64,000 nucleotides of DNA, from contig JAEELI010000007.1 in NCBI GenBank assembly GCA_016288795.1, positions 5,142-69,141 of the forward strand, read 5' to 3'. Under the pieces are notes generated by a model that did not search any database, was not told the DNA's origin, and saw only the letters and a list, made by a program, of their open reading frames with translations. Position numbers and translations under genes: made by a program. This stretch comes from Bacillales bacterium. Lineage in GTDB: Bacteria > Bacillota_I > Bacilli_A > RF39 > UBA660. This document shows, one piece after another, positions 1 through 64,000 of the stretch (within the stretch, counting starts at the first letter, position 1; the number at the start of each line of letters is the position of its first letter).

Positions 1-1362
1 GGTGAATTAAAATTAACTATCATGGCTACGCTTGCTCAAAATGAAAGTAAAAAAACATCACAGAGAGTTAAAGCAGGACAAAAGATATCATTTCAAAATG
101 GTGTTTTTTATGGGACAGGCAACATTCTAGGATATGATAAAATCGGTAAAGATATGATTGTTAATCCAGAACAAGCTGAAGTAGTAAAGTTAATATTTAA
201 ATTATATTTAGAGGGGTATGGAACATTAAAAATAAAACATGAATTAGAAAAAAGAGGAATACCAACAGCTACTGGATTAAAAGTATGGAGTTTTGGAACA
301 ATATCAAGAATATTACAAAATTCTTTCTATTGTGGAATTATTACTTATAGAAAAGAATATGTAGCAGATTATTTGGAACAAAAGAAAAGAAAAAATTTAG
401 GTCAAGTTGAGAAAATAATAGTTAAAGGAAAACATGAGCCAATCATTGATGAGGATACATTTAATTCAGTTCAAAAGCTGATACAATCTAGATCTGTCTA
501 TAAAGAGGATAAAAAGCAAAAAATGATGAGTGGTTCTGCACAAGATTTATGGTCAAAAAAATTATTTTGTGAATGTGGTTCGAAAATGAATAGGAGAGTA
601 TATAGTAAATCTGGTGGGAGAGTAAATTATGGTTATGTTTGTTATAGACAAAAAAATGAAGGTTCTGCAAGAAAAAGAGAAAAATTAGGTTTAGATACAG
701 AAGGATTTTGTAATATATCTGTAGTTCAAGAATGGAAATTGGATATGATGGCTACACTTATATATAAAAAAATAATTAGAGAAACTGGAACATTAAAAAA
801 AATAGCATTAGAATCACTTGAAAATTTTGCTAAATCAGGAAATATAAATATAATTAGTAATTCAGAATTAATTAATATTGATAAACAGTTAGAATGTAAT
901 AAGGATAAGAAGGATAGATTATTAAGCACTTATGTAGAAGGTTTTATTACAAAAGAGCAGTATTCTAATAAACTAAATGAACTAATAGAATATGAAAATA
1001 AACTTTTATCTAGAAAAAAAGAACTTGAAGAAAAAGCTGAAAATAGCGATATTGATATTAAAAAGAAGATAAGACTTATGAAACAACAAATTGAATCTAA
1101 ATTAGAATTTGATATGTATAGTTTATCATCTAGAGCTGTAGATCTTTTTGTAGATAAAATAGTTGTTCATGAAAATAGATTCCAATGGAAAATTAATTGT
1201 ATATCAAATATAACAAGTTTAGATAATCCATCTTCAGAATTAGGAAAATTATTTGCTAAACTTGTTATTACACCAGATGATGTTAGAAGATATAATATGA
1301 AATTAAATCAATTAAAAAGAGTTTGTCAAAAGGAGAACATATTGATTGAAATATATGTTTAG
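1..1362 (+). CDS. Large serine recombinase, 5'-partial (N-terminal catalytic domain lies upstream of the window)
   Basis: The frame is open from nt 1 (GELKLTIMATLAQNESKKTSQRVKAGQ, the end of a resolvase catalytic domain). A recombinase domain follows, then a zinc-ribbon-like Cys cluster (CECGSKMNRR...YVCYRQKN) and a C-terminal coiled-coil, as in large serine recombinases. Confidence 0.8.
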   Translation, partial: GELKLTIMATLAQNESKKTSQRVKAGQKISFQNGVFYGTGNILGYDKIGKDMIVNPEQAEVVKLIFKLYLEGYGTLKIKHELEKRGIPTATGLKVWSFGTISRILQNSFYCGIITYRKEYVADYLEQKKRKNLGQVEKIIVKGKHEPIIDEDTFNSVQKLIQSRSVYKEDKKQKMMSGSAQDLWSKKLFCECGSKMNRRVYSKSGGRVNYGYVCYRQKNEGSARKREKLGLDTEGFCNISVVQEWKLDMMATLIYKKIIRETGTLKKIALESLENFAKSGNINIISNSELINIDKQLECNKDKKDRLLSTYVEGFITKEQYSNKLNELIEYENKLLSRKKELEEKAENSDIDIKKKIRLMKQQIESKLEFDMYSLSSRAVDLFVDKIVVHENRFQWKINCISNITSLDNPSSELGKLFAKLVITPDDVRRYNMKLNQLKRVCQKENILIEIYV

Positions 1363-1567
1363 GTGTATAATTTAATTGTCATTTAGCTAATATTTGTATA
1401 AAAGTAGTATTCTTAATCGGCCCGAACTTCAACGCAGCACAAGCCGCAATTAAAGCAAAAGACAATAAGTAATTGATTATAAAGACTAGAGATATCTAGT
1501 TTTTTATCATTATTTTTTGTTGCTAATCAAAAAATGATATGCTATTATTCCAATAGAGGTGATATAA

Positions 1568-1951
1568 ATGATAAATGAAAATAATAAAGGTAATGATGGA
1601 ATTGATTCATTAAAAACAGTATCATCTAATAATACAATTGAGAGTAATGATACTGATAGTCATATTATATATTATAATGAAAAAGGGAAGAAGTCTTTAT
1701 ATCTGTGCTTTGTCCCTATTGTTATATTTTTGATTGGGTATATACATTCTGGTGGCAGTTTTAGTGAAGGTGATGGCGGTGCAGTTTGGTGGTTGTATTT
1801 TCCATTACTTTTGGCTGTATCACCAATAACGATGTTAGTTAGTATTTATTTAGGAATAAAAGGATTAAAAGGCAAAAAAAAAATCTTATCCTATTTAAGT
1901 CTTTTAATTAATGCATTAGAAATAATATTTGTGATTACTGTGTTTAAATAA
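1568..1951 (+). CDS. Hypothetical small membrane protein
   Basis: 127 aa with a polar N-terminus and 3 predicted TM helices. RBS-like AGAGGTGA lies upstream. Confidence 0.4.
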   Translation: MINENNKGNDGIDSLKTVSSNNTIESNDTDSHIIYYNEKGKKSLYLCFVPIVIFLIGYIHSGGSFSEGDGGAVWWLYFPLLLAVSPITMLVSIYLGIKGLKGKKKILSYLSLLINALEIIFVITVFK

Positions 1952-2217
1952 TAATTAATCAAATTAATATCTGAATTATTGTTGATTATCGTAGCAATAC
2001 TATTTCATAATTCTTTCTTTTGAAAAATTAGAAGAAATAATTATTAAATAATTAGACATTTTTGTTTATACTGCTCCAGCTTTCAGTGTGGTAAAAGCTG
2101 CTATAGCCGCCATAGCTTTTGGATTATGTTTAGCTGCTATGAGTTAAGAATTTTAATTAAAATGAGTTTATACTCATTTTTTTATGTTATAATTATAGAT
2201 AGAATGGAGTAGATAAA

Positions 2218-3939
2218 GTGAGTTCTAGAATAAAAATGAAAAAAAGACTTAAATGGATTTTGTTAGGTTTAATATGTTTAATTGGTATCACTATTCTAGT
2301 TTTATGTCTTAATAAGAACGCAATGAATAAATTGTTCCATAAATCTTTGGCGGGCAATAAAATTGCCTCTGGTCTATATAAATATGATTTTATAAGCAAG
2401 AATAGTGTCAATAGTGTTACAATTAGAGATGATAAAGTATATTACTTAGTATCAAATGAATATACTTATAAATTATATGAATTGAGCATTTGGACTAATG
2501 AATCTAAATTTATTGATGAAGTTAAAAGCGATGTATGTCTTTTGAATAATGACTATATAACTTGCTATAATGGCGCTGCTACTATTGTATATGACTTTAA
2601 TTTCAAAAAAATATATAGTAGTGAGGAAGGCTTTAATATAGTTCCATATCAAGATTCTTATCTTATTATAGAAGAGAAAGATATCTATTTTAATAATAAA
2701 AAAATAAGAACTATTAGGGATGATATTGAAAATATTGACATTATCAATTATTATACTACTACTAATAATACTTATATAATATTTATATTTATAAATGATC
2801 TCTACTTATATGATGTTAAAGAAGATGTCTATACTAAGTTGGATACTAATGAAGTGTATTTATATGAAAATGGCTATTATTATGGCACTAAAGATAAAAT
2901 AGTTATTAAGAATTTAGATAATGGTTCTACTAAGGAATATGATAATTTTAAAAAAGATGAAAATCTTAGCTTTAGTGCAGTTAGAGATAATTTATACTTC
3001 CATATGGACAAAAAGTATTTAAAAATATATAATCTTGAAACTAATAAGTTTAAATATATCAATCATGGATTCAAGAAATCTGTAGATCAAGTTATATTAA
3101 AAGGAGATTATTTGTATTTAACATTCCAAGGCGATAATCCTGAACTATATGTAGTAAAAATAGATGAAATTGATTCAAAAGAAATGACAATTGATGAATA
3201 TAATAAAATTCAAGCTAATAAAGTTAAAACGAGAGTAGAAGAGTTAGAAAAAAAATATACTGGTTTAGAAATAGTGTATGATACTAAAGATTATGAAGAA
3301 ATACAAAAATGGTCAGAAAAATTAGTTGATGAAACAAGTTATGAATATCTTTATGAGGCTTTGGATGCAATAGATACGGTGTTTAGTAAATTAGGAAATG
3401 ATTTCATTGACCTATTTAAACACGATGAATATAAAGGAATAAGAATAATAATAACGGAACAAATAATCACTGGTTCAGATTACAAAATCAGCAATTTGGC
3501 AGGTTTGTCTTTTCCCAATTATACACACTATAATATGATTATTTCTCAAAATGGAATGCCATATGAAAAGGTTTTGTGTCATGAAATGATGCATACAATA
3601 GACTCTAATGCATTAAATTTAAAATATGACATCGGTGGTAATTGGTATGATTATAACCCTAAAGGATTTGAATATAATATAAATAATTATAATGATGACA
3701 ATGCTGAATATACAACTTATTCCTACAGTGATGATGATGTATATTTTGTGGATTCTTATGCTAAAGTTAATCAAAGCGAAGATAGAGCAAGAACTTTTGA
3801 AAATATATGTTACGTAGATGGAGAAAGTATTATTAAGAAATATCCCAATTTATTGAAAAAAGCTGAGTACATAAGAGATGAATTACTTAAGTATTATCCA
3901 TCACTAAAGAATTCAACAATATTTGATAGTATACAATAA
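2218..3939 (+). CDS. Membrane-anchored putative zinc metallopeptidase (HExxH, anthrax lethal-factor-like/zincin fold)
   Basis: N-terminal TM helix (WILLGLICLIGITILVL). The C-terminal domain has HEMMH followed by a downstream E-containing motif (SEDRARTFE), consistent with a zincin third ligand. Confidence 0.5.
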   Translation: MSSRIKMKKRLKWILLGLICLIGITILVLCLNKNAMNKLFHKSLAGNKIASGLYKYDFISKNSVNSVTIRDDKVYYLVSNEYTYKLYELSIWTNESKFIDEVKSDVCLLNNDYITCYNGAATIVYDFNFKKIYSSEEGFNIVPYQDSYLIIEEKDIYFNNKKIRTIRDDIENIDIINYYTTTNNTYIIFIFINDLYLYDVKEDVYTKLDTNEVYLYENGYYYGTKDKIVIKNLDNGSTKEYDNFKKDENLSFSAVRDNLYFHMDKKYLKIYNLETNKFKYINHGFKKSVDQVILKGDYLYLTFQGDNPELYVVKIDEIDSKEMTIDEYNKIQANKVKTRVEELEKKYTGLEIVYDTKDYEEIQKWSEKLVDETSYEYLYEALDAIDTVFSKLGNDFIDLFKHDEYKGIRIIITEQIITGSDYKISNLAGLSFPNYTHYNMIISQNGMPYEKVLCHEMMHTIDSNALNLKYDIGGNWYDYNPKGFEYNINNYNDDNAEYTTYSYSDDDVYFVDSYAKVNQSEDRARTFENICYVDGESIIKKYPNLLKKAEYIRDELLKYYPSLKNSTIFDSIQ

Positions 3940-3972
3940 TAATTGTAAAACAATGCAAAATAGTATTCTGCA

Positions 3973-4302
3973 TTGTTTTTTTATGATAAAAAAATAAATA
4001 TAGAATGTAGTGTTTTAATGACCAAAATACCTAAAAAAACGAAAAAGTTAAATGAATATGGTCTTATATCATTGTGTTTGGCATTGATTCTTCCTTCTGT
4101 ATTGCTTTATGACTATGTTTTATTTCCAAACAAGACTAGTGGAACATATGGGCTATATACACCTTTATATCTTATTTATGGTGAAGGTCCTGTTCCAATT
4201 AATTCGTTAATTTTGGAGTATCAGGTTCAAAAAGAGAAACCAAAGGATTATGCTATGCGGGTTTTGCAGTTATCTTTATTAAAGTTTTATTATTTTTTTT
4301 AG
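3973..4302 (+). CDS. Hypothetical protein (doubtful)
   Basis: ORF only, with no clear RBS. It could be spurious. Confidence 0.2.
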   Translation: MFFYDKKINIECSVLMTKIPKKTKKLNEYGLISLCLALILPSVLLYDYVLFPNKTSGTYGLYTPLYLIYGEGPVPINSLILEYQVQKEKPKDYAMRVLQLSLLKFYYFF

Positions 4303-4441
4303 CAGTATTTGGCGGTCCCCTTTTATTTAAATAGTTATTACGGTATAACAGTATTATTTAAAAGAGATAGACACTGCATAACGAAATAATATTGAGAAAA
4401 AAGGCCAAATGTTGTAAAATAATATTAGGAGGTCAAGAATT

Positions 4442-4828
4442 ATGGAAAAATTAGAGGCTTGTAATGCATTAATAGCTGGATTAAATGCTGCTGAGTTTGC
4501 TGAGTACAAAAAATTTGATGAAGCTGCTGGTGCATACCAAACAGTTCAAGAACCAATACAAGAGGGAATAAAGGAAATTGCAATCCAATATGTTGAGAGT
4601 CTTGCCAATACTGAAGGAAATACATATACAATTTATCGTGGTCAAGATAGCTCAGCTGATTATGCTTGGTTCTTAAGATTTACTGGACTTGATGTTGAAT
4701 TAGTATCTGTAATAGATGATGGAATGCAACATCATGGATATTATAATACTCCTGGAGCAATTCTATATGGAGTTAAAACTTTAGAACATGATAGAGCCGT
4801 TTTAGACGGAAAAACTCAAAGCATGTAA
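4442..4828 (+). CDS. Hypothetical cytoplasmic protein, paralog A of a tandem pair
   Basis: RBS AGGAGG sits 7 nt upstream. It has noticeably higher GC than its neighbours. It shares motifs with the next ORF (IAIQYVE/LAIEYIE, WFLRF/WFLRY, LDGK) and is followed by a stem-loop terminator. Confidence 0.55.
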   Translation: MEKLEACNALIAGLNAAEFAEYKKFDEAAGAYQTVQEPIQEGIKEIAIQYVESLANTEGNTYTIYRGQDSSADYAWFLRFTGLDVELVSVIDDGMQHHGYYNTPGAILYGVKTLEHDRAVLDGKTQSM

Positions 4829-4847
4829 TTTTATAAACGATTAACTA

Positions 4848-4880
4848 AAAAAAGCACTTTATAAAAATGTGCTTTTTTAT
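4848..4880 (+). terminator. Rho-independent terminator
   Basis: aaaaaaGCACtttataaaaatGTGCtttttt, an A-run/hairpin/T-run. Confidence 0.6.
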
Positions 4881-4943
4881 TTAAAAAAGATTGTTTTATT
4901 TAATTTTTAATTTGTGATATAATTAAAGTAGAGGAGGGAAATA

Positions 4944-5306
4944 ATGGAAAATGATATTATTAAGAATAAGCAATTAGCGTGTAAAAATTTAATAGATGAA
5001 ATAAGTAAATTAGAAGTAGAAGATGAACTAAAAAATCTTGCAATTGAATATATTGAAAACTATGCTTCATATGAAGGCATAGAACAAATTCTTCTTGCAG
5101 GCGAAGATTCTTGGGATCATTTTACTACTTTTCATAAATGGTTTCTTAGATATTTAGACTCAAAAGTTGAATTAGTTCACGAATATGGTAACGTAACTTC
5201 AGAAGAAAAAATCTTAAGTGATCCGCTTGGTATTGTCTCAGAAATTGGTAATATGAAATCTAAAGAGTATTCGCTTGATGGAAAAAAGGATTATAAACTA
5301 GAATAG
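4944..5306 (+). CDS. Hypothetical cytoplasmic protein, paralog B of the tandem pair
   Basis: RBS GAGGAGGG. It is paralogous to 4442..4828 and is followed by a near-identical terminator. Confidence 0.55.
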   Translation: MENDIIKNKQLACKNLIDEISKLEVEDELKNLAIEYIENYASYEGIEQILLAGEDSWDHFTTFHKWFLRYLDSKVELVHEYGNVTSEEKILSDPLGIVSEIGNMKSKEYSLDGKKDYKLE

Positions 5307-5401
5307 TTTGTATTTGCTTTTGGCTATGGTAATGTCTTATCTAAAATGAGTAATGTATGTTTTTATTCATCAAGTAGAAATAGTTAACTACTTAAATAAT
5401 T

Positions 5402-5436
5402 AAAAAAACACTTTATTTAAAAAGTGCTTTTTTATT
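5402..5436. terminator. Bidirectional rho-independent terminator (duplicate of the 4848 terminator)
   Basis: aaaaaaCACTTTatttaaAAAGTGcTTTTTT. It serves the convergent genes 4944..5306(+) and 5440..6336(-). Confidence 0.55.
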
Positions 5437-5439
5437 GTA

Positions 5440-6336
5440 TTAAAGACTTAGATCATCTGAAAGTTCTTCGGTTAATTTTTCAACAGAACTGACAAATATA
5501 TGATAGGTGTTATTAATCTTGTCTATAGAATCTACGTGGTTACGTATTCTATTAGCTATTTCATCTTTAGTTTCTTCAGATAAACCCTCAGGATAATCCA
5601 ATCTTATTTTACCAATCTGAATATAAAAATATCCAATATATATACCAACAGAGGAATCATCTGAAGATTTAAGAGCCTCGACAATAGAGTCCATAATATC
5701 ATCAACTGGATACTTTCCATCTTGGCAAGCCTCTTTTAATAATGCATCACTTGGATTATCCAAGTAGTATAAATACTTATATTTATCATCATCAGGCATA
5801 GTTCTTTTGGCACCCAAATCTTTTAAAATTCCAACAATCATGTTTTTTTCATAGTCAAGAGCTGCTGGTGCATTAACTTGAACATTATTAAAAGTTAATT
5901 TATTAGAATCACAGTCAAAATATAATTTTTCACAATCTTTATGATTACTTCTAGCATAATCATCCTTAAGATTTAACAATAATTCATATCTATAATTATT
6001 TGTATCTTGCGTAATATATTCTTGGAATTGATCAAGATCAGCGCCAATATCACAACTAATTATACTTTCTGCATCTTCAAGCCTAACCAAATAATCTCTA
6101 TCAGGTCCATCTTTTTTACAAGAGAAACCAAGTTTTCTTGTCAAAAGATATATAAACAATTTAAATTCATCATCAGACAAATTATACTTGATTGATTCAC
6201 CAGGTTTATAAAATAATTGATCATTAAATGTGCTTATAACTGATACTTTTTTTGCATCTCCTTTATATTCTTTTAACTGTTCAATAGTTTTCTTTTGTAA
6301 TTCTTTAACTAGATTGTATACTGCTTCGTAATTCAT
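5440..6336 (-). CDS. Hypothetical acidic cytoplasmic protein
   Basis: 298-aa ORF on the opposite strand to its neighbours, with RBS-like GGAGAAAACA. No recognisable motif. Confidence 0.5.
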   Translation of the reverse strand: MNYEAVYNLVKELQKKTIEQLKEYKGDAKKVSVISTFNDQLFYKPGESIKYNLSDDEFKLFIYLLTRKLGFSCKKDGPDRDYLVRLEDAESIISCDIGADLDQFQEYITQDTNNYRYELLLNLKDDYARSNHKDCEKLYFDCDSNKLTFNNVQVNAPAALDYEKNMIVGILKDLGAKRTMPDDDKYKYLYYLDNPSDALLKEACQDGKYPVDDIMDSIVEALKSSDDSSVGIYIGYFYIQIGKIRLDYPEGLSEETKDEIANRIRNHVDSIDKINNTYHIFVSSVEKLTEELSDDLSL

Positions 6337-6439
6337 TGTTTTCTCCTATCTATAGATAAATTATATCAAGGCTTTAATTGACAGTCAACAAATGTGCTGA
6401 TTAATGTATAGTTCAAATTATATAAATTATAAAAAACTA

Positions 6440-6467
6440 TTGATTAAAAAAAATAAAGTGGTATTAT
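6440..6467 (+). promoter_or_regulatory. Putative sigma-A promoter for the radical SAM operon
   Basis: TTGATT-N16-(TGg)TATTAT. This gives a ~190-nt leader before the ATG at 6665. Confidence 0.4.
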
Positions 6468-6664
6468 ATGAATAATATAAGTTGTTAGGGGTGTGATGTG
6501 TTATGCTAAAATGTTTGCTAATTATTTATAACATGTTACGTTTTAATCGACTTATATGCGCTTATAAATTAAATAATTTAGTAGACGATATTAATTCAAT
6601 ATAGAATTTTTGTCGTCTTTTTATTATTGTAATTTAGAATTGAGTTTAGAAAGGATGATGTTTT

Positions 6665-7933
6665 ATGAGAAAAGGAAAATATTTAATTATTTGGCCTGAC
6701 AGTGGCTTATCAACAAAGAATAATCATGTTAATGCCCCATATCATTTTATTCATCTAGGAGAAGTAGTAAACTACTTAAACAAGAAATTAGATAATTCAG
6801 TTGATGTCTTAGATATAGAAGCATCTCAAACTGAATTTCCAAGCTTTATGAAGCAGACTATAGATAATGAATATGATTCAGTTGCATTATTTCTAAATTC
6901 AGAGAATTTGTATAATGGTTTGAAATTAGTTGAATTTGTTAAAGTAATAAATCCAAAGTGTAAAGTAATAGGTTATGGAGAGATGCCGCTTTATTTACCT
7001 AAGTTTTTTAAAACAACTCAATTTGATGCCATAGTCGATAAGAATTGTGATCAAGAGTTAGCAATTCTCGATTATTTTAAATATGGAAAACAAGAAAACA
7101 ACGATAAACTTCATGATGTTTTACTTATTAATAATAATCAATTAATTAGAACTCCTAAAAAAGAAGGGTTAGACCCAAGAGAGTGGGGATTGTCCTCTAA
7201 GGAAGAAGTTCCAATTGATAAATATTTAGAGATGGAAGGAAAAAACCAATATGTTATGACCTTATCTAGAGGTTGTCCATATGGATGTAAATATTGTAAC
7301 GCAACTAGTTATTATGGAACATGTGAAAGAAGAAGAAATATTGGTTCTATAATAAATTTTATCAATGAAAATGATTATGATTATTATAAGTTTTTTTCTC
7401 CGAATTTCACTTTAAATAAAAAAGAAGCATTAAAACTATGTAAGGCAATAATAATGAATGGCAAGCCCATTAAATGGTCTTGCACTACTAGACCTGATTT
7501 ACTCGACGATGAAGAATTAATTAAAGCCATGGCAATGGCTGGATGTTATAAAATAGCTATAGGTATAGAATCTATATCAAATAAAGATTTAGAGTCTATA
7601 GATAAAAGATATGATAGTGAAGTCATTGCTAAAGGAATTAATATGTTAAAGAAATATGGAATAGAGTATAAGGCTTTAGTTATGTTTGGAGTCCCTAATC
7701 AAACCAAAGATAGTATTCTATATACTATAGAGTTTTTAAAAGATATGGGACTAACAATAAGACCTACAGCATATACACCTTTTTATGAAATGAATCATAA
7801 TATGACAGCTGAACAAATTTCTAGATACGATAAAAGAACTTATTATGATGGAATAGATAATTTATCATATGGAGATTTTTTGAGATTAATTTATGATACT
7901 GAGAATTACGAAAGGATATTAAAGAAAGAATAA
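6665..7933 (+). CDS. B12-binding domain radical SAM protein
   Basis: CPYGCKYC (CxxxCxxC) radical SAM motif after a ~190-aa N-terminal Rossmann-like B12-binding-type domain. RBS AAAGGA. Confidence 0.75.
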   Translation: MRKGKYLIIWPDSGLSTKNNHVNAPYHFIHLGEVVNYLNKKLDNSVDVLDIEASQTEFPSFMKQTIDNEYDSVALFLNSENLYNGLKLVEFVKVINPKCKVIGYGEMPLYLPKFFKTTQFDAIVDKNCDQELAILDYFKYGKQENNDKLHDVLLINNNQLIRTPKKEGLDPREWGLSSKEEVPIDKYLEMEGKNQYVMTLSRGCPYGCKYCNATSYYGTCERRRNIGSIINFINENDYDYYKFFSPNFTLNKKEALKLCKAIIMNGKPIKWSCTTRPDLLDDEELIKAMAMAGCYKIAIGIESISNKDLESIDKRYDSEVIAKGINMLKKYGIEYKALVMFGVPNQTKDSILYTIEFLKDMGLTIRPTAYTPFYEMNHNMTAEQISRYDKRTYYDGIDNLSYGDFLRLIYDTENYERILKKE

Positions 7934-8883
7934 TGTTTAAAATTGAAAATACTTTAGAAAATATAATTAAAAACGAAACTCCTGAATGTGTTTTATTTTC
8001 TGGCGGTATTGATAGCTCAGCAATTTTATATGAAAGCAAAAAATATAATGATAATGTTAAGGGTATTACTGTAGGAATAAAAGAGAATAATTCTGAAGAT
8101 ATTCGTTATAGTTCTTTGGTATCCTCTAAGTTAGATATTGACTTACTAGTTTATGAAGTAGATAAAGAATATGTTTTATCTAAAGTAGATGATGCAGTTT
8201 GTTTATTAGAGTCTTTTAATCCTGAATGGATATCTTCAACGATAACTCTTTTACTTGGAGCTGAGTATGCTAGTAAAGCCGGTTATAAGAAGATTGGCAG
8301 TGGAGAAGGAGCAGATGATATATTTGGTAGTTTTCCATTCTTTAAAGCCTATGAAGGCTCTAGGAAAGAGTTAAATTACATAATGAAATCTAGATTTGAA
8401 AAAATACCAGTTATGACTGATATTGTATCTGAAGCAAATAATGCTAAAGGTATTACACCATTCAGAAATAAAGAAATGGTTGAATGCGTCGAAAGAATTC
8501 CTTTATATATTAGAATGCAGGAAACTGCTAATATAAAGACTAAGTTTCCACTTAGAATGAGTTATATGGGTATAATTCCCCATGAAGCAATAGTTAGGCC
8601 TCAAACTATGGCATTTACTGGTTCAGGAGTTTATAGTATTATTAAAGAACTTGAAAAAGATGTATCCGATAGGGAATTTGCTAGAGCTTGTGAAGAATTC
8701 TTTCCTTTTAAGAATAAATTAGAATATGTTTTATTTAAAAAATATGTTCATTACTATAATTACTCTAGAGCTACCAACAATTATTGTATTCATTGTGGTA
8801 GCTCCATGGGTAACAATTTAGTAAATTGTCCATGTTGTCAAACAGTTCAATATAAAAAAAGAGAGTTAAAATTTAATGCTTAA
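7933..8883 (+). CDS. Asparagine synthetase C-domain-like adenylating enzyme (PP-loop ATP pyrophosphatase, no glutaminase domain) with C-terminal Cys cluster
   Basis: SGGIDSS PP-loop, GSGEGADDIFGSFPFF (the AsnB GEGADELFGGY-like motif) and PFRNKEMVE (the PFLD-like motif). C-terminal CIHC...CPCC zinc-ribbon. Its start overlaps the stop of the radical SAM gene (ATGA coupling). Confidence 0.65.
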   Translation: MFKIENTLENIIKNETPECVLFSGGIDSSAILYESKKYNDNVKGITVGIKENNSEDIRYSSLVSSKLDIDLLVYEVDKEYVLSKVDDAVCLLESFNPEWISSTITLLLGAEYASKAGYKKIGSGEGADDIFGSFPFFKAYEGSRKELNYIMKSRFEKIPVMTDIVSEANNAKGITPFRNKEMVECVERIPLYIRMQETANIKTKFPLRMSYMGIIPHEAIVRPQTMAFTGSGVYSIIKELEKDVSDREFARACEEFFPFKNKLEYVLFKKYVHYYNYSRATNNYCIHCGSSMGNNLVNCPCCQTVQYKKRELKFNA

Positions 8884-8910
8884 TTTAAAAAAAAAATTAA
8901 TGTAAAAAAT

Positions 8911-8931
8911 GCTAGATTAATCTAGTATTTT
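8911..8931 (+). terminator. Weak stem-loop plus T-run (possible terminator)
   Basis: gCTAGAttaaTCTAGtattttttg. Confidence 0.3.
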
Positions 8932-9027
8932 TTGTGTTATAATTATATAAGTGAATTTTTAGTTTTTAATTATATATTTTTAAAATATAAATATAATATA
9001 TAGAAACTTAGAATTGAGTTGAATAAT

Positions 9028-12000
9028 ATGTTAGAGATAAAGAATATAAGTAAAGTATATAAAACTGAAGGCTTTGAACAAAAAGCTCTAGATAAAGTTA
9101 GTATTAACTTTAGAGAGCATGAATTTGCTAGCATATTAGGTCCATCTGGTTCTGGTAAAACTACTTTATTAAATATTCTTGGGGGATTAGATGAATATAC
9201 TTCAGGTGATTTAGTAATCAATGAAATTAGCACTAAAGAGTTCAAAGATAGAGATTGGGATTCATATCGTAATCATAGAGTTGGTTTCATATTTCAAAGT
9301 TATAATCTAATTACCCATCAGACTGTTCTAAAAAATGTTGAACTTGCTTTAACTTTATCTGGTATATCTAAAAACGAAAGAAGAGAGAAAGCAATTAAGG
9401 CTCTTAAGGATGTTGGTTTAGAAAAACATATTAATAAAAAACCAAATCAATTATCTGGTGGACAAATGCAAAGAGTTGCTATTGCTAGAGCCTTAATTAA
9501 TAACCCTGATATTATTTTAGCAGATGAACCAACTGGAGCTTTAGACTCAGAAACTAGTGTGCAAATATTAGAAATTCTCAAAAAAATATCTAAGGAAAAA
9601 TTAGTAATAACAGTAACTCATAATCCAGAATTAGCTGAAAAATATTCTACTAGAATAATTAATATTAAAGATGGAAAAATAATATCTGATTCTAATCCTT
9701 ATGATGGGAAGATTAATACTAGAGAATCAAAAGAAAAAGCGGATATAAAGAATAGAAGAACAAAAATGAGTTTTTTGACAGCTTTGTCTTTGTCATTCAA
9801 TAATTTAATGACTAAAAAAGGAAGAACTTTGTTAGTTTCTGTTGCTGGTTCCATAGGGATAATAGGTATAGCATTAATACTTGCTGTATCTACTGGTTTT
9901 CAAAATTACGTTGATTCTATTCAAGAAGATACTTTAACCTCTTATCCCCTTACAATTCAACAAGAATCAACTGATATAGCAAGCGTTCTTTTATCTATGC
10001 GTGCAGGTTCTAACGAAAAATTGGATAGTAATGAAGTAAAAGAACAACAATATATTACTACAATGCTTTCTAATATTAGAGCTAACGATTTAAAAAGTTT
10101 TAAAAAATATTTAGAAAATAATTATAAAAAAGTAAATAAAGATTTAGCTAATGTTCAGTATTCTTATAGTGTAGATCCAAATATTTACACTATAGACGCA
10201 ACTAACAAAATTGCAAAAATTAATCCTTCAAGAATGTTTAGTTCTATGATGGGAAGTAATAATATAATGAATTCATATTCAAGTATGGCATCTATATTTT
10301 CCCAAATGGTTGATAATAGAGAAGAAATTGAAGATGACTATGAAGTTTTGGCTGGAAGATGGCCTAAAAAATATGATGAAATGTTAGTAGTGTTATCAGA
10401 ACCAAATTCTATATCTGATTTGTTAGTTTATACACTAGGATTTCGTGATACTGAAGAACTTAATAAAATGATTACAAGCATTATGAGTGGAGAAACAGTA
10501 GATGTTAATAATGAACCATTAACACTATCTTATGATGATATAATGAATGTCAATTTAAAATTAATAATGCCATCTGATACATATAAATATAACTCTAAAT
10601 ATGATGTTTATGAAGATATGACTGAAGATGAGAATTATATGAAAAATTTATACAATAATTCTCATAGTTTAAAAATAGTCGGAATAGTATGCGCTAAAGA
10701 AGGAGTGTCTTCTACTGCGTTACGACCAGGTGTTGCATACACATCAGATTTAATTAATCATATTATTGATTACTCAAAAAACACTAATATAGTTAAAAAG
10801 CAAATAGATAAGAATGAAATAGATGTATTTTCTGGTTCTAGATTTGATAATAAGAAAAATGATTTTGATTTTGAATTTAAAGATTTAGTTAAAGTTGATA
10901 ATGCTAAGTTACAAAGTGCCTTTAATGTAAATATTGATCAAAAATCCCTAGAGGAGCAAACGCAAAATTATATGAAACAAATATCTGATTCTATCACTAC
11001 AGATATTACTCCAGCTAAAGAGTTATTTGATAATAATTTAAATAATTTTGCTAAAGGTTTATTAAATACTCTTAGTGGTGAAATAGCTACTAATAATATA
11101 GATAACTTAGTTAATAATTATCTAGAAACTAGTGATGTAGATAGCGCCTTAGCTAATATGGAAAAAAGTTATGTAATTCCTAAAGAAACCTTTAAAACCG
11201 CATATAATGGATTATTAAAAGGTTTATTGCAAGCCTATATTACTGGATATAATACATACATGAAATCAATTAATCCTAATTGGCCAATAGATTCAGATAA
11301 TCCTAAGGCCGTAATTGTTAATGAATTAAAAGAAACAATAGTTTCATCTTATATGAAAAGTGCTCCAATAATTGGAACAAGTGAAAACATGGCAAAGGCT
11401 ATGACTGAAGCGTTAATGAAAAAGACTATATTGACAAAAGTAGGAGAACTAACTGCTAATTTGAGTTCTAGCTTTGCTACGGCCTTTAATGTAGATCCAA
11501 ATAAAATAGCCTCAGCATTTACTCTTAACTTTAGTGAAAATGAACTTGCTAGAGTTGTAAATGCCATGATGAATCCTAATCAAGCCACCCAAAAATCTAA
11601 TCTAATATCTTTAGGATATCAAGATTTAGATGAACCAACATACATTTCATTTTACTTTAATAGTTTTGATGGAAAAGAGCATTTCTTATCGTTTATAGAT
11701 GAATATAATAATGTAGTTAAAGAAGATAAAAGAATTAATTATTCTGATACTACAGGTATTATTATGTCATCAGTTAAAACTATAGTTAATGCTGTAAGTT
11801 ATGTTTTGATTGCCTTTGTTTCTATTTCATTAGTTGTGTCAAGTATTATGATTGGAGTAATAACTTATATATCTGTATATGAAAGGACTAAAGAAATCGG
11901 TATTCTTAGGGCTATCGGAGCTTCTAAAGGAAATATTTCGTCTATATTTAATGCTGAAACATTTATTATTGGCTTATTATCGGGCTTATTTGGTATAGGT

Positions 12001-12198
12001 GTTTCTTATGCTTTAATACCTATAATTAATACTATATTGCATCACTATACTGGAAATATTCCATTATCCGCAACTTTAGCATTTAATCATGCTCTAAGAT
12101 TAATTATTTTAGCTATTATATTAACTTTATTGGGTGGATTAATACCAGCACGTGCAGCATCTAAAAAAGATCCAGTTGAGGCTTTAAGAAGCGAATAA
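9028..12198 (+). CDS. MacB-type ABC transporter, fused ATPase + FtsX-family permease with a large extracytoplasmic domain
   Basis: Walker A GPSGSGKTT, signature LSGGQMQR and Walker B ILADEPT. There is a TM helix at ~aa 270, a ~650-aa extracytoplasmic region and a C-terminal FtsX-like 3-TM bundle. The ORF track starts at TTG 9019; the first ATG is at 9028. Confidence 0.8.
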   Translation: MLEIKNISKVYKTEGFEQKALDKVSINFREHEFASILGPSGSGKTTLLNILGGLDEYTSGDLVINEISTKEFKDRDWDSYRNHRVGFIFQSYNLITHQTVLKNVELALTLSGISKNERREKAIKALKDVGLEKHINKKPNQLSGGQMQRVAIARALINNPDIILADEPTGALDSETSVQILEILKKISKEKLVITVTHNPELAEKYSTRIINIKDGKIISDSNPYDGKINTRESKEKADIKNRRTKMSFLTALSLSFNNLMTKKGRTLLVSVAGSIGIIGIALILAVSTGFQNYVDSIQEDTLTSYPLTIQQESTDIASVLLSMRAGSNEKLDSNEVKEQQYITTMLSNIRANDLKSFKKYLENNYKKVNKDLANVQYSYSVDPNIYTIDATNKIAKINPSRMFSSMMGSNNIMNSYSSMASIFSQMVDNREEIEDDYEVLAGRWPKKYDEMLVVLSEPNSISDLLVYTLGFRDTEELNKMITSIMSGETVDVNNEPLTLSYDDIMNVNLKLIMPSDTYKYNSKYDVYEDMTEDENYMKNLYNNSHSLKIVGIVCAKEGVSSTALRPGVAYTSDLINHIIDYSKNTNIVKKQIDKNEIDVFSGSRFDNKKNDFDFEFKDLVKVDNAKLQSAFNVNIDQKSLEEQTQNYMKQISDSITTDITPAKELFDNNLNNFAKGLLNTLSGEIATNNIDNLVNNYLETSDVDSALANMEKSYVIPKETFKTAYNGLLKGLLQAYITGYNTYMKSINPNWPIDSDNPKAVIVNELKETIVSSYMKSAPIIGTSENMAKAMTEALMKKTILTKVGELTANLSSSFATAFNVDPNKIASAFTLNFSENELARVVNAMMNPNQATQKSNLISLGYQDLDEPTYISFYFNSFDGKEHFLSFIDEYNNVVKEDKRINYSDTTGIIMSSVKTIVNAVSYVLIAFVSISLVVSSIMIGVITYISVYERTKEIGILRAIGASKGNISSIFNAETFIIGLLSGLFGIGVSYALIPIINTILHHYTGNIPLSATLAFNHALRLIILAIILTLLGGLIPARAASKKDPVEALRSE

Positions 12199-12214
12199 TT
12201 GGAGTATATTTAAT

Positions 12215-13654
12215 ATGAAGAAGAATATAATAAAAATTGGTATATTATCTTTAGCCTTAACAGTTATTTCAACTATATTCATTATTACAATGGGTAGAAC
12301 TCATACAGCTACTTTTATTTCTAAATCTAAAAATGATATTTTAATAGTTCAAGATAATAGTATAATTGAAGTTCTTAAAAAAGAAAAAAAAGGTGAAGAA
12401 TATATTGTTAAATTTAAAGGTAAAAAGCCTGGTAGAGTTTTTCTTTTATTAGAAAAAGATGATTATAGTGAAGAAAAACTCTACTATGTTCATAAATCCA
12501 TGGTTATTACTGATAATTCTTATTTTGGATATGCTAGAGGTTCAGAAATAATACCAATTTCTATTTCAATAGTTTTATTATATACATTATACATATTAAT
12601 CCAAAGATATAGAGAAAGTTGTAAAAATAATCTATACCAATATAGAAACGTGGCATATTTAGGTATTATAATATTTTTTGCTAGTTGGACTCTTTCTAAT
12701 ATATTATCATTATTCCATTATCAAGGAGTATATGATACAGTTGATAAAACTATTAATTCTGTGTCACTTATATCATTTTATCTACTTCCCATAGCAATCA
12801 TAACCTTTATATTAGTTACTATAAGTAATATTAGATTAATAAAAAAAGAGGGAGTATCATTTAGAAATATGTTTGGATTATTCTTAGGAATAATCACTTG
12901 CTTGTTACCCTTGGTTCCAGATAGAATGTATAACATTTTATTACAATCTCAGAAGTTTAATATATATAATCTTAATTCACTAGGACCTTACCTATATAAC
13001 TTTATTGAAGCTTTAATATATCTAGTTGTAGCATACCTAGAATGTATATTAATAGGAACAATAGTTATTGCCATTAAATCAGTTAAGAAAAAAGTAGAAC
13101 TTAATAAAGACTATATTATTATTTTAGGTTGTAAAATAAAAAAAGATGGATCATTAACTCCTCTTTTAAAGGGAAGAGTAGATAGAGCTTTAGCTTTTAG
13201 AAACGAACAATTAAAGGAAACAGGAAAAGACTTAATATTTGTTACCTCTGGTGGTAAAGGTGATGATGAAATAATATCTGAAGCTAAAGCAATGAAAGAT
13301 TATTTGATAGAAAATGGAATTAAAGAAAAAAATATTATTTTAGAAAGCAAATCTACTAATACTTATCAAAATATTAAGAATTCTTATAAATTAATTAATA
13401 ATAAAGAAGCAAATGTTGCTTTTGCTACAACTAATTATCATGTTTTTAGAGCTGGTTTGTTAGCAACAGCTCAAGGATTAAAACTAGAAGGCGTCGGTAG
13501 TCCAACTAAAGCTTATTTTTGGATTAATGCCTTCATTCGAGAATTTATTGGAACTCTTTATTCTGAGAGAAAAAAACATATTATTGTATCTGGTATAATA
13601 ATTATAATAATAGCAGTAATGATCTCAATAACATATTTTGCAAATAATATATAG
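12215..13654 (+). CDS. Polytopic membrane protein with C-terminal DUF218 (YdcF/ElyC/SanA-like) domain
   Basis: Multiple TM helices, then DYIIILGC...GRVDRALAF...IFVTSGGKG...ESKSTNTYQN, typical of DUF218. RBS GGAG. Confidence 0.65.
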   Translation: MKKNIIKIGILSLALTVISTIFIITMGRTHTATFISKSKNDILIVQDNSIIEVLKKEKKGEEYIVKFKGKKPGRVFLLLEKDDYSEEKLYYVHKSMVITDNSYFGYARGSEIIPISISIVLLYTLYILIQRYRESCKNNLYQYRNVAYLGIIIFFASWTLSNILSLFHYQGVYDTVDKTINSVSLISFYLLPIAIITFILVTISNIRLIKKEGVSFRNMFGLFLGIITCLLPLVPDRMYNILLQSQKFNIYNLNSLGPYLYNFIEALIYLVVAYLECILIGTIVIAIKSVKKKVELNKDYIIILGCKIKKDGSLTPLLKGRVDRALAFRNEQLKETGKDLIFVTSGGKGDDEIISEAKAMKDYLIENGIKEKNIILESKSTNTYQNIKNSYKLINNKEANVAFATTNYHVFRAGLLATAQGLKLEGVGSPTKAYFWINAFIREFIGTLYSERKKHIIVSGIIIIIIAVMISITYFANNI

Positions 13655-13670
13655 AAATATAGGTGATTTT

Positions 13671-14369
13671 ATGAACAAAATAATAAGAATTAGTATTTTA
13701 ATTAAGATAATTACTATTATCTCTGGTATATACGGTATTATTAGAACATATTTTAGTCCTTTAACGTTTACTTATTGGACTACTTTATCAAATATATTTG
13801 TTATTGTAGTAACATTTATATTTTTAGTTAAAGATTATTATTATTTGAACAATAAAAAGATAGATTTTAGTTCAAAACTTTATATAATTAAATTTCTATC
13901 TGTAATTTCTATTACTTTAACATTTATTGTTTATTTAACCTTATTAGCACCAGTTATGGAAGGTGGAATAATTCATTCTTATCTAGCTAATGGTGCTGGA
14001 GGTTTATTTGTTCATTTTGTGACACCGTTGCTTTCAGTATTAGATTTTTTCCTTTTCGATACTGAATATAAACCTAGTTCAATTCACGCGATATATGCAA
14101 TTATTCCTGCCTTAGTATATGTTTTATTCGTTGTTATAGCGTCTTCTTTAGGTTTAAGATGGGGAACAATGAAAGCACCATATAACTTTTTAAATTACGG
14201 TGCTCCAACTGGTTGGTTTGGTTTTGATTTAAAACAATTCGGATGGGAATCTCTAGGAATTGGAGTATTCTATATGATAATTATATTATCAGTAATATTT
14301 ATCTTAATTGGATTATTATTTCTTTGGCTTAGAAATAATATTAATAATAGAAGGAAAGGTGCAAAATGA
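13671..14369 (+). CDS. Hypothetical polytopic membrane protein
   Basis: 6-7 predicted TM helices with RBS AGGTGA before ATG 13671. The ORF track gives 13638. Confidence 0.5.
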   Translation: MNKIIRISILIKIITIISGIYGIIRTYFSPLTFTYWTTLSNIFVIVVTFIFLVKDYYYLNNKKIDFSSKLYIIKFLSVISITLTFIVYLTLLAPVMEGGIIHSYLANGAGGLFVHFVTPLLSVLDFFLFDTEYKPSSIHAIYAIIPALVYVLFVVIASSLGLRWGTMKAPYNFLNYGAPTGWFGFDLKQFGWESLGIGVFYMIIILSVIFILIGLLFLWLRNNINNRRKGAK

Positions 14370-15031
14370 ATAATATTGAAAAATTAATTAAAGAAAGACA
14401 TTCTGTTCGTAGTTATTTGGATAAAGAAATTGAACTAGATAAAGTTAATGAACTTAATAAATTGATTGAAGAAGCAAATAAAGAGGCAAATTTAAATATT
14501 CAATTAATCTTAAATGATAGGGAAGTATTTGATAAATATGTTCTTCATTATGGTAAAATCAAAAATTGCGCAAACTATATTGCTTTAGTTGGACCAAACG
14601 ATAGTAAATTGCCAGAAAAAGTTGGATATTATGGCGAAAAAATAGTTTTAAAAGCGCAAGAATTGGGCTTAAATACCTGCTGGGTAGCGGGAACATATAA
14701 AAAGAGCGCTGTTAAAGCAACCATAAATAAGTCTGAAAAATTAGTATGCATTATTGCAATAGGCTACGGTGAAACAAATGGAATTACTAGAAGGAGCAAA
14801 ACTATTCAAGACGTTACGGATTCTAAAGAATCTCCAGATTGGTTTAAAAAAGGAATTGAATATGCTTTACTTGCTCCGACTGCAATGAATCAACAAAAGT
14901 TTAAATTCAAGTATATAGGAGATTATGAAGTGAAAGCAATTCCTGGAGTAGGTCCTATGAATAAAATAGACTTAGGTATTGTAAAATATCACTTTGAATT
15001 GGGAGCAAATAAAAAAATAATATGGAAGTAA
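14366..15031 (+). CDS. Nitroreductase family protein
   Basis: RHSVRSY near the N-terminus and the size match the nitroreductase fold. Its start overlaps the upstream stop. Confidence 0.7.
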   Translation: MNNIEKLIKERHSVRSYLDKEIELDKVNELNKLIEEANKEANLNIQLILNDREVFDKYVLHYGKIKNCANYIALVGPNDSKLPEKVGYYGEKIVLKAQELGLNTCWVAGTYKKSAVKATINKSEKLVCIIAIGYGETNGITRRSKTIQDVTDSKESPDWFKKGIEYALLAPTAMNQQKFKFKYIGDYEVKAIPGVGPMNKIDLGIVKYHFELGANKKIIWK

Positions 15032-15112
15032 TGGACTTCCTTTTTTATTTTAAATAATAATTGACAATTTTTTTAATAGCTAATAAAATAACAAATTAAC
15101 TGGAGAATGATT

Positions 15113-16024
15113 ATGGAACTACAAAATAAGAACATTTATAGACTAGATTATATTGGACAAGATATATTTGAATTAAATGATGGGGTATTTAATAAGCATA
15201 GAAAATCTGGATCAATATACATATTTCCTAAGTATACAGAAACAACCGGAACAGGAATGATTAGTAATTTCTGTGATTTTAATGGGTCTCCTTTAAGAGT
15301 GAGATCATTTGAAGATTATGTTGCAATTGAACCGTCAGGAATCATTGTTAAAAATGAAAACATTAACTTAATAAGTTGGGATGACATATACACAGTGGAT
15401 AAAGAAACCATTAGTCCAAGGAATTCTTTAGAGACTAACGAAGTTAGTCTTTGGACATTTGTTGGTAATTATCTAGAATCATTAAGATATACAAAAGATA
15501 TATCTCGTGAAGATATGGAGAGATCTTATTTTGACTTAGTTTTTAATCAATCAGTTGAAGGTAATAAAACTAAAATAAAACCATATGATTTTGTCTGTTT
15601 ATTTGTTGATTATCTAAGTAAAAATGGAATTAAAGATATTGATTTAAATATTCTAAATTCATATTTATATGGTCGATTATTAAAGGGTGAAAGCATTCCA
15701 TACGATAGAGAAACAATTCATAGTCAATTCATTACCTTAATTTACAATGGCATCTTATATTCTGATTATGAAAAATATGGTAAGAGTTTCTCTAAGGCTT
15801 TCATAGACTACTATAATAAAGCAATAGATTGCCATTTTGAGGAAACGCAATATGCTCCTTTAAATTATTTAAAAATAGATGATAGTCCTTTATCAAAGCA
15901 AATTCTTGAAAATAAATATAGAGAAAACTTAGATAATTATTCAATAATTGAAGAATTTGCTGATGATTATTTAGATTTTTATAATTATTACCTAGAATTA
16001 TCATCTAGAAAACAAATAATGTAA
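15113..16024 (+). CDS. Hypothetical protein
   Basis: 303-aa ORF with GGAG 7 nt before ATG 15113. The track start is 15107. Confidence 0.5.
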   Translation: MELQNKNIYRLDYIGQDIFELNDGVFNKHRKSGSIYIFPKYTETTGTGMISNFCDFNGSPLRVRSFEDYVAIEPSGIIVKNENINLISWDDIYTVDKETISPRNSLETNEVSLWTFVGNYLESLRYTKDISREDMERSYFDLVFNQSVEGNKTKIKPYDFVCLFVDYLSKNGIKDIDLNILNSYLYGRLLKGESIPYDRETIHSQFITLIYNGILYSDYEKYGKSFSKAFIDYYNKAIDCHFEETQYAPLNYLKIDDSPLSKQILENKYRENLDNYSIIEEFADDYLDFYNYYLELSSRKQIM

Positions 16025-16035
16025 GTAAAAACTTT

Positions 16036-16062
16036 AGATTGAGTTGGACTCAATCTTTTTTG
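16036..16062 (+). terminator. Rho-independent terminator
   Basis: AGATTGAGTtggACTCAATCTtttttt. Confidence 0.7.
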
Positions 16063-16083
16063 TGATATAATAAGTATGAAAGG

Positions 16084-16497
16084 ATGATGGTAGTGAAAAG
16101 AGTTAGTGCGAGGGGAATTATCATCACAGATAAAGGATTAGCAGTAATTTTTAGAAGAAAGAAAGTTGGAGACACTGTTCGTGAGTATTATGCAATTCCA
16201 GGGGGAGGAGTAGAAGAAGGAGAAAGCATAGAAGAAGCTTTAAAAAGAGAATTATGGGAAGAGTTAGCTATTAAAGTCAATATAAAAGGATTTGCTTTTT
16301 CAATAGAAAACGAATATAGAATTGAATATTATTATAATTGCGAATACATTTCAGGAGATTTCCGACTTAATGGTGAAGAATTAGATAGAATTACTGATGA
16401 CAATTATTATGAACCAACTTTTGTGGATATTAATAATATCGATAAGTATGATATAGTCCCTGAAGTAAAGGATTATTTGAAGGGGGGGTATAAATGA
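16084..16497 (+). CDS. NUDIX hydrolase
   Basis: Nudix box GGGVEEGESIEEALKRELWEELAI. The start is uncertain: ATG 16084, ATG 16087 or GTG 16093. The last has the best RBS spacing. Confidence 0.75.
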   Translation: MMVVKRVSARGIIITDKGLAVIFRRKKVGDTVREYYAIPGGGVEEGESIEEALKRELWEELAIKVNIKGFAFSIENEYRIEYYYNCEYISGDFRLNGEELDRITDDNYYEPTFVDINNIDKYDIVPEVKDYLKGGYK

Positions 16498-16859
16498 AAA
16501 TATATATTGCTCATTCAAGAGGTTTTGATTATACAAATGAATTATATAAACCAATAAAGTCTATAAAAACTAACCATGAAATTATTTTCCCTCATGATGG
16601 AATTGGAAATTCAAACAATCCAAGAGATTTCTATGATAGTATTGATTTAATAATTGCAGAATGCAGTTATCCATCAACTGGATTAGGTATAGAGTTGGGA
16701 TTTGCTTTTGATACTAAAATACCAATATATTGCTTATATAAAAATGGGAAGAAAATTAGTTCTTCTCTAAAAAGTGTATCAAATAATTTTTATGAATATA
16801 GTGATTCAAAAGAAATGATTAATTATATAGTAAAAATAATTACAAATTTTAAAGATTAA
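16494..16859 (+). CDS. Nucleoside 2-deoxyribosyltransferase-like protein
   Basis: IYIAHS...IDLIIAECSYPSTGLGIELGFAF matches the N-deoxyribosyltransferase/Rcl-like fold signature. Translationally coupled to the Nudix gene. Confidence 0.6.
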   Translation: MKIYIAHSRGFDYTNELYKPIKSIKTNHEIIFPHDGIGNSNNPRDFYDSIDLIIAECSYPSTGLGIELGFAFDTKIPIYCLYKNGKKISSSLKSVSNNFYEYSDSKEMINYIVKIITNFKD

Positions 16860-16961
16860 TATTTAAGTAATATAATATTTTTATCTTTAAAACGATATTT
16901 TTTTCGTCTTATGACAACTCGAAACACGATTTGCATCCATAATAGCTATAAAATAAGAATA

Positions 16962-16999
16962 AAGAATAGTTGAACAACTAGTAAAACTATTCTTTTTTG
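16962..16999 (+). terminator. Rho-independent terminator
   Basis: AAGAATAGTT-13 nt loop-AACTATTCTT plus tttttg. Confidence 0.65.
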
Positions 17000-17010
17000 A
17001 TATAATAGAT

Positions 17011-17370
17011 ATGAGGTTGGTTTATATGGCTATGAATTTTAAGAAACATTTTCAAAGAAAAATGACTTATATACCTAAAGATATTGCAACTAAACACAAG
17101 CATAATTATGTTGAGCATTTTATCTTAGAAATTACTAATAAAAATATTCATGCTACAGCTAATTGTTATAATACTAAAGAATATTATGAAGTCTTAAAGT
17201 GTGATAATTGTGATTCTTTTATTCCTAATTCTAAAGATGGTAATTTTTCTGGAATTATATTTGATGATAACTATAATAAAGAAATTCCTTTAATAACTGC
17301 TAATACAAACATGAAAGGCCCAGCTTATAACTTTGATAATCTTTATGATATCGTAATAAAAAAGAAATGA
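17011..17370 (+). CDS. Hypothetical protein (possibly the N-terminal part of a disrupted gene)
   Basis: 119-aa ORF with RBS GAGG. It is immediately followed, in another frame, by an HD-domain C-terminal fragment. Confidence 0.35.
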   Translation: MRLVYMAMNFKKHFQRKMTYIPKDIATKHKHNYVEHFILEITNKNIHATANCYNTKEYYEVLKCDNCDSFIPNSKDGNFSGIIFDDNYNKEIPLITANTNMKGPAYNFDNLYDIVIKKK

Positions 17371-17371
17371 G

Positions 17372-17566
17372 ATGATTTTTGCTAAAATTTTAAGAGATGC
17401 TGACAAATTAGATAATTTTGGAGTAAAGTTGGAAGAAAAAATAAGTGATATATTTCCCGGAATAGTAAATAATATCGATGATATAGAAAATAGCAAATTA
17501 TCTATTAAAGATAATTATGAATTTGTAAGTGAAAATCAATTGAAAAAAAGCGGAACAATTTCTTAA
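17372..17566 (+). pseudogene. HD-domain phosphohydrolase C-terminal fragment (likely a gene remnant)
   Basis: ILRDADKLDNFG is a typical HD-domain C-terminal motif. The ORF is only 64 aa and no HxxHD region is present upstream. Confidence 0.35.
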
Positions 17567-17633
17567 TCTCTTTAATTGAAGGTTTAATTATTATATGTTA
17601 TATTTAATATATATAATTAAGGAGATGTAAAAA

Positions 17634-18047
17634 ATGAAAAGATTTATTGGATTAATAGTAGGTATAATCTTTATATTAGCTGGATGTTTCTTGTTTTTTC
17701 AAACTAAGAATTTAAAAAAGAATTGCACAGTTGAGACTGAAGCTATTGTGGTAGATATTGAAGAAGAAGTTACTTCTGATGAAGATGGAATGAATTATCT
17801 TTATTATCCAGTTATAGAGTATAAAGCTGGGGGTGAAAACATAAGAATTAGAATGTCCGAAGGTTCTAATCCATCTCCATATAGTATTAGTGATAAAATT
17901 ACAATTCTATATAATCCAAAAAACCATAAGCAATATATCAAAAAGGGGGAAAAATCTTCAACTGTGATAAGTATTGTATTTATGTCACTTGGAGCTCTAG
18001 TAACTGTCTATGGAATAAAAATGGCTTTAAGTAAAAATGAGGGATAA
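17634..18047 (+). CDS. DUF3592-like small membrane protein
   Basis: N-terminal and C-terminal TM helices flank a ~90-aa domain. RBS AAGGAG. Confidence 0.45.
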   Translation: MKRFIGLIVGIIFILAGCFLFFQTKNLKKNCTVETEAIVVDIEEEVTSDEDGMNYLYYPVIEYKAGGENIRIRMSEGSNPSPYSISDKITILYNPKNHKQYIKKGEKSSTVISIVFMSLGALVTVYGIKMALSKNEG

Positions 18048-18049
18048 GA

Positions 18050-18925
18050 ATGAATGATGTCATAGTTAGATTAAAGCATTTAAAAAAGTATTATGGTTCT
18101 GCAAGGGGTATTAAAGATGTTTCATTAAATATCCATAAGGGGGAAATATATGGTTTTATTGGGCCAAATGGCTCTGGTAAATCTACCACCATTAGAACTA
18201 TTATGGGATTAATCAATAAAACTGATGGTGATATATATATTAATGGAGTTAAGCTAGATGGAGAATCTATTGAGATTAAAAAGATTATTGGATATCTTCC
18301 GAGTGAAATAAACCTTTATGATGATATGACTGTTAAACAAGCACTTGATTATCATGAGCTGTTTTATAATAAAGATTTAAAGAAAAGAAGAAATGAACTA
18401 GTTAAATTATTAAAGATTGATGAAAATAAAAGAATCGAAGATTTATCTTTAGGCAATTTGAAAAAAGTAGGCATAGTTCTAGCATTAATGCATGAACCAG
18501 AGATTCTTATCTTAGATGAACCAACTAGTGGACTTGATCCAATTATGCAAAGTATATTTCATGAAATTTTAATAAAAGAAAAAGAAAAAGGAACAACGAT
18601 TTTATATTCATCTCACGTCTTAAGTGAAGTGTCTAGTATATGCGATACAATTGGTTTTATCAAAGATGGAGTAGTAATAAAAGAGGATTCAATAGATAAT
18701 ATTAAAAAAGATAATTATACTTATTTAAAAATTACTACAAAAGAGATTGATAAAGTAAAAAAAGAATTGAATCTTAAAATTATTAAAGAATCTAATAATG
18801 AAATAGTTTTACTAAATACTATGAATATTAACGAACTTATAGATAAATTATCAAAAATAAATATAGATAGATTACTAATAGAAGAAATTCCTTTAGAAGA
18901 TTTATTTATGAACTATTATAAGTAG
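18050..18925 (+). CDS. ABC transporter ATP-binding protein
   Basis: Walker A GPNGSGKST, signature LSLGNLKK and Walker B ILILDEPTSGLD. Confidence 0.85.
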   Translation: MNDVIVRLKHLKKYYGSARGIKDVSLNIHKGEIYGFIGPNGSGKSTTIRTIMGLINKTDGDIYINGVKLDGESIEIKKIIGYLPSEINLYDDMTVKQALDYHELFYNKDLKKRRNELVKLLKIDENKRIEDLSLGNLKKVGIVLALMHEPEILILDEPTSGLDPIMQSIFHEILIKEKEKGTTILYSSHVLSEVSSICDTIGFIKDGVVIKEDSIDNIKKDNYTYLKITTKEIDKVKKELNLKIIKESNNEIVLLNTMNINELIDKLSKINIDRLLIEEIPLEDLFMNYYK

Positions 18926-18933
18926 GTGAAAAT

Positions 18934-19725
18934 ATGATAAAAAGAGAGTTTAAAGTTAATTTTAAGAGTTTTCTTATCTGGTTATCTATCTTGATAATAA
19001 TATTTTTAATAGTATATTTATTATATCCATACATAATTACTGATGACACTGTTCGAAATATTGATGAAATGATGAAAATATTTCCAACTGAAGTTTTAAA
19101 AGCATTTAATATGGATATTGCTTCGATCGAAACAGCTTATGGATGGGTTAAAACTGAAGGAGTAATGTTTATTCTATTAATTACTGGTTTTTATTCATCA
19201 ATTCTTGGAGGAAATATTCTTTTAAAAGAAGAGAATGATAAAACAATTGAGTATTTAGATTCATTACCTATTAAAAGAAACAAAATTTTAACTAATAAAA
19301 TTATAGTAGGAATAACCTATATCTTATTATTTACAATAATATTTGGATTATTTAACTATATTTGTTTAAATTTAAGTGGTGATTTTTCTCAAAAGCAATT
19401 TATGTTACTAAGTATAACTCCTATCCTAGTAGGTATTCCATTTTTTGCATTTAATTTATTTATTTCTACATTTATGCATAAAACAAAGAAAACAATTGGT
19501 ATAAGTTTAGGTATGGTATTTATATTTTATATAATAAGTGTAATATCAGAATTATCTACAAATATAGAATTTATTAAGTATTTTAGTTTATATACCTTAG
19601 CTGGAACTAGAGACATAATAGCTAATACTACTATGAATTCTTTAAATATATTTATAAGTATAGGTATATCTATAATATTTATTGCTTTATCTTATATTAG
19701 ATATAACAAAAAAGAATTACTATAA
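18934..19725 (+). CDS. ABC-2 family permease
   Basis: 263 aa with 6 predicted TM helices. Coupled to the upstream ATPase. Confidence 0.7.
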   Translation: MIKREFKVNFKSFLIWLSILIIIFLIVYLLYPYIITDDTVRNIDEMMKIFPTEVLKAFNMDIASIETAYGWVKTEGVMFILLITGFYSSILGGNILLKEENDKTIEYLDSLPIKRNKILTNKIIVGITYILLFTIIFGLFNYICLNLSGDFSQKQFMLLSITPILVGIPFFAFNLFISTFMHKTKKTIGISLGMVFIFYIISVISELSTNIEFIKYFSLYTLAGTRDIIANTTMNSLNIFISIGISIIFIALSYIRYNKKELL

Positions 19726-19749
19726 TAATTCTTTTTTTGTGATATAATA
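19722..19749 (+). terminator. Stem-loop plus T-run terminator
   Basis: AGAATTActataaTAATTCTttttttt. Confidence 0.5.
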
Positions 19750-19777
19750 AATTCAGATTATTAAGGAGAAATATAAT

Positions 19778-20482
19778 ATGATTGAAATTAAAAATGTAAC
19801 TAAAAAATATGGTGAAACAGTTGCGTTGGATAACGTATCATTTAATGTTGAAGATGGTGTAATATTTGCCTTTATTGGTCATAATGGAGCAGGTAAGACA
19901 ACTTTAATTAAATCAATAGTAGGTATTCATGATATAGATTCTGGAGAAATATTAATTGATGGTTTATCAATAAAAGATAATCCCGTTGAATGTAAAAAAA
20001 TTATGGCATTTGTTCCAGACAATCCAGAGTTATATGAACATATGAAAGCTATAGATTTCATTAATTTTATTTGTGATATGTATGATGTTAGTTATGAAAC
20101 TAGAGAAAAAAACATAACTAGGTATGCTAAATTATTTGAGATTGAAAAAAATTTAAATGATCCGATTTCTTCATTTTCACATGGTATGAAACAAAAAATT
20201 GCATTAATTTCGGCATTAGCACATGATCCTAAAGTATTAATTATGGATGAGCCTTTTGTTGGATTAGATCCAAAGGCAGTATTTGATGTTAAAGAAGTTA
20301 TGAATGAAATGATTAAAGAAGGAAAAATAATATTTTTCTCAACTCATATATTAGATGTAGCTGAAAAGTTGTGTTCTAGAGTAGCAATTATTAAAAATGG
20401 AAAGATAATTAAAACTGGAAGTATGAAAGATATTAAAGGGGATAAATCTTTAGAGAAAGTATTCCTTGAATTAGAGGGATAA
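19778..20482 (+). CDS. ABC transporter ATP-binding protein
   Basis: Walker A GHNGAGKTT, signature FSHGMKQK and Walker B LIMDEPFVGLD. RBS AAGGAG. Confidence 0.85.
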   Translation: MIEIKNVTKKYGETVALDNVSFNVEDGVIFAFIGHNGAGKTTLIKSIVGIHDIDSGEILIDGLSIKDNPVECKKIMAFVPDNPELYEHMKAIDFINFICDMYDVSYETREKNITRYAKLFEIEKNLNDPISSFSHGMKQKIALISALAHDPKVLIMDEPFVGLDPKAVFDVKEVMNEMIKEGKIIFFSTHILDVAEKLCSRVAIIKNGKIIKTGSMKDIKGDKSLEKVFLELEG

Positions 20483-20483
20483 T

Positions 20484-22097
20484 ATGAATAAGATATTTTC
20501 TTTAATAAAAGTAAGCCTTAGTCATGATATGACTATACTAAACATTAAAACTAAGAAAAAGAGTTTTTTCTCTAAGATTCTTTTGCCTTTAATAATACTT
20601 TTGTATATAATGTTTGTATTTGGATTTTATGCTGAAAGATTGATTAGAGTTTTAAAACCAGTTCATCTTGAATTTGTTATGTTGACATTATTTGCTTTAG
20701 GAATGTCTATTATAACGTTAATTGAAGGTATCTATAAGAGTAGTTCTTTATTATTTAATTGTAAAGATGATAACTTGTTGTTATCTTTGCCTATAAAAAG
20801 AGGAACTGTTTTATTCATTAGAATTCTAAAGTTTTATATATTTGAACTATTATACAATTCATTATTTTTACTTCCAGCAATAGGCGTATATGCATATTTT
20901 GTTAATCCTGCTTGGACATTCTATCTATCATCAGTACTTGCCTTATTATTTTTACCTATAGTTCCAATAATACTATCATGTGTAATAGGCTTTATAGTTT
21001 CTTATTTTTCATCAAGATTTAAAGGTAAAAATGTGTTTGAAACTATATTTACAGTTCTATTTTTACTTTTAGTTATATTTATTTCATATAGAATGGAAGG
21101 CTTTGTATCTAATTTGGCTCAAAAGGCTATGAGTTTAAATGATATTATTACTAGAGTCTATTATCCAGTCGGAGCATATATAAGTTTAATAACTAGTTTT
21201 AAATGGACAACACTAGTTTTATTTACCTTAATTCATTTAGTAATATTTGCCTTGACTATCTTTATACTTGGTAGAATGTATTTTAGAGTTAACTCAGGAG
21301 CTAAGAGAGTTTTAATAAAACATAATAATAAGAAATATTTAATTAAAAAATCTAGTCAAGGGAAAGCCTTAATAAAAAAAGAAGCAAAAAAATTCTTTTT
21401 AACTCCAGTTTTTATTACCAACGCTGGCTTTGGTTTAGTATTATTTCTTATTGCTTGTGTTGTCGGTTCTTTGCGATTTGATTCATTAATATCTACTATA
21501 CTAAAAGAAAACCCAGAGTTTAATTCTAATATTATTAAAAGTATTATTCCTCTAATAATGTTTGGATTAGTGTCATTTACAGCATTTTTAACGTCTATAA
21601 CTAGTTCAATGATATCTTTAGAGGGAAAATCATTTAATCTATTAAAAACATTCCCGATAAAACCTATTAAAATAATTTATTATAAAATAGTTACAGCCTT
21701 ATTAATTATGGTAATTCCTATTTTACTGGGTGATATATTTATATTTATCAAATTTAAATTTGATATTATAAGTATTGTTTTAATTCTTATTGCATCATTT
21801 CTATTACCTTTAGTATCAGAAATGATTGGAATTATAATTAATTTAAAGTATCCTAAGATGGATGCGACTAATGATACAGAAGTAGTTAAGCAAAGTATGA
21901 GTTCATTAGTTTCTACATTTATTGGATTAGGATTAGTGGCTTTAGTTATTGTTCTTGGAGTTATAATGGCAATTCATAAAGTTTCATATAATTTGATAAT
22001 GCTATTATTTATCATATTCTTTGCTTTGGTAGCAGGTTTATTAGTATTATTATTACATAAGACATGTGATAAAAACTTTAACGATATAATGGTGTGA
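20484..22097 (+). CDS. Polytopic membrane permease (putative ABC exporter permease)
   Basis: 537 aa with >10 TM helices. Immediately follows the ATPase. Confidence 0.55.
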   Translation: MNKIFSLIKVSLSHDMTILNIKTKKKSFFSKILLPLIILLYIMFVFGFYAERLIRVLKPVHLEFVMLTLFALGMSIITLIEGIYKSSSLLFNCKDDNLLLSLPIKRGTVLFIRILKFYIFELLYNSLFLLPAIGVYAYFVNPAWTFYLSSVLALLFLPIVPIILSCVIGFIVSYFSSRFKGKNVFETIFTVLFLLLVIFISYRMEGFVSNLAQKAMSLNDIITRVYYPVGAYISLITSFKWTTLVLFTLIHLVIFALTIFILGRMYFRVNSGAKRVLIKHNNKKYLIKKSSQGKALIKKEAKKFFLTPVFITNAGFGLVLFLIACVVGSLRFDSLISTILKENPEFNSNIIKSIIPLIMFGLVSFTAFLTSITSSMISLEGKSFNLLKTFPIKPIKIIYYKIVTALLIMVIPILLGDIFIFIKFKFDIISIVLILIASFLLPLVSEMIGIIINLKYPKMDATNDTEVVKQSMSSLVSTFIGLGLVALVIVLGVIMAIHKVSYNLIMLLFIIFFALVAGLLVLLLHKTCDKNFNDIMV

Positions 22098-22100
22098 GGT

Positions 22101-23000
22101 GTGTCTATGAATAAAAAAACAACTGATAAAAGTCAAACGGAAAAGGAAATAACAAACAAAAAATTAACATGGCCAAAACTAATTGTTTTGGCGGTTATTG
22201 CCGGAGTTTGGACCGCTTTAATGACAATTATTCCCGCATTAAAATATACCTCTTTTCATACTATAGCGGTATCTCTAGAAGTATGGATATTATTTGGAAT
22301 ACTGATTATAATGAATAGTTCATCTAATAAAGATGCTGCCTTAAAATGCTTTGTCTTTTTCTTGATAAGCCAACCTTTAATTTATTTATTGCAAGTTCCA
22401 TTTAGTTGGCAAGGTTGGGGATTATTTAGATACTATGATTTTTGGTTTAAGTGGACTATTTTTACACTTCCAATGGGGTATATTGGTTACTATATAAAAA
22501 AAGATAAGTGGTGGGGATATTTAATATTACTCCCAATGATATTATTAGTAGCATATAGCTACAATACATATTTAAACTATTTCTTATTTTCATATCCCAA
22601 ATATCTATTAATATGTTTATTCTGTATCTTTACTATGATTTTTTATCCATTATGGATATTTAAAAATAAAAAGATTAGATATGTTGGAGTATCTATAAGT
22701 GTCATTATAATATTAGTAATTACGATATTAATAATTCTTAATCCTTATACCTATTCGACAAGTATTTTATCTGTAGGTGAAGAAGAGGGTATGGATAATA
22801 CTTACAAGATCTACTTTAAAGATAAGAAGTATGGAGATTTAAAAATTGTCTATGATAATGGGCTAGAAGGTTATCTAGTTAAAGCAGATTTAAAGAAAGA
22901 AGGCAAGGCGGAATTTGTTTTAGAGTCTCCTAGTGGTGAAAAACATGAATACATTATTAATATTAAATTGGACACTTATAAGATAAAAAAGGTCAAATAA
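22101..23000 (+). CDS. Membrane protein with C-terminal extracytoplasmic domain
   Basis: 299 aa with multiple TMs and a ~90-aa soluble C-terminal domain. Coupled to the upstream permease. Confidence 0.5.
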   Translation: MSMNKKTTDKSQTEKEITNKKLTWPKLIVLAVIAGVWTALMTIIPALKYTSFHTIAVSLEVWILFGILIIMNSSSNKDAALKCFVFFLISQPLIYLLQVPFSWQGWGLFRYYDFWFKWTIFTLPMGYIGYYIKKDKWWGYLILLPMILLVAYSYNTYLNYFLFSYPKYLLICLFCIFTMIFYPLWIFKNKKIRYVGVSISVIIILVITILIILNPYTYSTSILSVGEEEGMDNTYKIYFKDKKYGDLKIVYDNGLEGYLVKADLKKEGKAEFVLESPSGEKHEYIINIKLDTYKIKKVK

Positions 23001-23020
23001 ATAGTCTAGTAGTTACTTTA

Positions 23021-23047
23021 GGAACCATTTATGGTTCCTTTTGTTTC
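23021..23047 (+). terminator. Rho-independent terminator
   Basis: GGAACCATttATGGTTCCttttgtttc. Confidence 0.65.
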
Positions 23048-23077
23048 AATATATGATATACTATTGTAGTAAGATAG

Positions 23078-23344
23078 GTGTTGAACATGAGTGGAGATGA
23101 AAATAGAGTTATTGATAACAATAAAAAAATACATGATATCAATTTAGTTAATGAAGAAATCGCTCAAGATATAAATCCAGCTTTATATAAAGTTGATATT
23201 GCTGAATCTATCATGAATAATGATTGTGCCTCTCATAAAACCCTATTAAAGATGGTAATTGGAATAATTTTAGTTATTACTTTGACTACTATAATTACTA
23301 TTTTAATACTAAATAGAATAATTTTATCAATAAGAAGTGTTTAA
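23078..23344 (+). CDS. Hypothetical small C-tail-anchored membrane protein
   Basis: 88 aa with a C-terminal TM helix. Weak support. Confidence 0.3.
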   Translation: MLNMSGDENRVIDNNKKIHDINLVNEEIAQDINPALYKVDIAESIMNNDCASHKTLLKMVIGIILVITLTTIITILILNRIILSIRSV

Positions 23345-23440
23345 ATTAAGCTAATACCCATTAGCTTTTATTTTGGCCTTAAATCTTGACTTTTTACGTC
23401 CCTTAGACTATAATAATCTCTCGTCGAAGGGGGTATTTAA

Positions 23441-24250
23441 ATGTTAAGTTTAAAAAATATACCATTAGAATATGTTCAACCTAGTAGTTGGACTCCAGAA
23501 TGCCTAAAATATTTATGGGATGCTGGAATAAATAATATAGAAGACATGTTAATTTTTATGGAACAAAATCCAGATATAAATTGGAGTCAATTAATGCCAT
23601 ATATTGAAACAGTCTTAAAAGAAATTGAACGTAATAATAAATTGGGCAAGAATAGTTATACTTATAATTATAAAGAATATTCAGATGATTCTCTTTATTA
23701 TACTGATGCTTTAAATATGGGTAATGTTTTATTATTAAATAGTCCGACAACTAAAATGGCTACAAGATTTTGTAATGTTGAATCAAAAAGAATAATAAAT
23801 ATTAAGAGAGGATTAGAAACTACTACATTAGACGGTTCAAATTATTTTTTAGCAAAAACCAAAAAAATAGGACCATATCAATTAGATAAAACTATTGGTG
23901 CCCTTGATATGTATACAGACCAAGTTGAAAGGCAAGCAGAACAAACAGATAGAAGAGATATTAATTTATTTACTTTTCAAGAATATGAAAAAAAGGCTTT
24001 AGTTAAGAAAAAATATGTTGATATAATAGCATATTTAATATTTGATAACAAGGAACTTGTATGGGGAACATTAACTCCTGAACAAAAGAAAAAATATCTT
24101 GGATCAATTATTGGAAAAAGTAATGAAGATGCTAGAATTAAAGAAATAATTACAAAATATATTGCTTATTATTCAACTTTACCAGAACTAGAGAATATAT
24201 CAAATGGTCACTATAAATCATTAGATAGATTTATTATTAAAAAGCAATAA
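23441..24250 (+). CDS. Hypothetical protein
   Basis: 269-aa ORF with RBS GAAGGGGG. Confidence 0.5.
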   Translation: MLSLKNIPLEYVQPSSWTPECLKYLWDAGINNIEDMLIFMEQNPDINWSQLMPYIETVLKEIERNNKLGKNSYTYNYKEYSDDSLYYTDALNMGNVLLLNSPTTKMATRFCNVESKRIINIKRGLETTTLDGSNYFLAKTKKIGPYQLDKTIGALDMYTDQVERQAEQTDRRDINLFTFQEYEKKALVKKKYVDIIAYLIFDNKELVWGTLTPEQKKKYLGSIIGKSNEDARIKEIITKYIAYYSTLPELENISNGHYKSLDRFIIKKQ

Positions 24251-24306
24251 AAAGAAAGAGTTACAATTTAATGTAGCTCTTTTTATATTAAAATGGATTA
24301 AACTAT

Positions 24307-24498
24307 TTAATTATTTAAACCTCGGTTATTATTTGACCACCAACCAGCTCCGATGATAATTACTAGCAATATAAATAAAACAATCCATATTGCGGCTCCT
24401 ATACCATATCCACTAGTCCAGCCAGCATAATTACTACCATAACAAGGAGTGGTTGCATAACCTCCGCCATAATAACCATTATTTCCATAATAATACAT
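24307..24498 (-). CDS. YjcZ-like Gly/Tyr-rich small membrane protein (sporulation-associated family)
   Basis: MYYYGNNGYYGGGYA... followed by a hydrophobic helix. RBS GGAGGTATTAAT is upstream on the minus strand. Confidence 0.5.
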   Translation of the reverse strand: MYYYGNNGYYGGGYATTPCYGSNYAGWTSGYGIGAAIWIVLFILLVIIIGAGWWSNNNRGLNN

Positions 24499-24620
24499 AT
24501 TAATACCTCCTTTATGTATCTATTATATTCTATTAATCTTAGTCACATTTTGACATTATTATTTTTATATTTTATTTATTAGTATACTTTTTTATGATAT
24601 TATTAGATTAGGAGAATATC

Positions 24621-25781
24621 ATGAAAAAAACGTTTGCTAAGTTAGATAAAATTTTACTAATAGTGATGATTTTATTATGTGTTATTAGTTTAATCATGGT
24701 TTTTTCATCATCTTCTATTTCGGCAATATTAAGATATAATAAATCTTCTACATATTTTTTTATAAAGCAACTTATATTCTTTGTTGTTGCTTTAATTGGA
24801 GGAATTGTAGTCTTAAAAATTCCCACTAAATGGTATAAAAGTATATCCTGGTTGCTTATTCTTGGAATTACTGGAGTTTTAATAATATTACTTTTAAAGG
24901 GAAAAATAACTAATAATGCGCAGAGCTGGTTTTACTTTCTAGGGTTTGCTATTCAACCATCTGAATTTGCAAAATCTATTACAATAATTTTCATGGCTAC
25001 ATATTATAGTGTTTTGGTTCGTAAAAAAACTGATAATGTTTTATTATATTTGATTCCTTTATCTGTAGTTGGTATTGTTGGTTTATTAATTTTAATGCAA
25101 CCAGACTTTGGCAGTGCAGCAATTCTACTTGCTATTGCATTCTGTATATTTATTAGTGTTCCTATAGAGAAGAGTAAGCTGCCAAAGATAGTGATGATTG
25201 TAGGAATTGGTTTAGTTTTACTACTTGGAGTCCTTTTATATAGTGGAACGGAAATATTAAATAGTGAACAAATGAATAGATTTACTTTTAAAAATCCATG
25301 TCAAAGATATAAAGAAAGCACTGGATATCAGGTTTGTAACGGATTTATTGCAATAAATAATGGTGGCTTAACTGGTGTGGGAATTGGAAAAAGCACCCAA
25401 AAATACATGTATTTACCAGAAAGTCATACTGACTTCATATTTGCAATATTAATAGAAGAATTAGGCTTATTAATGGGATTATTTGTTTTAGCTCTATATG
25501 CAATTTTATTATATAGAATTCTAAAAATAGCAAAAGGAGCATATAATCTGAGAAATTCAATTTTAGCTTATGGAACATTTTGGTTCTTTGCATTTCATAT
25601 AATTATCAATCTATGTGGAATGCTTGCCATATTACCTTTAACTGGTGTTCCGCTTCCACTCATGAGTTATGGTGGTTCATCTACAATTAATTTTATTATT
25701 ATGATATTTGTTTGTGAAAGAGTTGCTATCGAGAATAAAGATGCTAAGTATCAGTCAGAATTAAAAAAATTAACTAATTAG
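24621..25781 (+). CDS. FtsW/RodA/SpoVE family peptidoglycan glycosyltransferase
   Basis: 10-TM SEDS-family architecture with conserved PESHTDFIFA and LPLTGVPLPLMSYGGSS motifs. Confidence 0.85.
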   Translation: MKKTFAKLDKILLIVMILLCVISLIMVFSSSSISAILRYNKSSTYFFIKQLIFFVVALIGGIVVLKIPTKWYKSISWLLILGITGVLIILLLKGKITNNAQSWFYFLGFAIQPSEFAKSITIIFMATYYSVLVRKKTDNVLLYLIPLSVVGIVGLLILMQPDFGSAAILLAIAFCIFISVPIEKSKLPKIVMIVGIGLVLLLGVLLYSGTEILNSEQMNRFTFKNPCQRYKESTGYQVCNGFIAINNGGLTGVGIGKSTQKYMYLPESHTDFIFAILIEELGLLMGLFVLALYAILLYRILKIAKGAYNLRNSILAYGTFWFFAFHIIINLCGMLAILPLTGVPLPLMSYGGSSTINFIIMIFVCERVAIENKDAKYQSELKKLTN

Positions 25782-25849
25782 ATAAATTAATATTAAAAAA
25801 AAGGAAATCCAACTTTTCTTTCGAATAATAATAGTGAAAGGAGGAAAAG

Positions 25850-26638
25850 ATGGATTTTTTTAATTACTTAAAAGATAATAAATTGTTTGTATTAATAATT
25901 AGTTTAGTTATTAATGTTATTCTTGTTGTGTTGTCATCTATATTTGTATATAAATGTTATAGTTTTGAGTGCGATAATGACACAAATGAAAGACTTACCT
26001 TTGCTAGTAATGAAGATGATAAAACACAAAAAATCTATGTTGAAGTAAAAGGAGCAGTCAAAAAAGCTGGAGTATTTGAAGTAGATGATAATGCCATTAT
26101 TAATGATTTGATAAAATTATCGGGAGGATTTAAAAGTAATGCTTGGACTAATAACATTAATCTTAGTAAAAAAGTAGCAAATGAAATGGTTATATATGTA
26201 TTTACGCAGAGTGAATATAAGAATATAAATAAAAATAAAACAACATTTGGAAATAAAAGTGCTTCTAGTGCCTCTATAACGCCTTCTCAGGACGTTTGTG
26301 AGTGTCCGACATATAATATAGCCAATTGTGTAGAAAATGGCATCAGCGAGATTATTACGGGTGAAAAAGAGACAGTGTTTACTAAACCTAGCGAAGAAAG
26401 GAATGAAATAAAAGAAAATACATCTACTAATACTGAGAATAATAATAATTTAATAAATATTAATACTGCTAGTAAAGAAGAACTTATGACTCTACCTGGA
26501 ATAGGAAGTAGTAAAGCTGAAGATATTATTAATTATAGAAACACTAATGGATACTTTACTAAAATTCAAGATATTACGAATGTAAGTGGAATTGGTTCAG
26601 CATTGTATGAAAAGATTAAAGATCTTATTACAGTCTAA
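25850..26638 (+). CDS. comEA: Competence protein ComEA (DNA receptor)
   Basis: N-terminal TM, SLBB-like domain and C-terminal tandem helix-hairpin-helix (INTASKEELMTLPGIGSSKAEDII...VSGIGSALYEKI). Confidence 0.8.
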   Translation: MDFFNYLKDNKLFVLIISLVINVILVVLSSIFVYKCYSFECDNDTNERLTFASNEDDKTQKIYVEVKGAVKKAGVFEVDDNAIINDLIKLSGGFKSNAWTNNINLSKKVANEMVIYVFTQSEYKNINKNKTTFGNKSASSASITPSQDVCECPTYNIANCVENGISEIITGEKETVFTKPSEERNEIKENTSTNTENNNNLININTASKEELMTLPGIGSSKAEDIINYRNTNGYFTKIQDITNVSGIGSALYEKIKDLITV

Positions 26639-28646
26639 TTTTCTATATCTATTTTTATGTATTGTAATAATAATATATGTCCTAGTTAGAACAAATCTTA
26701 TTCACTATAAATCAAGACTTGGTGATGTTTCTAAATTAGATGGAATTATTGTTAGTATTAAAAAAAGCGAAGATATGATATCTTTTATCCTAAAGACAAA
26801 GGAAGAGAAGGTAAGATGTTCATATTACTTTGAAAATAATAATGTTGATTATTCTGATTACTTAGGAAAAACAGTTCATTTACAAGTCAATGAAAAAGAA
26901 ATAAGTAACTCGACGATTCCTAATACTTTTAATTATAGAAAATACTTGGCTAATAATGGAATATATAAAAATTATGTAGTAACTTCTATTGAAGTTATTA
27001 AAGGAGAAAACTTCTTGTGGTCAATAAAAAACACTTTATTAAAAAGAATATCATCATATCCAATTAAAGTTTCTAGCTATCTATCTTTATTTATTATCGG
27101 AGATAAAACTCTTTTAGATGATCAGACAGAAAAAACATATCAAAGCAATGGTATATGGCACTTATTTGCAATTTCAGGAATGCATATAAGTTTAATATTA
27201 TTTGTATTAAACAAACTATTATCTAAGATTAAATTAAAGAACATAATTATTAGTTCCTTTCTAATATTATTTATGTTTTTTACTGGTTTTTCCCCTTCAG
27301 TTATGAGAGTTGGTTTATTCTACATATTTAGTTTAATAATCAAAAGATTAAATATTGTCCTTAGTCCAATAAAAACATTGTTTCTAGTTGCCTTTTTTCT
27401 GTTATTATCTAATCCATTTTTTATATTCAATACTGGATTTCAATATTCATTTGTTATTTCTTTTGCTTTATTTATCGAAAAAGAAAACGTTAATGGTTCA
27501 TATATAAAAAAATTGCTAATAATTAGTATTATTGCATGGATAGCAAGTTTGCCAATTACTATTAATATAAATTATGAAATCAATTTAGTTGCACCATTTT
27601 TAAATATTATCTTTGTTCCATTAGTTTCCTTAATAATTTTTCCAATGAGTATAATTACATTTCTATTTAAACCATTTTCTGTTATATTTAATTTATTTAT
27701 ATTTATTTTAGAGAAACTTAATACAATAACTAATTCCTTTAAAGTCGTATTTATACCTGGAAAAATGTTTATTGTAATAATAATTTTATATTATGTGTTT
27801 TTGTTTGCTTTTACTATACTTAGAAAGAAATCATTATTATTGATAAACATAGTATTAGTTTTAATTAATTTAATGGTTTTAAAGATAAATAATTCATATA
27901 GAATATTTTACTTAGATGTTGGTCAAGGAGATTCGATTACAATAATTACTCCGAGTAATAATGTGAATACGATTGATACTGGAGGAGCATATAATTCTAA
28001 ATATCATGTATCTGATAATATTTTACATTTTTATAAAAGCTTTGGGATATCAAAAATAGATAATCTTATTCTAAGTCATGGAGATTATGACCATATGGGA
28101 GAAACTATAAACTTAGTTAATAACTTTAAAGTAGAGAAAGTTATCTTTAATTGTGGAGAATATAATGATTTAGAAAAAGAGTTAATTAAAGTATTGGATA
28201 AGAAAAAAATAAATCATTATTCATGTATTAAAGAGTTAAATATAGATAAGAATAAATTATATTTCTTACAGACTAAAGTTTATGATAACGAGAATGATAA
28301 TTCAAACGTAATTTATACAGAACTTAATAGCTATAAATTTATGTTTATGGGAGATGCAAGTGTAACTACTGAAAAAGAAATATTAGATAAATATAATCTA
28401 TCAGATATTGATGTATTAAAAGTAGGACATCACGGAAGTAGAACAAGTAGTAGTAAAAAGTTTATAAATGAGATAAGTCCAAAATATAGTGTTATATCTG
28501 TTGGAAAGAATAATCGTTATGGTCATCCAAATAAAGAAGTATTAAATAATTTAAAAGAATCTAAAATATATAGAACGGATGAGGATGGAAGTATTATGTT
28601 TAAAATTAAAAATAATAAGTTAAAAATTGAAACATGTAGTCCATAG
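26586..28646 (+). CDS. comEC: DNA internalization competence protein ComEC/Rec2
   Basis: Polytopic membrane core plus a C-terminal metallo-beta-lactamase domain (HGDYDHMG...VGHHGS). The start is uncertain (GTG 26586 or ATG 26607); it overlaps the comEA 3' end. Confidence 0.8.
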   Translation: MELVQHCMKRLKILLQSNFLYLFLCIVIIIYVLVRTNLIHYKSRLGDVSKLDGIIVSIKKSEDMISFILKTKEEKVRCSYYFENNNVDYSDYLGKTVHLQVNEKEISNSTIPNTFNYRKYLANNGIYKNYVVTSIEVIKGENFLWSIKNTLLKRISSYPIKVSSYLSLFIIGDKTLLDDQTEKTYQSNGIWHLFAISGMHISLILFVLNKLLSKIKLKNIIISSFLILFMFFTGFSPSVMRVGLFYIFSLIIKRLNIVLSPIKTLFLVAFFLLLSNPFFIFNTGFQYSFVISFALFIEKENVNGSYIKKLLIISIIAWIASLPITININYEINLVAPFLNIIFVPLVSLIIFPMSIITFLFKPFSVIFNLFIFILEKLNTITNSFKVVFIPGKMFIVIIILYYVFLFAFTILRKKSLLLINIVLVLINLMVLKINNSYRIFYLDVGQGDSITIITPSNNVNTIDTGGAYNSKYHVSDNILHFYKSFGISKIDNLILSHGDYDHMGETINLVNNFKVEKVIFNCGEYNDLEKELIKVLDKKKINHYSCIKELNIDKNKLYFLQTKVYDNENDNSNVIYTELNSYKFMFMGDASVTTEKEILDKYNLSDIDVLKVGHHGSRTSSSKKFINEISPKYSVISVGKNNRYGHPNKEVLNNLKESKIYRTDEDGSIMFKIKNNKLKIETCSP

Positions 28647-28658
28647 AAAGGAGTAGAT

Positions 28659-29549
28659 ATGAATTATTATAATGAGATAAAAGAAAAACTAATAAAAAGT
28701 GAAATATATGATAGAGCAAAAGATTATTCGAAAGATAGACATAAGGCTAGTGTTTATTTTGAAACTGGTAAATTGTTAAGCAAAGCAGGTAAAGAATATG
28801 GTAAGAATATAATTAAACAGTATTCAGAAAAACTAATGATTGAAGTTGGTAAAAAGTATAATGAAAGAAATTTAAGATATATGAGGCAGTTTTATGAAAT
28901 GATATGCGAGACAAAATGGAACGCAATGCGTTCCAAATTATGTTGGACACATTATCGTGAAGTTTTATCACTTAAAAATATAAATGCTATAATATATTAT
29001 TTAAGTGAATGTGAAAATAAAAATCTAACTCAAAGACAATTACACGAATTAATAAAGCACAATAGTTATAATAGATTAAGTAATGAAACAAAAACTAAAT
29101 TAATTGAATCAAAAGAGTTGAAAGTAAATGATTTAATTCCAAATCCTATAATAATTAAATCAGGCTTATTAAAAGAGGAAATATCTGAATACGCATTAAA
29201 ACAAGCTATATTAAATAATATTGATGATTTTTTAAGACAGTTAGGTATTGGTTTTACTTATGTTGGCAATGAATATAAAATAAAAATTGATAATAGATAT
29301 AACTATATAGATTTACTTTTATATAATATTAAGTATAAGTGTTATGTAGTAGTAGAATTAAAGATAACTGAACTTAAGAAAGAACATACAGGTCAAATTA
29401 TGACTTATATGAATTATATTGATAAAAATATAAAAACTATTGAAGAAAATGATACAGTTGGCATTATAATTTGTAAGCAAGATAATGAGTATGTAATTAA
29501 ATATTGTTCTGATGATAGGATAATTGCTAGAGAATATGAATTAGTATGA
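28659..29549 (+). CDS. DUF1016/YhcG-like PD-(D/E)xK nuclease family protein
   Basis: The N-terminal region resembles the YhcG family. A C-terminal D...E.K-like core (IDLLLYNIKYKCYVVVELK) is present. Confidence 0.5.
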   Translation: MNYYNEIKEKLIKSEIYDRAKDYSKDRHKASVYFETGKLLSKAGKEYGKNIIKQYSEKLMIEVGKKYNERNLRYMRQFYEMICETKWNAMRSKLCWTHYREVLSLKNINAIIYYLSECENKNLTQRQLHELIKHNSYNRLSNETKTKLIESKELKVNDLIPNPIIIKSGLLKEEISEYALKQAILNNIDDFLRQLGIGFTYVGNEYKIKIDNRYNYIDLLLYNIKYKCYVVVELKITELKKEHTGQIMTYMNYIDKNIKTIEENDTVGIIICKQDNEYVIKYCSDDRIIAREYELV

Positions 29550-29602
29550 TATAATATTTAAAAAAATAAAAATTTGTATTATAATATTAATGGAGGTAAA
29601 AT

Positions 29603-29773
29603 ATGGAAAAGTTTTTGAATAAAAAAGTAGTTATCGAAGCATGTTTGGGAGGAATTAACGGATCTAGCTCAGTGTTTAAAGGAACAGTTACTTCTTATGA
29701 TGATGAATTTGTTTGCTTAGATAATAATACTTTTATTGTAAGAAAATATATACTTGCTATTTCTATAAAATAA
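29603..29773 (+). CDS. DUF2642-like small protein (YuzF-like)
   Basis: 56 aa, below the ORF-track cutoff. Strong RBS GGAGG. The KKVVIEA...G.V..YDDEFVCL....FIVRKYILAISI pattern resembles DUF2642. Followed by a terminator. Confidence 0.45.
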   Translation: MEKFLNKKVVIEACLGGINGSSSVFKGTVTSYDDEFVCLDNNTFIVRKYILAISIK

Positions 29774-29802
29774 TTAAATAATGATTTAAATAGTTTTTTC
29801 AA

Positions 29803-29831
29803 TTGCTAATAATACTATTAGCAATTTTTTT
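29803..29831 (+). terminator. Rho-independent terminator
   Basis: TTGCTAATAatacTATTAGCAAttttttt. Confidence 0.7.
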
Positions 29832-30043
29832 ATGTTTAAATCCGTATGCATAAAAGTATGTCACCACACGGAGACAAAGAATGTATGTAGAAATTATTAG
29901 CTTTTCTATTATTTTTAAAGCAGATAAAATAATCATCAAATCTAGACTATATAATATTTTTGATAATAAAATGAATTTTGAGTTCTTATATTGATGAAAA
30001 AATATTTTGGCTATGTTATAATAGCTAACCAAGGAGTGAGATT

Positions 30044-30868
30044 GTGAGTATTCAGGTAGAGCTTATTAAACGTTATCGATATTTAAATGAAAATAAAGAA
30101 TTAATTTTATCTATGTGCATTATTTATAAAATAGATAGAGAACATATAAAAAGCCAAATAAAAAGATTAAAAGCAGGTTTAAAAAAACTTAATAAAAATG
30201 ATAAGAATGAAGAATTACTTGAACTTATTAATAAAGCAATTTCTATTTGTAATGCTGATTTAAAAACACCTAAAGCGTATTTATCATCTAACCCAAGTAG
30301 AGAATATGTTGATATGCTAGAAGAATTTTTGCTTGGAGATGTCAATATTGAAGAAACGGTATTATTTAAAGAAATAGAGTATATGAAGGAAAATGAAGAT
30401 TCATTAATGATGGTCGAGAAAAAAATAATTGATTTAGAAGACCGAAGAAAAAGTAACGAACACCTTAAAAAAATGCCAACTTTTACTGTTTGGAAGATCC
30501 TTTCTTATGTTCAAAAAAGATACCAAAACAATACAGTTGTTCAATCCGCTTTAGATAAATACTATAATTTAGAACGCTGGACGATAAGTAATCATGTTTG
30601 CCAATATGGTTATTATATAGATGAAGACATTTATGAAGAATATCCAAAAACTTCTTTGTATGCATCCGCCGCTGGAGATTGTGTTGAATTTAGATATCAT
30701 GGAAACGAGTTTGAAGAAGAAGATAATTATTATGAAACTAAAAATGAGATGAATGATGCACCTGCTTCATATTATCCGTCTGAATTTGCAAATGATCTAG
30801 CAAGAACACAAATAGTTCAAAATAAGGAAATATTATTAAAATCAAACATAGGACAAGTATTAGAATAA
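30044..30868 (+). CDS. Hypothetical protein
   Basis: GTG start with RBS AAGGAG. Preceded by TTGATG-N17-TGTTATAAT. Confidence 0.5.
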   Translation: MSIQVELIKRYRYLNENKELILSMCIIYKIDREHIKSQIKRLKAGLKKLNKNDKNEELLELINKAISICNADLKTPKAYLSSNPSREYVDMLEEFLLGDVNIEETVLFKEIEYMKENEDSLMMVEKKIIDLEDRRKSNEHLKKMPTFTVWKILSYVQKRYQNNTVVQSALDKYYNLERWTISNHVCQYGYYIDEDIYEEYPKTSLYASAAGDCVEFRYHGNEFEEEDNYYETKNEMNDAPASYYPSEFANDLARTQIVQNKEILLKSNIGQVLE

Positions 30869-30939
30869 TATGGGATTTACCCATATTTTTTTATTTATAT
30901 AAGAGGGATTATGATATAATATGAATAGGATGGAAAAAT

Positions 30940-31563
30940 ATGAATTTTAATGATGTGATTAATGATTTAGAAGAAATGAATGTAAATAGTGATTATCTAG
31001 TATTAAAAGGAGAAATTCCCATTTTGTTTTCTGTGCCACATTATATGGTGCAAATACACGAAGATGGATCAACGAAACTTAATGAACCATATACAAAAGC
31101 TATTTCTCTTTATCTTAATAAGTATTGTAAAACATATTCGATTATCAAAGCCAGAGATACTGGGGTAGATTCAAATAGGGACAATTATGATGAATACAAT
31201 GTTGAAATGAGAAGATTAATTAAAAGAAATAATATTAAATTAGTTATAGATTTACATGGTGCATCTATAGATAATAGTTTTGATATTGAATTTGGAACAT
31301 TGAATAATTTATCTGCCGATTTTTCGACAATTAGAGAACTTGAAGAGGCGTTTGCTGAAAATGGTATTACAAATATCAGTCATAACACCACATTTAAAGG
31401 TGGTGCCATAACTCAAGGATTATTTAGATTTACTGATGTAGATGTAATTCAATTAGAAATCAATAAAAAATATAGAGATTTCAATAACTTGGAATTATTG
31501 GAGAAACTAATTAACTCTTTAGAAAAATTTGTGAATCAATATAGTAAATATATCAATAGATAG
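30940..31563 (+). CDS. N-formylglutamate amidohydrolase-like (zinc hydrolase fold) protein
   Basis: PILFSVPH...ARDTG...RDNYDE...VIDLHGA resembles the FGase family. Confidence 0.45.
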   Translation: MNFNDVINDLEEMNVNSDYLVLKGEIPILFSVPHYMVQIHEDGSTKLNEPYTKAISLYLNKYCKTYSIIKARDTGVDSNRDNYDEYNVEMRRLIKRNNIKLVIDLHGASIDNSFDIEFGTLNNLSADFSTIRELEEAFAENGITNISHNTTFKGGAITQGLFRFTDVDVIQLEINKKYRDFNNLELLEKLINSLEKFVNQYSKYINR

Positions 31564-31616
31564 TTCTTTTATTTTAACCTTTCTCTATGTTATAATTTTT
31601 AAGAAGGTGATAAAAA

Positions 31617-32243
31617 ATGGCTTCATCAGTAATTCATATGGTAATAGCAAACGAAATAAACAAGAAACTAAAAAGAGATAATAGTATTCTATTAATTGGC
31701 TCAATTGCACCAGATTTAGCAAAACAACTTGGTAAATCTAAAGATATAAGTCATTTTATTGATGGAGAAAAGAATATTCCCAATCTTGAATTGTTTTTAA
31801 ATAAATATAAAAGTAAATTGAAAGATGATTTTGTTATGGGATATTATATTCATTTGTATACGGATTATTTATGGTTTAAATACTTTTTGACTGAGATACA
31901 CATAAATAATAGTATAATTAAAATGGATGGGACTGTTTTAGATAATATTTCTGAAGAACAATTTATATACTATGTATATAATGATTATACAAACATGAAT
32001 ATTTCATTACTTGAAAAGTATGATATGGATCTGGATATTTTCTTTAATACGGTTCCTGAATTAGATAATATTATTGAAGAAATACCTATGGATAAAATTG
32101 ATGTGATCATAAATAAGACAGCAGAGATAATTGATAATTCAAAATTAAATAAAGACTATTTATTTAATATGGAAAATGTTAATGTTTTTATTAAGACTAG
32201 TGTAGAACTAATATTATCGAAAATTGATGAAATGAATATATAA
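31617..32243 (+). CDS. Hypothetical protein (possibly zinc-dependent phospholipase C-like)
   Basis: The N-terminal SVIHMVIANE...IAPD pattern is the only basis, and it is weak. Confidence 0.35.
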   Translation: MASSVIHMVIANEINKKLKRDNSILLIGSIAPDLAKQLGKSKDISHFIDGEKNIPNLELFLNKYKSKLKDDFVMGYYIHLYTDYLWFKYFLTEIHINNSIIKMDGTVLDNISEEQFIYYVYNDYTNMNISLLEKYDMDLDIFFNTVPELDNIIEEIPMDKIDVIINKTAEIIDNSKLNKDYLFNMENVNVFIKTSVELILSKIDEMNI

Positions 32244-32329
32244 AAAAATTAGGTTAATGATAACCTACACTAATTTTCAGTATGACCATAAAATATAATA
32301 CATTATATAATGTTTTTATAGATATAGAG

Positions 32330-33376
32330 CTAGCTGGCTCTTTTCTTTTTGTTTGAATTTTCAGTTATTTTTAAAGATGAAATACCCCATAATATTCCAC
32401 CAATGATGGTAGGAAGATAATAGGTTAGGAATCTCCATAATATAAGTAAACTGTTAAGTTGGAAGCCAGTTATAAAGAAACCATAGTAGTTAATAAATGA
32501 ATATTCCATACCACCAGTCGCGCCAGGAATAGGAATATAATTACTAGACATAAATACGTAACTACACATAACTACACTGGTAATAAAAATCATATTTGTA
32601 GAAATACCCAAGGCATGCGTTATAGCAAATGGAATAGAGTAGAAGCATATAAATGATAAATATAGATACAAAACACCAGTTAAAAAGGTTTTTTTGTTCT
32701 TTAAAATAATTTTAGAGTTATTATAAAATTGTAAGCAAGATTTATCCCATTTTTTTTGTTTATTTTTTTTGTCTTTAATTAAATGTAATCTATCTAATAG
32801 ATTAATGACAAATCCAATAAGTTTGCGATTAAATGATTTTGAAAAACTCATAACTACAAATAATAAGAACATAAATAAATTTAAAAGTAATCCAATTATA
32901 GCTAAGACTCTTAAACCATTAGTAATCGGAAATAAATTAAACGCTTTATTTACAAACATTGCCGAAAGAGAAAATAGAACTAGAGCAAGCTGATATATTA
33001 TAGAGTTTTGAATCACCGCATTAGTTGAATCAACTGTAGATAATCCTTTACGATGTAATTCATATACTTGCATTGGCTGGCCACCGGAAGCTAAAGGAGT
33101 AATACCATTAAAAAAATTAGTTACTACAATTATATAAAACATATCTGAAAACTTGGTGCCTTTTTTATATAAATCAACAAAGTTTTGAAATGGTATAGTT
33201 TGAAATAGCAAATATAAAAAATATAGAGACATTGCTAAAAATAGCCATCTTAGTCGAACATGAAATATGGCATCAATTATTTCTAGATAGTTATCTTTTA
33301 ATAAATAATAGATAATTCCAGCAGTTAATAAAACTAATATAACAATGCTTAGCTTCTTGTTTTTCATAGTTATCAC
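32330..33376 (-). CDS. Flippase-like membrane protein (lysylphosphatidylglycerol synthase TM-region / YbhN family)
   Basis: 8 TMs with conserved TPLASGGQP...ELHRKG motifs. Confidence 0.7.
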   Translation of the reverse strand: MITMKNKKLSIVILVLLTAGIIYYLLKDNYLEIIDAIFHVRLRWLFLAMSLYFLYLLFQTIPFQNFVDLYKKGTKFSDMFYIIVVTNFFNGITPLASGGQPMQVYELHRKGLSTVDSTNAVIQNSIIYQLALVLFSLSAMFVNKAFNLFPITNGLRVLAIIGLLLNLFMFLLFVVMSFSKSFNRKLIGFVINLLDRLHLIKDKKNKQKKWDKSCLQFYNNSKIILKNKKTFLTGVLYLYLSFICFYSIPFAITHALGISTNMIFITSVVMCSYVFMSSNYIPIPGATGGMEYSFINYYGFFITGFQLNSLLILWRFLTYYLPTIIGGILWGISSLKITENSNKKKRAS

Positions 33377-33422
33377 TTTATTAAAATATCATAATTAGGG
33401 CAAAACATCAATAAATTAGCAT

Positions 33423-33446
33423 AAAAAAAGAGTGTTAGACACTCTT
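33423..33446 (-). terminator. Terminator downstream of the tRNA pair
   Basis: AGAGTGTtagACACTCT followed by a T-run on the minus strand. Confidence 0.55.
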
Positions 33447-33455
33447 AATATCAAA

Positions 33456-33532
33456 TGGTGACCCGTACGGGATTTGAACCCATGAATGCATGCGTGAAAG
33501 GCATGTGTGTTCAACCACTTCACCAACGGGCC
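33456..33532 (-). tRNA. tRNA-Glu (anticodon UUC)
   Basis: The reverse complement folds as a cloverleaf with anticodon loop CTTTCAC, 3' CCA encoded, and acceptor stem GGCCCGT/ACGGGTC. Confidence 0.85.
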
Positions 33533-33544
33533 GAATAACTTAAA

Positions 33545-33621
<77 letters not shown>

Positions 33622-33724
33622 ATCAAGTCACGTCTAGTAAATTGTATAATAAAAGTAGTAAAAAAGCAAGTATTTTTAGTTAAAATAGCCTTTTTTGTGA
33701 TATAATTAATTCGGAAGGTGTAAA

Positions 33725-34351
33725 ATGAAGAATTTTGGTATTTGTATGCTATTACTATTATTGTTAGTAGGAGGAATAGGTGGATACTTTGTTTTCAAAA
33801 ATATAAGAGAAAATAAAAGAATTGCTGCAATAAAGGAAGGATGGTATGTAGAAATTACATATGATCAACCAATCAATGTTCGTGAAGAACCTAATGCTAA
33901 ATCTAATTCCTTAGGAACCGTTAGTAAGGGTGAAGTTTACAAAGTCTTAGACGTTGATATAAAAAGTGGTGTATATAATTGGTATAAAATTGAATATGAA
34001 AAGGAAGTTGGATGGATAGCGTCTGGTAAGAAAAAGCATTGGGTTAATGATGTAAATAATCCAAATGATATTGCAGTTCCAGAGGTTAAATTTCATGATC
34101 CAGTTTATAAAGTTGCTACTATCAAAGATATAAATTATAAACATTTAGAAGTTGTCGAAGATACCGATAAATATAAAATAACTCATGTTGTATATCATGA
34201 GGTAGATCCTATCAAAGAAATTGATCAATATTGGATCTATTATACAATTACTGATGGTGCTGGAAAAAGTTCATCTAAAATGCAAAAAATAGAGTTTGAA
34301 GTTACACCAGAAGAAAGTCAAGTCAAAGACTTTGCAGATTTTAGAAGATAA
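33725..34351 (+). CDS. Secreted/membrane-anchored SH3b-domain protein
   Basis: N-terminal TM/signal sequence. INVREEPNAKSNSLGTVSKGEVYKVL...NWYKIEY...GWIASG matches the bacterial SH3 pattern. RBS GGAAGGTG. Confidence 0.55.
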   Translation: MKNFGICMLLLLLLVGGIGGYFVFKNIRENKRIAAIKEGWYVEITYDQPINVREEPNAKSNSLGTVSKGEVYKVLDVDIKSGVYNWYKIEYEKEVGWIASGKKKHWVNDVNNPNDIAVPEVKFHDPVYKVATIKDINYKHLEVVEDTDKYKITHVVYHEVDPIKEIDQYWIYYTITDGAGKSSSKMQKIEFEVTPEESQVKDFADFRR

Positions 34352-34386
34352 ATAAAAAAACCCAATTATGGGTTTTTATTTTTATA

Positions 34387-34462
34387 TGGTGTCCCCTTAG
34401 GGATTCGAACCCTAGACCCACTGATTAAGAGTCAGTTGCTCTACCAACTGAGCTAAGGAGAC
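34387..34462 (-). tRNA. tRNA-Lys (anticodon CUU)
   Basis: The reverse complement is GTCTCCTTAGCTCAGTTGGTAGAGCAACTGACTCTTAATCAGTGGGTC...ACCA, with anticodon loop CTCTTAA. Confidence 0.8.
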
Positions 34463-34585
34463 ATCACAATTAATAACAATACAAATTATACTAAAAAATA
34501 CCAAAAAAAGCAACTGAAATTAATCGGATGGGTCGTATTAATTTTTTAAATAAAATATGATATAATCTTTGATAGGTGATTTATT

Positions 34586-35860
34586 ATGTTTATTGATGAA
34601 ATTACTTTGAAAGTTATTGCCGGTAATGGTGGAGATGGTTGCACCTCTTTTCGTCGTGAAAAATATGTTCCAATGGGTGGTCCAGATGGAGGAAATGGTG
34701 GAAAAGGTGCAAATATTGTTTTTGAAGTAGATAAGGGGTTAAAAACATTAATAGATCTTAGATATAAAAAAATAATTAAAGGACCACATGGAGTTCATGG
34801 AAAAGGGTCCAATAAATATGGGGCTAATGCTGAGGATGTTATTGTTAAAGTTCCAGAGGGAACAACTGTTACAGATATGGATTCTGGATTAGTTTTAGTT
34901 GATTTAATAAACGATAAGCAAAGATTTGTTGTTGCTCATGGCGGAAGAGGCGGAAGAGGAAATAAATCATTTGCAACACATGATAATCCGGCTCCTAAGT
35001 TTAGTGAAAAAGGTGAACCTGGAGAAATTAAATTATTAAAATGTGAATTAAAAGTGCTTGCAGATGTTGGTTTAATTGGGTTACCATCAGTTGGAAAAAG
35101 CACAATTTTATCTCAAATAAGTGCAAGCAAACCTAAAATAGCTGCATATCATTTTACTACTTTATCACCAAATTTGGGGGTAATAAAACTAAAAGACAAT
35201 CGCTCCTTTGTAATGGCCGATTTACCTGGATTAATTGAAGGCGCATCTGAAGGTGTAGGACTTGGAGATAAATTCTTAAAACACGCGATGAGAACAAGAA
35301 TATTGTGTCATGTTATTGATATGAGCGGATCTGAAGGAAGAAATCCGATTGATGATTATAAAGTGATTCGTGATGAAATTAATAAATATGATAATAAACT
35401 TGCTGGTAAATTAGAAATAGTAGTAGCTAATAAAATGGATTTACCTAATGCAGAGGATAATTTAAGTGTTTTTATGAAACAATATCCTAATATTAAAGTT
35501 TTTTCAATTAGTGCAATCAATAACGATGGCTTAGATAAATTGATGATTGACTTGGCAGATGAATTAGACAATATTCAAAACACGCCTGTTTATAATGAAA
35601 ATGAATTTGAAAGCCATATGATCTTTAAATTTAAAGAAGAAAAACCATATGTTATTGAAAGAGACAATGATATATGGGTTATTAAGGGAGAAAAAATTGA
35701 AAAATTATTTAAAATGACCAAATTTAACGAAGATGAGGCTGTTTTAAGATTTGCTAGAAAGTTACGCGCAATGGGAATTGAAGAAGAACTAGAAAAACTA
35801 GGCGCTATAAGAGGAGATGAAGTTCAAATATTAGATTATATATTTGAATTTAAAGAATAA
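34586..35860 (+). CDS. obg: GTPase Obg/CgtA
   Basis: Obg fold N-terminus (FIDEITLKVIAGNGGDGC), G-domain motifs GLPSVGKST and DLPGLIEGA, and a C-terminal OCT domain. Confidence 0.9.
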   Translation: MFIDEITLKVIAGNGGDGCTSFRREKYVPMGGPDGGNGGKGANIVFEVDKGLKTLIDLRYKKIIKGPHGVHGKGSNKYGANAEDVIVKVPEGTTVTDMDSGLVLVDLINDKQRFVVAHGGRGGRGNKSFATHDNPAPKFSEKGEPGEIKLLKCELKVLADVGLIGLPSVGKSTILSQISASKPKIAAYHFTTLSPNLGVIKLKDNRSFVMADLPGLIEGASEGVGLGDKFLKHAMRTRILCHVIDMSGSEGRNPIDDYKVIRDEINKYDNKLAGKLEIVVANKMDLPNAEDNLSVFMKQYPNIKVFSISAINNDGLDKLMIDLADELDNIQNTPVYNENEFESHMIFKFKEEKPYVIERDNDIWVIKGEKIEKLFKMTKFNEDEAVLRFARKLRAMGIEEELEKLGAIRGDEVQILDYIFEFKE

Positions 35861-35886
35861 AGAAGTGACAACACTTCTTTTTTTGT
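35861..35886 (+). terminator. Rho-independent terminator
   Basis: AAGAAGTGacaaCACTTCTTttttt. Confidence 0.7.
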
Positions 35887-35909
35887 AGTATACTTAGAGT
35901 GGTGATATT

Positions 35910-36467
35910 ATGTTTGGTTATTTAGATGGAAAAATAATGTATCAAACTTCAAATAGTGTTGTAATTGATGTTAATAGTATAGGTTTTAATGTATATGTTC
36001 CAAATCCCTATAGTTATGAGTTAAATAGTAATTATAGAATATTTGTATATAATCATATAAGAGAGGATGAATCCTCACTATATGGATTTAAAACCATGGA
36101 AGAAAAAGATTTGTTCTTAAGACTTATTAATGTTAAAGGCATGGGGCCAAAAGTTGCAAGCGGAATATTTGCTACTGGCTCAATCAAGGGGATAGTTGAT
36201 GCTATTAATAAAGAAAACATATTATATCTTACTAAGTTCCCGAAGATTGGTGAAAAATTGGCTAAGCAAATCATTTTAGATTTAAAAGGGAAATTGTTCA
36301 TTGAGTCTAATGATAATATTGATGACAATAGTATTGATGAATTAATCAGTGTTTTAGAAAATCTTGGTTACAAGAGCGCTGAAATTAAAAAAATTGTTCC
36401 TCAAGTTGATTCTTCAAAGCCATTGGAAGAGCAAGTAAAAGATTCGTTAAAACTATTATTAAAATAA
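35910..36467 (+). CDS. ruvA: Holliday junction branch migration complex subunit RuvA
   Basis: Size and motifs (MFGYLDGKI, HhH GMGPKVA, C-terminal domain), adjacent to ruvB. Confidence 0.85.
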   Translation: MFGYLDGKIMYQTSNSVVIDVNSIGFNVYVPNPYSYELNSNYRIFVYNHIREDESSLYGFKTMEEKDLFLRLINVKGMGPKVASGIFATGSIKGIVDAINKENILYLTKFPKIGEKLAKQIILDLKGKLFIESNDNIDDNSIDELISVLENLGYKSAEIKKIVPQVDSSKPLEEQVKDSLKLLLK

Positions 36468-36530
36468 TTAAACAAATGTTTGCTTTTGAATGTGATTGTG
36501 TTATACTTATTATAGAGGAGGTTTAATAAA

Positions 36531-37544
36531 ATGGAGAAAAGAATTATAGACGTAAATGCTTCAGATGAAGATGTTTTTGAAAAAAATATAAGACCTGAAT
36601 CATTAGATGAATATGTGGGTCAAAATGAAATTAAAGAAAACTTAAGAGTCTTTATTAAAGCAGCTTTAATGCGAAATGAACCATTAGATCACGTTTTATT
36701 ATATGGTCCTCCTGGACTAGGTAAAACAACTTTGGCTCATATTATTGCCAATGAATTAGGATCTACCCTAAGAACTGCAAGTGGTCCTTCAATTGAGAAA
36801 ACTGGTGACTTAGCTGCAATTTTGTCAAATCTTGAACCAGGAGATGTATTATTTATAGATGAGATACATAGAATGCCATCATTTATTGAAGAAATACTTT
36901 ATCCAGCAATGGAAGATTTTGAATTGGACTTAATTATTGGTGGAGATGGTAAAAGTAAGAGTATTAAAATAAATTTGCCACCTTTTACTTTAGTTGGCGC
37001 TACGACCAGGGCAGGAGACTTATCTAGTCCCTTAAGAGATCGTTTTGGAATTATTTCTAAGCTGGATTATTATACATTTGATGAATTAAAAGATATAGTT
37101 ATTAGAAGCGGTCGAGTTTTTGATATTAAAGTTGAAGATGATGCGGCAATGGAATTAGCAAAAAGAAGCAGAAAAACACCTAGAGTTGCTAATAGGTTAT
37201 TCAGAAGAGTTCGTGACTTCGCTATAGTTGAAGGTAATGGAATTATAGACCTAGACATCACTAATCGTGCTTTAAAAAGATTGCATGTAGATGATTCAGG
37301 ATTAGATAATATAGATAGAGAATATTTAACAAGTTTAATTGAAAAGTTTAATGGGGGTCCTGTCGGAGTTGAAACAATAGCAACAAGCATTGGGGAAGAA
37401 GTAACTACAATTGAAGATGTAGTTGAGCCATATTTATTACAAGAAGGCTTTATAAAAAGAACTAGAAGTGGACGTGTTGCAACAGAAAAAGCTTTCAATA
37501 TTATTGGATATAAATATAATCAAGGCTTATTTAAAGAGGAGTAA
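36531..37544 (+). CDS. ruvB: Holliday junction ATP-dependent DNA helicase RuvB
   Basis: [11 protein letters not shown] Walker A, DEIHR and the full RuvB length. Confidence 0.95.
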
Positions 37545-37545
37545 T

Positions 37546-38370
37546 ATGAATATTATAGACGGAAAAAAAGTAAGTGGAGAAATTCTAGAAGAACTTAAAA
37601 ACACTATTAAAGCAAATAATTTAGATTTGACTTTAGGTATAATTTGGGTTGGAAATGATGAAGGAAGTAAAATATATATTAATAATAAAATTAAAAGATG
37701 TGATAGTATTGGAATTAAGACCAAATTATACCATTTAGAATCCGAAACATCCGAAAAAGAATTATTAGATTTAATCGATTCACTAAATAATGATTCTTTA
37801 ATTAATGGAATTATTCTTCAAAGTCCAGTTCCTAGTCATATTGATATTATAAAATGTTTTAATAGCATTAATCCAAATAAAGATGTGGACGGTTTTTCTA
37901 ATGTATCAGTTGGGAATAATTATCAAAATAGACCATCTATTATTCCGTGTACACCAAAAGGAATAATGAAATTATTTGATTATTATAATATTGATTTAAA
38001 AGGTAAAAATGTATGTATAATTAATAGGAGTAATATTGTTGGAAAACCATTACTTCCTTTATTACTTGAAAGAGATGCTACAGTTAATGTATGCCACTCG
38101 AAGACTAAAGATTTGGCGTTTTGGACTAGGAATGCAGACATCATTATAAGTGCTATTGGTAAACCAAAGATAATAACTGCAGAAATGATTAAAGATGGTG
38201 CAATCATAATTGATGTTGGAATATCAAGAATTGATGGTAAAATCTCTGGCGACGTTGATTTTGAAAACGTAAAAGAAAAGGTTAGTTACATTACTCCAGT
38301 TCCAGGAGGAGTTGGTCCGATGACTGTTGCAATGTTATTAGATAATTTAGTAGAAATAAGTATGAGGTGA
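37546..38370 (+). CDS. folD: Bifunctional methylenetetrahydrofolate dehydrogenase/cyclohydrolase FolD
   Basis: MNIIDGKKVS... and PVPGGVGPMTVAMLL. RBS GAGGAG. The track's longer ORF (37468) overlaps ruvB and is unlikely to be the true start. Confidence 0.9.
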   Translation: MNIIDGKKVSGEILEELKNTIKANNLDLTLGIIWVGNDEGSKIYINNKIKRCDSIGIKTKLYHLESETSEKELLDLIDSLNNDSLINGIILQSPVPSHIDIIKCFNSINPNKDVDGFSNVSVGNNYQNRPSIIPCTPKGIMKLFDYYNIDLKGKNVCIINRSNIVGKPLLPLLLERDATVNVCHSKTKDLAFWTRNADIIISAIGKPKIITAEMIKDGAIIIDVGISRIDGKISGDVDFENVKEKVSYITPVPGGVGPMTVAMLLDNLVEISMR

Positions 38371-38373
38371 AAT

Positions 38374-39597
38374 ATGGATAAAGAATTGAGTAAGTATTTA
38401 AGATTAGAAAAGAAAAGACAACAAGATAATATAGAATTAATTGCATCAGAGAACTATGTTTCTAATGATATATTGAAACTACAAGGAAGCATATTAACTA
38501 ATAAATACGCTGAAGGATATCCCGCTAAAAGATATTATGGTGGTTGCGAATATATCGATATGTTTGAAAATAGGGCAATAGAGCTTGCGAAGAAACTATT
38601 TAATGCTAATTATGCCAATGTTCAACCTCATAGTGGTTCTAGTGCAAATATGGCAGTTTATAGAGCATTGTTAGAACCTCATGATAAAGTGATGGGAATG
38701 AATCTTAGTCACGGAGGACATCTAACACATGGTTATAGTCTAAATTTTAGTGGAAGTGATTATGAAATTATAAGTTATGATGTTGATTCAATAACAGAGA
38801 CTATTAACTACGATAAATTAAGAGAAATTGCTTTAAAAGAAAAGCCTAAAATGATAATTGCTGGTGCTAGTGCATACTCAAGAATAATTGATTTCAAAAA
38901 ATTTAGAGAAATATGTGATGAGGTTGGTGCATATTTATTTGTGGATATGGCTCATATTGCTGGTTTAGTGGCCGCTGGTTATCATCCATCGCCATTACCT
39001 TATGCTCATGTGGTTACATCTACAACTCATAAGACTCTAAGGGGTCCTCGTGGAGGAATTATTCTTACAAATGATGAAGAAATTGCAAAGAAGATAAATA
39101 AGGTTGTATTCCCAGGCATTCAAGGTGGCCCTTTAATGCATGTTATCGCTGGAAAAGCCCAATGTTTCTACGAAGCTATGCAAGATGATTTTAAGGAATA
39201 TATAAAGCAAGTGTTAGATAATATGCAAGCAATGAGCAATGAATTTACTAAGTTAGGATATAAAATTGTTAGTGGTGGAACTGATAATCATTTATTACTA
39301 TTAGATGTAAAAACAAGTGCTGGTATTACAGGAAAAGAAGCGGAAAGCATTCTAGATAGAATTCATATTACAGTAAATAAGAATACTATTCCTAACGAGA
39401 CAGAAAAAGCAATGATTGCATCTGGTATAAGAATTGGAAGTGCTGCAATGACATCTAGAGGACTAAAAGAAAAAGAATTTAGAGAAATTGCAGATATCAT
39501 TGCCTCTGCTTTTAAGAATAAAGACAATGAAGTTGAATTATGTAAATTAAGTGATCAAGTTTTAAATATTACAAAAAAATATCCATTATGGTATTAG
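38374..39597 (+). CDS. glyA: Serine hydroxymethyltransferase
   Basis: Classic SHMT motifs ([20 protein letters not shown]). Confidence 0.95.
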
Positions 39598-39608
39598 GAG
39601 GAATGTTT

Positions 39609-40460
39609 ATGACTAAAGGTGATATGTATGCCAAAAAAATTATTAAGCGAATATTAGAAGAAGGATGCTTAGATAAGAATCCTAGACCTCATTATTCGGA
39701 TGGAACGCCAGCACATACATTAAGTGTTAATCACGGTATGTGCACTTATGACTTATCAAAAGGAGAAAGTCCATTAATAACACTTAGACCAATTGCAACA
39801 AAATCATCAATTGGCGAAATATTATGGATTTATCAAGATGAATCTAATAATTTGGACTTGCTTAAAGAAAAATATGGTGTCACCTGGTGGGATGAATGGG
39901 AAATAGGTGACAGAACAATCGGGACTTGCTATGGTGAGACAATTAGAAGACATAACTTAATGAAGAATTTACTTAAAGGATTAAGAGAAAATCCAGATGG
40001 AAGAAGACACATTATCAATATGTGGCAAGAAGACGATTTTAAAGAAAAACACGGATTAAAGCCTTGTGCTTTTCAAACCGTTTGGAATGTTAGACATGGA
40101 AAAGATGGTATTGATTACCTAGATATGTGTTTATTTCAAAGATCATCTGATTTTTTAACTGCTGGTTGTATTAATCAAGTTCAATATGCAACTTTATTAT
40201 GTATGGTTGCTCAAGATTTGAGATATACTCCTGGGGTCTTCACATGGTTTTATGACAATATTCAAATATATGATAGACATATTGAAAATGCTAAAGAATT
40301 ATTAAAAAGAAGACCAATACCTTGCAATCCAAAGATTTCACTTAATAAAGATATTAAAAATTTCTATGATTTTAAACTTAGTGATATAAGAATTGTGGAT
40401 TATCCTATAGATAAAATAAAGGAAAAAAATCCACAAATGAAATTTGATTTGGGGATATAA
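39609..40460 (+). CDS. thyA: Thymidylate synthase ThyA
   Basis: PCAFQTVWNV active-site Cys region. RBS GGAGG 8 nt before ATG 39609. Confidence 0.9.
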   Translation: MTKGDMYAKKIIKRILEEGCLDKNPRPHYSDGTPAHTLSVNHGMCTYDLSKGESPLITLRPIATKSSIGEILWIYQDESNNLDLLKEKYGVTWWDEWEIGDRTIGTCYGETIRRHNLMKNLLKGLRENPDGRRHIINMWQEDDFKEKHGLKPCAFQTVWNVRHGKDGIDYLDMCLFQRSSDFLTAGCINQVQYATLLCMVAQDLRYTPGVFTWFYDNIQIYDRHIENAKELLKRRPIPCNPKISLNKDIKNFYDFKLSDIRIVDYPIDKIKEKNPQMKFDLGI

Positions 40461-40461
40461 A

Positions 40462-40941
40462 ATGATAACTTTAATAGCTGCGATTGGAAAAAATAATGAA
40501 CTTGGTAAAAATAATAACTTAATATGGCGCCTACCTGGAGATTTAAAGTTTTTTAAAGAAATAACTTTAAATCATCCTGTAATCATGGGATATAAAACTT
40601 ATGAATCTATAGGTAAACCATTACCAAATAGGCGTAATATATTAATAACTAGTAGAGATATTACAATTGATAATGTTCAAATCTATCATTCATTTGAGGA
40701 ATTATTTAATAATGAAGATTTTAATAATGAATACTTCGTAATTGGAGGAGCATCACTATATAATTATTTCTATCCATTAGCAAATAAAATATATTTAACT
40801 AAAATAGATGCTGAAGATAAGGAAGCTACAGTTTTCTTTCCTCAAATCGATTATAGTATGTGGATAGAAAAAGAATTAGCTCAAAATGAAGATAATGGGA
40901 TAAAGTATAAGCATGTAGTGCTAGAAAGGAAGAAAAAATGA
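40462..40941 (+). CDS. folA: Dihydrofolate reductase
   Basis: MITLIAAIGKNNELG...LIWRLPGDLKFFKEITL...VIGGASLY. Confidence 0.85.
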   Translation: MITLIAAIGKNNELGKNNNLIWRLPGDLKFFKEITLNHPVIMGYKTYESIGKPLPNRRNILITSRDITIDNVQIYHSFEELFNNEDFNNEYFVIGGASLYNYFYPLANKIYLTKIDAEDKEATVFFPQIDYSMWIEKELAQNEDNGIKYKHVVLERKKK

Positions 40942-41624
40942 AAGTAATTCTAAAAATAAGTGGAGAAGCATTAAAGTCTGGCGAAAAAAATGTATCACAA
41001 GACAAATTAAAAGACGTTTTAAATATTGTTCGAATAATGAAAGAAGATAGTCATCGAATTGCTATTGTAGTAGGCGGTGGAAACTATTTTAGAGGGCGAG
41101 AACATCCTGAAATGGGCAAAGTAAATGGCGATACAATTGGGATGTTATCTACAGTTGTTAATGCAATATATATTAAAGATTATTTAGAAAATAATGGCTA
41201 TAATTCTATTATTTCAACCCCATTTGATTTTCCTAATCTTGTTCCTAATTATTCAAATGATGAATTAAAAGAACTATTTAAAGACAATATTATAGTATTT
41301 GGTGGTGGAGTAGGCATGAGTGGTTATTCAACTGACTCTGGAACTACTTTGGCTGCAGAAATAGTAGATGCAGATTTAATTATTAAATTAACTAATGTCG
41401 ATGGAGTATATGATAGTGATCCTGATGAAAATCCTAATGCTCATATGTTTACCGAATTATCTTATCAAGAGGTTCTCGATAAAGAATTGGGTGTTATGGA
41501 TTTATACGCAATTAAAAAGTGTATGGAAAATAAAACTAAAATACTTGTTATGAATTTTAACGATTATAATAAAATACCTAAGTTCTTTGAAGGAAAAAGA
41601 ATTGGAACTTTAATAGGAGATTAA
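40938..41624 (+). CDS. UMP kinase (PyrH) family paralog embedded in the thymidylate operon
   Basis: KISGEAL, VVGGGNYFRG and VDGVYDSDPDENPNAHMF are hallmarks of the amino-acid-kinase/UMPK family. Confidence 0.6.
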   Translation: MKVILKISGEALKSGEKNVSQDKLKDVLNIVRIMKEDSHRIAIVVGGGNYFRGREHPEMGKVNGDTIGMLSTVVNAIYIKDYLENNGYNSIISTPFDFPNLVPNYSNDELKELFKDNIIVFGGGVGMSGYSTDSGTTLAAEIVDADLIIKLTNVDGVYDSDPDENPNAHMFTELSYQEVLDKELGVMDLYAIKKCMENKTKILVMNFNDYNKIPKFFEGKRIGTLIGD

Positions 41625-42293
41625 ATGAAGAAACTAATTGTTATTGAGGGAACAGATTGTTCTGGAAAAGGTACTCAATGTGAATTATTATATAAAAATC
41701 TCATAGATCAAGGCTATAACGTTCTAAAAAAGTCATTTCCTGTCTATGATAGTCCAACCGGTAAAATAGTTGGAGGTCCTTATTTGGGCAAATCTTCAAT
41801 TTGTGAGGGATGGTTTAAAGAAGGAGCAAATAATGTTGATGCTAAGGTAGCTAGTTTATACTATGCAGCTGATAGATTATATAATATAAAAGAAATAAGT
41901 GAATATTTAGAAAAAGGTAATATTGTTTTATTAGATAGATATGTTCCATCTAATATGGGTCATCAAGCAGGAAAAATAAAAGATAAAGAAGACCGTTTAA
42001 AAATGTTCAAATGGCTTGAAAAATTAGAATATGAATTATTAGAACTCCCAAGACCTGATATTAAAATATTCTTACATATGCCATATGAATATTCAAAAAA
42101 GCTTCAAGATAATAGAAAAGAACTAGATCAACACGAATTATCTGAAGCTAATATTCGCAATGCTGAAAATGCCTATATAGAGATGGCTGAACTATACAAT
42201 TTTGAGATTATTGAGTGTGTAAAAGACGGTAAAATTAGATCAGTTGATGATATATCTAAAGAAATATTAAATATAGTTCTAAGCAAAATATAG
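41625..42293 (+). CDS. tmk: Thymidylate kinase
   Basis: LIVIEGTDCSGKGTQ P-loop and the DRY motif region. Confidence 0.85.
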   Translation: MKKLIVIEGTDCSGKGTQCELLYKNLIDQGYNVLKKSFPVYDSPTGKIVGGPYLGKSSICEGWFKEGANNVDAKVASLYYAADRLYNIKEISEYLEKGNIVLLDRYVPSNMGHQAGKIKDKEDRLKMFKWLEKLEYELLELPRPDIKIFLHMPYEYSKKLQDNRKELDQHELSEANIRNAENAYIEMAELYNFEIIECVKDGKIRSVDDISKEILNIVLSKI

Positions 42294-42341
42294 ATGGACA
42301 ATTAGTCCATTTTTTTTTATAATTGAAAAGGACGTGATTTT

Positions 42342-43364
42342 ATGAATATAAATGACTATGATTATGAATTAGATGAAAAGTTTATAGCTCAAACCCCAAT
42401 AAAGAATCGTTCTGACTCAAAATTAATGATTCTGGATAAGAGTAGTGGTGAAATAAAACATTCTAACTTTTATAATATTATAAATTATTTAAATAAGGGA
42501 GATGTATTAGTTCTTAATGATACTAAAGTCCTTCCAGCAAGAATATTTGGTAAAAAGGAAGATACTGGTGCTAATATAGAACTATTGCTTCTAAAAAACA
42601 TTGAAAATGACGAATGGGAATGCCTTTCAAGACCTGCAAAAAGATTAAAGATAGGAACTACTATTGTATTTAACGAAAATTTGAAATGTAAGGTCATTGA
42701 TAAAAAAGAAGATGGAATAATTAGAGTAAACTTTGAATATAAAGGAATATTCCTAGAAATAATTGAGAAACTAGGGATAATGCCTCTTCCACCATATATT
42801 CATGAGAGTCTAAAAGAGCAAGAAAGATATCAAACTGTATATGCAAAGATTCTCGGTAGTGCAGCAGCACCTACTGCTGGATTACATTTCACTAGAAAAT
42901 TGCTTGAAGAAATAAAAAATAAGGGCATTATCGTTTGTTATGTAACTTTACACGTTGGCTTAGGAACATTTAGACCAGTAGAAGTAGAAAATATTGTAGA
43001 CCATCATATGCATAGTGAACATTTTGTAATGAGTAGTGAAGTAGCTAATTTATTAAATGATGCAAAGAAAAATGGGAAGAAAATCTATGCTGTGGGAACA
43101 ACTACAACAAGAGTTCTTGAAACAATGATGAGCAAATATGGAAAGTTTAAAGAAGTCAGTGAAGATACAGATATATTTATATATCCTGGATATAAATTTA
43201 AAGCGATAGATGGGTTAATTACAAACTTTCATCTTCCTAAAAGCACGCTTTTAATGCTTGTTAGTGCTTTAGCTAGCAGAGAAATTATTCTAAATGCTTA
43301 TGAACAAGCTAAAATTAATAATTATCGTTTCTTTTCCTTTGGCGATGCAATGTTTATAAAATAA
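42342..43364 (+). CDS. queA: S-adenosylmethionine:tRNA ribosyltransferase-isomerase
   Basis: Typical QueA N-terminus (DYELDEKFIAQTPIKNRSDSKLMILDK) and length. Confidence 0.9.
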   Translation: MNINDYDYELDEKFIAQTPIKNRSDSKLMILDKSSGEIKHSNFYNIINYLNKGDVLVLNDTKVLPARIFGKKEDTGANIELLLLKNIENDEWECLSRPAKRLKIGTTIVFNENLKCKVIDKKEDGIIRVNFEYKGIFLEIIEKLGIMPLPPYIHESLKEQERYQTVYAKILGSAAAPTAGLHFTRKLLEEIKNKGIIVCYVTLHVGLGTFRPVEVENIVDHHMHSEHFVMSSEVANLLNDAKKNGKKIYAVGTTTTRVLETMMSKYGKFKEVSEDTDIFIYPGYKFKAIDGLITNFHLPKSTLLMLVSALASREIILNAYEQAKINNYRFFSFGDAMFIK

Positions 43365-43377
43365 AAAGACTGAATTA

Positions 43378-43839
43378 TTAATTCAGTCTTATACTTTCTC
43401 TTTCAATTAAATCAAATGAATCGATTTGTTGCATTCTATCATTCAGTAACTTTTCTAGTTTTATAAGCTTTTTATCAAATATTCTATAATTTAACATACA
43501 TAAATTTCTAATATCTTCAATTGTATTACCAACTTCATATATTTCTAGAAATCTTAGCTCTGGATCTAGTGTTTGAATATAGAAATATGCAACTTCATCA
43601 CCATTTTTAAGTTTGAAAGTAGTCTTATAACTAATTGTCAATTTTTCAGCTAACAAATTCATTCTACTTTTGAATCCATTTGCAGCCGTTTGCAATCTAA
43701 AACGCCACATGCTGGCTAATTTATCTAACTCAGCTTTTCTTTCTTCATCTATTGATTCAAAGTTACTAAATTCCATTGAACCGAATAATTCGCTGTAAAA
43801 CCTAGAAATGGTTTCTTTTTTAAAATCAAATCTTTGCAT
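43378..43839 (-). CDS. Hypothetical protein
   Basis: Start chosen at MQRFDFKK, with RBS AAGGGGG. The track start at 43896 lacks an RBS. Confidence 0.45.
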   Translation of the reverse strand: MQRFDFKKETISRFYSELFGSMEFSNFESIDEERKAELDKLASMWRFRLQTAANGFKSRMNLLAEKLTISYKTTFKLKNGDEVAYFYIQTLDPELRFLEIYEVGNTIEDIRNLCMLNYRIFDKKLIKLEKLLNDRMQQIDSFDLIERESIRLN

Positions 43840-43951
43840 TAAAAACCCCCTTTTTTCACGAGTGTATATTTTACCTTTTTTAAGCCAATTTGTCAAGTTT
43901 TTAGCCTATATATATTCATCTTACACGATAAATATGATATTATATTTATGA

Positions 43952-45394
<1,443 letters not shown>

Positions 45395-45398
<4 letters not shown>

Positions 45399-45760
45399 TC
45401 ATTACTTTTTTTATGTCCCCCAAGAATTCCTCCCAGAATAGAAACTAATAAGAGTATAAAATAATAAAGTAGAGTAACAGTATTAATAGATTTACCTATT
45501 AAAATTAACTTTATAATAAACATAAATAAGATTAAAATTAAGCCCATTAGTATTCCCTCAATATATCCCTTTTTTTGTTTATTTTTAGCATTACGAAAAT
45601 TAAGAATAAAGAATAGTGTAATATTACTTCCAAATATTATTATCTGAGAAATCCCACTATTAACACCAATTAGATTTAAAGCGCTCGTTATAAAAATAAT
45701 ACCCAATTCAGTAATGGCAAATATACTTAAGTATTTTAGATAATATATTATATTATTCAT
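45395..45760 (-). CDS. Hypothetical small membrane protein
   Basis: 121 aa with 3-4 TM helices. Confidence 0.4.
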
Positions 45761-45799
45761 GTTTTCACCTATTAAATTATATAAATTGACTAAAAAAAT

Positions 45800-46498
45800 A
45801 TGATTAAGAACATAATATTTTTAGGTGATAATGTGGCTGAAATGGGATCTATTATATTTAGAACAATATTTTTCTATTTTTTTGTTATGCTTTGCTATAG
45901 ATTAATGGGTAAAAGAGAGGTGGGTCAACTAGGAATAACAGACTTAATAGTTTCTATATTAATTGCTGAATTAATTGCTATATCTATAGAAAACATAAAT
46001 AAAAGCATATTTTTAACTATTATTCCAATAATAATTTTGGTTATACTAGAAATAATGCTGGCTTTTTTATCTTTAAAATCAAGAACTATTAGAACTTTTT
46101 TTGATGGAAAACCATCTCTCATCATTTATAATGGTAAAGTAAATTATCATGAAATGTTAAAACAAAGATATAGCTTAGATGATTTACTATTGTCATTAAG
46201 ACAAAAAGAAATAAAGAATATAAATGAGGTAGAGTATGCTTTTTTGGAACCAAATGGTAAATTATCCATATTTAAATATAAATTATTTAATATCCCATCT
46301 AATTATCCAATGCCCCTAATAGTGGATGGCTCAGTTCAAAAAAAAGCCCTAAAGAAAATTAAAAAAAGTTATACTTGGTTAATATACAATCTCAATTCTA
46401 ATAATATAAATATTAAAACTGTTTTTTACGCTTATTATAAAAACAAAAAATTGTTTGTTATTACTAAAAATGATAATGAAAAAACAATAATTAACTAA
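45800..46498 (+). CDS. DUF421 (YetF-like) membrane protein
   Basis: YRLMGKREVGQLGITDLIVSILIAE is the DUF421 signature. The start may be further downstream. Confidence 0.6.
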   Translation: MIKNIIFLGDNVAEMGSIIFRTIFFYFFVMLCYRLMGKREVGQLGITDLIVSILIAELIAISIENINKSIFLTIIPIIILVILEIMLAFLSLKSRTIRTFFDGKPSLIIYNGKVNYHEMLKQRYSLDDLLLSLRQKEIKNINEVEYAFLEPNGKLSIFKYKLFNIPSNYPMPLIVDGSVQKKALKKIKKSYTWLIYNLNSNNINIKTVFYAYYKNKKLFVITKNDNEKTIIN

Positions 46499-46567
46499 TT
46501 TTAGGTTGACAAGTAAGTGTTAAGTTAAGTATAATTGAATTGTAAATTATAGAAAGTAGAGAGTGTA

Positions 46568-47338
46568 ATGGATAAGTTAAATGATTTATTACAAGAATTA
46601 GGGGTTTCAAAAGTAAGACTTTCAAAGTATTTAGGAGTATCTAGACAAATGGTATATAACTATTTGATGCTAGAAAGTCTAGATAAATGGCCTAAGGAAA
46701 AGAAAATATTATTACTTCAACTTTTAGACTTAAAAGAGGGTAGTAAAGAAGAGTTGGAGAGTATTAAAGTAGACACTGAATACTTAATGAATGTAGAAAA
46801 AAGATTAAATTTAGGAATGAAAAATGGTAATGAATTAGATTCTTTCCTTGATTTAAAAGGCTTAGATAAAGAAAGCAAAACATTACTAAATGATATTGCA
46901 TTTTTATTAAAAGAAAAGTTAGAAGAGAATAGAAATAATGATACAATTGCAATTAAATATTTATATAACTTTTTACAAGCAATGGATAATGTTCCAGAAA
47001 TCAAGTATATATTAGCATATATGGCTAAGACAAATGGTTTTATTACTGCTGATCAATTTGATTTCAATGAAGATAAACAATATGTATTTGAAGGTATTTT
47101 ATTCTCAGCGCTTACTCTTTATAACAATGGTGGCGCAAGCAAGAGTAAAGTAGTGGAAACTAGAAAAAGATTTGTTCAAGAGCTTGAAGCTAAGAAAGAA
47201 GAGAAGTTGAGTAGAACACAACAATTAAACACTACTAAGATACAAGCACTAAAAGAACTTGGTTATACCGAAATAAATGAATCAAATGCTGCCGAGGTTT
47301 TTGAAAAGATAGCTGAGATTCAATCAAGAAAAGTTTAA
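46568..47338 (+). CDS. Helix-turn-helix domain protein (XRE-like N-terminus)
   Basis: LLQELGVSKVRLSKYLGVSRQMVYNY is an HTH motif. Confidence 0.55.
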   Translation: MDKLNDLLQELGVSKVRLSKYLGVSRQMVYNYLMLESLDKWPKEKKILLLQLLDLKEGSKEELESIKVDTEYLMNVEKRLNLGMKNGNELDSFLDLKGLDKESKTLLNDIAFLLKEKLEENRNNDTIAIKYLYNFLQAMDNVPEIKYILAYMAKTNGFITADQFDFNEDKQYVFEGILFSALTLYNNGGASKSKVVETRKRFVQELEAKKEEKLSRTQQLNTTKIQALKELGYTEINESNAAEVFEKIAEIQSRKV

Positions 47339-47398
47339 AAAAAGATAGAGAACTACTCTCTTTTTTTTTGCTTTAAAACTCACTCCTACACATGTATA

Positions 47399-47477
47399 TA
47401 TCCTTATATAAATATAAATAATAGGATTACATGCGCATAATCCTTATATTAATATAAATTATAAGGATATAATGCGC
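47399..47477. repeat. Tandem pair of ~40-bp units, each containing an internal palindrome
   Basis: Unit 1 is atccttatataaatataaataataggat + tacATGCGCATa. Unit 2 is atccttatattaatataaattataaggat + ataATGCGCttg. Unit 2 has perfect 9-bp arms (ATCCTTATA/TATAAGGAT) with an 11-nt spacer. It lies between convergent genes. Confidence 0.6.
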
Positions 47478-47666
47478 TTGAATTTTTTTATAAAGTATTC
47501 GCAAATTTTTTTCTCAATTTATTTTGCACTAAATATTTTAATTTTAATATATTATTATTATAAATAAATATAATTCATTATTATTAAACTAACCCAAAAT
47601 TAATCAAGTCTGTGTTTTTCATAATGTATATTATGTTAACCAACGCTTGAGTTGCAATTTCTGATA

Positions 47667-47692
47667 ATAAAAAAGGACTAGTTTTCTAGTCC
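47667..47692 (-). terminator. clpB rho-independent terminator
   Basis: On the minus strand, AGGACTAGaaaaCTAGTCCTttttt. It overlaps the clpB stop codon. Confidence 0.7.
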
Positions 47693-49806
47693 TCTACGTC
47701 TATCCTATTATCTTTAACTATAACTTTAATTGAATCTCCATATTTAATTGTTCCATCAATTATTTTCTTGGCTAATAATGTTTCTAATTCCTTTGTAACC
47801 AATCTTTTTAATGGTCTAGCTCCATAGGCTTCATCATAACCATTATCAATAAAATATCTAATAGCATCTTCACTTAATTCTAATTTAATATTTATATCTT
47901 TTAAATTATCTTCTATATTATGAATAATTTTAAATAAAATATCCTTTAGAACTTCTTTATTTAATTTATTAAACATTATAATTTCATCAATTCTATTTAA
48001 AAACTCTGGTTTAAAATAATGATGTAATTCTTCCATAACTTTTTTTGATTCTCCATCTAGTATATATTCGCTTCCTACATTAGATGTCATTATAATGATT
48101 GTATTCTTAAAGTCCACTACTCTACCATTTGAATCTGTAAGTCTTCCGTCATCTAATATTTGTAATAATAAATTTAATACTTCTGGATGCGCTTTTTCAA
48201 TTTCATCAAATAGCACAATACTATATGGATTTCTACGAACTGCTTCAGTTAGTTGTCCACCCTCTTCATAACCTATATATCCTGGTGCAGCTCCAATCAA
48301 TCTAGAAACAGAGTATTTTTCCATATATTCACTCATATCAATTCTAATTAAGTGGTGCTCATCGTCAAATAATTCATACGCTAAACTCTTAGCTATTTCT
48401 GTTTTACCAACACCAGTAGGTCCTAGGAATATAAATGAGCCAATTGGTCTATTTGGATCTTTTATACCACTTCTACTACGAATAATAGCATCACTAACTA
48501 ATTTTAATGCATTATCTTGGCCCATAACTCTTTTTCTCAAATTATCTTCTAAGTGTAATAATTTTTCTTTTTCAGTGCTCAATAGTTTTGTAATAGGTAT
48601 ATTCGTTAACTTACTTATTACATCTGCTATATTATCACTTGTTACAGTATCACTTAATAATTTGTTGCTTGAATTTTGCTTCAAATCATTTAATTCTTTT
48701 TCCAATTTGGGAATTGTTCCGTGACGTAATTTGGCAGCATTTTCTAAATCATAGTTGTTCTCTGCTGTTTCCAATTCGTATCTTGCTTTTTCTAATTCTT
48801 CTTTTTTGCTATTAATTTCACTTAATGTTTCCTTTTCGTTTTCCCAAGCAATCTTCAATTCTTTTTCTTCTTTTTTAAGCGATGTAAGTTCTTCTTCTAT
48901 CGCTTCTTTTCTTTTAATAGATAACTCATCTTTTTCTTTTTTGATTGCTTCTTTTTCGATTTCTAAACGCATAATTGAACGAGTAAGCTCATCTAAAGAA
49001 GTCGGCACACTATCCATTTGAACTCTAATTGTTGCACATGCTTCATCTACTAAATCGATTGCTTTATCTGGTAAATATCTATCTGTAATATACCTATTTG
49101 ATAGAACTGCTGCACTAACTAGTGCCTTATCTTGAATAGTAACTCCATGGTGTATTTCAAATCTTTCTTTTAATCCTCTTAGAATAGTTATTGTGTCCTC
49201 AACAGAAGGCTCAGATATTTTAACCTTTTGAAATCTTCTCTCTAAAGCTCCATCTTTTTCAATATATTTACGATATTCATTTAGAGTAGTAGCTCCAATA
49301 ACGTGCACTTCTCCTCTAGCTAGCATTGGTTTAAGTATATTACCAGCATCCATTGCACCTTCAATTGCTCCAGCTCCCACTATCATGTGAATTTCATCAA
49401 TAAACATTATAATTGAACCATTGCTTTTTCTAATTTCATTAAGAACCTTTTCTAATCTTTCCTCAAATTCACCACGATACTTAGCTCCAGCTATCAAAGA
49501 TGCCATATCTAGTTCCCAAATCACTTTATTCTTTAAACTTTCTGGAACATCACCTTTAATAATCCTTTGAGCTAAACCTTCAACGATGGCAGTTTTACCT
49601 ACACCAGGCTCACCAATCAATACCGGATTGTTTTTAGTCTTTCTAGTTAGAATTCTTGTAATGCTTCTAATTTCTTCGTCCCTACCAATTATTGGATCAG
49701 TCTTTCTGTTTGAAACTGCTTCATTGATGTTTCTTCCATATTTTTCTAAAACATTTTCTTCTTCGTTATTTTGATTAAAATTCATATCAATCAACCAACC
49801 TTTCAT
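47686..49806 (-). CDS. clpB: ATP-dependent chaperone ClpB lacking the N-terminal domain
   Basis: Two AAA+ modules (GEPGVGKT and GPTGVGKT Walker A motifs) with an M-domain coiled coil between them. At 706 aa it is missing the ~150-aa N-domain. The start may be the second ATG at 49785. Confidence 0.9.
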
Positions 49807-49825
49807 ATAATATTATACTCAACAA

Positions 49826-49852
49826 TTAGCACTTGTCAACTATAAGTGCTAA
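49826..49852. promoter_or_regulatory. CIRCE (HrcA operator) upstream of clpB
   Basis: TTAGCACTT-N9-AAGTGCTAA is a perfect inverted repeat matching the CIRCE consensus. It lies ~20 nt upstream of the clpB start. Confidence 0.7.
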
Positions 49853-49944
49853 TTGTATGTTCTCCAGTAATTGGTATTAATAATTGTCTTAATCTAAGTA
49901 TTATTATGTATATATAATCCACACTATTATTAGGAGGGACGATA

Positions 49945-50046
49945 ATGAGAAACAGTTCAAAAAATTCTAGCAAATCAAAAAGTAGATCTAATTCAAGAAG
50001 CAAGTCTAAATGCAACAACAACGCTCGTAATACTGATTCCAAATAA
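49945..50046 (+). CDS. Small (33 aa) extremely basic Ser/Lys/Arg-rich protein
   Basis: MRNSSKNSSKSKSRSNSRSKSKCNNNARNTDSK. Strong RBS TAGGAGGG 6 nt upstream. A perfect 10-bp hairpin terminator follows immediately. Confidence 0.4.
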   Translation: MRNSSKNSSKSKSRSNSRSKSKCNNNARNTDSK

Positions 50047-50051
50047 TTGAA

Positions 50052-50077
50052 AAGAAGATATTTTATAATATCTTCTT
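50052..50077. terminator. Bidirectional hairpin terminator
   Basis: AAGAAGATATtttataATATCTTCTT with T-rich flanks. It serves the small ORF (+) and the xer gene (-). Confidence 0.65.
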
Positions 50078-50949
50078 TATTTATTGTAATGCGGATGCTT
50101 TTTATAGTCTTCCTTAACCTTTTCATGGGATACATGAGAATATATTTCTGTAGTTGATATGTTTTCGTGGCCTAATAGCTCCTGAATAATCCTTAAATCA
50201 GCACCATTATTTAACAAATGAGTTGCAAACGAATGTCTTAAAATATGGGGAGATATTTCTTTATCTATTCCACTCTTTTCGCATATTTGCTTAAGTATTT
50301 TAAAGAAACCCTGACGAGACATTCTCTTGCCATTATAATTGACAAATAAATAGTCTGAAACTCTATCTTTTAATATATAATTTCTATATTCATTAATATA
50401 CATATTAAGGTAGGTAATGCAAATACCAGATATAGGAATAATTCTTTCTTTACTTCCCTTCCCCATTACCTTTACTGATTCATCTATTATATTTATATTT
50501 GCCAAGTTTAAATCTAATAACTCGGATATTCTCATCCCAGTTGCATATAGTAATTCCAGCATTGCTTTGTTACGATAATCAAGTGGCTCTTTTAGAGATA
50601 TATCAAGAAGTTTATCTACTTCATCCATAGTTAAAAACTTAGGTAATTTTTTAGGCATTTTAGGAGCCTTAATATTATCGCAAGGATTAACTTTTATTAA
50701 TTCTAAATCTAGCATATAATCGTAAAATGATTTTAAAACAGTTAAGTAATGTGCTTTAGAAGAAGCACTTTCTTCACATTTATAAAGAAATTCTCTAATA
50801 TTATCATCACTTAATTTTAATAAATTTTCCCCTTTAAAGTAATTAGATACCTTTTCTAAATTATATTTGTATGATTCATAAGTATTATTTGATAATTTTC
50901 TTTCATATTTTAAATAGTTTAGATAGTTTTTTATATTATCATCTTTCAT
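50077..50949 (-). CDS. Tyrosine recombinase XerC/XerD family
   Basis: C-terminal catalytic motifs HILRHSFATHLL...LGHENISTTEIYSHV and an N-terminal core-binding domain. It sits in a housekeeping context next to rarA. Confidence 0.8.
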   Translation of the reverse strand: MKDDNIKNYLNYLKYERKLSNNTYESYKYNLEKVSNYFKGENLLKLSDDNIREFLYKCEESASSKAHYLTVLKSFYDYMLDLELIKVNPCDNIKAPKMPKKLPKFLTMDEVDKLLDISLKEPLDYRNKAMLELLYATGMRISELLDLNLANINIIDESVKVMGKGSKERIIPISGICITYLNMYINEYRNYILKDRVSDYLFVNYNGKRMSRQGFFKILKQICEKSGIDKEISPHILRHSFATHLLNNGADLRIIQELLGHENISTTEIYSHVSHEKVKEDYKKHPHYNK

Positions 50950-51018
50950 ATTGACATCACTACCTAGATTATACCATATATTATTTAATTTTATTTTATT
51001 ATTTGCTATAATAATTAT

Positions 51019-52227
51019 GTGATTGGTATGAAAGTTTTAGCAGATATATTGAGACCAGAAAAATTAAGTGATGTTGTAGGCCAAGATCATTTGATTGGAC
51101 CAGATAAAATACTAACTAATTTAGTAAAAAACAAAAAACTTTTTTCGATGATTTTATATGGGAAACCAGGCATAGGCAAAACAAGTATTGCCTACGCACT
51201 TAGTAAAGAATTAAACATCAGAACTAAAATGCTTAATGCAACTGTGAACAAAAAGGAAGATTTCGATATAGCTATTGAAGAAGCTAAGTTCTATGGAGAA
51301 TTATTATTAGTAGTAGACGAAATCCATCGCATGAACAAAGACAAACAAGATATACTACTACCATATATAGAAAACGGACTAATAATTCTCATTGGTCTAA
51401 CCACATCAAACCCATATCACAAAATTAATCCTGCAATTAGAAGCAGATGTCAAATATTTGAATTGCATGAATTAACTGAAAAAGATATTATAAAAGTTTT
51501 AAATAGAGCTATAAAGACTTTAGATGGCATAGATATTGATAAAGAAGCAATTAAGTATATCGCGGCTCTATCAAGTGGAGATGTTAGAAATGCTCTAAAT
51601 TTACTAGAAATATCCTATTACTCCACTTCTAAACATAAAGTTACTGTTGAAGCAATCAAAAATATTAATTCTAAACCTGTATTCTTTCATGATAAAAATG
51701 AAGATGGACACTACGATGTTTTATCTGCTTTACAAAAATCTATTCGCGGAAGTGATGTTGATGCAACAATTCATTATATAGCCAGGTTAATTGAAGCTGG
51801 AGATTTAGATAGTATATATAGAAGGTTATCGGTTATAGCATACGAAGATATTGGATTAGCTAATCCAGGCATTGGTCCAAGATTAGATGCTGCAATTAAT
51901 GCAGCTGAAAGAGTTGGTTTACCTGAAGCAAGAATTCCTATTGGTTACATAGCCATTGAAATGGCATTGAGCCCTAAGAGTAACAGTGCTTATCTTGCTA
52001 CCGATAAAGCATTAAGTGATGTAAGAAGTGGTAAAAGTGGATTTGTTCCTAATCACATTAAGACAAATAGTCCGGATTACTTATATCCTCACAATTATAA
52101 AAATGATTGGGTTAAACAAGAATATTTACCAGAAGCATTAAAAGGAACTGTATATTACGTTCCTAAAAACAATAATATTGAAAATAATTTGAATAAAATA
52201 TATAAAGAAATGAAGGATGAAAAATGA
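51019..52227 (+). CDS. rarA: Replication-associated recombination protein A (RarA/MgsA AAA+ ATPase)
   Basis: GKPGIGKTS Walker A, VDEIHR, and C-terminal MgsA helical domains. The start may be ATG 51028. Confidence 0.9.
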   Translation: MIGMKVLADILRPEKLSDVVGQDHLIGPDKILTNLVKNKKLFSMILYGKPGIGKTSIAYALSKELNIRTKMLNATVNKKEDFDIAIEEAKFYGELLLVVDEIHRMNKDKQDILLPYIENGLIILIGLTTSNPYHKINPAIRSRCQIFELHELTEKDIIKVLNRAIKTLDGIDIDKEAIKYIAALSSGDVRNALNLLEISYYSTSKHKVTVEAIKNINSKPVFFHDKNEDGHYDVLSALQKSIRGSDVDATIHYIARLIEAGDLDSIYRRLSVIAYEDIGLANPGIGPRLDAAINAAERVGLPEARIPIGYIAIEMALSPKSNSAYLATDKALSDVRSGKSGFVPNHIKTNSPDYLYPHNYKNDWVKQEYLPEALKGTVYYVPKNNNIENNLNKIYKEMKDEK

Positions 52228-53198
52228 AAGTAACAGTATTTGGAGCAGGAGCATACGGAATTAGTTTGGCATTAATGCTTGCCAAGAAAAAAGAAAATGA
52301 TATATTAGTATGCACGCATAATGAAAGTGTATTTAATCATTTTAAAGAAAACAGAAAGTTTACTAAATTGCCTAAGGCACATATTCCAGAAAATGTAAAT
52401 GTAACAAATGATTATGAATATGCAATGAAAGAGACTAGTTTAATATTTTTAGTGCCATCAGTTAAGTATATCAAAGATATTTGTAATAAAATAAAACCAT
52501 ATTATAAAAATCAACCAATATGTATAGCAGCTAAAGGCATTGAAAACGATTCTTTAGAATTTTCCTCAGAATTGGTTCGAAATATATTGTGGACCAATAA
52601 TATTTCTCTTATCTCTGGGCCAACTTTCGCTGAAGATTTAGCTAATAATTCTCCTGCTGCATTAGCGATAGCGGGTTACAATAAAAAAACCATTGATTTT
52701 GTAATAAAAAACTTGGCTAATGAAACATTAAAACTTAGGCCTTCTAGTGATATAAAAGGTATTCAACTTTGTGGTAGCGTAAAAAATATAATAGCTATAG
52801 CATCCGGAATTATTAAAGGCCTTGGTTATTCCGAATCAACTGAAGCATTCTTAATAAATGAATCATTGCATGATATGAAAATGATTATTCATGCCTTAGG
52901 CGGTAAAAAGAAAACTATTCTATCTTTTGCAGGAGTTGGGGATTTATTATTAACTTGCACTTCAACTAAGAGCAGAAACTACTCTTTTGGATATATAATT
53001 GGGTCTACAAAAGATAAAAAAGAAATAGATAATTATTTAAAAAATAACACTGTTGAGGGATATTGGACATTAAATTCAATTTATAAATTATTACAAAAAA
53101 AAGGAATAAGCATTCCTTTAATAGATTTATTATATGATGTTGTATATAACAATCAAGATCCTAGTTTATTAATAGACTTCCTAATTAATAAGGCTTAA
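52224..53198 (+). CDS. gpsA: NAD(P)H-dependent glycerol-3-phosphate dehydrogenase
   Basis: VFGAGAYG Rossmann motif and typical GpsA length. Coupled to rarA. Confidence 0.9.
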   Translation: MKVTVFGAGAYGISLALMLAKKKENDILVCTHNESVFNHFKENRKFTKLPKAHIPENVNVTNDYEYAMKETSLIFLVPSVKYIKDICNKIKPYYKNQPICIAAKGIENDSLEFSSELVRNILWTNNISLISGPTFAEDLANNSPAALAIAGYNKKTIDFVIKNLANETLKLRPSSDIKGIQLCGSVKNIIAIASGIIKGLGYSESTEAFLINESLHDMKMIIHALGGKKKTILSFAGVGDLLLTCTSTKSRNYSFGYIIGSTKDKKEIDNYLKNNTVEGYWTLNSIYKLLQKKGISIPLIDLLYDVVYNNQDPSLLIDFLINKA

Positions 53199-53856
53199 TA
53201 ACTTTATTAATTACATAATCTACCATTAATAAACCTGAAATACCTGGGGAAGTTATTAGAGAATTAACTTCTCCATTTTTATTTGGAATTTCAGTAGAAC
53301 AGACTACTGGAACTTTTATATTTAAATCATTTTCTCTAACTAATTTCCTTAGTTTTTTTGCTAATGGATCATTATTTGTTTTATCTAAAGTAGTTCTAAT
53401 AATTTTAGTTGCATCTACTCTATTACCAACACCCATTGATGCTATTATATTGATATTATTATTTTGAGCATATCTTATTAATTCTAATTTTGTATTTAAG
53501 GTGTCACAAGCATCCAAGATGAAGTCAAAATCATTATCTAGTGTATTTATATTATCTTTAGTCAAAAACTCTCCTATAACCTTTATATTAACTTTTTTAT
53601 TAATATCTAGCATTTTTGCTTTAGCAACTTCAACTTTACTATGATTAATATTTTTTATATTAGATATTAACTGTCTATTAAGATTAGATAATTCTACTTT
53701 ATCACCATCAATTATCGTGATATCTTCAAAACCACTTCTAACTAATGCTTCTAAAACAAAACCACCTACTCCCCCAACCCCAACTAAAAGTATCTTAGTG
53801 TTTTTTATTCTATTTAGATTATCTTCTCCAATTAATATAATGATTTTTTCAAACAT
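53185..53856 (-). CDS. tcdA: tRNA threonylcarbamoyladenosine dehydratase (ThiF/MoeB family, TcdA-like)
   Basis: LLVGVGGVGG Rossmann motif and DGDKVELSNLNRQ. Start chosen at MFEKII, with GGAG 6 nt upstream. The track start is 53928. Confidence 0.75.
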   Translation of the reverse strand: MFEKIIILIGEDNLNRIKNTKILLVGVGGVGGFVLEALVRSGFEDITIIDGDKVELSNLNRQLISNIKNINHSKVEVAKAKMLDINKKVNIKVIGEFLTKDNINTLDNDFDFILDACDTLNTKLELIRYAQNNNINIIASMGVGNRVDATKIIRTTLDKTNNDPLAKKLRKLVRENDLNIKVPVVCSTEIPNKNGEVNSLITSPGISGLLMVDYVINKVIKPY

Positions 53857-54079
53857 ACAAAACTCCATATTAAAACCTAGTGGAAAGTTACTATGATAAA
53901 ATCCCGCTCTTCGCAGGTGGTAGAACACATATAAAGTATTAGGATCCTAGTTAAAAACCAGTATTCAACACAACTAAATAATTAGTTCCCCAATATATCT
54001 ATATAGTCGGTTTTATATGAATAACTTTACCATCTAGGCACTTACATTATAACATATTCATTATTACTAATAAATATTT

Positions 54080-55366
54080 TTATTTTAATTTTACATTTTT
54101 CTTTCTCTTTCTTTTAATATTTCTCTTTAAGAATAGTCCTATAGCACATCCCATTAAAATTATAGTTACTATAAAAACAATAAATAAAATTTTTAATAAT
54201 TTATTATTTTTTTCTATCTTTTCTTCTTCTTCTTTGGCTAATTTAGTAACTACTATCTTATATGTAGTTGTAGATTTATCTTTGCCAGTAACCCTCAAAA
54301 TTATATCATTTTCACCAGTTTTAAGTAGCTCATTACCCATAATTTCTATTTGATCATTATCTAAACTTTTTGCATCAATGTCTAATTTATTTATCTCACT
54401 ACCAACAGTAGTATAATATACATACTTATCCGCAGAAAATGGTTCAGTTAATTCAGCGTTATTAACTTTTAATGAACCCAGAGAACTTGAACCGAGATTT
54501 TTATTAATAACTATTTCATACTTAGTTTCTGTTTTATTCTCAGCAATAACTTTAACTACTCGTGAACTTTCACCACTAGGAACATAAAATGTTCCTGTTC
54601 CTTGGACAATAGAATTGGAATTATTTCCTTCCGCACGAATAACAATGCTCTCTACATCTTTATCAATATGAAAACTATATTTATAAGTTTTAGGATCAAA
54701 CTTAGGAGTTAAAACAAATCCGTCAACAGACAAAAACTTTAATGTTGAATCATCAGATGGTTCTTCTCTATTAACTACTAATTTATATACTGTCTCAGTT
54801 CCATCTGAAGCAATGACTGAAACATCAAATTTATTTTCACCATCAGTAATATATTTTCTACCAATGCCTGTAACTTTAGCATTATCATTATTCGGAACAG
54901 CATCTATATTTATTTTTTCTATGCTATAAGGAATAGTTATCTCATATTCTAGTTTAGCACTATTAAACTCTGGTTTTAATTCATACTCATCTACTGTAAG
55001 ACTTTTTAAACTCGAATCATTAGATACTACTGCAATACTCAAATTAGCCTTACAAGTGGCTTCTATAGTCTCTCCGTTATAAAAACTAACAAGAATATAG
55101 ACGGTTGTATTTCCTTCTTTAAGACCTCTTATAACTCCTTCATTTGAAACGCTAATTACACTAGCGTCTTCAATAGTATAATCAACTTTATATGATTTAT
55201 CACTATCATATTTAATAGTTTGAGATTCATATATATTTATTGTATCTTTTTCTACTTCTAAACTAATACTGTATTCACCATTATTACAAGTAAGTTTTTT
55301 AGCCATAACTACATTAGGCATCAATAAAATAATAAATACATTAATAAATAAAATAATTCTCTTCAT
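54080..55366 (-). CDS. Cell-surface protein with tandem cadherin-like beta-sandwich repeats and a C-terminal TM anchor
   Basis: Signal peptide. About three repeats follow of the pattern SLKSLTVDEYELKPEFNSAKLEYEI/TLKFLSVDGFVLTPKFDPKTYKYSF/SLGSLKVNNAELTEPFSADKYVYYT. Then a C-terminal hydrophobic helix and a basic tail (KRNIKRKRKK). Confidence 0.55.
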   Translation of the reverse strand: MKRIILFINVFIILLMPNVVMAKKLTCNNGEYSISLEVEKDTINIYESQTIKYDSDKSYKVDYTIEDASVISVSNEGVIRGLKEGNTTVYILVSFYNGETIEATCKANLSIAVVSNDSSLKSLTVDEYELKPEFNSAKLEYEITIPYSIEKINIDAVPNNDNAKVTGIGRKYITDGENKFDVSVIASDGTETVYKLVVNREEPSDDSTLKFLSVDGFVLTPKFDPKTYKYSFHIDKDVESIVIRAEGNNSNSIVQGTGTFYVPSGESSRVVKVIAENKTETKYEIVINKNLGSSSLGSLKVNNAELTEPFSADKYVYYTTVGSEINKLDIDAKSLDNDQIEIMGNELLKTGENDIILRVTGKDKSTTTYKIVVTKLAKEEEEKIEKNNKLLKILFIVFIVTIILMGCAIGLFLKRNIKRKRKKNVKLK

Positions 55367-55408
55367 TAATAATCCCTCTTATACTCTTTTAAATTATATC
55401 ATATACAA

Positions 55409-56047
55409 TTAGTTTTTAAAACTAGCTTCTAAATAATATATTGGTCTATTTTGCTTATAATACTCTTGCTCAAAATCCGTCATAATATTTGGTATATTTC
55501 TCTCATCGTGATGCAAATCCAAACTTACTTTGTCAAATGTATACCAATAATCACTAAGTGACTCTAAAGCAGAGGCAAATAATATTTTATTATCTGTCTT
55601 CATAATAATATGTTTATCTTTCTTAAATATTCTATCATATAATCTTAAATAATTATTTGCTGTGAATCTTCTCTTTTCATCACTTTTTTTGGGCCAAGGT
55701 TCTGAAAAAGTCAAATAAATAGTTTTAATTTCTTTACCAAAAAAATCTACAATATTATTTGCATCAGCACAAATATATTTTAAATTATATATCTTTGATG
55801 AACCTATATTCTTAATAGCTACAGCCATTTGATTTTTATCTAATTCTAATCCAATAAAATTGATATTTGGGTATTTTTTAGCCATTTCAATGATAAACGA
55901 TCCTCTTCCCATTCCCAACTCTAAAGCAATATCATTTTTATTATGAAACACATCATTCCATTTTCCTTTATACAAAGCAGGATTTTTAATTAAGTAATCA
56001 CTATTATCAAGAATATCTTGAGCATTTTTTATTATATTATAACGCAT
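55409..56047 (-). CDS. trmB: tRNA (guanine-N7)-methyltransferase
   Basis: ELGMGRGSF SAM-binding motif and TFSEPWPKK. Confidence 0.85.
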   Translation of the reverse strand: MRYNIIKNAQDILDNSDYLIKNPALYKGKWNDVFHNKNDIALELGMGRGSFIIEMAKKYPNINFIGLELDKNQMAVAIKNIGSSKIYNLKYICADANNIVDFFGKEIKTIYLTFSEPWPKKSDEKRRFTANNYLRLYDRIFKKDKHIIMKTDNKILFASALESLSDYWYTFDKVSLDLHHDERNIPNIMTDFEQEYYKQNRPIYYLEASFKN

Positions 56048-56105
56048 TATAACACCTCAAAATAATTTTAACATAATAAAAAAATATCATCAATGATGAT
56101 ATTTA

Positions 56106-56390
56106 TTATTTCTCATAAACACTTACTTTTTTCTTATCTCTGCCGCATCTTTCAAATTTAACTACGCCATCAATACGAGCAAATAAAGTGTGATCCTTAC
56201 CCATTCCAACGTTGGTTCCTGGATATATCTTAGTTCCTCTTTGTCTATAAAGAATTGAACCAGCAGTAACTAACATACCATCAGATACTTTAGCACCAAG
56301 ACGACGTCCAGCAGAATCTCTACCGTTCTTAGTAGAACCTTGTGCTTTAACATGGGCAAATCTTTGAATATTCAATTTTATATATAACAT
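56106..56390 (-). CDS. rpmA: 50S ribosomal protein L27 with N-terminal propeptide
   Basis: [15 protein letters not shown]...; the 9-aa N-terminal extension (MLYIKLNIQ) ends at the F-A Prp cleavage site. Confidence 0.95.
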
Positions 56391-56392
56391 GT

Positions 56393-56686
56393 TTAATCTC
56401 CTTTACTAATTTTTAAGTTTTTAGGATATTGAGTAGCTAAATCCATTAATTCATCAAGCATTGTAGTTATTAAAGTATCGGTTATATTATCATGACTATT
56501 TATTTCAATAATCAAATCATTATTATCTTTAACATTTATCGCATTAATATCAAAATTCAAAATAGAATTAATAGTTGTGTAACATATTGATGATACACTA
56601 GCACAAACAATATCTTTTCCGTAATCAGCAAAATTTGCATGACCACTTATTTTTATTAAATTTTTACTATAATTAATCTTTATCAT
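56393..56686 (-). CDS. prp: Ribosomal-processing cysteine protease Prp
   Basis: [18 protein letters not shown] matches the Prp (DUF464) catalytic His/Cys region. It sits between rplU and rpmA. Confidence 0.8.
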
Positions 56687-56688
56687 AA

Positions 56689-56988
56689 TTACTTAGTAAT
56701 CTTTGTAACAACAAGCTTAGTATATGGTTGTCTGTGACCTTGTTTTTTACGATATTTCTTTTTAGGTCTATACTTAAATACAACTATTTTCTTGTTCTTA
56801 CCATGTTTTTCAACTGAACATTCTACTTTTGCACCTTTTACATATGGATTTCCAGCAACTCCGTCAACAAATAGAACATCGTTGAATACTACTTTAGAAC
56901 CAACTTCTTGATCTAAAAGTTCTACATAAATTGTATCGCCTTCAGATACATAGTATTGCTTTCCGCCTGTTTCAAATACAGCTTTCAT
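56689..56988 (-). CDS. rplU: 50S ribosomal protein L21
   Basis: [23 protein letters not shown]. Confidence 0.95.
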
Positions 56989-57080
56989 TTCATACCTCCT
57001 TATATTTTTTAAGTCGCGCTTTTAAGGTGGCTAAACGCTCTTATAAACCTTTTCAATGCGGTTTTTTCCGAAATGACTTA
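56989..57080 (-). ncRNA. Putative L21 (rplU) ribosomal-protein leader / promoter region
   Basis: On the minus strand, TTGACA-N17-TAAAAT followed by a ~85-nt structured GC-containing leader (ccgcattg...gcgcgac...ggtggc). This is at the position of the known Firmicute L21 leader. Confidence 0.3.
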
Positions 57081-57108
57081 AAACAATATGATTTTATCAA
57101 AAAATGCC

Positions 57109-57882
57109 CTAAATGTCAACGAACTTCCTATATAAATGCTCTTTTATCTTATTCTTCTCACTTATGTATTTATTATCTTTTTTAAAATAATGGTATACTT
57201 CTTTTCTTAATTCTCTAATGCTTTTAGTTCTATTATTAATTTTTTTGTATTTAAATTCTCCTAAGTATCTTTCTATCAAGAATCTATTAACCATATATTT
57301 AAAGTTTTTTATATCTTCTACTAATTTGTATATTAGAAATACTATTATGTAAGTATTATAGTAATTAGTTTTATAAATATAAATAATAAAAATAATTAAT
57401 GATAATAAAGATACTATGTAACTAAGTATGTAAGCTTTATAGTATGAAAAATATTTTTCTAATAGCAAATGAATAATCTGATAGCCATCCAGCGGGACTA
57501 TAGGTAATATATTAAATATAAGTATTATAAAATTATAATTATAAATTAAATTATATGTAATAACACTTAAATAGTCCCTTAGGGAATATATAAATAAAAA
57601 TAGAATTATTTGATTAATGAAACCTCCCACAGATATAATTATATCTTTAGTTATAGAACTATTTATTCTTTTATCTATAATAGTCCATCCCCCAAAAGGA
57701 AATAATTCTATTTTTATAATCTTATATTTAAATAACCTTATAAAGAAAACATGTCCTAATTCATGAAACAAGCATATTATAAATACGATAAATATATTCT
57801 TAATATATCCACATAACAAAGCAATTAATACAAATACCCAAGTCCAATTATTAATCTTTATTTTCTTTAATATACTCATCAT
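57109..57882 (-). CDS. spoIVFB: Site-2 (M50) metalloprotease, SpoIVFB-like
   Basis: HELGH within a TM helix and a second zinc-ligand region (LDG). It sits in the conserved position upstream of rplU. Confidence 0.7.
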   Translation of the reverse strand: MMSILKKIKINNWTWVFVLIALLCGYIKNIFIVFIICLFHELGHVFFIRLFKYKIIKIELFPFGGWTIIDKRINSSITKDIIISVGGFINQIILFLFIYSLRDYLSVITYNLIYNYNFIILIFNILPIVPLDGYQIIHLLLEKYFSYYKAYILSYIVSLLSLIIFIIYIYKTNYYNTYIIVFLIYKLVEDIKNFKYMVNRFLIERYLGEFKYKKINNRTKSIRELRKEVYHYFKKDNKYISEKNKIKEHLYRKFVDI

Positions 57883-58408
57883 AATCTATTTTATTACCAT
57901 CTTGATATAAAACTAAATATAAATAATCATCTGAAGTGTTTCCAATAATAGTTTCTTTTTCAATATAATCATATAGATTAATAGATATATCACTCATATT
58001 ACCATACCAATAATCTATTCCATCATTACCTTGAACAATAACCACTTTATTATAACCTTCTTTTTCGCCAACAAATACTACTATTCCTCCATATAAAGCT
58101 GAGACAGGTTCATTTTTGCTATAATCTATTTTTACCCCATCTAAGTAGCTAACTTTAGATATATTTTCTAAGTTATCATTTTTAAAAACTAAAGAAGATG
58201 GATTATTTATTTCTGGTAATATATTGCCAAGTTTATTTTTAGACCAATTATTTATCTTAGTCCATTTAATATGATCTTTAAATATATATTTATCTAAATA
58301 ATCTTTATTTCTTATATCTACTTTAATAATAATTCCAATTATTAAAACTATAATAATGCTTATAAGTATTCTTGATACTAGATATTTAATATACTTTTCT
58401 TTTTTCAT
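57851..58408 (-). CDS. M23/LytM-like domain membrane protein, SpoIVFA-like
   Basis: N-terminal TM and a C-terminal degenerate M23 fold (ALYGGIVVFVGEKEGYNKVVIVQGNDGIDYWYGNM). It is adjacent to spoIVFB. Confidence 0.5.
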   Translation of the reverse strand: MKKEKYIKYLVSRILISIIIVLIIGIIIKVDIRNKDYLDKYIFKDHIKWTKINNWSKNKLGNILPEINNPSSLVFKNDNLENISKVSYLDGVKIDYSKNEPVSALYGGIVVFVGEKEGYNKVVIVQGNDGIDYWYGNMSDISINLYDYIEKETIIGNTSDDYLYLVLYQDGNKIDYDEYIKENKD

Positions 58409-58435
58409 ATATTCACCATTAAATGATATGATTTT

Positions 58436-58831
58436 TTAGTAGTTATTATTTATATAAACTCTAAAGTATAATATATAGAATAAGATATTAATAAAAATGT
58501 TATTACCAATCGTTAGTAATATTTTATTAATACTATTTATTAATAAAATATTACTTAGGATAATAAACAATAAATAATTAAACATATTAATATAAATATA
58601 GATATAAACATTCTTTTTATTTAAATCATCAAAAAGCATATTTAAAATATACATAATACTTAATATAGCCGTATTTAATAATCCCGTTCTCAATATTATT
58701 AAATCCAAAATTATTCCTGTCAATAAATAATCTTTATATTTTTTATCATATAAATATATAATAAAAAAATATGTTCCCCAAGGACTATAGTTATTTAAAA
58801 GAATATCTAACATTAATAGACCATATATCAT
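58436..58831 (-). CDS. Small polytopic membrane protein, MreD-like by position
   Basis: 131 aa with 4 TMs, immediately downstream of mreC. Confidence 0.35.
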   Translation of the reverse strand: MIYGLLMLDILLNNYSPWGTYFFIIYLYDKKYKDYLLTGIILDLIILRTGLLNTAILSIMYILNMLFDDLNKKNVYIYIYINMFNYLLFIILSNILLINSINKILLTIGNNIFINILFYILYFRVYINNNY

Positions 58832-58833
58832 TA

Positions 58834-59469
58834 TTAACCTGCTAATACTTGAACATAGTCTATATCTTTAATATTTAATTTATAGTCTACTTCAATTATC
58901 TTCTCTATACTTTTATTATTTAACTTAATATCTTTAACTAAACCAATGAATATGTCCTCATCTATATTACCTATGCCTGAAGTCCATATTGAATCGCCAA
59001 TTTTAATTGAACTATAATTACTAATATTTCTAATTATTATTTTATTATCTATATGTTCCAAGACTCCGATTTCATCATTTATTTTGACAGATATTCTCAT
59101 ATCTTTATTAGTCAACAACTTAACTACACTAGAAGTTTTTCCTACTTTGTAGATTACTCCCACCAAAGTGTTATCATAAAGCACTGCATTATTACTTAAT
59201 CCATAATCCTTACCTCCCCTTATTGTTATTTCATTTAAATAATTATAAATGTCTTTGTATATAACATAAGTATTAATGCTGGAACTTTCATAAACATAAT
59301 CTATATCATTGAACTCCAATAGTTTATTATACTTTCTTTCTAGATTCTTGCACTGCGTAGTTTGCCACGAATTATTTTTTATATTAATTATTCTATAAAT
59401 TGGATCTTTAAGCAAAAATAATAAAAATACAATTATAAATGAATAACTATTCTTAATAAGTTTATTCAT
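58834..59469 (-). CDS. mreC: Rod shape-determining protein MreC (short form)
   Basis: N-terminal TM and a C-terminal beta domain (GLSNNAVLYDNTLVGVIYKVGKTSSVVKLLT...WTSGIG). Confidence 0.65.
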   Translation of the reverse strand: MNKLIKNSYSFIIVFLLFLLKDPIYRIINIKNNSWQTTQCKNLERKYNKLLEFNDIDYVYESSSINTYVIYKDIYNYLNEITIRGGKDYGLSNNAVLYDNTLVGVIYKVGKTSSVVKLLTNKDMRISVKINDEIGVLEHIDNKIIIRNISNYSSIKIGDSIWTSGIGNIDEDIFIGLVKDIKLNNKSIEKIIEVDYKLNIKDIDYVQVLAG

Positions 59470-59896
59470 TATTTATCTCCTTTAGATACTCCTCTAAAAG
59501 ATTTTGGTTTATTTTATTTATTAATGTTTCATCATCAGTTTTTATTAATATTTTCTCATATCCTTCTATTTTTGAGTAAAACTCTTTAGATACACCGACT
59601 ACTTTAATATACGTGTCAATATTAGCTAATTTAAAAGAATTATAGATGTTTTTTAATAGTTCATTATTAATGCCAAGGTAGGAATAGACTCTATATAAGT
59701 CATTATCTTGAATAATGACTCCTGAAGGCAAATTATCTCTATATTTAACTGCATTTTCTATTTTTTTAAATACTCCAGTTTGAATAACATATATGTTATA
59801 TTCTTCTTTGGCATAAATAATTTTATTATTAAGTATTACTACGCATAATATTCCAATTATTATGACAATTAATCCCATTATTATTTTCTTTTTCAT
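59462..59896 (-). CDS. SPOR-domain membrane protein
   Basis: N-terminal TM, then YVIQTGVFKKIENAVKYRDNL...LYRVYSYLG...YIKVV, consistent with the SPOR fold pattern. Confidence 0.45.
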   Translation of the reverse strand: MKKKIIMGLIVIIIGILCVVILNNKIIYAKEEYNIYVIQTGVFKKIENAVKYRDNLPSGVIIQDNDLYRVYSYLGINNELLKNIYNSFKLANIDTYIKVVGVSKEFYSKIEGYEKILIKTDDETLINKINQNLLEEYLKEINNE

Positions 59897-59917
59897 ATTA
59901 TCACCAAGTTTATTATA

Positions 59918-59949
59918 TAAAAAGAATACGACAAAAATTGTCGTATTCT
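59918..59949 (-). terminator. Terminator of the gatCAB operon
   Basis: A 12-bp perfect stem (AGAATACGACAA/TTGTCGTATTCT) followed by a T-run on the minus strand. Confidence 0.7.
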
Positions 59950-60106
59950 GGAGGTAATAATATTTAATTAATAGTTTAGTTCGCGTTCCGAAATATTTAT
60001 ACTACTTGTAATATCATTATCCTTTTAAATAGTATCATACCAAGATATCTTCCAACAAGACCGTCCGGGGTCTAATTTGTTTGAACAAAAAAATAAATAG
60101 ATTTCT

Positions 60107-61537
60107 CTATTTATTTAATTTAGTATTTAATATTTCTTTAACCAATGATGGATTAGCTTTTCCCCTAGTTTCTTTCATTACTTGGCCAACAAAATAATCA
60201 AACAAATTGGTTCTTCCATTATGATAATCCTCAATTTGCTTTGAATTATTTTCTAAAACTTTATTAATAATTTCCTCAAGTAAGGATTCATCTGATATTT
60301 GTGCAGAATCACTTGTAATGTAGTTCTTTGGTTCATTTTTTTCTTCTAAAGATTTATTAAATATTTCTTTAGCTTGTTTAGAAGAGATTGTTCCTTTATC
60401 TAGAGCATCAATTATTTGTTTTAACAAATTAGGAGTTAAATAAAAATCTTTTAATTCTATAGCCCACTTATTTAAGTAAGCAATTATATTAACTATTAAA
60501 TAATTCGCTACAGTCTTAGGGTTCATTCCTAATTTAATACATTCTTCAAAATACTCAGCATAAGATTTTTCTTTAACAATAATTGTGGCATCATAATTTG
60601 ATAAACCATATTCTTTTATATATAGTTCCTTTCTCTCTCTAGGCAACATTGGGATAGATTTCTTTATTTCATCAAGCCAAGATTTCTTTATTTTAAACTT
60701 AGGTATATTAGGTTCAATAAAATATTTATAATCTATTGCATCCACCTTGCTACGCATTCTTTTTGTAGTTCCACTTTCTTCATCAAATCTTCTAGTCTCT
60801 TGTTCTACTTCATCATATCTACCAGCGTCTTTTAACTCGCTTTGTCTTTTAATTTCATAGTTAATTGCTTCACGAACGTTGGCAAAAGAATTGACATTTT
60901 TAATCTCTACTTTAGTTCCAAGTTCCTTAGCGCCTTCTTCCATTATGGAAACATTAACGTCACATCTAATTTGACCTTTTTTAGTATCTGCATCAGATAT
61001 ATCACAATATTGATATATTTTGCGCATTGCCTCAAGGAACGCTACTGCTTCATCAGCATTATCTAAACATGGTGCTGTAACTAACTCTAACAGTGGCACT
61101 CCTGCTCTATTGTAGTCAATTAAAGAATAATTTGAATAATGATTTAATCTAGCAGAATCTTCTTCTAAATGGATATCTAATATATCAACCTTCTTATCAT
61201 AACCATCCATTTCTATTGTTATGCTACCATTAACTCCAACCGGATTATGCATCTGAGTTATTTGATATCCCTTAGGCAAATCAGGATAATAATAATTTTT
61301 TCGATCAAATACCATATACTCAGGTTGTTTGCAATTAAGAATAATTGAGGCCATCAAACCTTTTCTAATACATTCTATGTTAAGTGATGGTAATGTTCCT
61401 GGAAATGCCATATCAACCGGAGATACATATATATTTGGTAAATCTTCGTAGGAGTTTTTAGCTTTAGAAAATACTTTAGCATTACTTTTTAATTCACAAT
61501 GCATTTCTAAACCAATTACTGCTTTATATTTTCCCAT
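60107..61537 (-). CDS. gatB: Asp-tRNA(Asn)/Glu-tRNA(Gln) amidotransferase subunit B
   Basis: AVIGLEMHCEL and the overall GatB architecture. Confidence 0.95.
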   Translation of the reverse strand: MGKYKAVIGLEMHCELKSNAKVFSKAKNSYEDLPNIYVSPVDMAFPGTLPSLNIECIRKGLMASIILNCKQPEYMVFDRKNYYYPDLPKGYQITQMHNPVGVNGSITIEMDGYDKKVDILDIHLEEDSARLNHYSNYSLIDYNRAGVPLLELVTAPCLDNADEAVAFLEAMRKIYQYCDISDADTKKGQIRCDVNVSIMEEGAKELGTKVEIKNVNSFANVREAINYEIKRQSELKDAGRYDEVEQETRRFDEESGTTKRMRSKVDAIDYKYFIEPNIPKFKIKKSWLDEIKKSIPMLPRERKELYIKEYGLSNYDATIIVKEKSYAEYFEECIKLGMNPKTVANYLIVNIIAYLNKWAIELKDFYLTPNLLKQIIDALDKGTISSKQAKEIFNKSLEEKNEPKNYITSDSAQISDESLLEEIINKVLENNSKQIEDYHNGRTNLFDYFVGQVMKETRGKANPSLVKEILNTKLNK

Positions 61538-62997
61538 TATTTATCATCTCCTAACTTAGCTATTTGTCCTTTATAGTTCATTAAACTTTCAAGTTTGTAA
61601 GCTATATTTAAGAGTTTTTCATCTTCATAACAATTAGCGGTCATATTTATACCAACAGGCATATTATTGATAAAACCATTAGGAATAGTAATTGATGGAA
61701 AACCACCAAAATTACCTATTTGTAAATGATTCTCTAAGACTTTAGTTTCATTATCAGGAACTTTATCTAAAGCATTTTCCAAATAAGGTGCTGGACCACT
61801 TCCTACTGGAAGTATTAAAGCATCATATTTTTTAAACTGTTCTTTTATTAAGTCTACAATTAATCTTCTAACTCTTTGAGCATTGACAAAGTATTTCTCT
61901 TGATTTTCTTTTTGTAAAATATATGACCCAATAACAAATCTTCTTTTAATTAATGGAGAAAATCCCTTGGTGCGATGATCTTTCATCATTTCTTCAGAAT
62001 TAGAACCTTTCCCTCTTGGCCCAAATGAAATTCCAGTTAAATTAGACATATTGCTAGTTGCTTCAGCACATGACAAACAAACATATACACTTGGAATTGC
62101 ATTAAGAATGTTTTTGCCTATACTAATGGCTTCAATTATAAAACCTTCTTTTTTTAATAAATCTATAGTTTTATTAAAATTATCTAAATGTTCAATTAAT
62201 TCCTTAGAAGCCTCAGGATAATTATCTTTATCAACTATTTCTTTTATATAAAATAGTTTTTTGCCTTTAATATCTTTTTTTAAATTCTTATATAAAGAAA
62301 TACCTTTTGAATCCCAAGAAGTTAAATCTTTATTATCTTGGCCTTTCATAGCATCAACTACGATTGCTGCATCCTCAACTGATCTAGTTAATACCCCACA
62401 TGTGTCTAAACTAGAGGCAAAAGGAAATAAGCCGTATCTGGAAATCATTCCATATGTTGGCTTGTAACCAACTATACCAGTGTATGCTGCTGGTTTTCTA
62501 ATAGAATCTCCTGTGTCACTTCCTAAAGCATATGGATATATGCCTGCAGCTACTGCTGCTGCACTTCCAGCAGAAGAACCACCACACATTCTTTTTAAAT
62601 CCCACGGATTTTTGACACTACCAGTATGACATGTAGTTCCAGTTCCACCCATACCAAACTCATCGAGCGCAGTTTTATTAACTGCTATAGCTCCATTTTT
62701 TTCTAAATTTTCTACTGCAGTTGCCGAAAAAAATGGAATATAATCTTTTAATGTCATGGATGATCCAGTGGATAGTATTCCTTTAGTAGAATAATTATCC
62801 TTTATACCATAAGGAATCCCAGACAAAAGACTATCAGTTACTTCAGATAGGACTGGATCATCTACGATGGTTACAAATGCAGAGCATTTTTTATTAAGTT
62901 CTTTTGATTTATTAATGGATTCTTTAACTAAATCTGAAACATTTAGTTTTTTATTAATTAGTAAATCGTGTAGTTCTTTTATACCTTTCTCAGTCAT
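61537..62997 (-). CDS. gatA: Asp-tRNA(Asn)/Glu-tRNA(Gln) amidotransferase subunit A (amidase)
   Basis: Amidase signature GGSSAGSAAAVAAG and the Ser-cisSer-Lys region. Confidence 0.95.
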   Translation of the reverse strand: MTEKGIKELHDLLINKKLNVSDLVKESINKSKELNKKCSAFVTIVDDPVLSEVTDSLLSGIPYGIKDNYSTKGILSTGSSMTLKDYIPFFSATAVENLEKNGAIAVNKTALDEFGMGGTGTTCHTGSVKNPWDLKRMCGGSSAGSAAAVAAGIYPYALGSDTGDSIRKPAAYTGIVGYKPTYGMISRYGLFPFASSLDTCGVLTRSVEDAAIVVDAMKGQDNKDLTSWDSKGISLYKNLKKDIKGKKLFYIKEIVDKDNYPEASKELIEHLDNFNKTIDLLKKEGFIIEAISIGKNILNAIPSVYVCLSCAEATSNMSNLTGISFGPRGKGSNSEEMMKDHRTKGFSPLIKRRFVIGSYILQKENQEKYFVNAQRVRRLIVDLIKEQFKKYDALILPVGSGPAPYLENALDKVPDNETKVLENHLQIGNFGGFPSITIPNGFINNMPVGINMTANCYEDEKLLNIAYKLESLMNYKGQIAKLGDDK

Positions 62998-63293
62998 TAT
63001 TCCACCACCCTTGGAACTTTAATCTCTCTATCTTCATAATCATCACAATTAGATAGTAAATCTTCTATACTAGGACTATCTTCAAATATGTCTTCGCTAG
63101 GAGTAAATTCAAAATCATCTAAAGCATGTGTCATTGGTTCAACATTAGAAATACCAGGAATATTATTAATTAATTCCATTTCTTTATTGATAATATCAAA
63201 TTCACTTAAAACCATGGCATTCTCTTCTTTAGAAAGACCTATTAATAGTTTATCAGCATAAGAATCAACTAATTCTTTTGTCCATTTGCTCAT
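62997..63293 (-). CDS. gatC: Asp-tRNA(Asn)/Glu-tRNA(Gln) amidotransferase subunit C
   Basis: 98 aa, coupled to gatA. Confidence 0.8.
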   Translation of the reverse strand: MSKWTKELVDSYADKLLIGLSKEENAMVLSEFDIINKEMELINNIPGISNVEPMTHALDDFEFTPSEDIFEDSPSIEDLLSNCDDYEDREIKVPRVVE

Positions 63294-63304
63294 AAAAATC
63301 CTCC

Positions 63305-63853
63305 TTATTTATTAATACTTTTTAATATCTCATCTAATCTTCTATATACTGCTTCTTTATCAGTATTATTTAATACAAAGTAATCCGCATAACTAATTGG
63401 ACCGCCTTTAGCTAAGTTTTCAATTTCTGCGATATCTCTTTCATTTGCCTCTTCAAAAGTAAATGGTCGAATATCTCTTTTACTTAGTCTCTCATATCTT
63501 AATGGTTTATCAGCAATAATTGCAATAAGAACTATATCATCTTTAAATTCTTTTTTTAGGACTAATAACTCATCCCATGAATATAACCCATCTAAAACGA
63601 CTAATCCTTTTTGGGATAATTCTTTTATTTCGGGAAGCAATATCTTTGCATATGCTCCCATTCCTAATTCAGCACGTAATTTTTCGCGCATCATTTTTTC
63701 ATTTTCAGGTGTCACTTCAATATTTTCTTCTTTTAATTTACTTAGGGTTACTCCCCCAAAATAAACTTTTTGATAATTTAAACTTTCTAAATATTCACAG
63801 GCAACTGATTTGCCAGAGCCACACATTCCAACTATAGCAATTATTTTACTCAT
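63305..63853 (-). CDS. P-loop nucleotide/nucleoside kinase-like protein (AAA_18-like)
   Basis: IAIVGMCGSGKS Walker A. At 182 aa with RBS AGGAGG, it sits between an aaRS gene and gatC. Confidence 0.5.
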   Translation of the reverse strand: MSKIIAIVGMCGSGKSVACEYLESLNYQKVYFGGVTLSKLKEENIEVTPENEKMMREKLRAELGMGAYAKILLPEIKELSQKGLVVLDGLYSWDELLVLKKEFKDDIVLIAIIADKPLRYERLSKRDIRPFTFEEANERDIAEIENLAKGGPISYADYFVLNNTDKEAVYRRLDEILKSINK

Positions 63854-63861
63854 ATAAACCT

Positions 63862-64000
63862 CCTACGGATTAAGTCTATTAGGTCCTCTAAACAAGAATT
63901 GGGCTTCACGGATGTGATCTAAACCTAATAATAACATTGTAATTCTATCTACGCCAATGGCAAATCCACCATGAGGAGGACATCCATATTTAAAGAATTG
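63862..64000 (-). CDS. Class IIb aminoacyl-tRNA synthetase (AsnRS / archaeal-type AspRS), C-terminal fragment; 5' part beyond the window
   Basis: The minus-strand translation is ...[42 protein letters not shown], the class II motif 3 region and the FPRDPKRL-type C-terminus. Confidence 0.7.

Follow-up and report, generated by a model that had tools for sequence, protein, structure and literature searches.

Positions 6440–15031 of the 64,000-nt Bacillales sequence analysed here (the window) contain genes for a radical SAM enzyme, an AsnB-like enzyme, an ABC-ATPase/FtsX fusion, a DUF218 protein, a further membrane protein and a nitroreductase. Do these six genes form a single modification and export system, as a preliminary description proposed, or do they belong to separate units with separate roles? 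All six ORFs are located at the coordinates given in that description. The functional unit, however, is the two-gene operon at 6665–8883, which comprises the radical SAM and AsnB-like genes (the pair). The features on which this section draws are:

6440–6467, + strand: promoter-like site (TTGATT, 16 nt, TATTAT, TG extension)
6475–6664, + strand: structured 5′ leader of the pair (190 nt; MFE −45.4 kcal/mol, z = −4.2)
6665–7933, + strand: radical SAM enzyme gene (422 aa; Pfam PF04055, 68.8 bits)
7933–8883, + strand: AsnB-like PP-loop enzyme gene, putatively adenylating (316 aa; PF00733, 89 bits)
8898–8939, + strand: intrinsic terminator (A-tract, 19-bp hairpin, U-tract; −14.8 kcal/mol, z = −6.2)

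Boundaries of the operon

The two genes are translationally coupled, as had been proposed. Their junction is TAATG, with a 1-nt overlap; the ATGA overlap previously ascribed to them is that of the membrane protein and nitroreductase genes (14366–14369). The promoter-like site scores 9/12 with its TG extension and would give a leader of ~190 nt. The promoter and leader length proposed earlier are plausible only, because shuffled sequence contains such sites equally often (70 found versus 66 expected). The leader itself comprises a long hairpin (~6475–6557) and a terminator-like hairpin (6583–6618; −14.5 kcal/mol, z = −4.7) followed by UUUUUAUU, and is a possible attenuator. Searches of the leader against Rfam returned no match and no riboswitch, and no conservation of its sequence was found in relatives.

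The terminator predicted after the AsnB-like gene is borne out by a strongly folding hairpin and U-tract, which none of 200 shuffles matched in stability. A consensus scan missed this site because the hairpin has fewer than three G-C pairs. In relatives, the same position is occupied by NUDIX-like and HAD genes.

The genes further downstream are real. The ABC_tran and FtsX fusion is 1059 aa (from TTG at 9019) or 1056 aa (from ATG at 9028) long, not the 1057 aa first stated. The DUF218 protein, the membrane protein, which has a sub-threshold Pr6Pr-like match, and the TM1586-type nitroreductase are as described. Orthologues of the DUF218 protein (61–66% identity) were found at four loci, in four other contexts, without the window's order of ABC, membrane-protein and nitroreductase genes. 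Because of these differing contexts and the terminator 3′ of the pair, the four genes form a transcription unit of their own, made up of unrelated neighbours that share one orientation.

It is very unlikely that all six genes instead act together to tailor a peptide or envelope component, with MacB-type export and with the DUF218, membrane and nitroreductase proteins as accessories. Such a system would fit the shared orientation and tight spacing of the genes, as well as a second-tier relative of the AsnB-like enzyme that is fused to a MobA-like nucleotidyltransferase. ABC genes also recur near the pair: at loci L013 and L014, which represent one further lineage, an 869-aa orthologue (~50% identity along its full length) immediately precedes the radical SAM gene, and L030 has ABC exporters 3′ of the cassette described below. 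The recurrence at L013 and L014, otherwise unexplained, would reflect chance or inherited synteny; the clade nearest to them (L005, L006 and L009) has no ABC gene. The neighbour set comprised 668 ORFs of at least 70 aa in the loci compared, and by our estimate two ABC adjacencies among several hundred ORFs are about what chance would give, because very long FtsX/MacB-type proteins occur elsewhere in such genomes (L115). In related loci, no DUF218, Pr6Pr-like or nitroreductase gene stands beside the pair, and no glycosyltransferase or envelope-pathway gene is conserved there. With a strong terminator between the units, and a second operon conserved neither with the pair nor internally, the six-gene reading is already weakened by the comparative data.

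The pair belongs to a conserved four-gene cassette

The adjacency of the two enzyme genes, on which the preliminary description had staked its case, survives in related loci. They are neighbours in 32/32 related loci with upstream DNA (window excluded; loci not de-duplicated) and at the P0002 locus, separated by small gaps or overlapping, and their adjacency persists down to 33% identity and across unrelated flanks. The window pair is a cut-down copy of a cassette that occurs chiefly in Clostridia and Bacilli of the gut and whose full order is radical SAM enzyme, AsnB-like enzyme, divergent NUDIX hydrolase and HAD phosphatase, the last sometimes fused to an adenylate kinase.

A NUDIX-like gene comes next in almost all relatives, including every Clostridia and Bacilli locus whose nucleotide sequence extends far enough downstream. 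At P0002, a locus without nucleotide sequence, a HAD gene lies directly 3′ of the pair, with no NUDIX gene. Six listed homologues are 509–520 aa long, and in the two of these that were aligned (P0037 and P0043) the NUDIX-like domain is a C-terminal extension. The HAD gene, whose product carries the motifs DxDG and DD and matches NT5C/HAD_2 weakly, is present in most loci; its match to 5′-nucleotidase families is marginal (25.6 bits versus a cut-off of 24.8). At L001 and L042 it is fused to an adenylate kinase (TIGR01351, 1.2e-32) with an AMP-kinase lid. The distant L030 (AsnB-like protein, 34% identity to that of the window; radical SAM enzyme, 312 bits) keeps the radical SAM, AsnB-like and NUDIX (PF00293, 1.5e-17) genes. 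On the short contig L029, the AsnB-like gene and a NUDIX-family ORF are retained; its upstream DNA includes only the L030-type 238–245-aa gene and does not reach the radical SAM position.

The window's own clade shows a graded loss, with four genes at P0004 and P0005, three at P0002 and two in the window, whose 64 kb contain no homologue of the cassette NUDIX-like or HAD genes. Frameshifted copies of the cassette are present in several other lineages.

These partners, namely NUDIX, HAD and sometimes adenylate kinase, point to nucleotide-linked small-molecule chemistry and not to the envelope. Together with the terminator between the units, they tell against the envelope modification and export role first suggested.

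The cassette also bears on whether the pair tailors a ribosomally synthesised peptide (RiPP), with the AsnB-like protein as a lasso-type cyclase, C-terminal amidase or nitrile synthetase and the radical SAM enzyme methylating or crosslinking the peptide. Lasso cyclases are among the AsnB-like enzymes of RiPP pathways. Sub-threshold NCBIfam matches of the radical SAM enzyme to RiPP radical SAM enzymes (ApyD, 2.1e-18; cut-off 750 bits) would be in keeping with such a role. AsnB-like enzymes are also described as acting on RiPPs, for example nitrilobacillins. Even so, RiPP tailoring is extremely improbable. At 24 loci, the 800 nt flanking the cassette on each side contain no conserved small ORF; only near-identical loci have any in common. 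Conserved genes for a protease, RRE or leader peptidase are likewise absent, in agreement with the earlier statement that the locus has no obvious protease or precursor. The radical SAM enzyme has no SPASM or twitch extension and only two further conserved cysteines, and the conserved partners are nucleotide-type hydrolases.

The radical SAM enzyme

The identification of this gene stands, with the motif CPYGCKYC (CX3CX2C) supplying the cluster cysteines C204-x3-C208-x2-C211. The protein has a Rossmann-like domain of cobalamin-binding type at its N terminus, followed by the radical SAM barrel, and the orthologues listed are 58–76% identical, with many invariant positions. NCBIfam gave solely sub-threshold matches to BchE, AprD4, PhpK and ArsL. 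An AF2 model (pLDDT 88.5) searched with Foldseek placed AprD4 first (TM 0.73), followed by TsrM, OxsB and TokK (TM 0.65, a poorer match than AprD4); MiaB was also among the fold matches (TM ~0.60).

AprD4 is also the best sequence match (7.3e-16), and OxsB aligns over its full length. Both share the Rossmann-like domain, the radical SAM barrel and a single cluster with the enzyme of the window, but at only 15–18% identity. They differ from each other in cobalamin, which OxsB uses and AprD4 lacks, and from the cassette in their partners: an AprD3 reductase and an OxsA HD phosphohydrolase, versus AsnB-like, NUDIX and HAD proteins here. OxsB, which carries out the oxetanocin ring contraction on dAMP, dADP or dATP, acts on nucleotides together with its phosphohydrolase partner. 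The substrate of AprD4, a radical SAM 1,2-diol dehydratase, is an aminoglycoside sugar and not a nucleotide, which counts against the nucleotide chemistry proposed below and favours the six-gene system.

The AsnB-like enzyme

The AsnB-like protein begins directly at its synthetase domain, so the reported absence of a glutaminase domain is correct. Like AsnB, beta-lactam synthetase, CarA and TsnB9, it keeps the SGGxDS PP-loop and the GEGxD(D/E) Mg/ATP motif; unlike them, it has no N-terminal glutaminase or vestigial domain, has lost the RANK motif and has gained a C-terminal Cys4 ribbon. The motifs SGGIDSS and GEGADD and the ribbon (C285-x2-C288-x10-C299-x2-C302, conserved) were read correctly at the outset; the supposed PFxD reads PFRN. 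The catalytic lysine (Lys449 in AsnB, Lys443 in beta-lactam synthetase) is replaced by an invariant Gln224. Adenylation by this enzyme is unproven because that lysine is essential in both AsnB and beta-lactam synthetase.

PP-loop adenylation of nucleobase oxo groups and radical SAM modifiers of RNA are both well established. The pair might modify a tRNA or rRNA nucleoside in the manner of QueE/QueC, TYW1, MiaB, TilS or TtcA, with the zinc ribbon helping to bind RNA, and the NUDIX and HAD partners might process RNA ends or clear by-products; we consider this reading unlikely. The conserved ribbon is compatible with this, as are weak PP-loop matches of the AsnB-like enzyme to QueC, MnmA, LarE and NAD-synthase, the MiaB fold match, the very high conservation of the radical SAM enzyme, and a match of the HAD protein to phrog_415 (4.7e-11), a phage family that bears a polynucleotide kinase annotation. 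However, the best match is clearly to the AsnB synthetase fold rather than the TilS or TtcA type, and the fused kinase matches adk models, not polynucleotide kinase. No THUMP, PUA, TRAM or S4 domain was found in any cassette protein, and the cassette is patchy, variable in context and frameshifted in several lineages, unlike core translation genes.

Relationship to characterised pathways

As first supposed, the pair falls outside curated and characterised pathways. Every NCBIfam match is far below its cut-off (QueC, 19.6 bits versus 150), and our searches found no literature on the combination of a radical SAM and an AsnB-like enzyme and no curated family for the cassette.

The QueE/QueC module likewise joins a radical SAM enzyme to an ammonia-dependent PP-loop enzyme with a Cys4 zinc site, and the toyocamycin and tubercidin (7-deazapurine) clusters likewise start from a nucleotide (GTP). 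In toyocamycin biosynthesis, tailoring is carried out by the HAD phosphatase ToyI. The radical SAM enzyme here, unlike QueE, is of the two-domain, B12-binding-like class, and the pair has no linked genes for GTP cyclohydrolase, QueD or phosphoribosyltransferase. Both the tubercidin and the toyocamycin pathway use a radical SAM enzyme and also include tailoring of the Nudix type, which in tubercidin is performed by the Nudix hydrolase TubG (PMC6112128).

Thienamycin biosynthesis employs the AsnB-like ThnM, the B12 radical SAM enzyme ThnL, and ThnR and ThnH, which convert CoA to pantetheine (PMC6097109, PMC9407657). The same four enzyme classes as in the cassette act consecutively in one pathway (ThnM, ThnL/K/P, ThnR and ThnH). 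Freeman et al. 2008 reportedly identified ThnR as a Nudix enzyme and ThnH as a HAD enzyme. The cassette differs in having no CarB/ThnE crotonase, ThnT or oxygenases, and its AsnB-like enzyme differs from beta-lactam synthetase in lacking the N-terminal domain and the catalytic lysine. The CoA-Nudix signature, LLTxR[SA]x3Rx3Gx3FPGG, is absent from the consensus of the cassette NUDIX proteins.

A proposed role for the pair

We give about an even chance to the reading that the pair performs a radical step and an ATP-dependent adenylation or amidation on a nucleotide-linked small molecule. The nucleotide handle has its sole basis in the domain families of the neighbouring genes, and we infer both the substrate class, which would be an NTP, an NDP-linked compound or CoA, and the sequence in which the reactions occur. 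The radical SAM protein, as an AprD4/OxsB/TsrM-type two-domain enzyme with one [4Fe-4S] cluster, would use radical chemistry to rearrange or dehydrate the nucleotide-handled molecule or to form a bond in it. The AsnB-like PP-loop enzyme would adenylate a carboxylate or oxo group of the intermediate and then transfer an amine or free ammonia to it, with release of AMP and PPi. Where present, the NUDIX hydrolase would cut the pyrophosphate handle, the HAD phosphatase would strip the remaining phosphate, and the fused adenylate kinase would recycle AMP.

A more specific form of this nucleotide-linked chemistry is a viperin-like antiviral or antimetabolite factory, in which the radical SAM enzyme makes a toxic or chain-terminating analogue from an NTP, and the phosphorylation state of the analogue is set by the kinase, NUDIX and HAD proteins. 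Viperin operons often carry kinases, and a nucleotide-kinase fusion exists here. The genomic contexts vary, with serine recombinases nearby in the window and at L024, the cassette is decaying in some lineages, and the radical SAM core weakly matches the PADLOC candidate PDC-M51A (1.3e-11). We nevertheless doubt this form: matches of the cassette proteins to defence families do not extend past generic cores, no member of the core families was found in phage genomes or IMG/VR contigs, the flanks hold no recognisable defence genes, and viperin systems contain nothing equivalent to the amidating enzyme.

Under the general scheme of a radical and an amidating step on a nucleotide-linked small molecule, the last steps in the window would be missing or left to housekeeping enzymes. 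The window pair, on its own, may make a different product from that of the full cassette, or may be on its way to being lost.

Genomic context and gene content

The contig segment is an ordinary bacterial chromosome with a G+C content of ~27%, and the window also carries genes for Obg, RuvB (36531–37544), SHMT, Tgt (queuine tRNA-ribosyltransferase; 43970–45097), ComEC, and FtsW. The presence of the Tgt gene indicates that the organism uses queuosine. Between 1 and 47 kb, nearly every gene is on the same strand. Such one-directional layouts with tiny gaps prevail in these genomes, and tight spacing therefore carries little information on functional clusters here. At ~47000–48500, the cumulative GC skew peaks and gene orientation switches from + to −. 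This convergence of genes and skew suggests that the region is the replication terminus.

Six co-directional ORFs on the + strand are considered here:

6665–7933, +, radical SAM protein (422 aa)
7933–8883, +, AsnB-like protein (316 aa)
9019–12198, +, ABC ATPase fused to an FtsX permease (Pfam and NCBIfam)
12215–13654, +, polytopic DUF218 protein (Pfam and NCBIfam)
13638–14369, +, membrane protein
14366–15031, +, TM1586-type nitroreductase (Pfam and NCBIfam)

The preliminary description had identified these ORFs, and every one of its domain calls was upheld by Pfam and NCBIfam. The motifs CPYGCKYC, SGGIDSS, and GEGADD, as well as the C-terminal Cys4 ribbon, are all present in the proteins encoded by the first two genes, hereafter the pair. 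Two details require correction. The junction between the pair genes is TAATG, with a 1-nt overlap, instead of the ATGA that had been described, and the supposed PFxD motif of the AsnB-like protein reads PFRN.

Directly upstream of the pair are a large serine recombinase gene (PF07508; 22–1362) and then five ORFs without a family match (1568–6336). Three recombinase ORFs are also found just 3′ of the corresponding gene cassette in a related locus (L024). The pair may adjoin an integrated element or be part of one.

The radical SAM and AsnB-like genes are a conserved pair

A word-indexed search with the AsnB-like protein returned 70 homologue clusters, while in 1.84 billion representatives searched exhaustively with HMMER, scores above 330 bits were reached by only about six 50%-identity clusters. 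The AsnB-like homologues thus form a small family, nearly all from uncultured gut Clostridia and Bacilli, whose hosts include rabbit, mouse, sheep, chicken, and human. ORF clustering, followed by re-scoring with family HMMs, was applied to 31 sequence sets (30 related loci and the window). In every locus with upstream sequence, the radical SAM gene is immediately 5′ of the AsnB-like gene, at spacings that range from small overlaps to small gaps, while the genes flanking the pair vary from locus to locus. Conservation of the two genes as neighbours, on which the earlier proposal had been made to depend, is therefore borne out. We conclude with high confidence that the functional unit is the pair and not the six genes. 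The pair is a cut-down member of a conserved, uncharacterised cassette built from known enzyme classes, in which the radical SAM and AsnB-like genes are followed by a divergent NUDIX-like gene and a HAD phosphatase gene. No description of the combination of a radical SAM enzyme with an AsnB-like enzyme was found in the searchable literature.

The four genes 3′ of the pair had been described together with it as one modification and export system. The ABC protein does have the MacB-type architecture that had been claimed, with ABC_tran at residues 24–172, FtsX at 932–1052, and a large extracytoplasmic domain, although it is not an orthologue of E. coli MacB itself (NF007826, 279 bits against 966). 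A functional link between this putative exporter and the pair is, however, unsupported, both by the related loci and by the terminator that the preliminary description had itself placed 3′ of the AsnB-like gene. This terminator is a strong hairpin with a U-tract (8898–8939; z = −6.2). In the related loci compared, no DUF218, Pr6Pr-like membrane protein, or nitroreductase gene is found near the pair, and four loci with DUF218 orthologues (61–66% identity) represent four different contexts, which argues against the six genes forming one system. The only gene of this second operon that recurs beside the pair is the ABC gene: directly 5′ of the radical SAM gene, L013 (3674–6283) and L014 (3676–6285) encode an orthologue of 869 aa with ~50% identity to the ABC protein along its entire length. 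This recurrence is the point in favour of the pair acting with an exporter, a reading we regard as very unlikely. The ABC gene is absent from the clade nearest to these two loci, and such genomes encode similar ABC proteins at other sites too, so that in our view the adjacency is compatible with chance or inherited synteny. The proposed system-level novelty of the six-gene cluster does not hold.

The radical SAM enzyme

Membership of the radical SAM superfamily is clear, with a PF04055 match of 68.8 bits (cut-off 29.5) and a C204-x3-C208-x2-C211 cluster motif that is invariant among orthologues. A Rossmann-like domain at the N-terminus precedes the radical SAM barrel, which holds this single CX3CX2C cluster, and orthologues of the enzyme are strongly conserved (58–76% identity, with many invariant positions). 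Only two further cysteines, C273 and C294, are invariant, which indicates that the enzyme is not of the SPASM or twitch type. Consistent with this rejection, there is no C-terminal Cys-rich domain, no Pfam or NCBIfam match to SPASM, and the barrel is followed by only a short stretch up to the last residue, 422.

AprD4 is the top match by sequence as well as by fold (TM 0.73), and TsrM, OxsB, TokK, CysS, and MgmA come next. The Foldseek matches to TsrM, OxsB, TokK, and CysS show that a fold of the cobalamin-binding Rossmann type is present, and many orthologues carry a precomputed PF02310 match, which the window protein itself did not give. AprD4 has the same N-terminal domain, yet it is a diol dehydratase that does not use cobalamin. 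All matches to curated NCBIfam models fall far under their cut-offs, and the QueE model gave no match.

The AsnB-like enzyme

The AsnB-like protein had been described as lacking a glutaminase domain. It indeed has no Pfam match to GATase and aligns only to AsnB residues 214–504. The PP-loop and the GEGADD motif are retained. The RANK motif, which binds aspartate in AsnB, is not, and the position of AsnB Lys449 (Lys443 in beta-lactam synthetase) is occupied throughout the family by an invariant Gln224 within the motif RPQTMAF. Scores against the curated AsnB models are low (NF006949, 81 bits against 499; TIGR01536, 74 against 267). On these grounds, a glutamine-hydrolysing asparagine synthetase B was rejected: the Ntn glutaminase and RANK motif are missing, the lysine is replaced, and the curated scores are below cut-off. 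A beta-lactam or carbapenam synthetase was likewise rejected. Profile matches to these enzymes are weak (E = 2.9e-14 to 1.8e-09), Lys443 is absent, and no crotonase (CarB/ThnE) or CEAS partner gene is found in any related locus examined.

Resemblance to QueC is confined to the PP-loop region (PF06508, 24 bits, residues 20–128; TIGR00364, 19.6 bits against 150). With this partial QueC match and no QueE match, preQ0 synthesis was rejected. Together with the low curated scores, this agrees with the earlier view that the pair does not belong to a characterised pathway.

In a broader second tier of stand-alone AsnB-like proteins of ~320 aa (P0316–P0342), the C-terminal zinc ribbon is shared and the canonical WRxKxP retained; one of them is fused to a MobA-like nucleotidyltransferase. 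Because this tier keeps the lysine, its substitution by Gln224 is specific to the family partnered with a radical SAM enzyme.

Cassette partners and their decay

Wherever Clostridia and Bacilli loci extend far enough 3′, a gene for a NUDIX-like protein of ~190 aa comes after the pair. Among the AsnB-like homologues listed, six of 509–520 aa appear to carry the NUDIX-like domain as a C-terminal fusion, and the extension is seen in the two that were aligned. Next in most loci is a HAD phosphatase gene, whose product has DxDG and DD motifs and matches NT5C/HAD_2 weakly. It is present in two or three copies in some loci, and its product is fused to adenylate kinase in L001 and L042. The HAD protein had no informative match in the PDB. 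A distant variant is found in an unclassified MAG (L030), with the order radical SAM, a 238-aa protein of no known family, AsnB-like, and a canonical NUDIX; the 238-aa protein had no informative match in Pfam, NCBIfam, or the PDB. In a Planctomycetota contig too short to cover the radical SAM position (L029), the same gene as in L030 (238–245 aa) precedes the AsnB-like gene and an ORF of the L030 NUDIX family.

Within the clade of the window, the cassette shrinks in a graded manner, from four genes (loci of the homologues P0004 and P0005) to three (P0002) and two (the window). The 64 kb contain no cassette-type NUDIX or HAD gene. Located 7 kb 3′ of the pair (16084–16497) is a gene for a canonical NUDIX hydrolase of 137 aa. 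As it is unrelated by HMM to the cassette family, its role as an in-trans replacement would be speculative.

In several independent MAGs, frameshifts split the radical SAM gene (L008, L012, L023, and L027) or the NUDIX-like gene (L005, L006, L009, L013–L015, and L028). They suggest either decay of the cassette in some lineages or recurrent assembly errors in AT-rich runs. Their occurrence in several MAG lineages would make the cassette dispensable.

An Amidase_3 gene (CwlD-like N-acetylmuramoyl-L-alanine amidase) is found directly 3′ of the cassette in L004/L021, L008, L019, and L024. L004 also has a polysaccharide deacetylase gene 3′ of the cassette, and the L001 cassette is located amid SpoIVF-like and SpoVA genes. 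These neighbours could reflect inherited synteny or a link to sporulation.

Leader of the pair

The 190-nt leader of the pair (6475–6664) is far more stably folded than its shuffled counterparts (z = −4.2), and at its end is a terminator-like hairpin (6583–6618) followed by a U-tract. Promoter-like hexamers are as frequent in shuffled sequence as in the window. Rfam gave no riboswitch match at gathering score in the window and eight related loci, and nothing for the leader at E values up to 10. Searches of the upstream regions of relatives with nhmmer and blastn recovered no common motif except among near-identical loci. A riboswitch-controlled operon was thus rejected. Since the leader of the window is itself structured, it may be a lineage-specific attenuator.

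Readings based on peptides, defence, and phages

The absence of a protease and precursor had been noted from the window, and this extends to its relatives. In 24 loci, the 800 nt flanking the cassette on each side contain no conserved small ORF, and no protease or RRE family is conserved near the pair in related loci. A lasso-peptide cyclase system or RiPP precursor was rejected on this basis, and the broader idea that the pair tailors a RiPP is highly improbable.

PADLOC returned only generic-core matches for the cassette proteins (PDC-M51A, 42 bits, to the radical SAM core; QueC, 19.5 bits) and none specific to any of them, and a known anti-phage defence system was rejected. No member of the core family was detected in PHROGs, the phage GenBank collection, or IMG/VR, which led us to reject a phage origin. 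Among the matches listed from a scan of JGI metagenomes, there were only generic AsnB proteins (≤33% identity), with no cassette and no core-family member.

Proposed chemistry and precedents

NUDIX and HAD hydrolases together are the standard route by which a nucleotide handle is stripped from a small molecule, from NDP-X or NTP to X-phosphate and then to X. AsnB-type adenylation releases AMP, and the adenylate kinase found in some cassettes fits such a pathway. Taken together, these features make conversion of a nucleotide-linked small molecule the most likely role of the cassette, for which we put the chances at about even. The radical SAM enzyme would perform difficult C–H chemistry on the nucleotide-linked molecule, the AsnB-like enzyme would adenylate and amidate, or ligate, a carboxylate or oxo group, and the NUDIX and HAD hydrolases would release the dephosphorylated product.

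The same logic is found in the biosynthesis of deazapurine nucleoside antibiotics, which employs a PP-loop enzyme (QueC/ToyM) and a HAD phosphatase (ToyI). Both a radical SAM enzyme and a Nudix hydrolase take part in these pathways (PMC6112128). Thienamycin biosynthesis is a second precedent, where the AsnB-like ThnM and the B12 radical SAM enzyme ThnL act in one pathway, and ThnR and ThnH degrade CoA to pantetheine (PMC6097109; PMC9407657). As membership of both precedent families was rejected, the likeness concerns working logic and not family.

Two further readings appear unlikely, and to a similar degree. One is that the pair modifies RNA; the other is a viperin-like antiviral version, which would be a special case of the nucleotide-handle model. 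Going further with that model, it is conceivable, though we hold this more tentatively than the model itself, that in gut Clostridia and Bacilli the cassette makes a new metabolite derived from a nucleotide or CoA. This metabolite could be a signal, a cofactor, or a nucleoside with antimetabolite or antiviral activity. Its synthesis would couple a radical SAM reaction of a new kind to an atypical AsnB-type ligase that lacks the canonical lysine, with the pair in the window as the minimal catalytic core.

The observations in the preliminary description were thus largely correct, and their interpretation is partly supported. If the proposed chemistry is true, the cassette represents a small, sharply conserved, uncharacterised radical SAM pathway of gut, mostly uncultured Firmicutes. 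It is a clean and testable target whose small size of two to four genes makes it easy to express, and the absence of the catalytic lysine adds an intriguing feature. A nucleotide-linked substrate could prove to undergo a radical reaction of a new kind, the AsnB-like family could clarify how catalysis of the AsnB type proceeds when the canonical lysine is missing, and the product of the cassette could be a new microbiome metabolite.

Follow-up and report, generated by a model that had tools for sequence, protein, structure and literature searches.

The window analyzed here, a stretch of 64,000 nucleotides (64 kb), contains a short gap in which two genes end face to face. To its left lies the gene with which the left replichore ends (46568..47338, + strand), encoding a 256-aa protein with an N-terminal helix-turn-helix (HTH); to its right lies clpB (47686-49806, − strand), whose 3′ end faces that of the HTH gene. 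The first-pass annotation had described this gap between two 3′ ends. It had also placed a CIRCE element and a xer recombinase gene nearby, and both are present, at 49826-49852 and 50077..50949 (− strand), respectively. The latter gene encodes a XerD-like tyrosine recombinase, which scores 328.5 bits against the TIGR02225 XerD model (cut-off, 329.6) and is the sole Xer-like ORF in the 64-kb window. Each edge of the gap is marked by an intrinsic terminator. That of the HTH gene (AAAAAGATAGAGAACTACTCTCTTTTTTTTT, 47339..47369, + strand) forms a stem-loop followed by a T-run in the RNA fold, and equivalent terminators lie upstream of the corresponding features in relatives. That of clpB (47672..47695, − strand) was the sole find of a terminator scan, the HTH terminator being a separate upstream hairpin. 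The features between these two flanking terminators are therefore predicted, from the sequence, to lie in an untranscribed pocket.

Within this pocket lies the best tandem repeat of the 64-kb window, with the top score of 102 rows returned by Tandem Repeats Finder (period 40, 1.9 copies, 87% matches, score 119). The two tandem units of ~40 bp in the first-pass annotation are thus real, but their coordinates are shifted by +1: unit 1 occupies 47400-47439 (atccttatataaatataaataataggat + tacatgcgcata) and unit 2 follows directly at 47440-47479. The core of each unit is a palindrome. Palindrome 1 (47400..47427, ATCCTTATA-N10-AATAGGAT; nhmmer match 47397-47423, E = 0.9) is imperfect, being one A short in its right arm, and relatives show an equivalent imperfect distal palindrome. 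Palindrome 2 (47440..47468, ATCCTTATA-N11-TATAAGGAT; nhmmer match 47440-47470, E = 0.01) has as its arms the perfect 9-bp inverted repeat ATCCTTATA/TATAAGGAT (47440-48 and 47460-68, 11-nt centre) that had been reported before. Two purine-pyrimidine (RY) boxes accompany the palindromes: box 1 at 47387..47401 (TACACATGTATATAT) and box 2 at 47428..47439 (TACATGCGCATA), which sits between the palindromes and has ATATACGCGTAT as its counterpart in relatives. The ACATGT motif (47390-95) and the palindromic core ATGCGCAT (47431-38) noted previously are also present. Additional pairing is available outside the cores, as CATGTA (47391-96) and TACATG (47427-32) can form an outer arm around palindrome 1, and ATGCGC (47472-77), held in ATAATGCGC (47469..47477), can pair with GCGCAT (47433-38) as an outer arm of palindrome 2. 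Folded as single-stranded DNA, these 101 nt form two extended hairpins with G+C clamps and beat 200/200 shuffles (z = −3.4). The units were also considered as intrinsic terminators; this was rejected, the stems being A+T and a T-run absent. Within the window the palindrome alone is statistically unremarkable (36/100 shuffles also match with ≤3 mismatches), and no further copy was found in the 64 kb. That it is more than a chance feature follows from its conservation in relatives, not from window statistics.

The gap coincides with a change in strand composition and in gene orientation, a context that the first-pass annotation overlooked, as it did the presence of dif within the gap (47614-47641). 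Left of 47-48 kb, GC skew is about +0.2, and right of it about −0.2; cumulative G−C reaches its maximum at 47350 and cumulative T−A its minimum at 47352, and the skew plateau (47155-47690) includes dif. Among ORFs of at least 150 aa, 35/39 are on the + strand left of the gap and 11/13 on the − strand right of it, so that GC skew, AT skew and gene orientation switch together at the gap. It is in this gap, the replication terminus, that the two replichores meet; the origin lies outside the window.

The 28-mer at 47614..47641 (+ strand), GTTTTTCATAA-TGTATA-TTATGTTAACC (XerC arm, centre, XerD arm), is by its sequence a canonical dif, the XerC/XerD chromosome dimer-resolution site, and lies 2.4 kb from the XerD-like gene. 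A dif is recognized by a length of 28 bp, an 11-6-11 geometry and complementary inner arms at positions 7-12 and 17-22 (PMC3025954). The site in the window has the 11-6-11 geometry, and its inner arms, CATAAT and ATTATG, are complementary at 6/6 positions. Against reference sequences from the same paper, it is identical at 22/28 positions to E. coli dif (20 of them contiguous) and at 19/28 to B. subtilis dif, and the dif of one relative, L085 (ACTTCCTATAATATATATTATGTTAACC), matches B. subtilis dif at 25/28. The site is single-copy in the 64-kb window. For comparison, 93 related loci were assembled with the window into a set of 94 sequences (1.17 Mb); an exact look-up of the window HTH and ClpB proteins had returned no contig, and homologues were used instead. 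Because of single-base differences, an exact 20-nt dif pattern found no match in the first loci, and mismatch scans then located dif, which is present once and in constant orientation in 72/94 sequences. In one relative (L215), dif is directly followed by an integrated 5.5-kb filamentous prophage, delimited by a second dif-like site with a matching right flank. It carries genes for a G2P-type Rep (5.7e-16) and Zot (7.7e-7), and the sister contig L214 is without it. In L054 the XerC arm and centre are kept and the sequence changes thereafter. Integration of the prophage at dif in a sister strain indirectly supports the activity of this dif. It also indicates that filamentous phages, small and known only from faecal viromes, integrate at the dif of this clade; in Bajarodino virus 42, the closest phage relative of the prophage Rep, no recognisable dif-like arm was found. 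In relatives, CCCCTAC...GTAGGG boxes were observed upstream of the palindromes. They were considered as pseudo-dif sites and rejected, since by eye they look like the stems of the terminator (hairpin plus T-run) of the upstream gene.

The palindromes were then followed through the 94 sequences with an nhmmer palindrome profile. Their consensus is the half-site 5′-TATAWCCTTATT-3′, with the full form TATAWCCTTATT-N-AATAAGGWTATA, giving a site of ~33 bp (33-35 bp) in which an A+T centre of 11-12 bp lies between CCTTAT and ATAAGG. The profile matched 89 times in 51 of the 72 dif-bearing sequences, every match lying 150-300 bp from the dif centre, and elsewhere in the 1.17 Mb only three times, in L054, with its disrupted dif, and in L090, at contig ends, where no intact dif could be called. 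Each locus carries one to three copies. The centre-to-centre distance from palindrome to dif is 167-269 bp in 57 loci, insertions between the two were never seen, and in the window palindrome 2, the dif-proximal one, lies 173.5 bp from dif, with dif to its right. The palindromes are on the XerC-arm side of dif in 54 loci and on the XerD-arm side in L227, L233, L238 and L244. The linkage persists in loci such as L044 and L050, where dif is set apart from the HTH gene by one to four additional genes; the palindromes track dif rather than the HTH gene. The bounded distance could in part reflect the confinement of palindromes and dif to one short gap between convergent genes. Since all the related loci come from the terminus neighbourhood, the genome-wide absence of other copies is judged mainly from a metagenome scan with the exact consensus. 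Retrieval by the palindrome alone gave 30 matches, of which ~14 were low-GC, and 12-13 of these had a dif 164-272 bp away, the four loci with palindromes on the XerD-arm side being among them. The first-pass annotation had asked for a search for further copies and had named scattered copies or missing conservation in related genomes as grounds against its proposal; no scattered ones turned up in the 1.17 Mb or among the metagenome matches, and relatives conserve the palindromes. A G+C-containing RY box (an RY run of ≥8 nt with ≥3 G/C) accompanies 39/48 modules, as we refer below to the units, spacer and dif together, compared with 81/1151 control windows. Literature searches found no comparable dif-linked element.

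Between unit 2 and dif lies an A+T-rich spacer (47478..47613) whose presence, not its sequence, is conserved. In 46 relatives the spacer, counted from the end of the proximal palindrome match to dif, is 137-202 bp long, has 15% G+C and is unalignable. Its A/T tracts recur with a periodicity of ~10.5 bp, which was reached by 0/500 control sets at lags picked after seeing the data. The only ORFs in the window spacer are two low-complexity ones of 25 and 31 aa. We found no helical phasing of the centre-to-centre distance between palindrome and dif (Rayleigh p > 0.6), which argues against a rigid, face-specific contact. Within the arms of the palindromes, CCTTAT and ATAAGG are near-invariant across lineages whose HTH proteins are just 55-60% identical. 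Compensatory covariation was not detected in the arms: mirrored positions that vary show no excess of complementarity over the expectation from base frequencies, the best showing 24 complementary pairs against 18.7 expected. The symmetry of the palindromes is that of a conserved half-site sequence and not of base-pairing.

The HTH gene is syntenic with dif in the clade, and its product is a candidate for the protein that would bind the palindromes. It gave only sub-threshold HTH matches in Pfam and nothing in NCBIfam, PHROGs or a PDB sequence search. Its AlphaFold model has a mean pLDDT of 58, only residues 1-85 being near 80, and a Foldseek search of the model against the PDB gave no match below E = 2. 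Seven loci (L064, L068, L071, L082, L085, L087 and L089) have dif and the HTH protein without the palindromes, which are thus dispensable in some lineages; about 13 dif-bearing species are without them. A gene for a 265-285-aa protein follows the HTH gene in most relatives. It is missing from the window, L046 and L086, all with palindromes, and a check of six metagenome loci with palindromes detected no homologue either, so that a requirement in cis can be discounted.

Together, the two units, the spacer and dif are tentatively best read, at somewhat less than an even chance, as one conserved cis-module, a predicted protein-bound accessory module coupled to dif and loosely analogous to the cer and psi sites of plasmids. 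The first-pass annotation, which had suggested among other things a protein-binding array such as a partition, replication-fork or Xer-like site, was right in spirit, in that conserved half-site palindromes accompany dif, the target of Xer; the units themselves, however, are no Xer site. The palindromes would be occupied by a sequence-specific dimeric or tetrameric DNA-binding protein, for which the neighbouring HTH protein and a Xer protein are the candidates. The resulting nucleoprotein complex would cooperate with XerC/XerD at dif over the bendable spacer, and could serve as an accessory or architectural element that pairs or orients sister dif sites or times Xer recombination. We propose, by analogy, that the module may act like the accessory sequences of cer and psi while standing outside that family. 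A broader version seems possible and rather doubtful: that, in a gut Bacilli lineage of order level with no cultured member, dimer resolution or the last steps of terminus processing are under the control of a dedicated chromosomal module, in which tandem TATAWCCTTATT palindromes, an ACGCGT-type box and a lineage-specific protein (possibly the 256-aa HTH protein) would act on XerCD-dif over a bendable spacer of ~150 bp.

The chromosomal dif of model bacteria is described as 28 bp and nothing more, used under the control of FtsK and of chromosome polarity; accessory DNA, a hallmark of plasmid Xer sites, is not required there. A palindromic module locked in position beside a chromosomal dif would indicate a further level of control over the terminus, which could concern dimer resolution, decatenation, fork fusion or terminus anchoring, in a large, uncultured gut lineage with reduced genomes. 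If the broader version is true, it would be a chromosomal counterpart of the cer/psi type of control, supplementing or replacing FtsK-type activation. The palindromes offer a concrete DNA target for finding the protein, and the module a precise marker of the terminus and of dif in the metagenome-assembled genomes of the clade.

The main rival to an accessory module is a replication fork barrier, in which a terminator protein, perhaps the HTH protein, would sit on the tandem palindromes and arrest forks beside dif. The module lies exactly where skew and gene orientation switch, and its ~40-bp tandem repeats adjoin a conserved gene of DNA-binding type. Terminator genes beside their own sites are a known theme, and the arrangement resembles that of RTP at TerI/TerII by rtp in Bacillus subtilis and of Tus at TerB by tus. 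However, the symmetry of the palindromes excludes polarity, and they are gathered in a single cluster instead of forming opposed sites that flank the terminus. The HTH gene also occurs in loci without palindromes, and no similarity of its product to RTP or Tus was found. A barrier alone, moreover, leaves unexplained both the bounded distance to dif on either side and the uninterrupted spacer; we regard it as unlikely.

Distinctly unlikely, in our judgement, is a role as structure-forming DNA, with cruciform palindromes and Z-DNA boxes acting as a supercoil sink or as a gyrase or Topo IV site for decatenation by dif. The two clamped hairpins of the window, the strong enrichment of RY boxes and a spacer of curved-type A+T DNA of roughly gyrase-wrap length would all suit such an element, and dif is a preferred site of action of E. 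coli Topo IV. Pairing is not maintained by compensatory covariation, however, whereas conservation falls on the half-site sequence, for which an element acting by structure alone has no need. Moreover, in most relatives the RY box flanks one side of the palindrome only, so it cannot serve as a stem clamp.

Each palindrome might instead be a second recombination core site of the lox/FRT kind (arms of ~13 bp, centre of 7-9 bp), to which a tyrosine recombinase, for instance the XerD-like enzyme, would bind. A total of 33-35 bp with symmetric arms of 11-13 bp is in keeping with this, as are the one to three copies, which unequal exchange would be expected to give, and an arm, ATCCT(T)ATA, that with one indel resembles the canonical Firmicute XerC arm TTCCTATAA. 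That likeness requires the indel, however; the A+T-only, nearly symmetric centres would provide no directionality, and no prophage or island junction falls at the palindromes, compared with two at dif. We consider a second core site highly unlikely. We also asked whether the palindromes are degenerate copies of dif: ATGCGCATAA, at the junction, is similar to the E. coli XerC arm, and CGCTTGAATT after unit 2 to CGCTTGAGTT after dif. Neither likeness recurs in relatives, and this candidate was rejected. So was a telomere-resolvase target, which came to mind because the RY centre resembles tel-site centres: there is no perfect long palindrome, both flanks carry unique genes, and dif implies a circular chromosome.

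We place at the same low level the idea that the palindromes are what is left of a mobile element that entered dif in the past and is now decaying (an IMEX remnant), or else a duplication that is neutral and serves no present function. Integrating elements demonstrably use dif in this clade, and some lineages are without palindromes. Against this, the half-site is conserved over HTH identities of 55-100% while the adjacent spacer has diverged past alignment, and no second pseudo-dif was found beyond the palindromes. When viral contigs were scanned for AACCTTAT-N6-14-ATAAGGTT, a dif-like site lay near none of the 120 matches listed, and these therefore look like chance matches that give no sign of a phage origin.

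An RNA element, whether a small RNA, as the first-pass annotation had suggested, or 3′-UTR hairpins, is very improbable: the region folds well as RNA (z = −5.5, partly owing to the terminator), but both the HTH terminator and, from the other side, that of clpB precede it, promoter-like matches are no commoner than in shuffles, covariation is lacking, and Rfam gave no match at the gathering score, the sole match at E ≤ 1 being a spurious snoRNA (E = 0.72). A generic REP or MITE repeat, the miniature inverted-repeat element of the earlier proposal, would suit palindromic units in a convergent-gene gap but is contradicted by the data, there being one locus per 64-kb window, only the three matches in L054 and L090 besides the dif-linked ones in the related DNA, near-complete linkage to dif among the low-GC metagenome matches, no scattered copies in either set, and strong conservation in relatives.

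The accessory module that we favour can be set against several known systems. REP/BIME elements likewise place palindromic units between convergent genes, but REPs occur in hundreds of copies, whereas the element here is single-locus and dif-linked. The palindromes resemble loxP and FRT in their two inverted 13-bp arms, short centre and total of ~34 bp; they differ in having a symmetric A+T centre and no evidence of recombination. The terminus-specific sites matS (bound by MatP) and XDS (bound by XerD) organize the terminus and unload SMC complexes (PMC11894783). They are also short, specific terminus sites, bound by a dedicated or a Xer protein, but are unrelated in sequence and dispersed over hundreds of kilobases, in contrast to the single cluster by dif found here. 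The Ter sites of B. subtilis (RTP-TerI/TerII) and E. coli (Tus-Ter) resemble the module in consisting of 30-47-bp repeats that lie at the terminus, beside the gene for a DNA-binding protein. Unlike Ter sites, which are polar, lack symmetry and occur as opposed groups, the palindromes are symmetric and form a single direct-tandem cluster to one side of dif, their distance from which is bounded.

The accessory sequences of plasmid Xer sites have fixed positions on the XerC-arm side of the core, whereas the side of the module relative to the XerC arm is variable. Cer and psi are also plasmid-borne while the module is chromosomal, and the core here is a canonical 28-bp dif with a 6-bp centre. Cer and psi bind ArgR (at an ARG box) or ArcA, together with PepA; no ARG box was matched in 47339-47685, and matches across the window were at chance level. 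At cer (ColE1) and psi (pSC101), ~180 bp of cis-DNA combine a palindromic regulator-binding site with wrappable DNA, for a synaptic complex that controls XerCD (PMC5357621; bioRxiv 10.64898/2026.02.23.706985). Accessory sequences of this type take up ~150-200 bp of cis-DNA directly beside the Xer core; in the clade studied here, the palindromes likewise lie 167-269 bp from their core, dif, with a spacer of curved-type A+T DNA between the two.

The gap between the HTH gene and clpB is the replication terminus and contains a dif site, which was absent from the first-pass annotation. Up to 48 kb the GC skew stays between about +0.13 and +0.29, and past that point it is negative; the cumulative G-C curve has its maximum at 47350 and the cumulative T-A curve its minimum at 47352, and ORFs of at least 150 aa lie on the + strand in 35 of 39 cases before the gap and on the - strand in 11 of 13 cases after it. 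The dif sequence, GTTTTTCATAA-TGTATA-TTATGTTAACC (47614-47641; XerC arm, 6-bp centre and XerD arm), matches the sites of both E. coli and B. subtilis. In the comparison with E. coli dif (GGTGCGCATAATGTATATTATGTTAAAT) 22 of 28 positions agree, 20 of these in one run, and in that with B. subtilis dif 19 of 28 do so (reference sequences from PMC3025954); the site also has the inner palindrome that the same paper uses as a criterion, and its core is unique within the 64-kb window. The neighbouring genes are as previously described: a gene for a 256-aa protein with an N-terminal helix-turn-helix (46568-47338, +), a gene for an N-terminally short ClpB-type ATPase of 706 aa (47686-49806, -), a CIRCE operator immediately upstream of the latter (TTAGCACTTGTCAACTATAAGTGCTAA, two mismatches, 49826-49852) and a XerD-like recombinase gene (50077-50949, -). 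Missing from the window are two genes that are usual in close relatives: the 265-285-aa gene next after the HTH gene (47339, compared with 5788-8246 of the related locus L001) and the ZIP-family transporter gene to the right of dif.

The two adjacent 40-bp units first reported in this gap are indeed present, at 47400-47479, their original coordinates having been one base too low. In each, an A+T-rich inverted repeat (ATCCTTATA...TAWAGGAT) precedes a stretch that contains G+C, namely TACATGCGCATA in unit 1 and ATAATGCGCTT in unit 2, and the perfect 9-bp arms ascribed to the inverted repeat of unit 2 were confirmed in the sequence. The pair has the top Tandem Repeats Finder score among 102 rows for the window (119, period 40, 1.9 copies), and the region as DNA gave z = -3.4, folding better than all 200 shuffles. 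The short G+C-containing stretches of alternating purines and pyrimidines that flank the palindromes (RY boxes) could pair as outer arms in the window (CATGTA with TACATG, GCGCAT with ATGCGC). No second copy of the palindrome was found elsewhere within the 64 kb. Since its pattern (up to 3 mismatches) was matched in 36 of 100 shuffled windows, significance is not provable from the window alone. We also noticed that CGCTTGAATT (47475-47484), after unit 2, resembles CGCTTGAGTT (47644-47653), after dif, at a like offset from the preceding arm; this resemblance was not found in the relatives and is probably due to chance.

For comparison, 13 related loci were fetched via four HTH homologues and 80 species-representative loci via a genome scan. 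All derive from uncultured gut MAGs labelled Bacilli, Tenericutes or Mycoplasma, among them Clostridium sp. CAG:609 and Candidatus Onthocola (Bacilli incertae sedis), a clade that we take to be the order RF39. A dif-like core (at most 4 mismatches) occurs once per sequence in 72 of the 94 sequences, syntenic with the HTH gene, in all cases in its orientation and always at a flip in gene orientation. The HTH gene is the last or nearly the last of the left replichore (window and L014-L093), and dif lies between 40 bp and 5 kb downstream of its stop codon, only 40-70 bp in several species. The site of one relative, L085 (ACTTCCTATAATATATATTATGTTAACC), is identical to B. subtilis dif at 25 of 28 positions. 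About 15 bp past the XerD arm are also conserved in the alignment of relatives (AACCAA-NN-CTT-NN-GAAA); the window (47642-47660) retains CCAACGCTTGA and diverges thereafter. This stretch could reflect a longer XerD contact or a separate site.

The units are the palindromic part, variable in copy number (1-3), of a conserved cis-module, about 280 bp long, with dif at its other end, at the replication terminus. By eye, the layout in relatives runs from the terminator of the upstream gene through a first RY box and palindrome 1 to a second RY box (ATATACGCGTAT) and palindrome 2, and then through a spacer of 140-200 bp to dif. A profile built from 17 strict palindromes was run with nhmmer against 1.17 Mb (93 loci and the window) and gave 89 matches in dif-bearing sequences, all of them 150-300 bp left of the dif centre. 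Of the 72 such sequences, 51 had a match (36 had two, 14 had one and a single sequence had three); degenerate palindromes are visible by eye in several further loci. Only three other matches were found, in two loci with no intact dif callable (L054, where dif is disrupted, and L090, where the contig ends first). A REP/MITE element is excluded, as the palindromes occupy one locus in 64 kb and their matches in 1.17 Mb are linked to dif save for these three. The linkage is kept in the window, where the 265-285-aa gene is missing, and despite 1-4 genes between the HTH gene and the module in L044, L045, L047, L048, L050, L081 and L091, so the palindromes follow dif and not a gene. The terminus neighbourhood varies on both sides of the module and never within it.

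As an independent test, metagenome contigs were scanned for the palindrome alone (TATAACCTTAT-N7-13-ATAAGGTTATA). Among 30 matches, about 14 had a G+C content of at most 0.29, and 12-13 of these have dif 164-272 bp away; the higher-G+C matches look like chance. The HTH gene is present on 11 of the contigs. In L227, L233, L238 and L244, whose HTH proteins are 55-60% identical, the order is HTH gene, dif, spacer, palindromes, so that the palindromes lie on the XerD-arm side; in L218 and L245 (57% identical) they lie on the XerC-arm side. Across 57 non-duplicate loci the centre-to-centre distance from palindrome to dif is 167-269 bp (median about 186), and no helical phasing of this distance was detected. 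Palindromes are absent from L064, L068, L071, L082, L085, L087 and L089, in which dif immediately follows the HTH terminator. These species have canonical XerC arms (ACTTCGCATAA, ACTTCCTATAA) and many palindrome-bearing species degenerate, A-rich ones (e.g. TTCAAAAATAA), an apparent and imperfect correlation with exceptions in L084, L086 and the L227 group.

The half-site consensus is TATAWCCTTATT, with CCTTAT and ATAAGG near-invariant and separated by 11 bp in 15 cases, 12 bp in 18 and rarely 10 or 13 (11 bp in 26 and 12 bp in 21 under a looser arm definition). Mirrored variable positions show no excess complementarity beyond base frequencies; the W position has 24 complementary pairs where 18.7 are expected, and the others are at or below expectation. 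The symmetry is therefore that of a repeated recognition sequence, as in an operator, rather than of a maintained helix. An RNA element is accordingly among the less likely explanations, and neither an Rfam match nor a conserved ORF was found in the module, which is bounded by the HTH and clpB terminators. Alternating purine-pyrimidine runs (at least 8 nt with at least 3 G/C) occur in 39 of 48 modules and in 81 of 1151 A+T-rich control windows, and the RY box is one-sided in most relatives. The spacer (137-202 bp, median 156, 15% G+C) is unalignable between relatives; its A/T-tract autocorrelation at a period of about 10.5 bp was reached by 0 of 500 control sets and 0 of 300 shuffles, at lags picked after inspection. 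Just upstream of the palindromes in L044, L046, L048, L050, L070, L091 and others is a recurrent CCCCTAC...GTAGGGG hairpin, often followed by a T-run, which closes the last left-replichore gene, whichever gene that may be. Judged by eye, it resembles a terminator of this gene whose G+C stem is unusually well conserved.

Two loci bear on integration at dif. Relative to its sister L214, L215 (the same contig as L002) carries a 5.5-kb insertion (L215:11964-17540) that starts directly after dif and is closed by another dif-like site, TTTTCTATAATGTTATCATTATGTAAACC, beyond which comes the same flank, AACCAAGACYTCAGAAA. It encodes a G2P-type rolling-circle Rep (5.7e-16), a Zot-type ATPase (7.7e-7) and a dozen small ORFs. 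The whole bears the signature of a filamentous prophage integrated by Xer recombination, which supports the view that dif is in use in this clade. Bajarodino virus 42, an Inoviridae genome of rodent-faecal origin whose host is not known, has a Rep sharing 55% identity with this one, which suggests that these faecal inoviruses infect the present Bacilli lineage and insert themselves through Xer recombination. In L054 (3000-3040), unrelated sequence takes the place of the XerD arm after the XerC arm and centre (TTTTGCATAATGTATA), with the upstream palindromes intact; this break is probably the left-hand junction of a further element inserted at dif.

Conservation of the half-site makes binding by a sequence-specific protein the most likely mechanism. 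With a spacer that is bounded, never interrupted and bend-prone, and an arrangement independent of side, such a protein would most likely cooperate with XerCD at dif; we advance this tentatively, as a real possibility. The HTH protein, named in the first-pass annotation as a candidate, is a possible binder. Its more than 6000 homologues are all unnamed or labelled hypothetical, family and fold searches were uninformative (no Pfam, NCBIfam or PDB match), and its gene is kept in species having dif without palindromes. The main rival, a replication-fork barrier of the RTP/Tus kind, would fit the location and the adjoining DNA-binding gene, but it sits poorly with the symmetry, the single cluster and the distance coupling to dif, and we regard it as improbable. 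A cruciform/Z-DNA or topoisomerase site, a second recombinase core site and an IMEX relic are less likely.

Literature searches returned dif in many phyla, plasmid accessory sequences, XerD/XDS, matS and IMEX elements, and no report of a conserved palindromic element flanking chromosomal dif or of dif in these lineages. In this uncultured clade, we rate the module as putative cis-accessory DNA of an Xer site or, alternatively, as a putative binding site particular to the terminus. Unlike cer and psi, it is chromosomal, has no detectable ARG box and is not fixed to one side, and so is not a member of that class. The resemblance that we propose would be functional, to the accessory sequences of cer and psi, where ArgR or ArcA and PepA bind a stretch of about 180 bp alongside a 30-bp core (PMC5357621).
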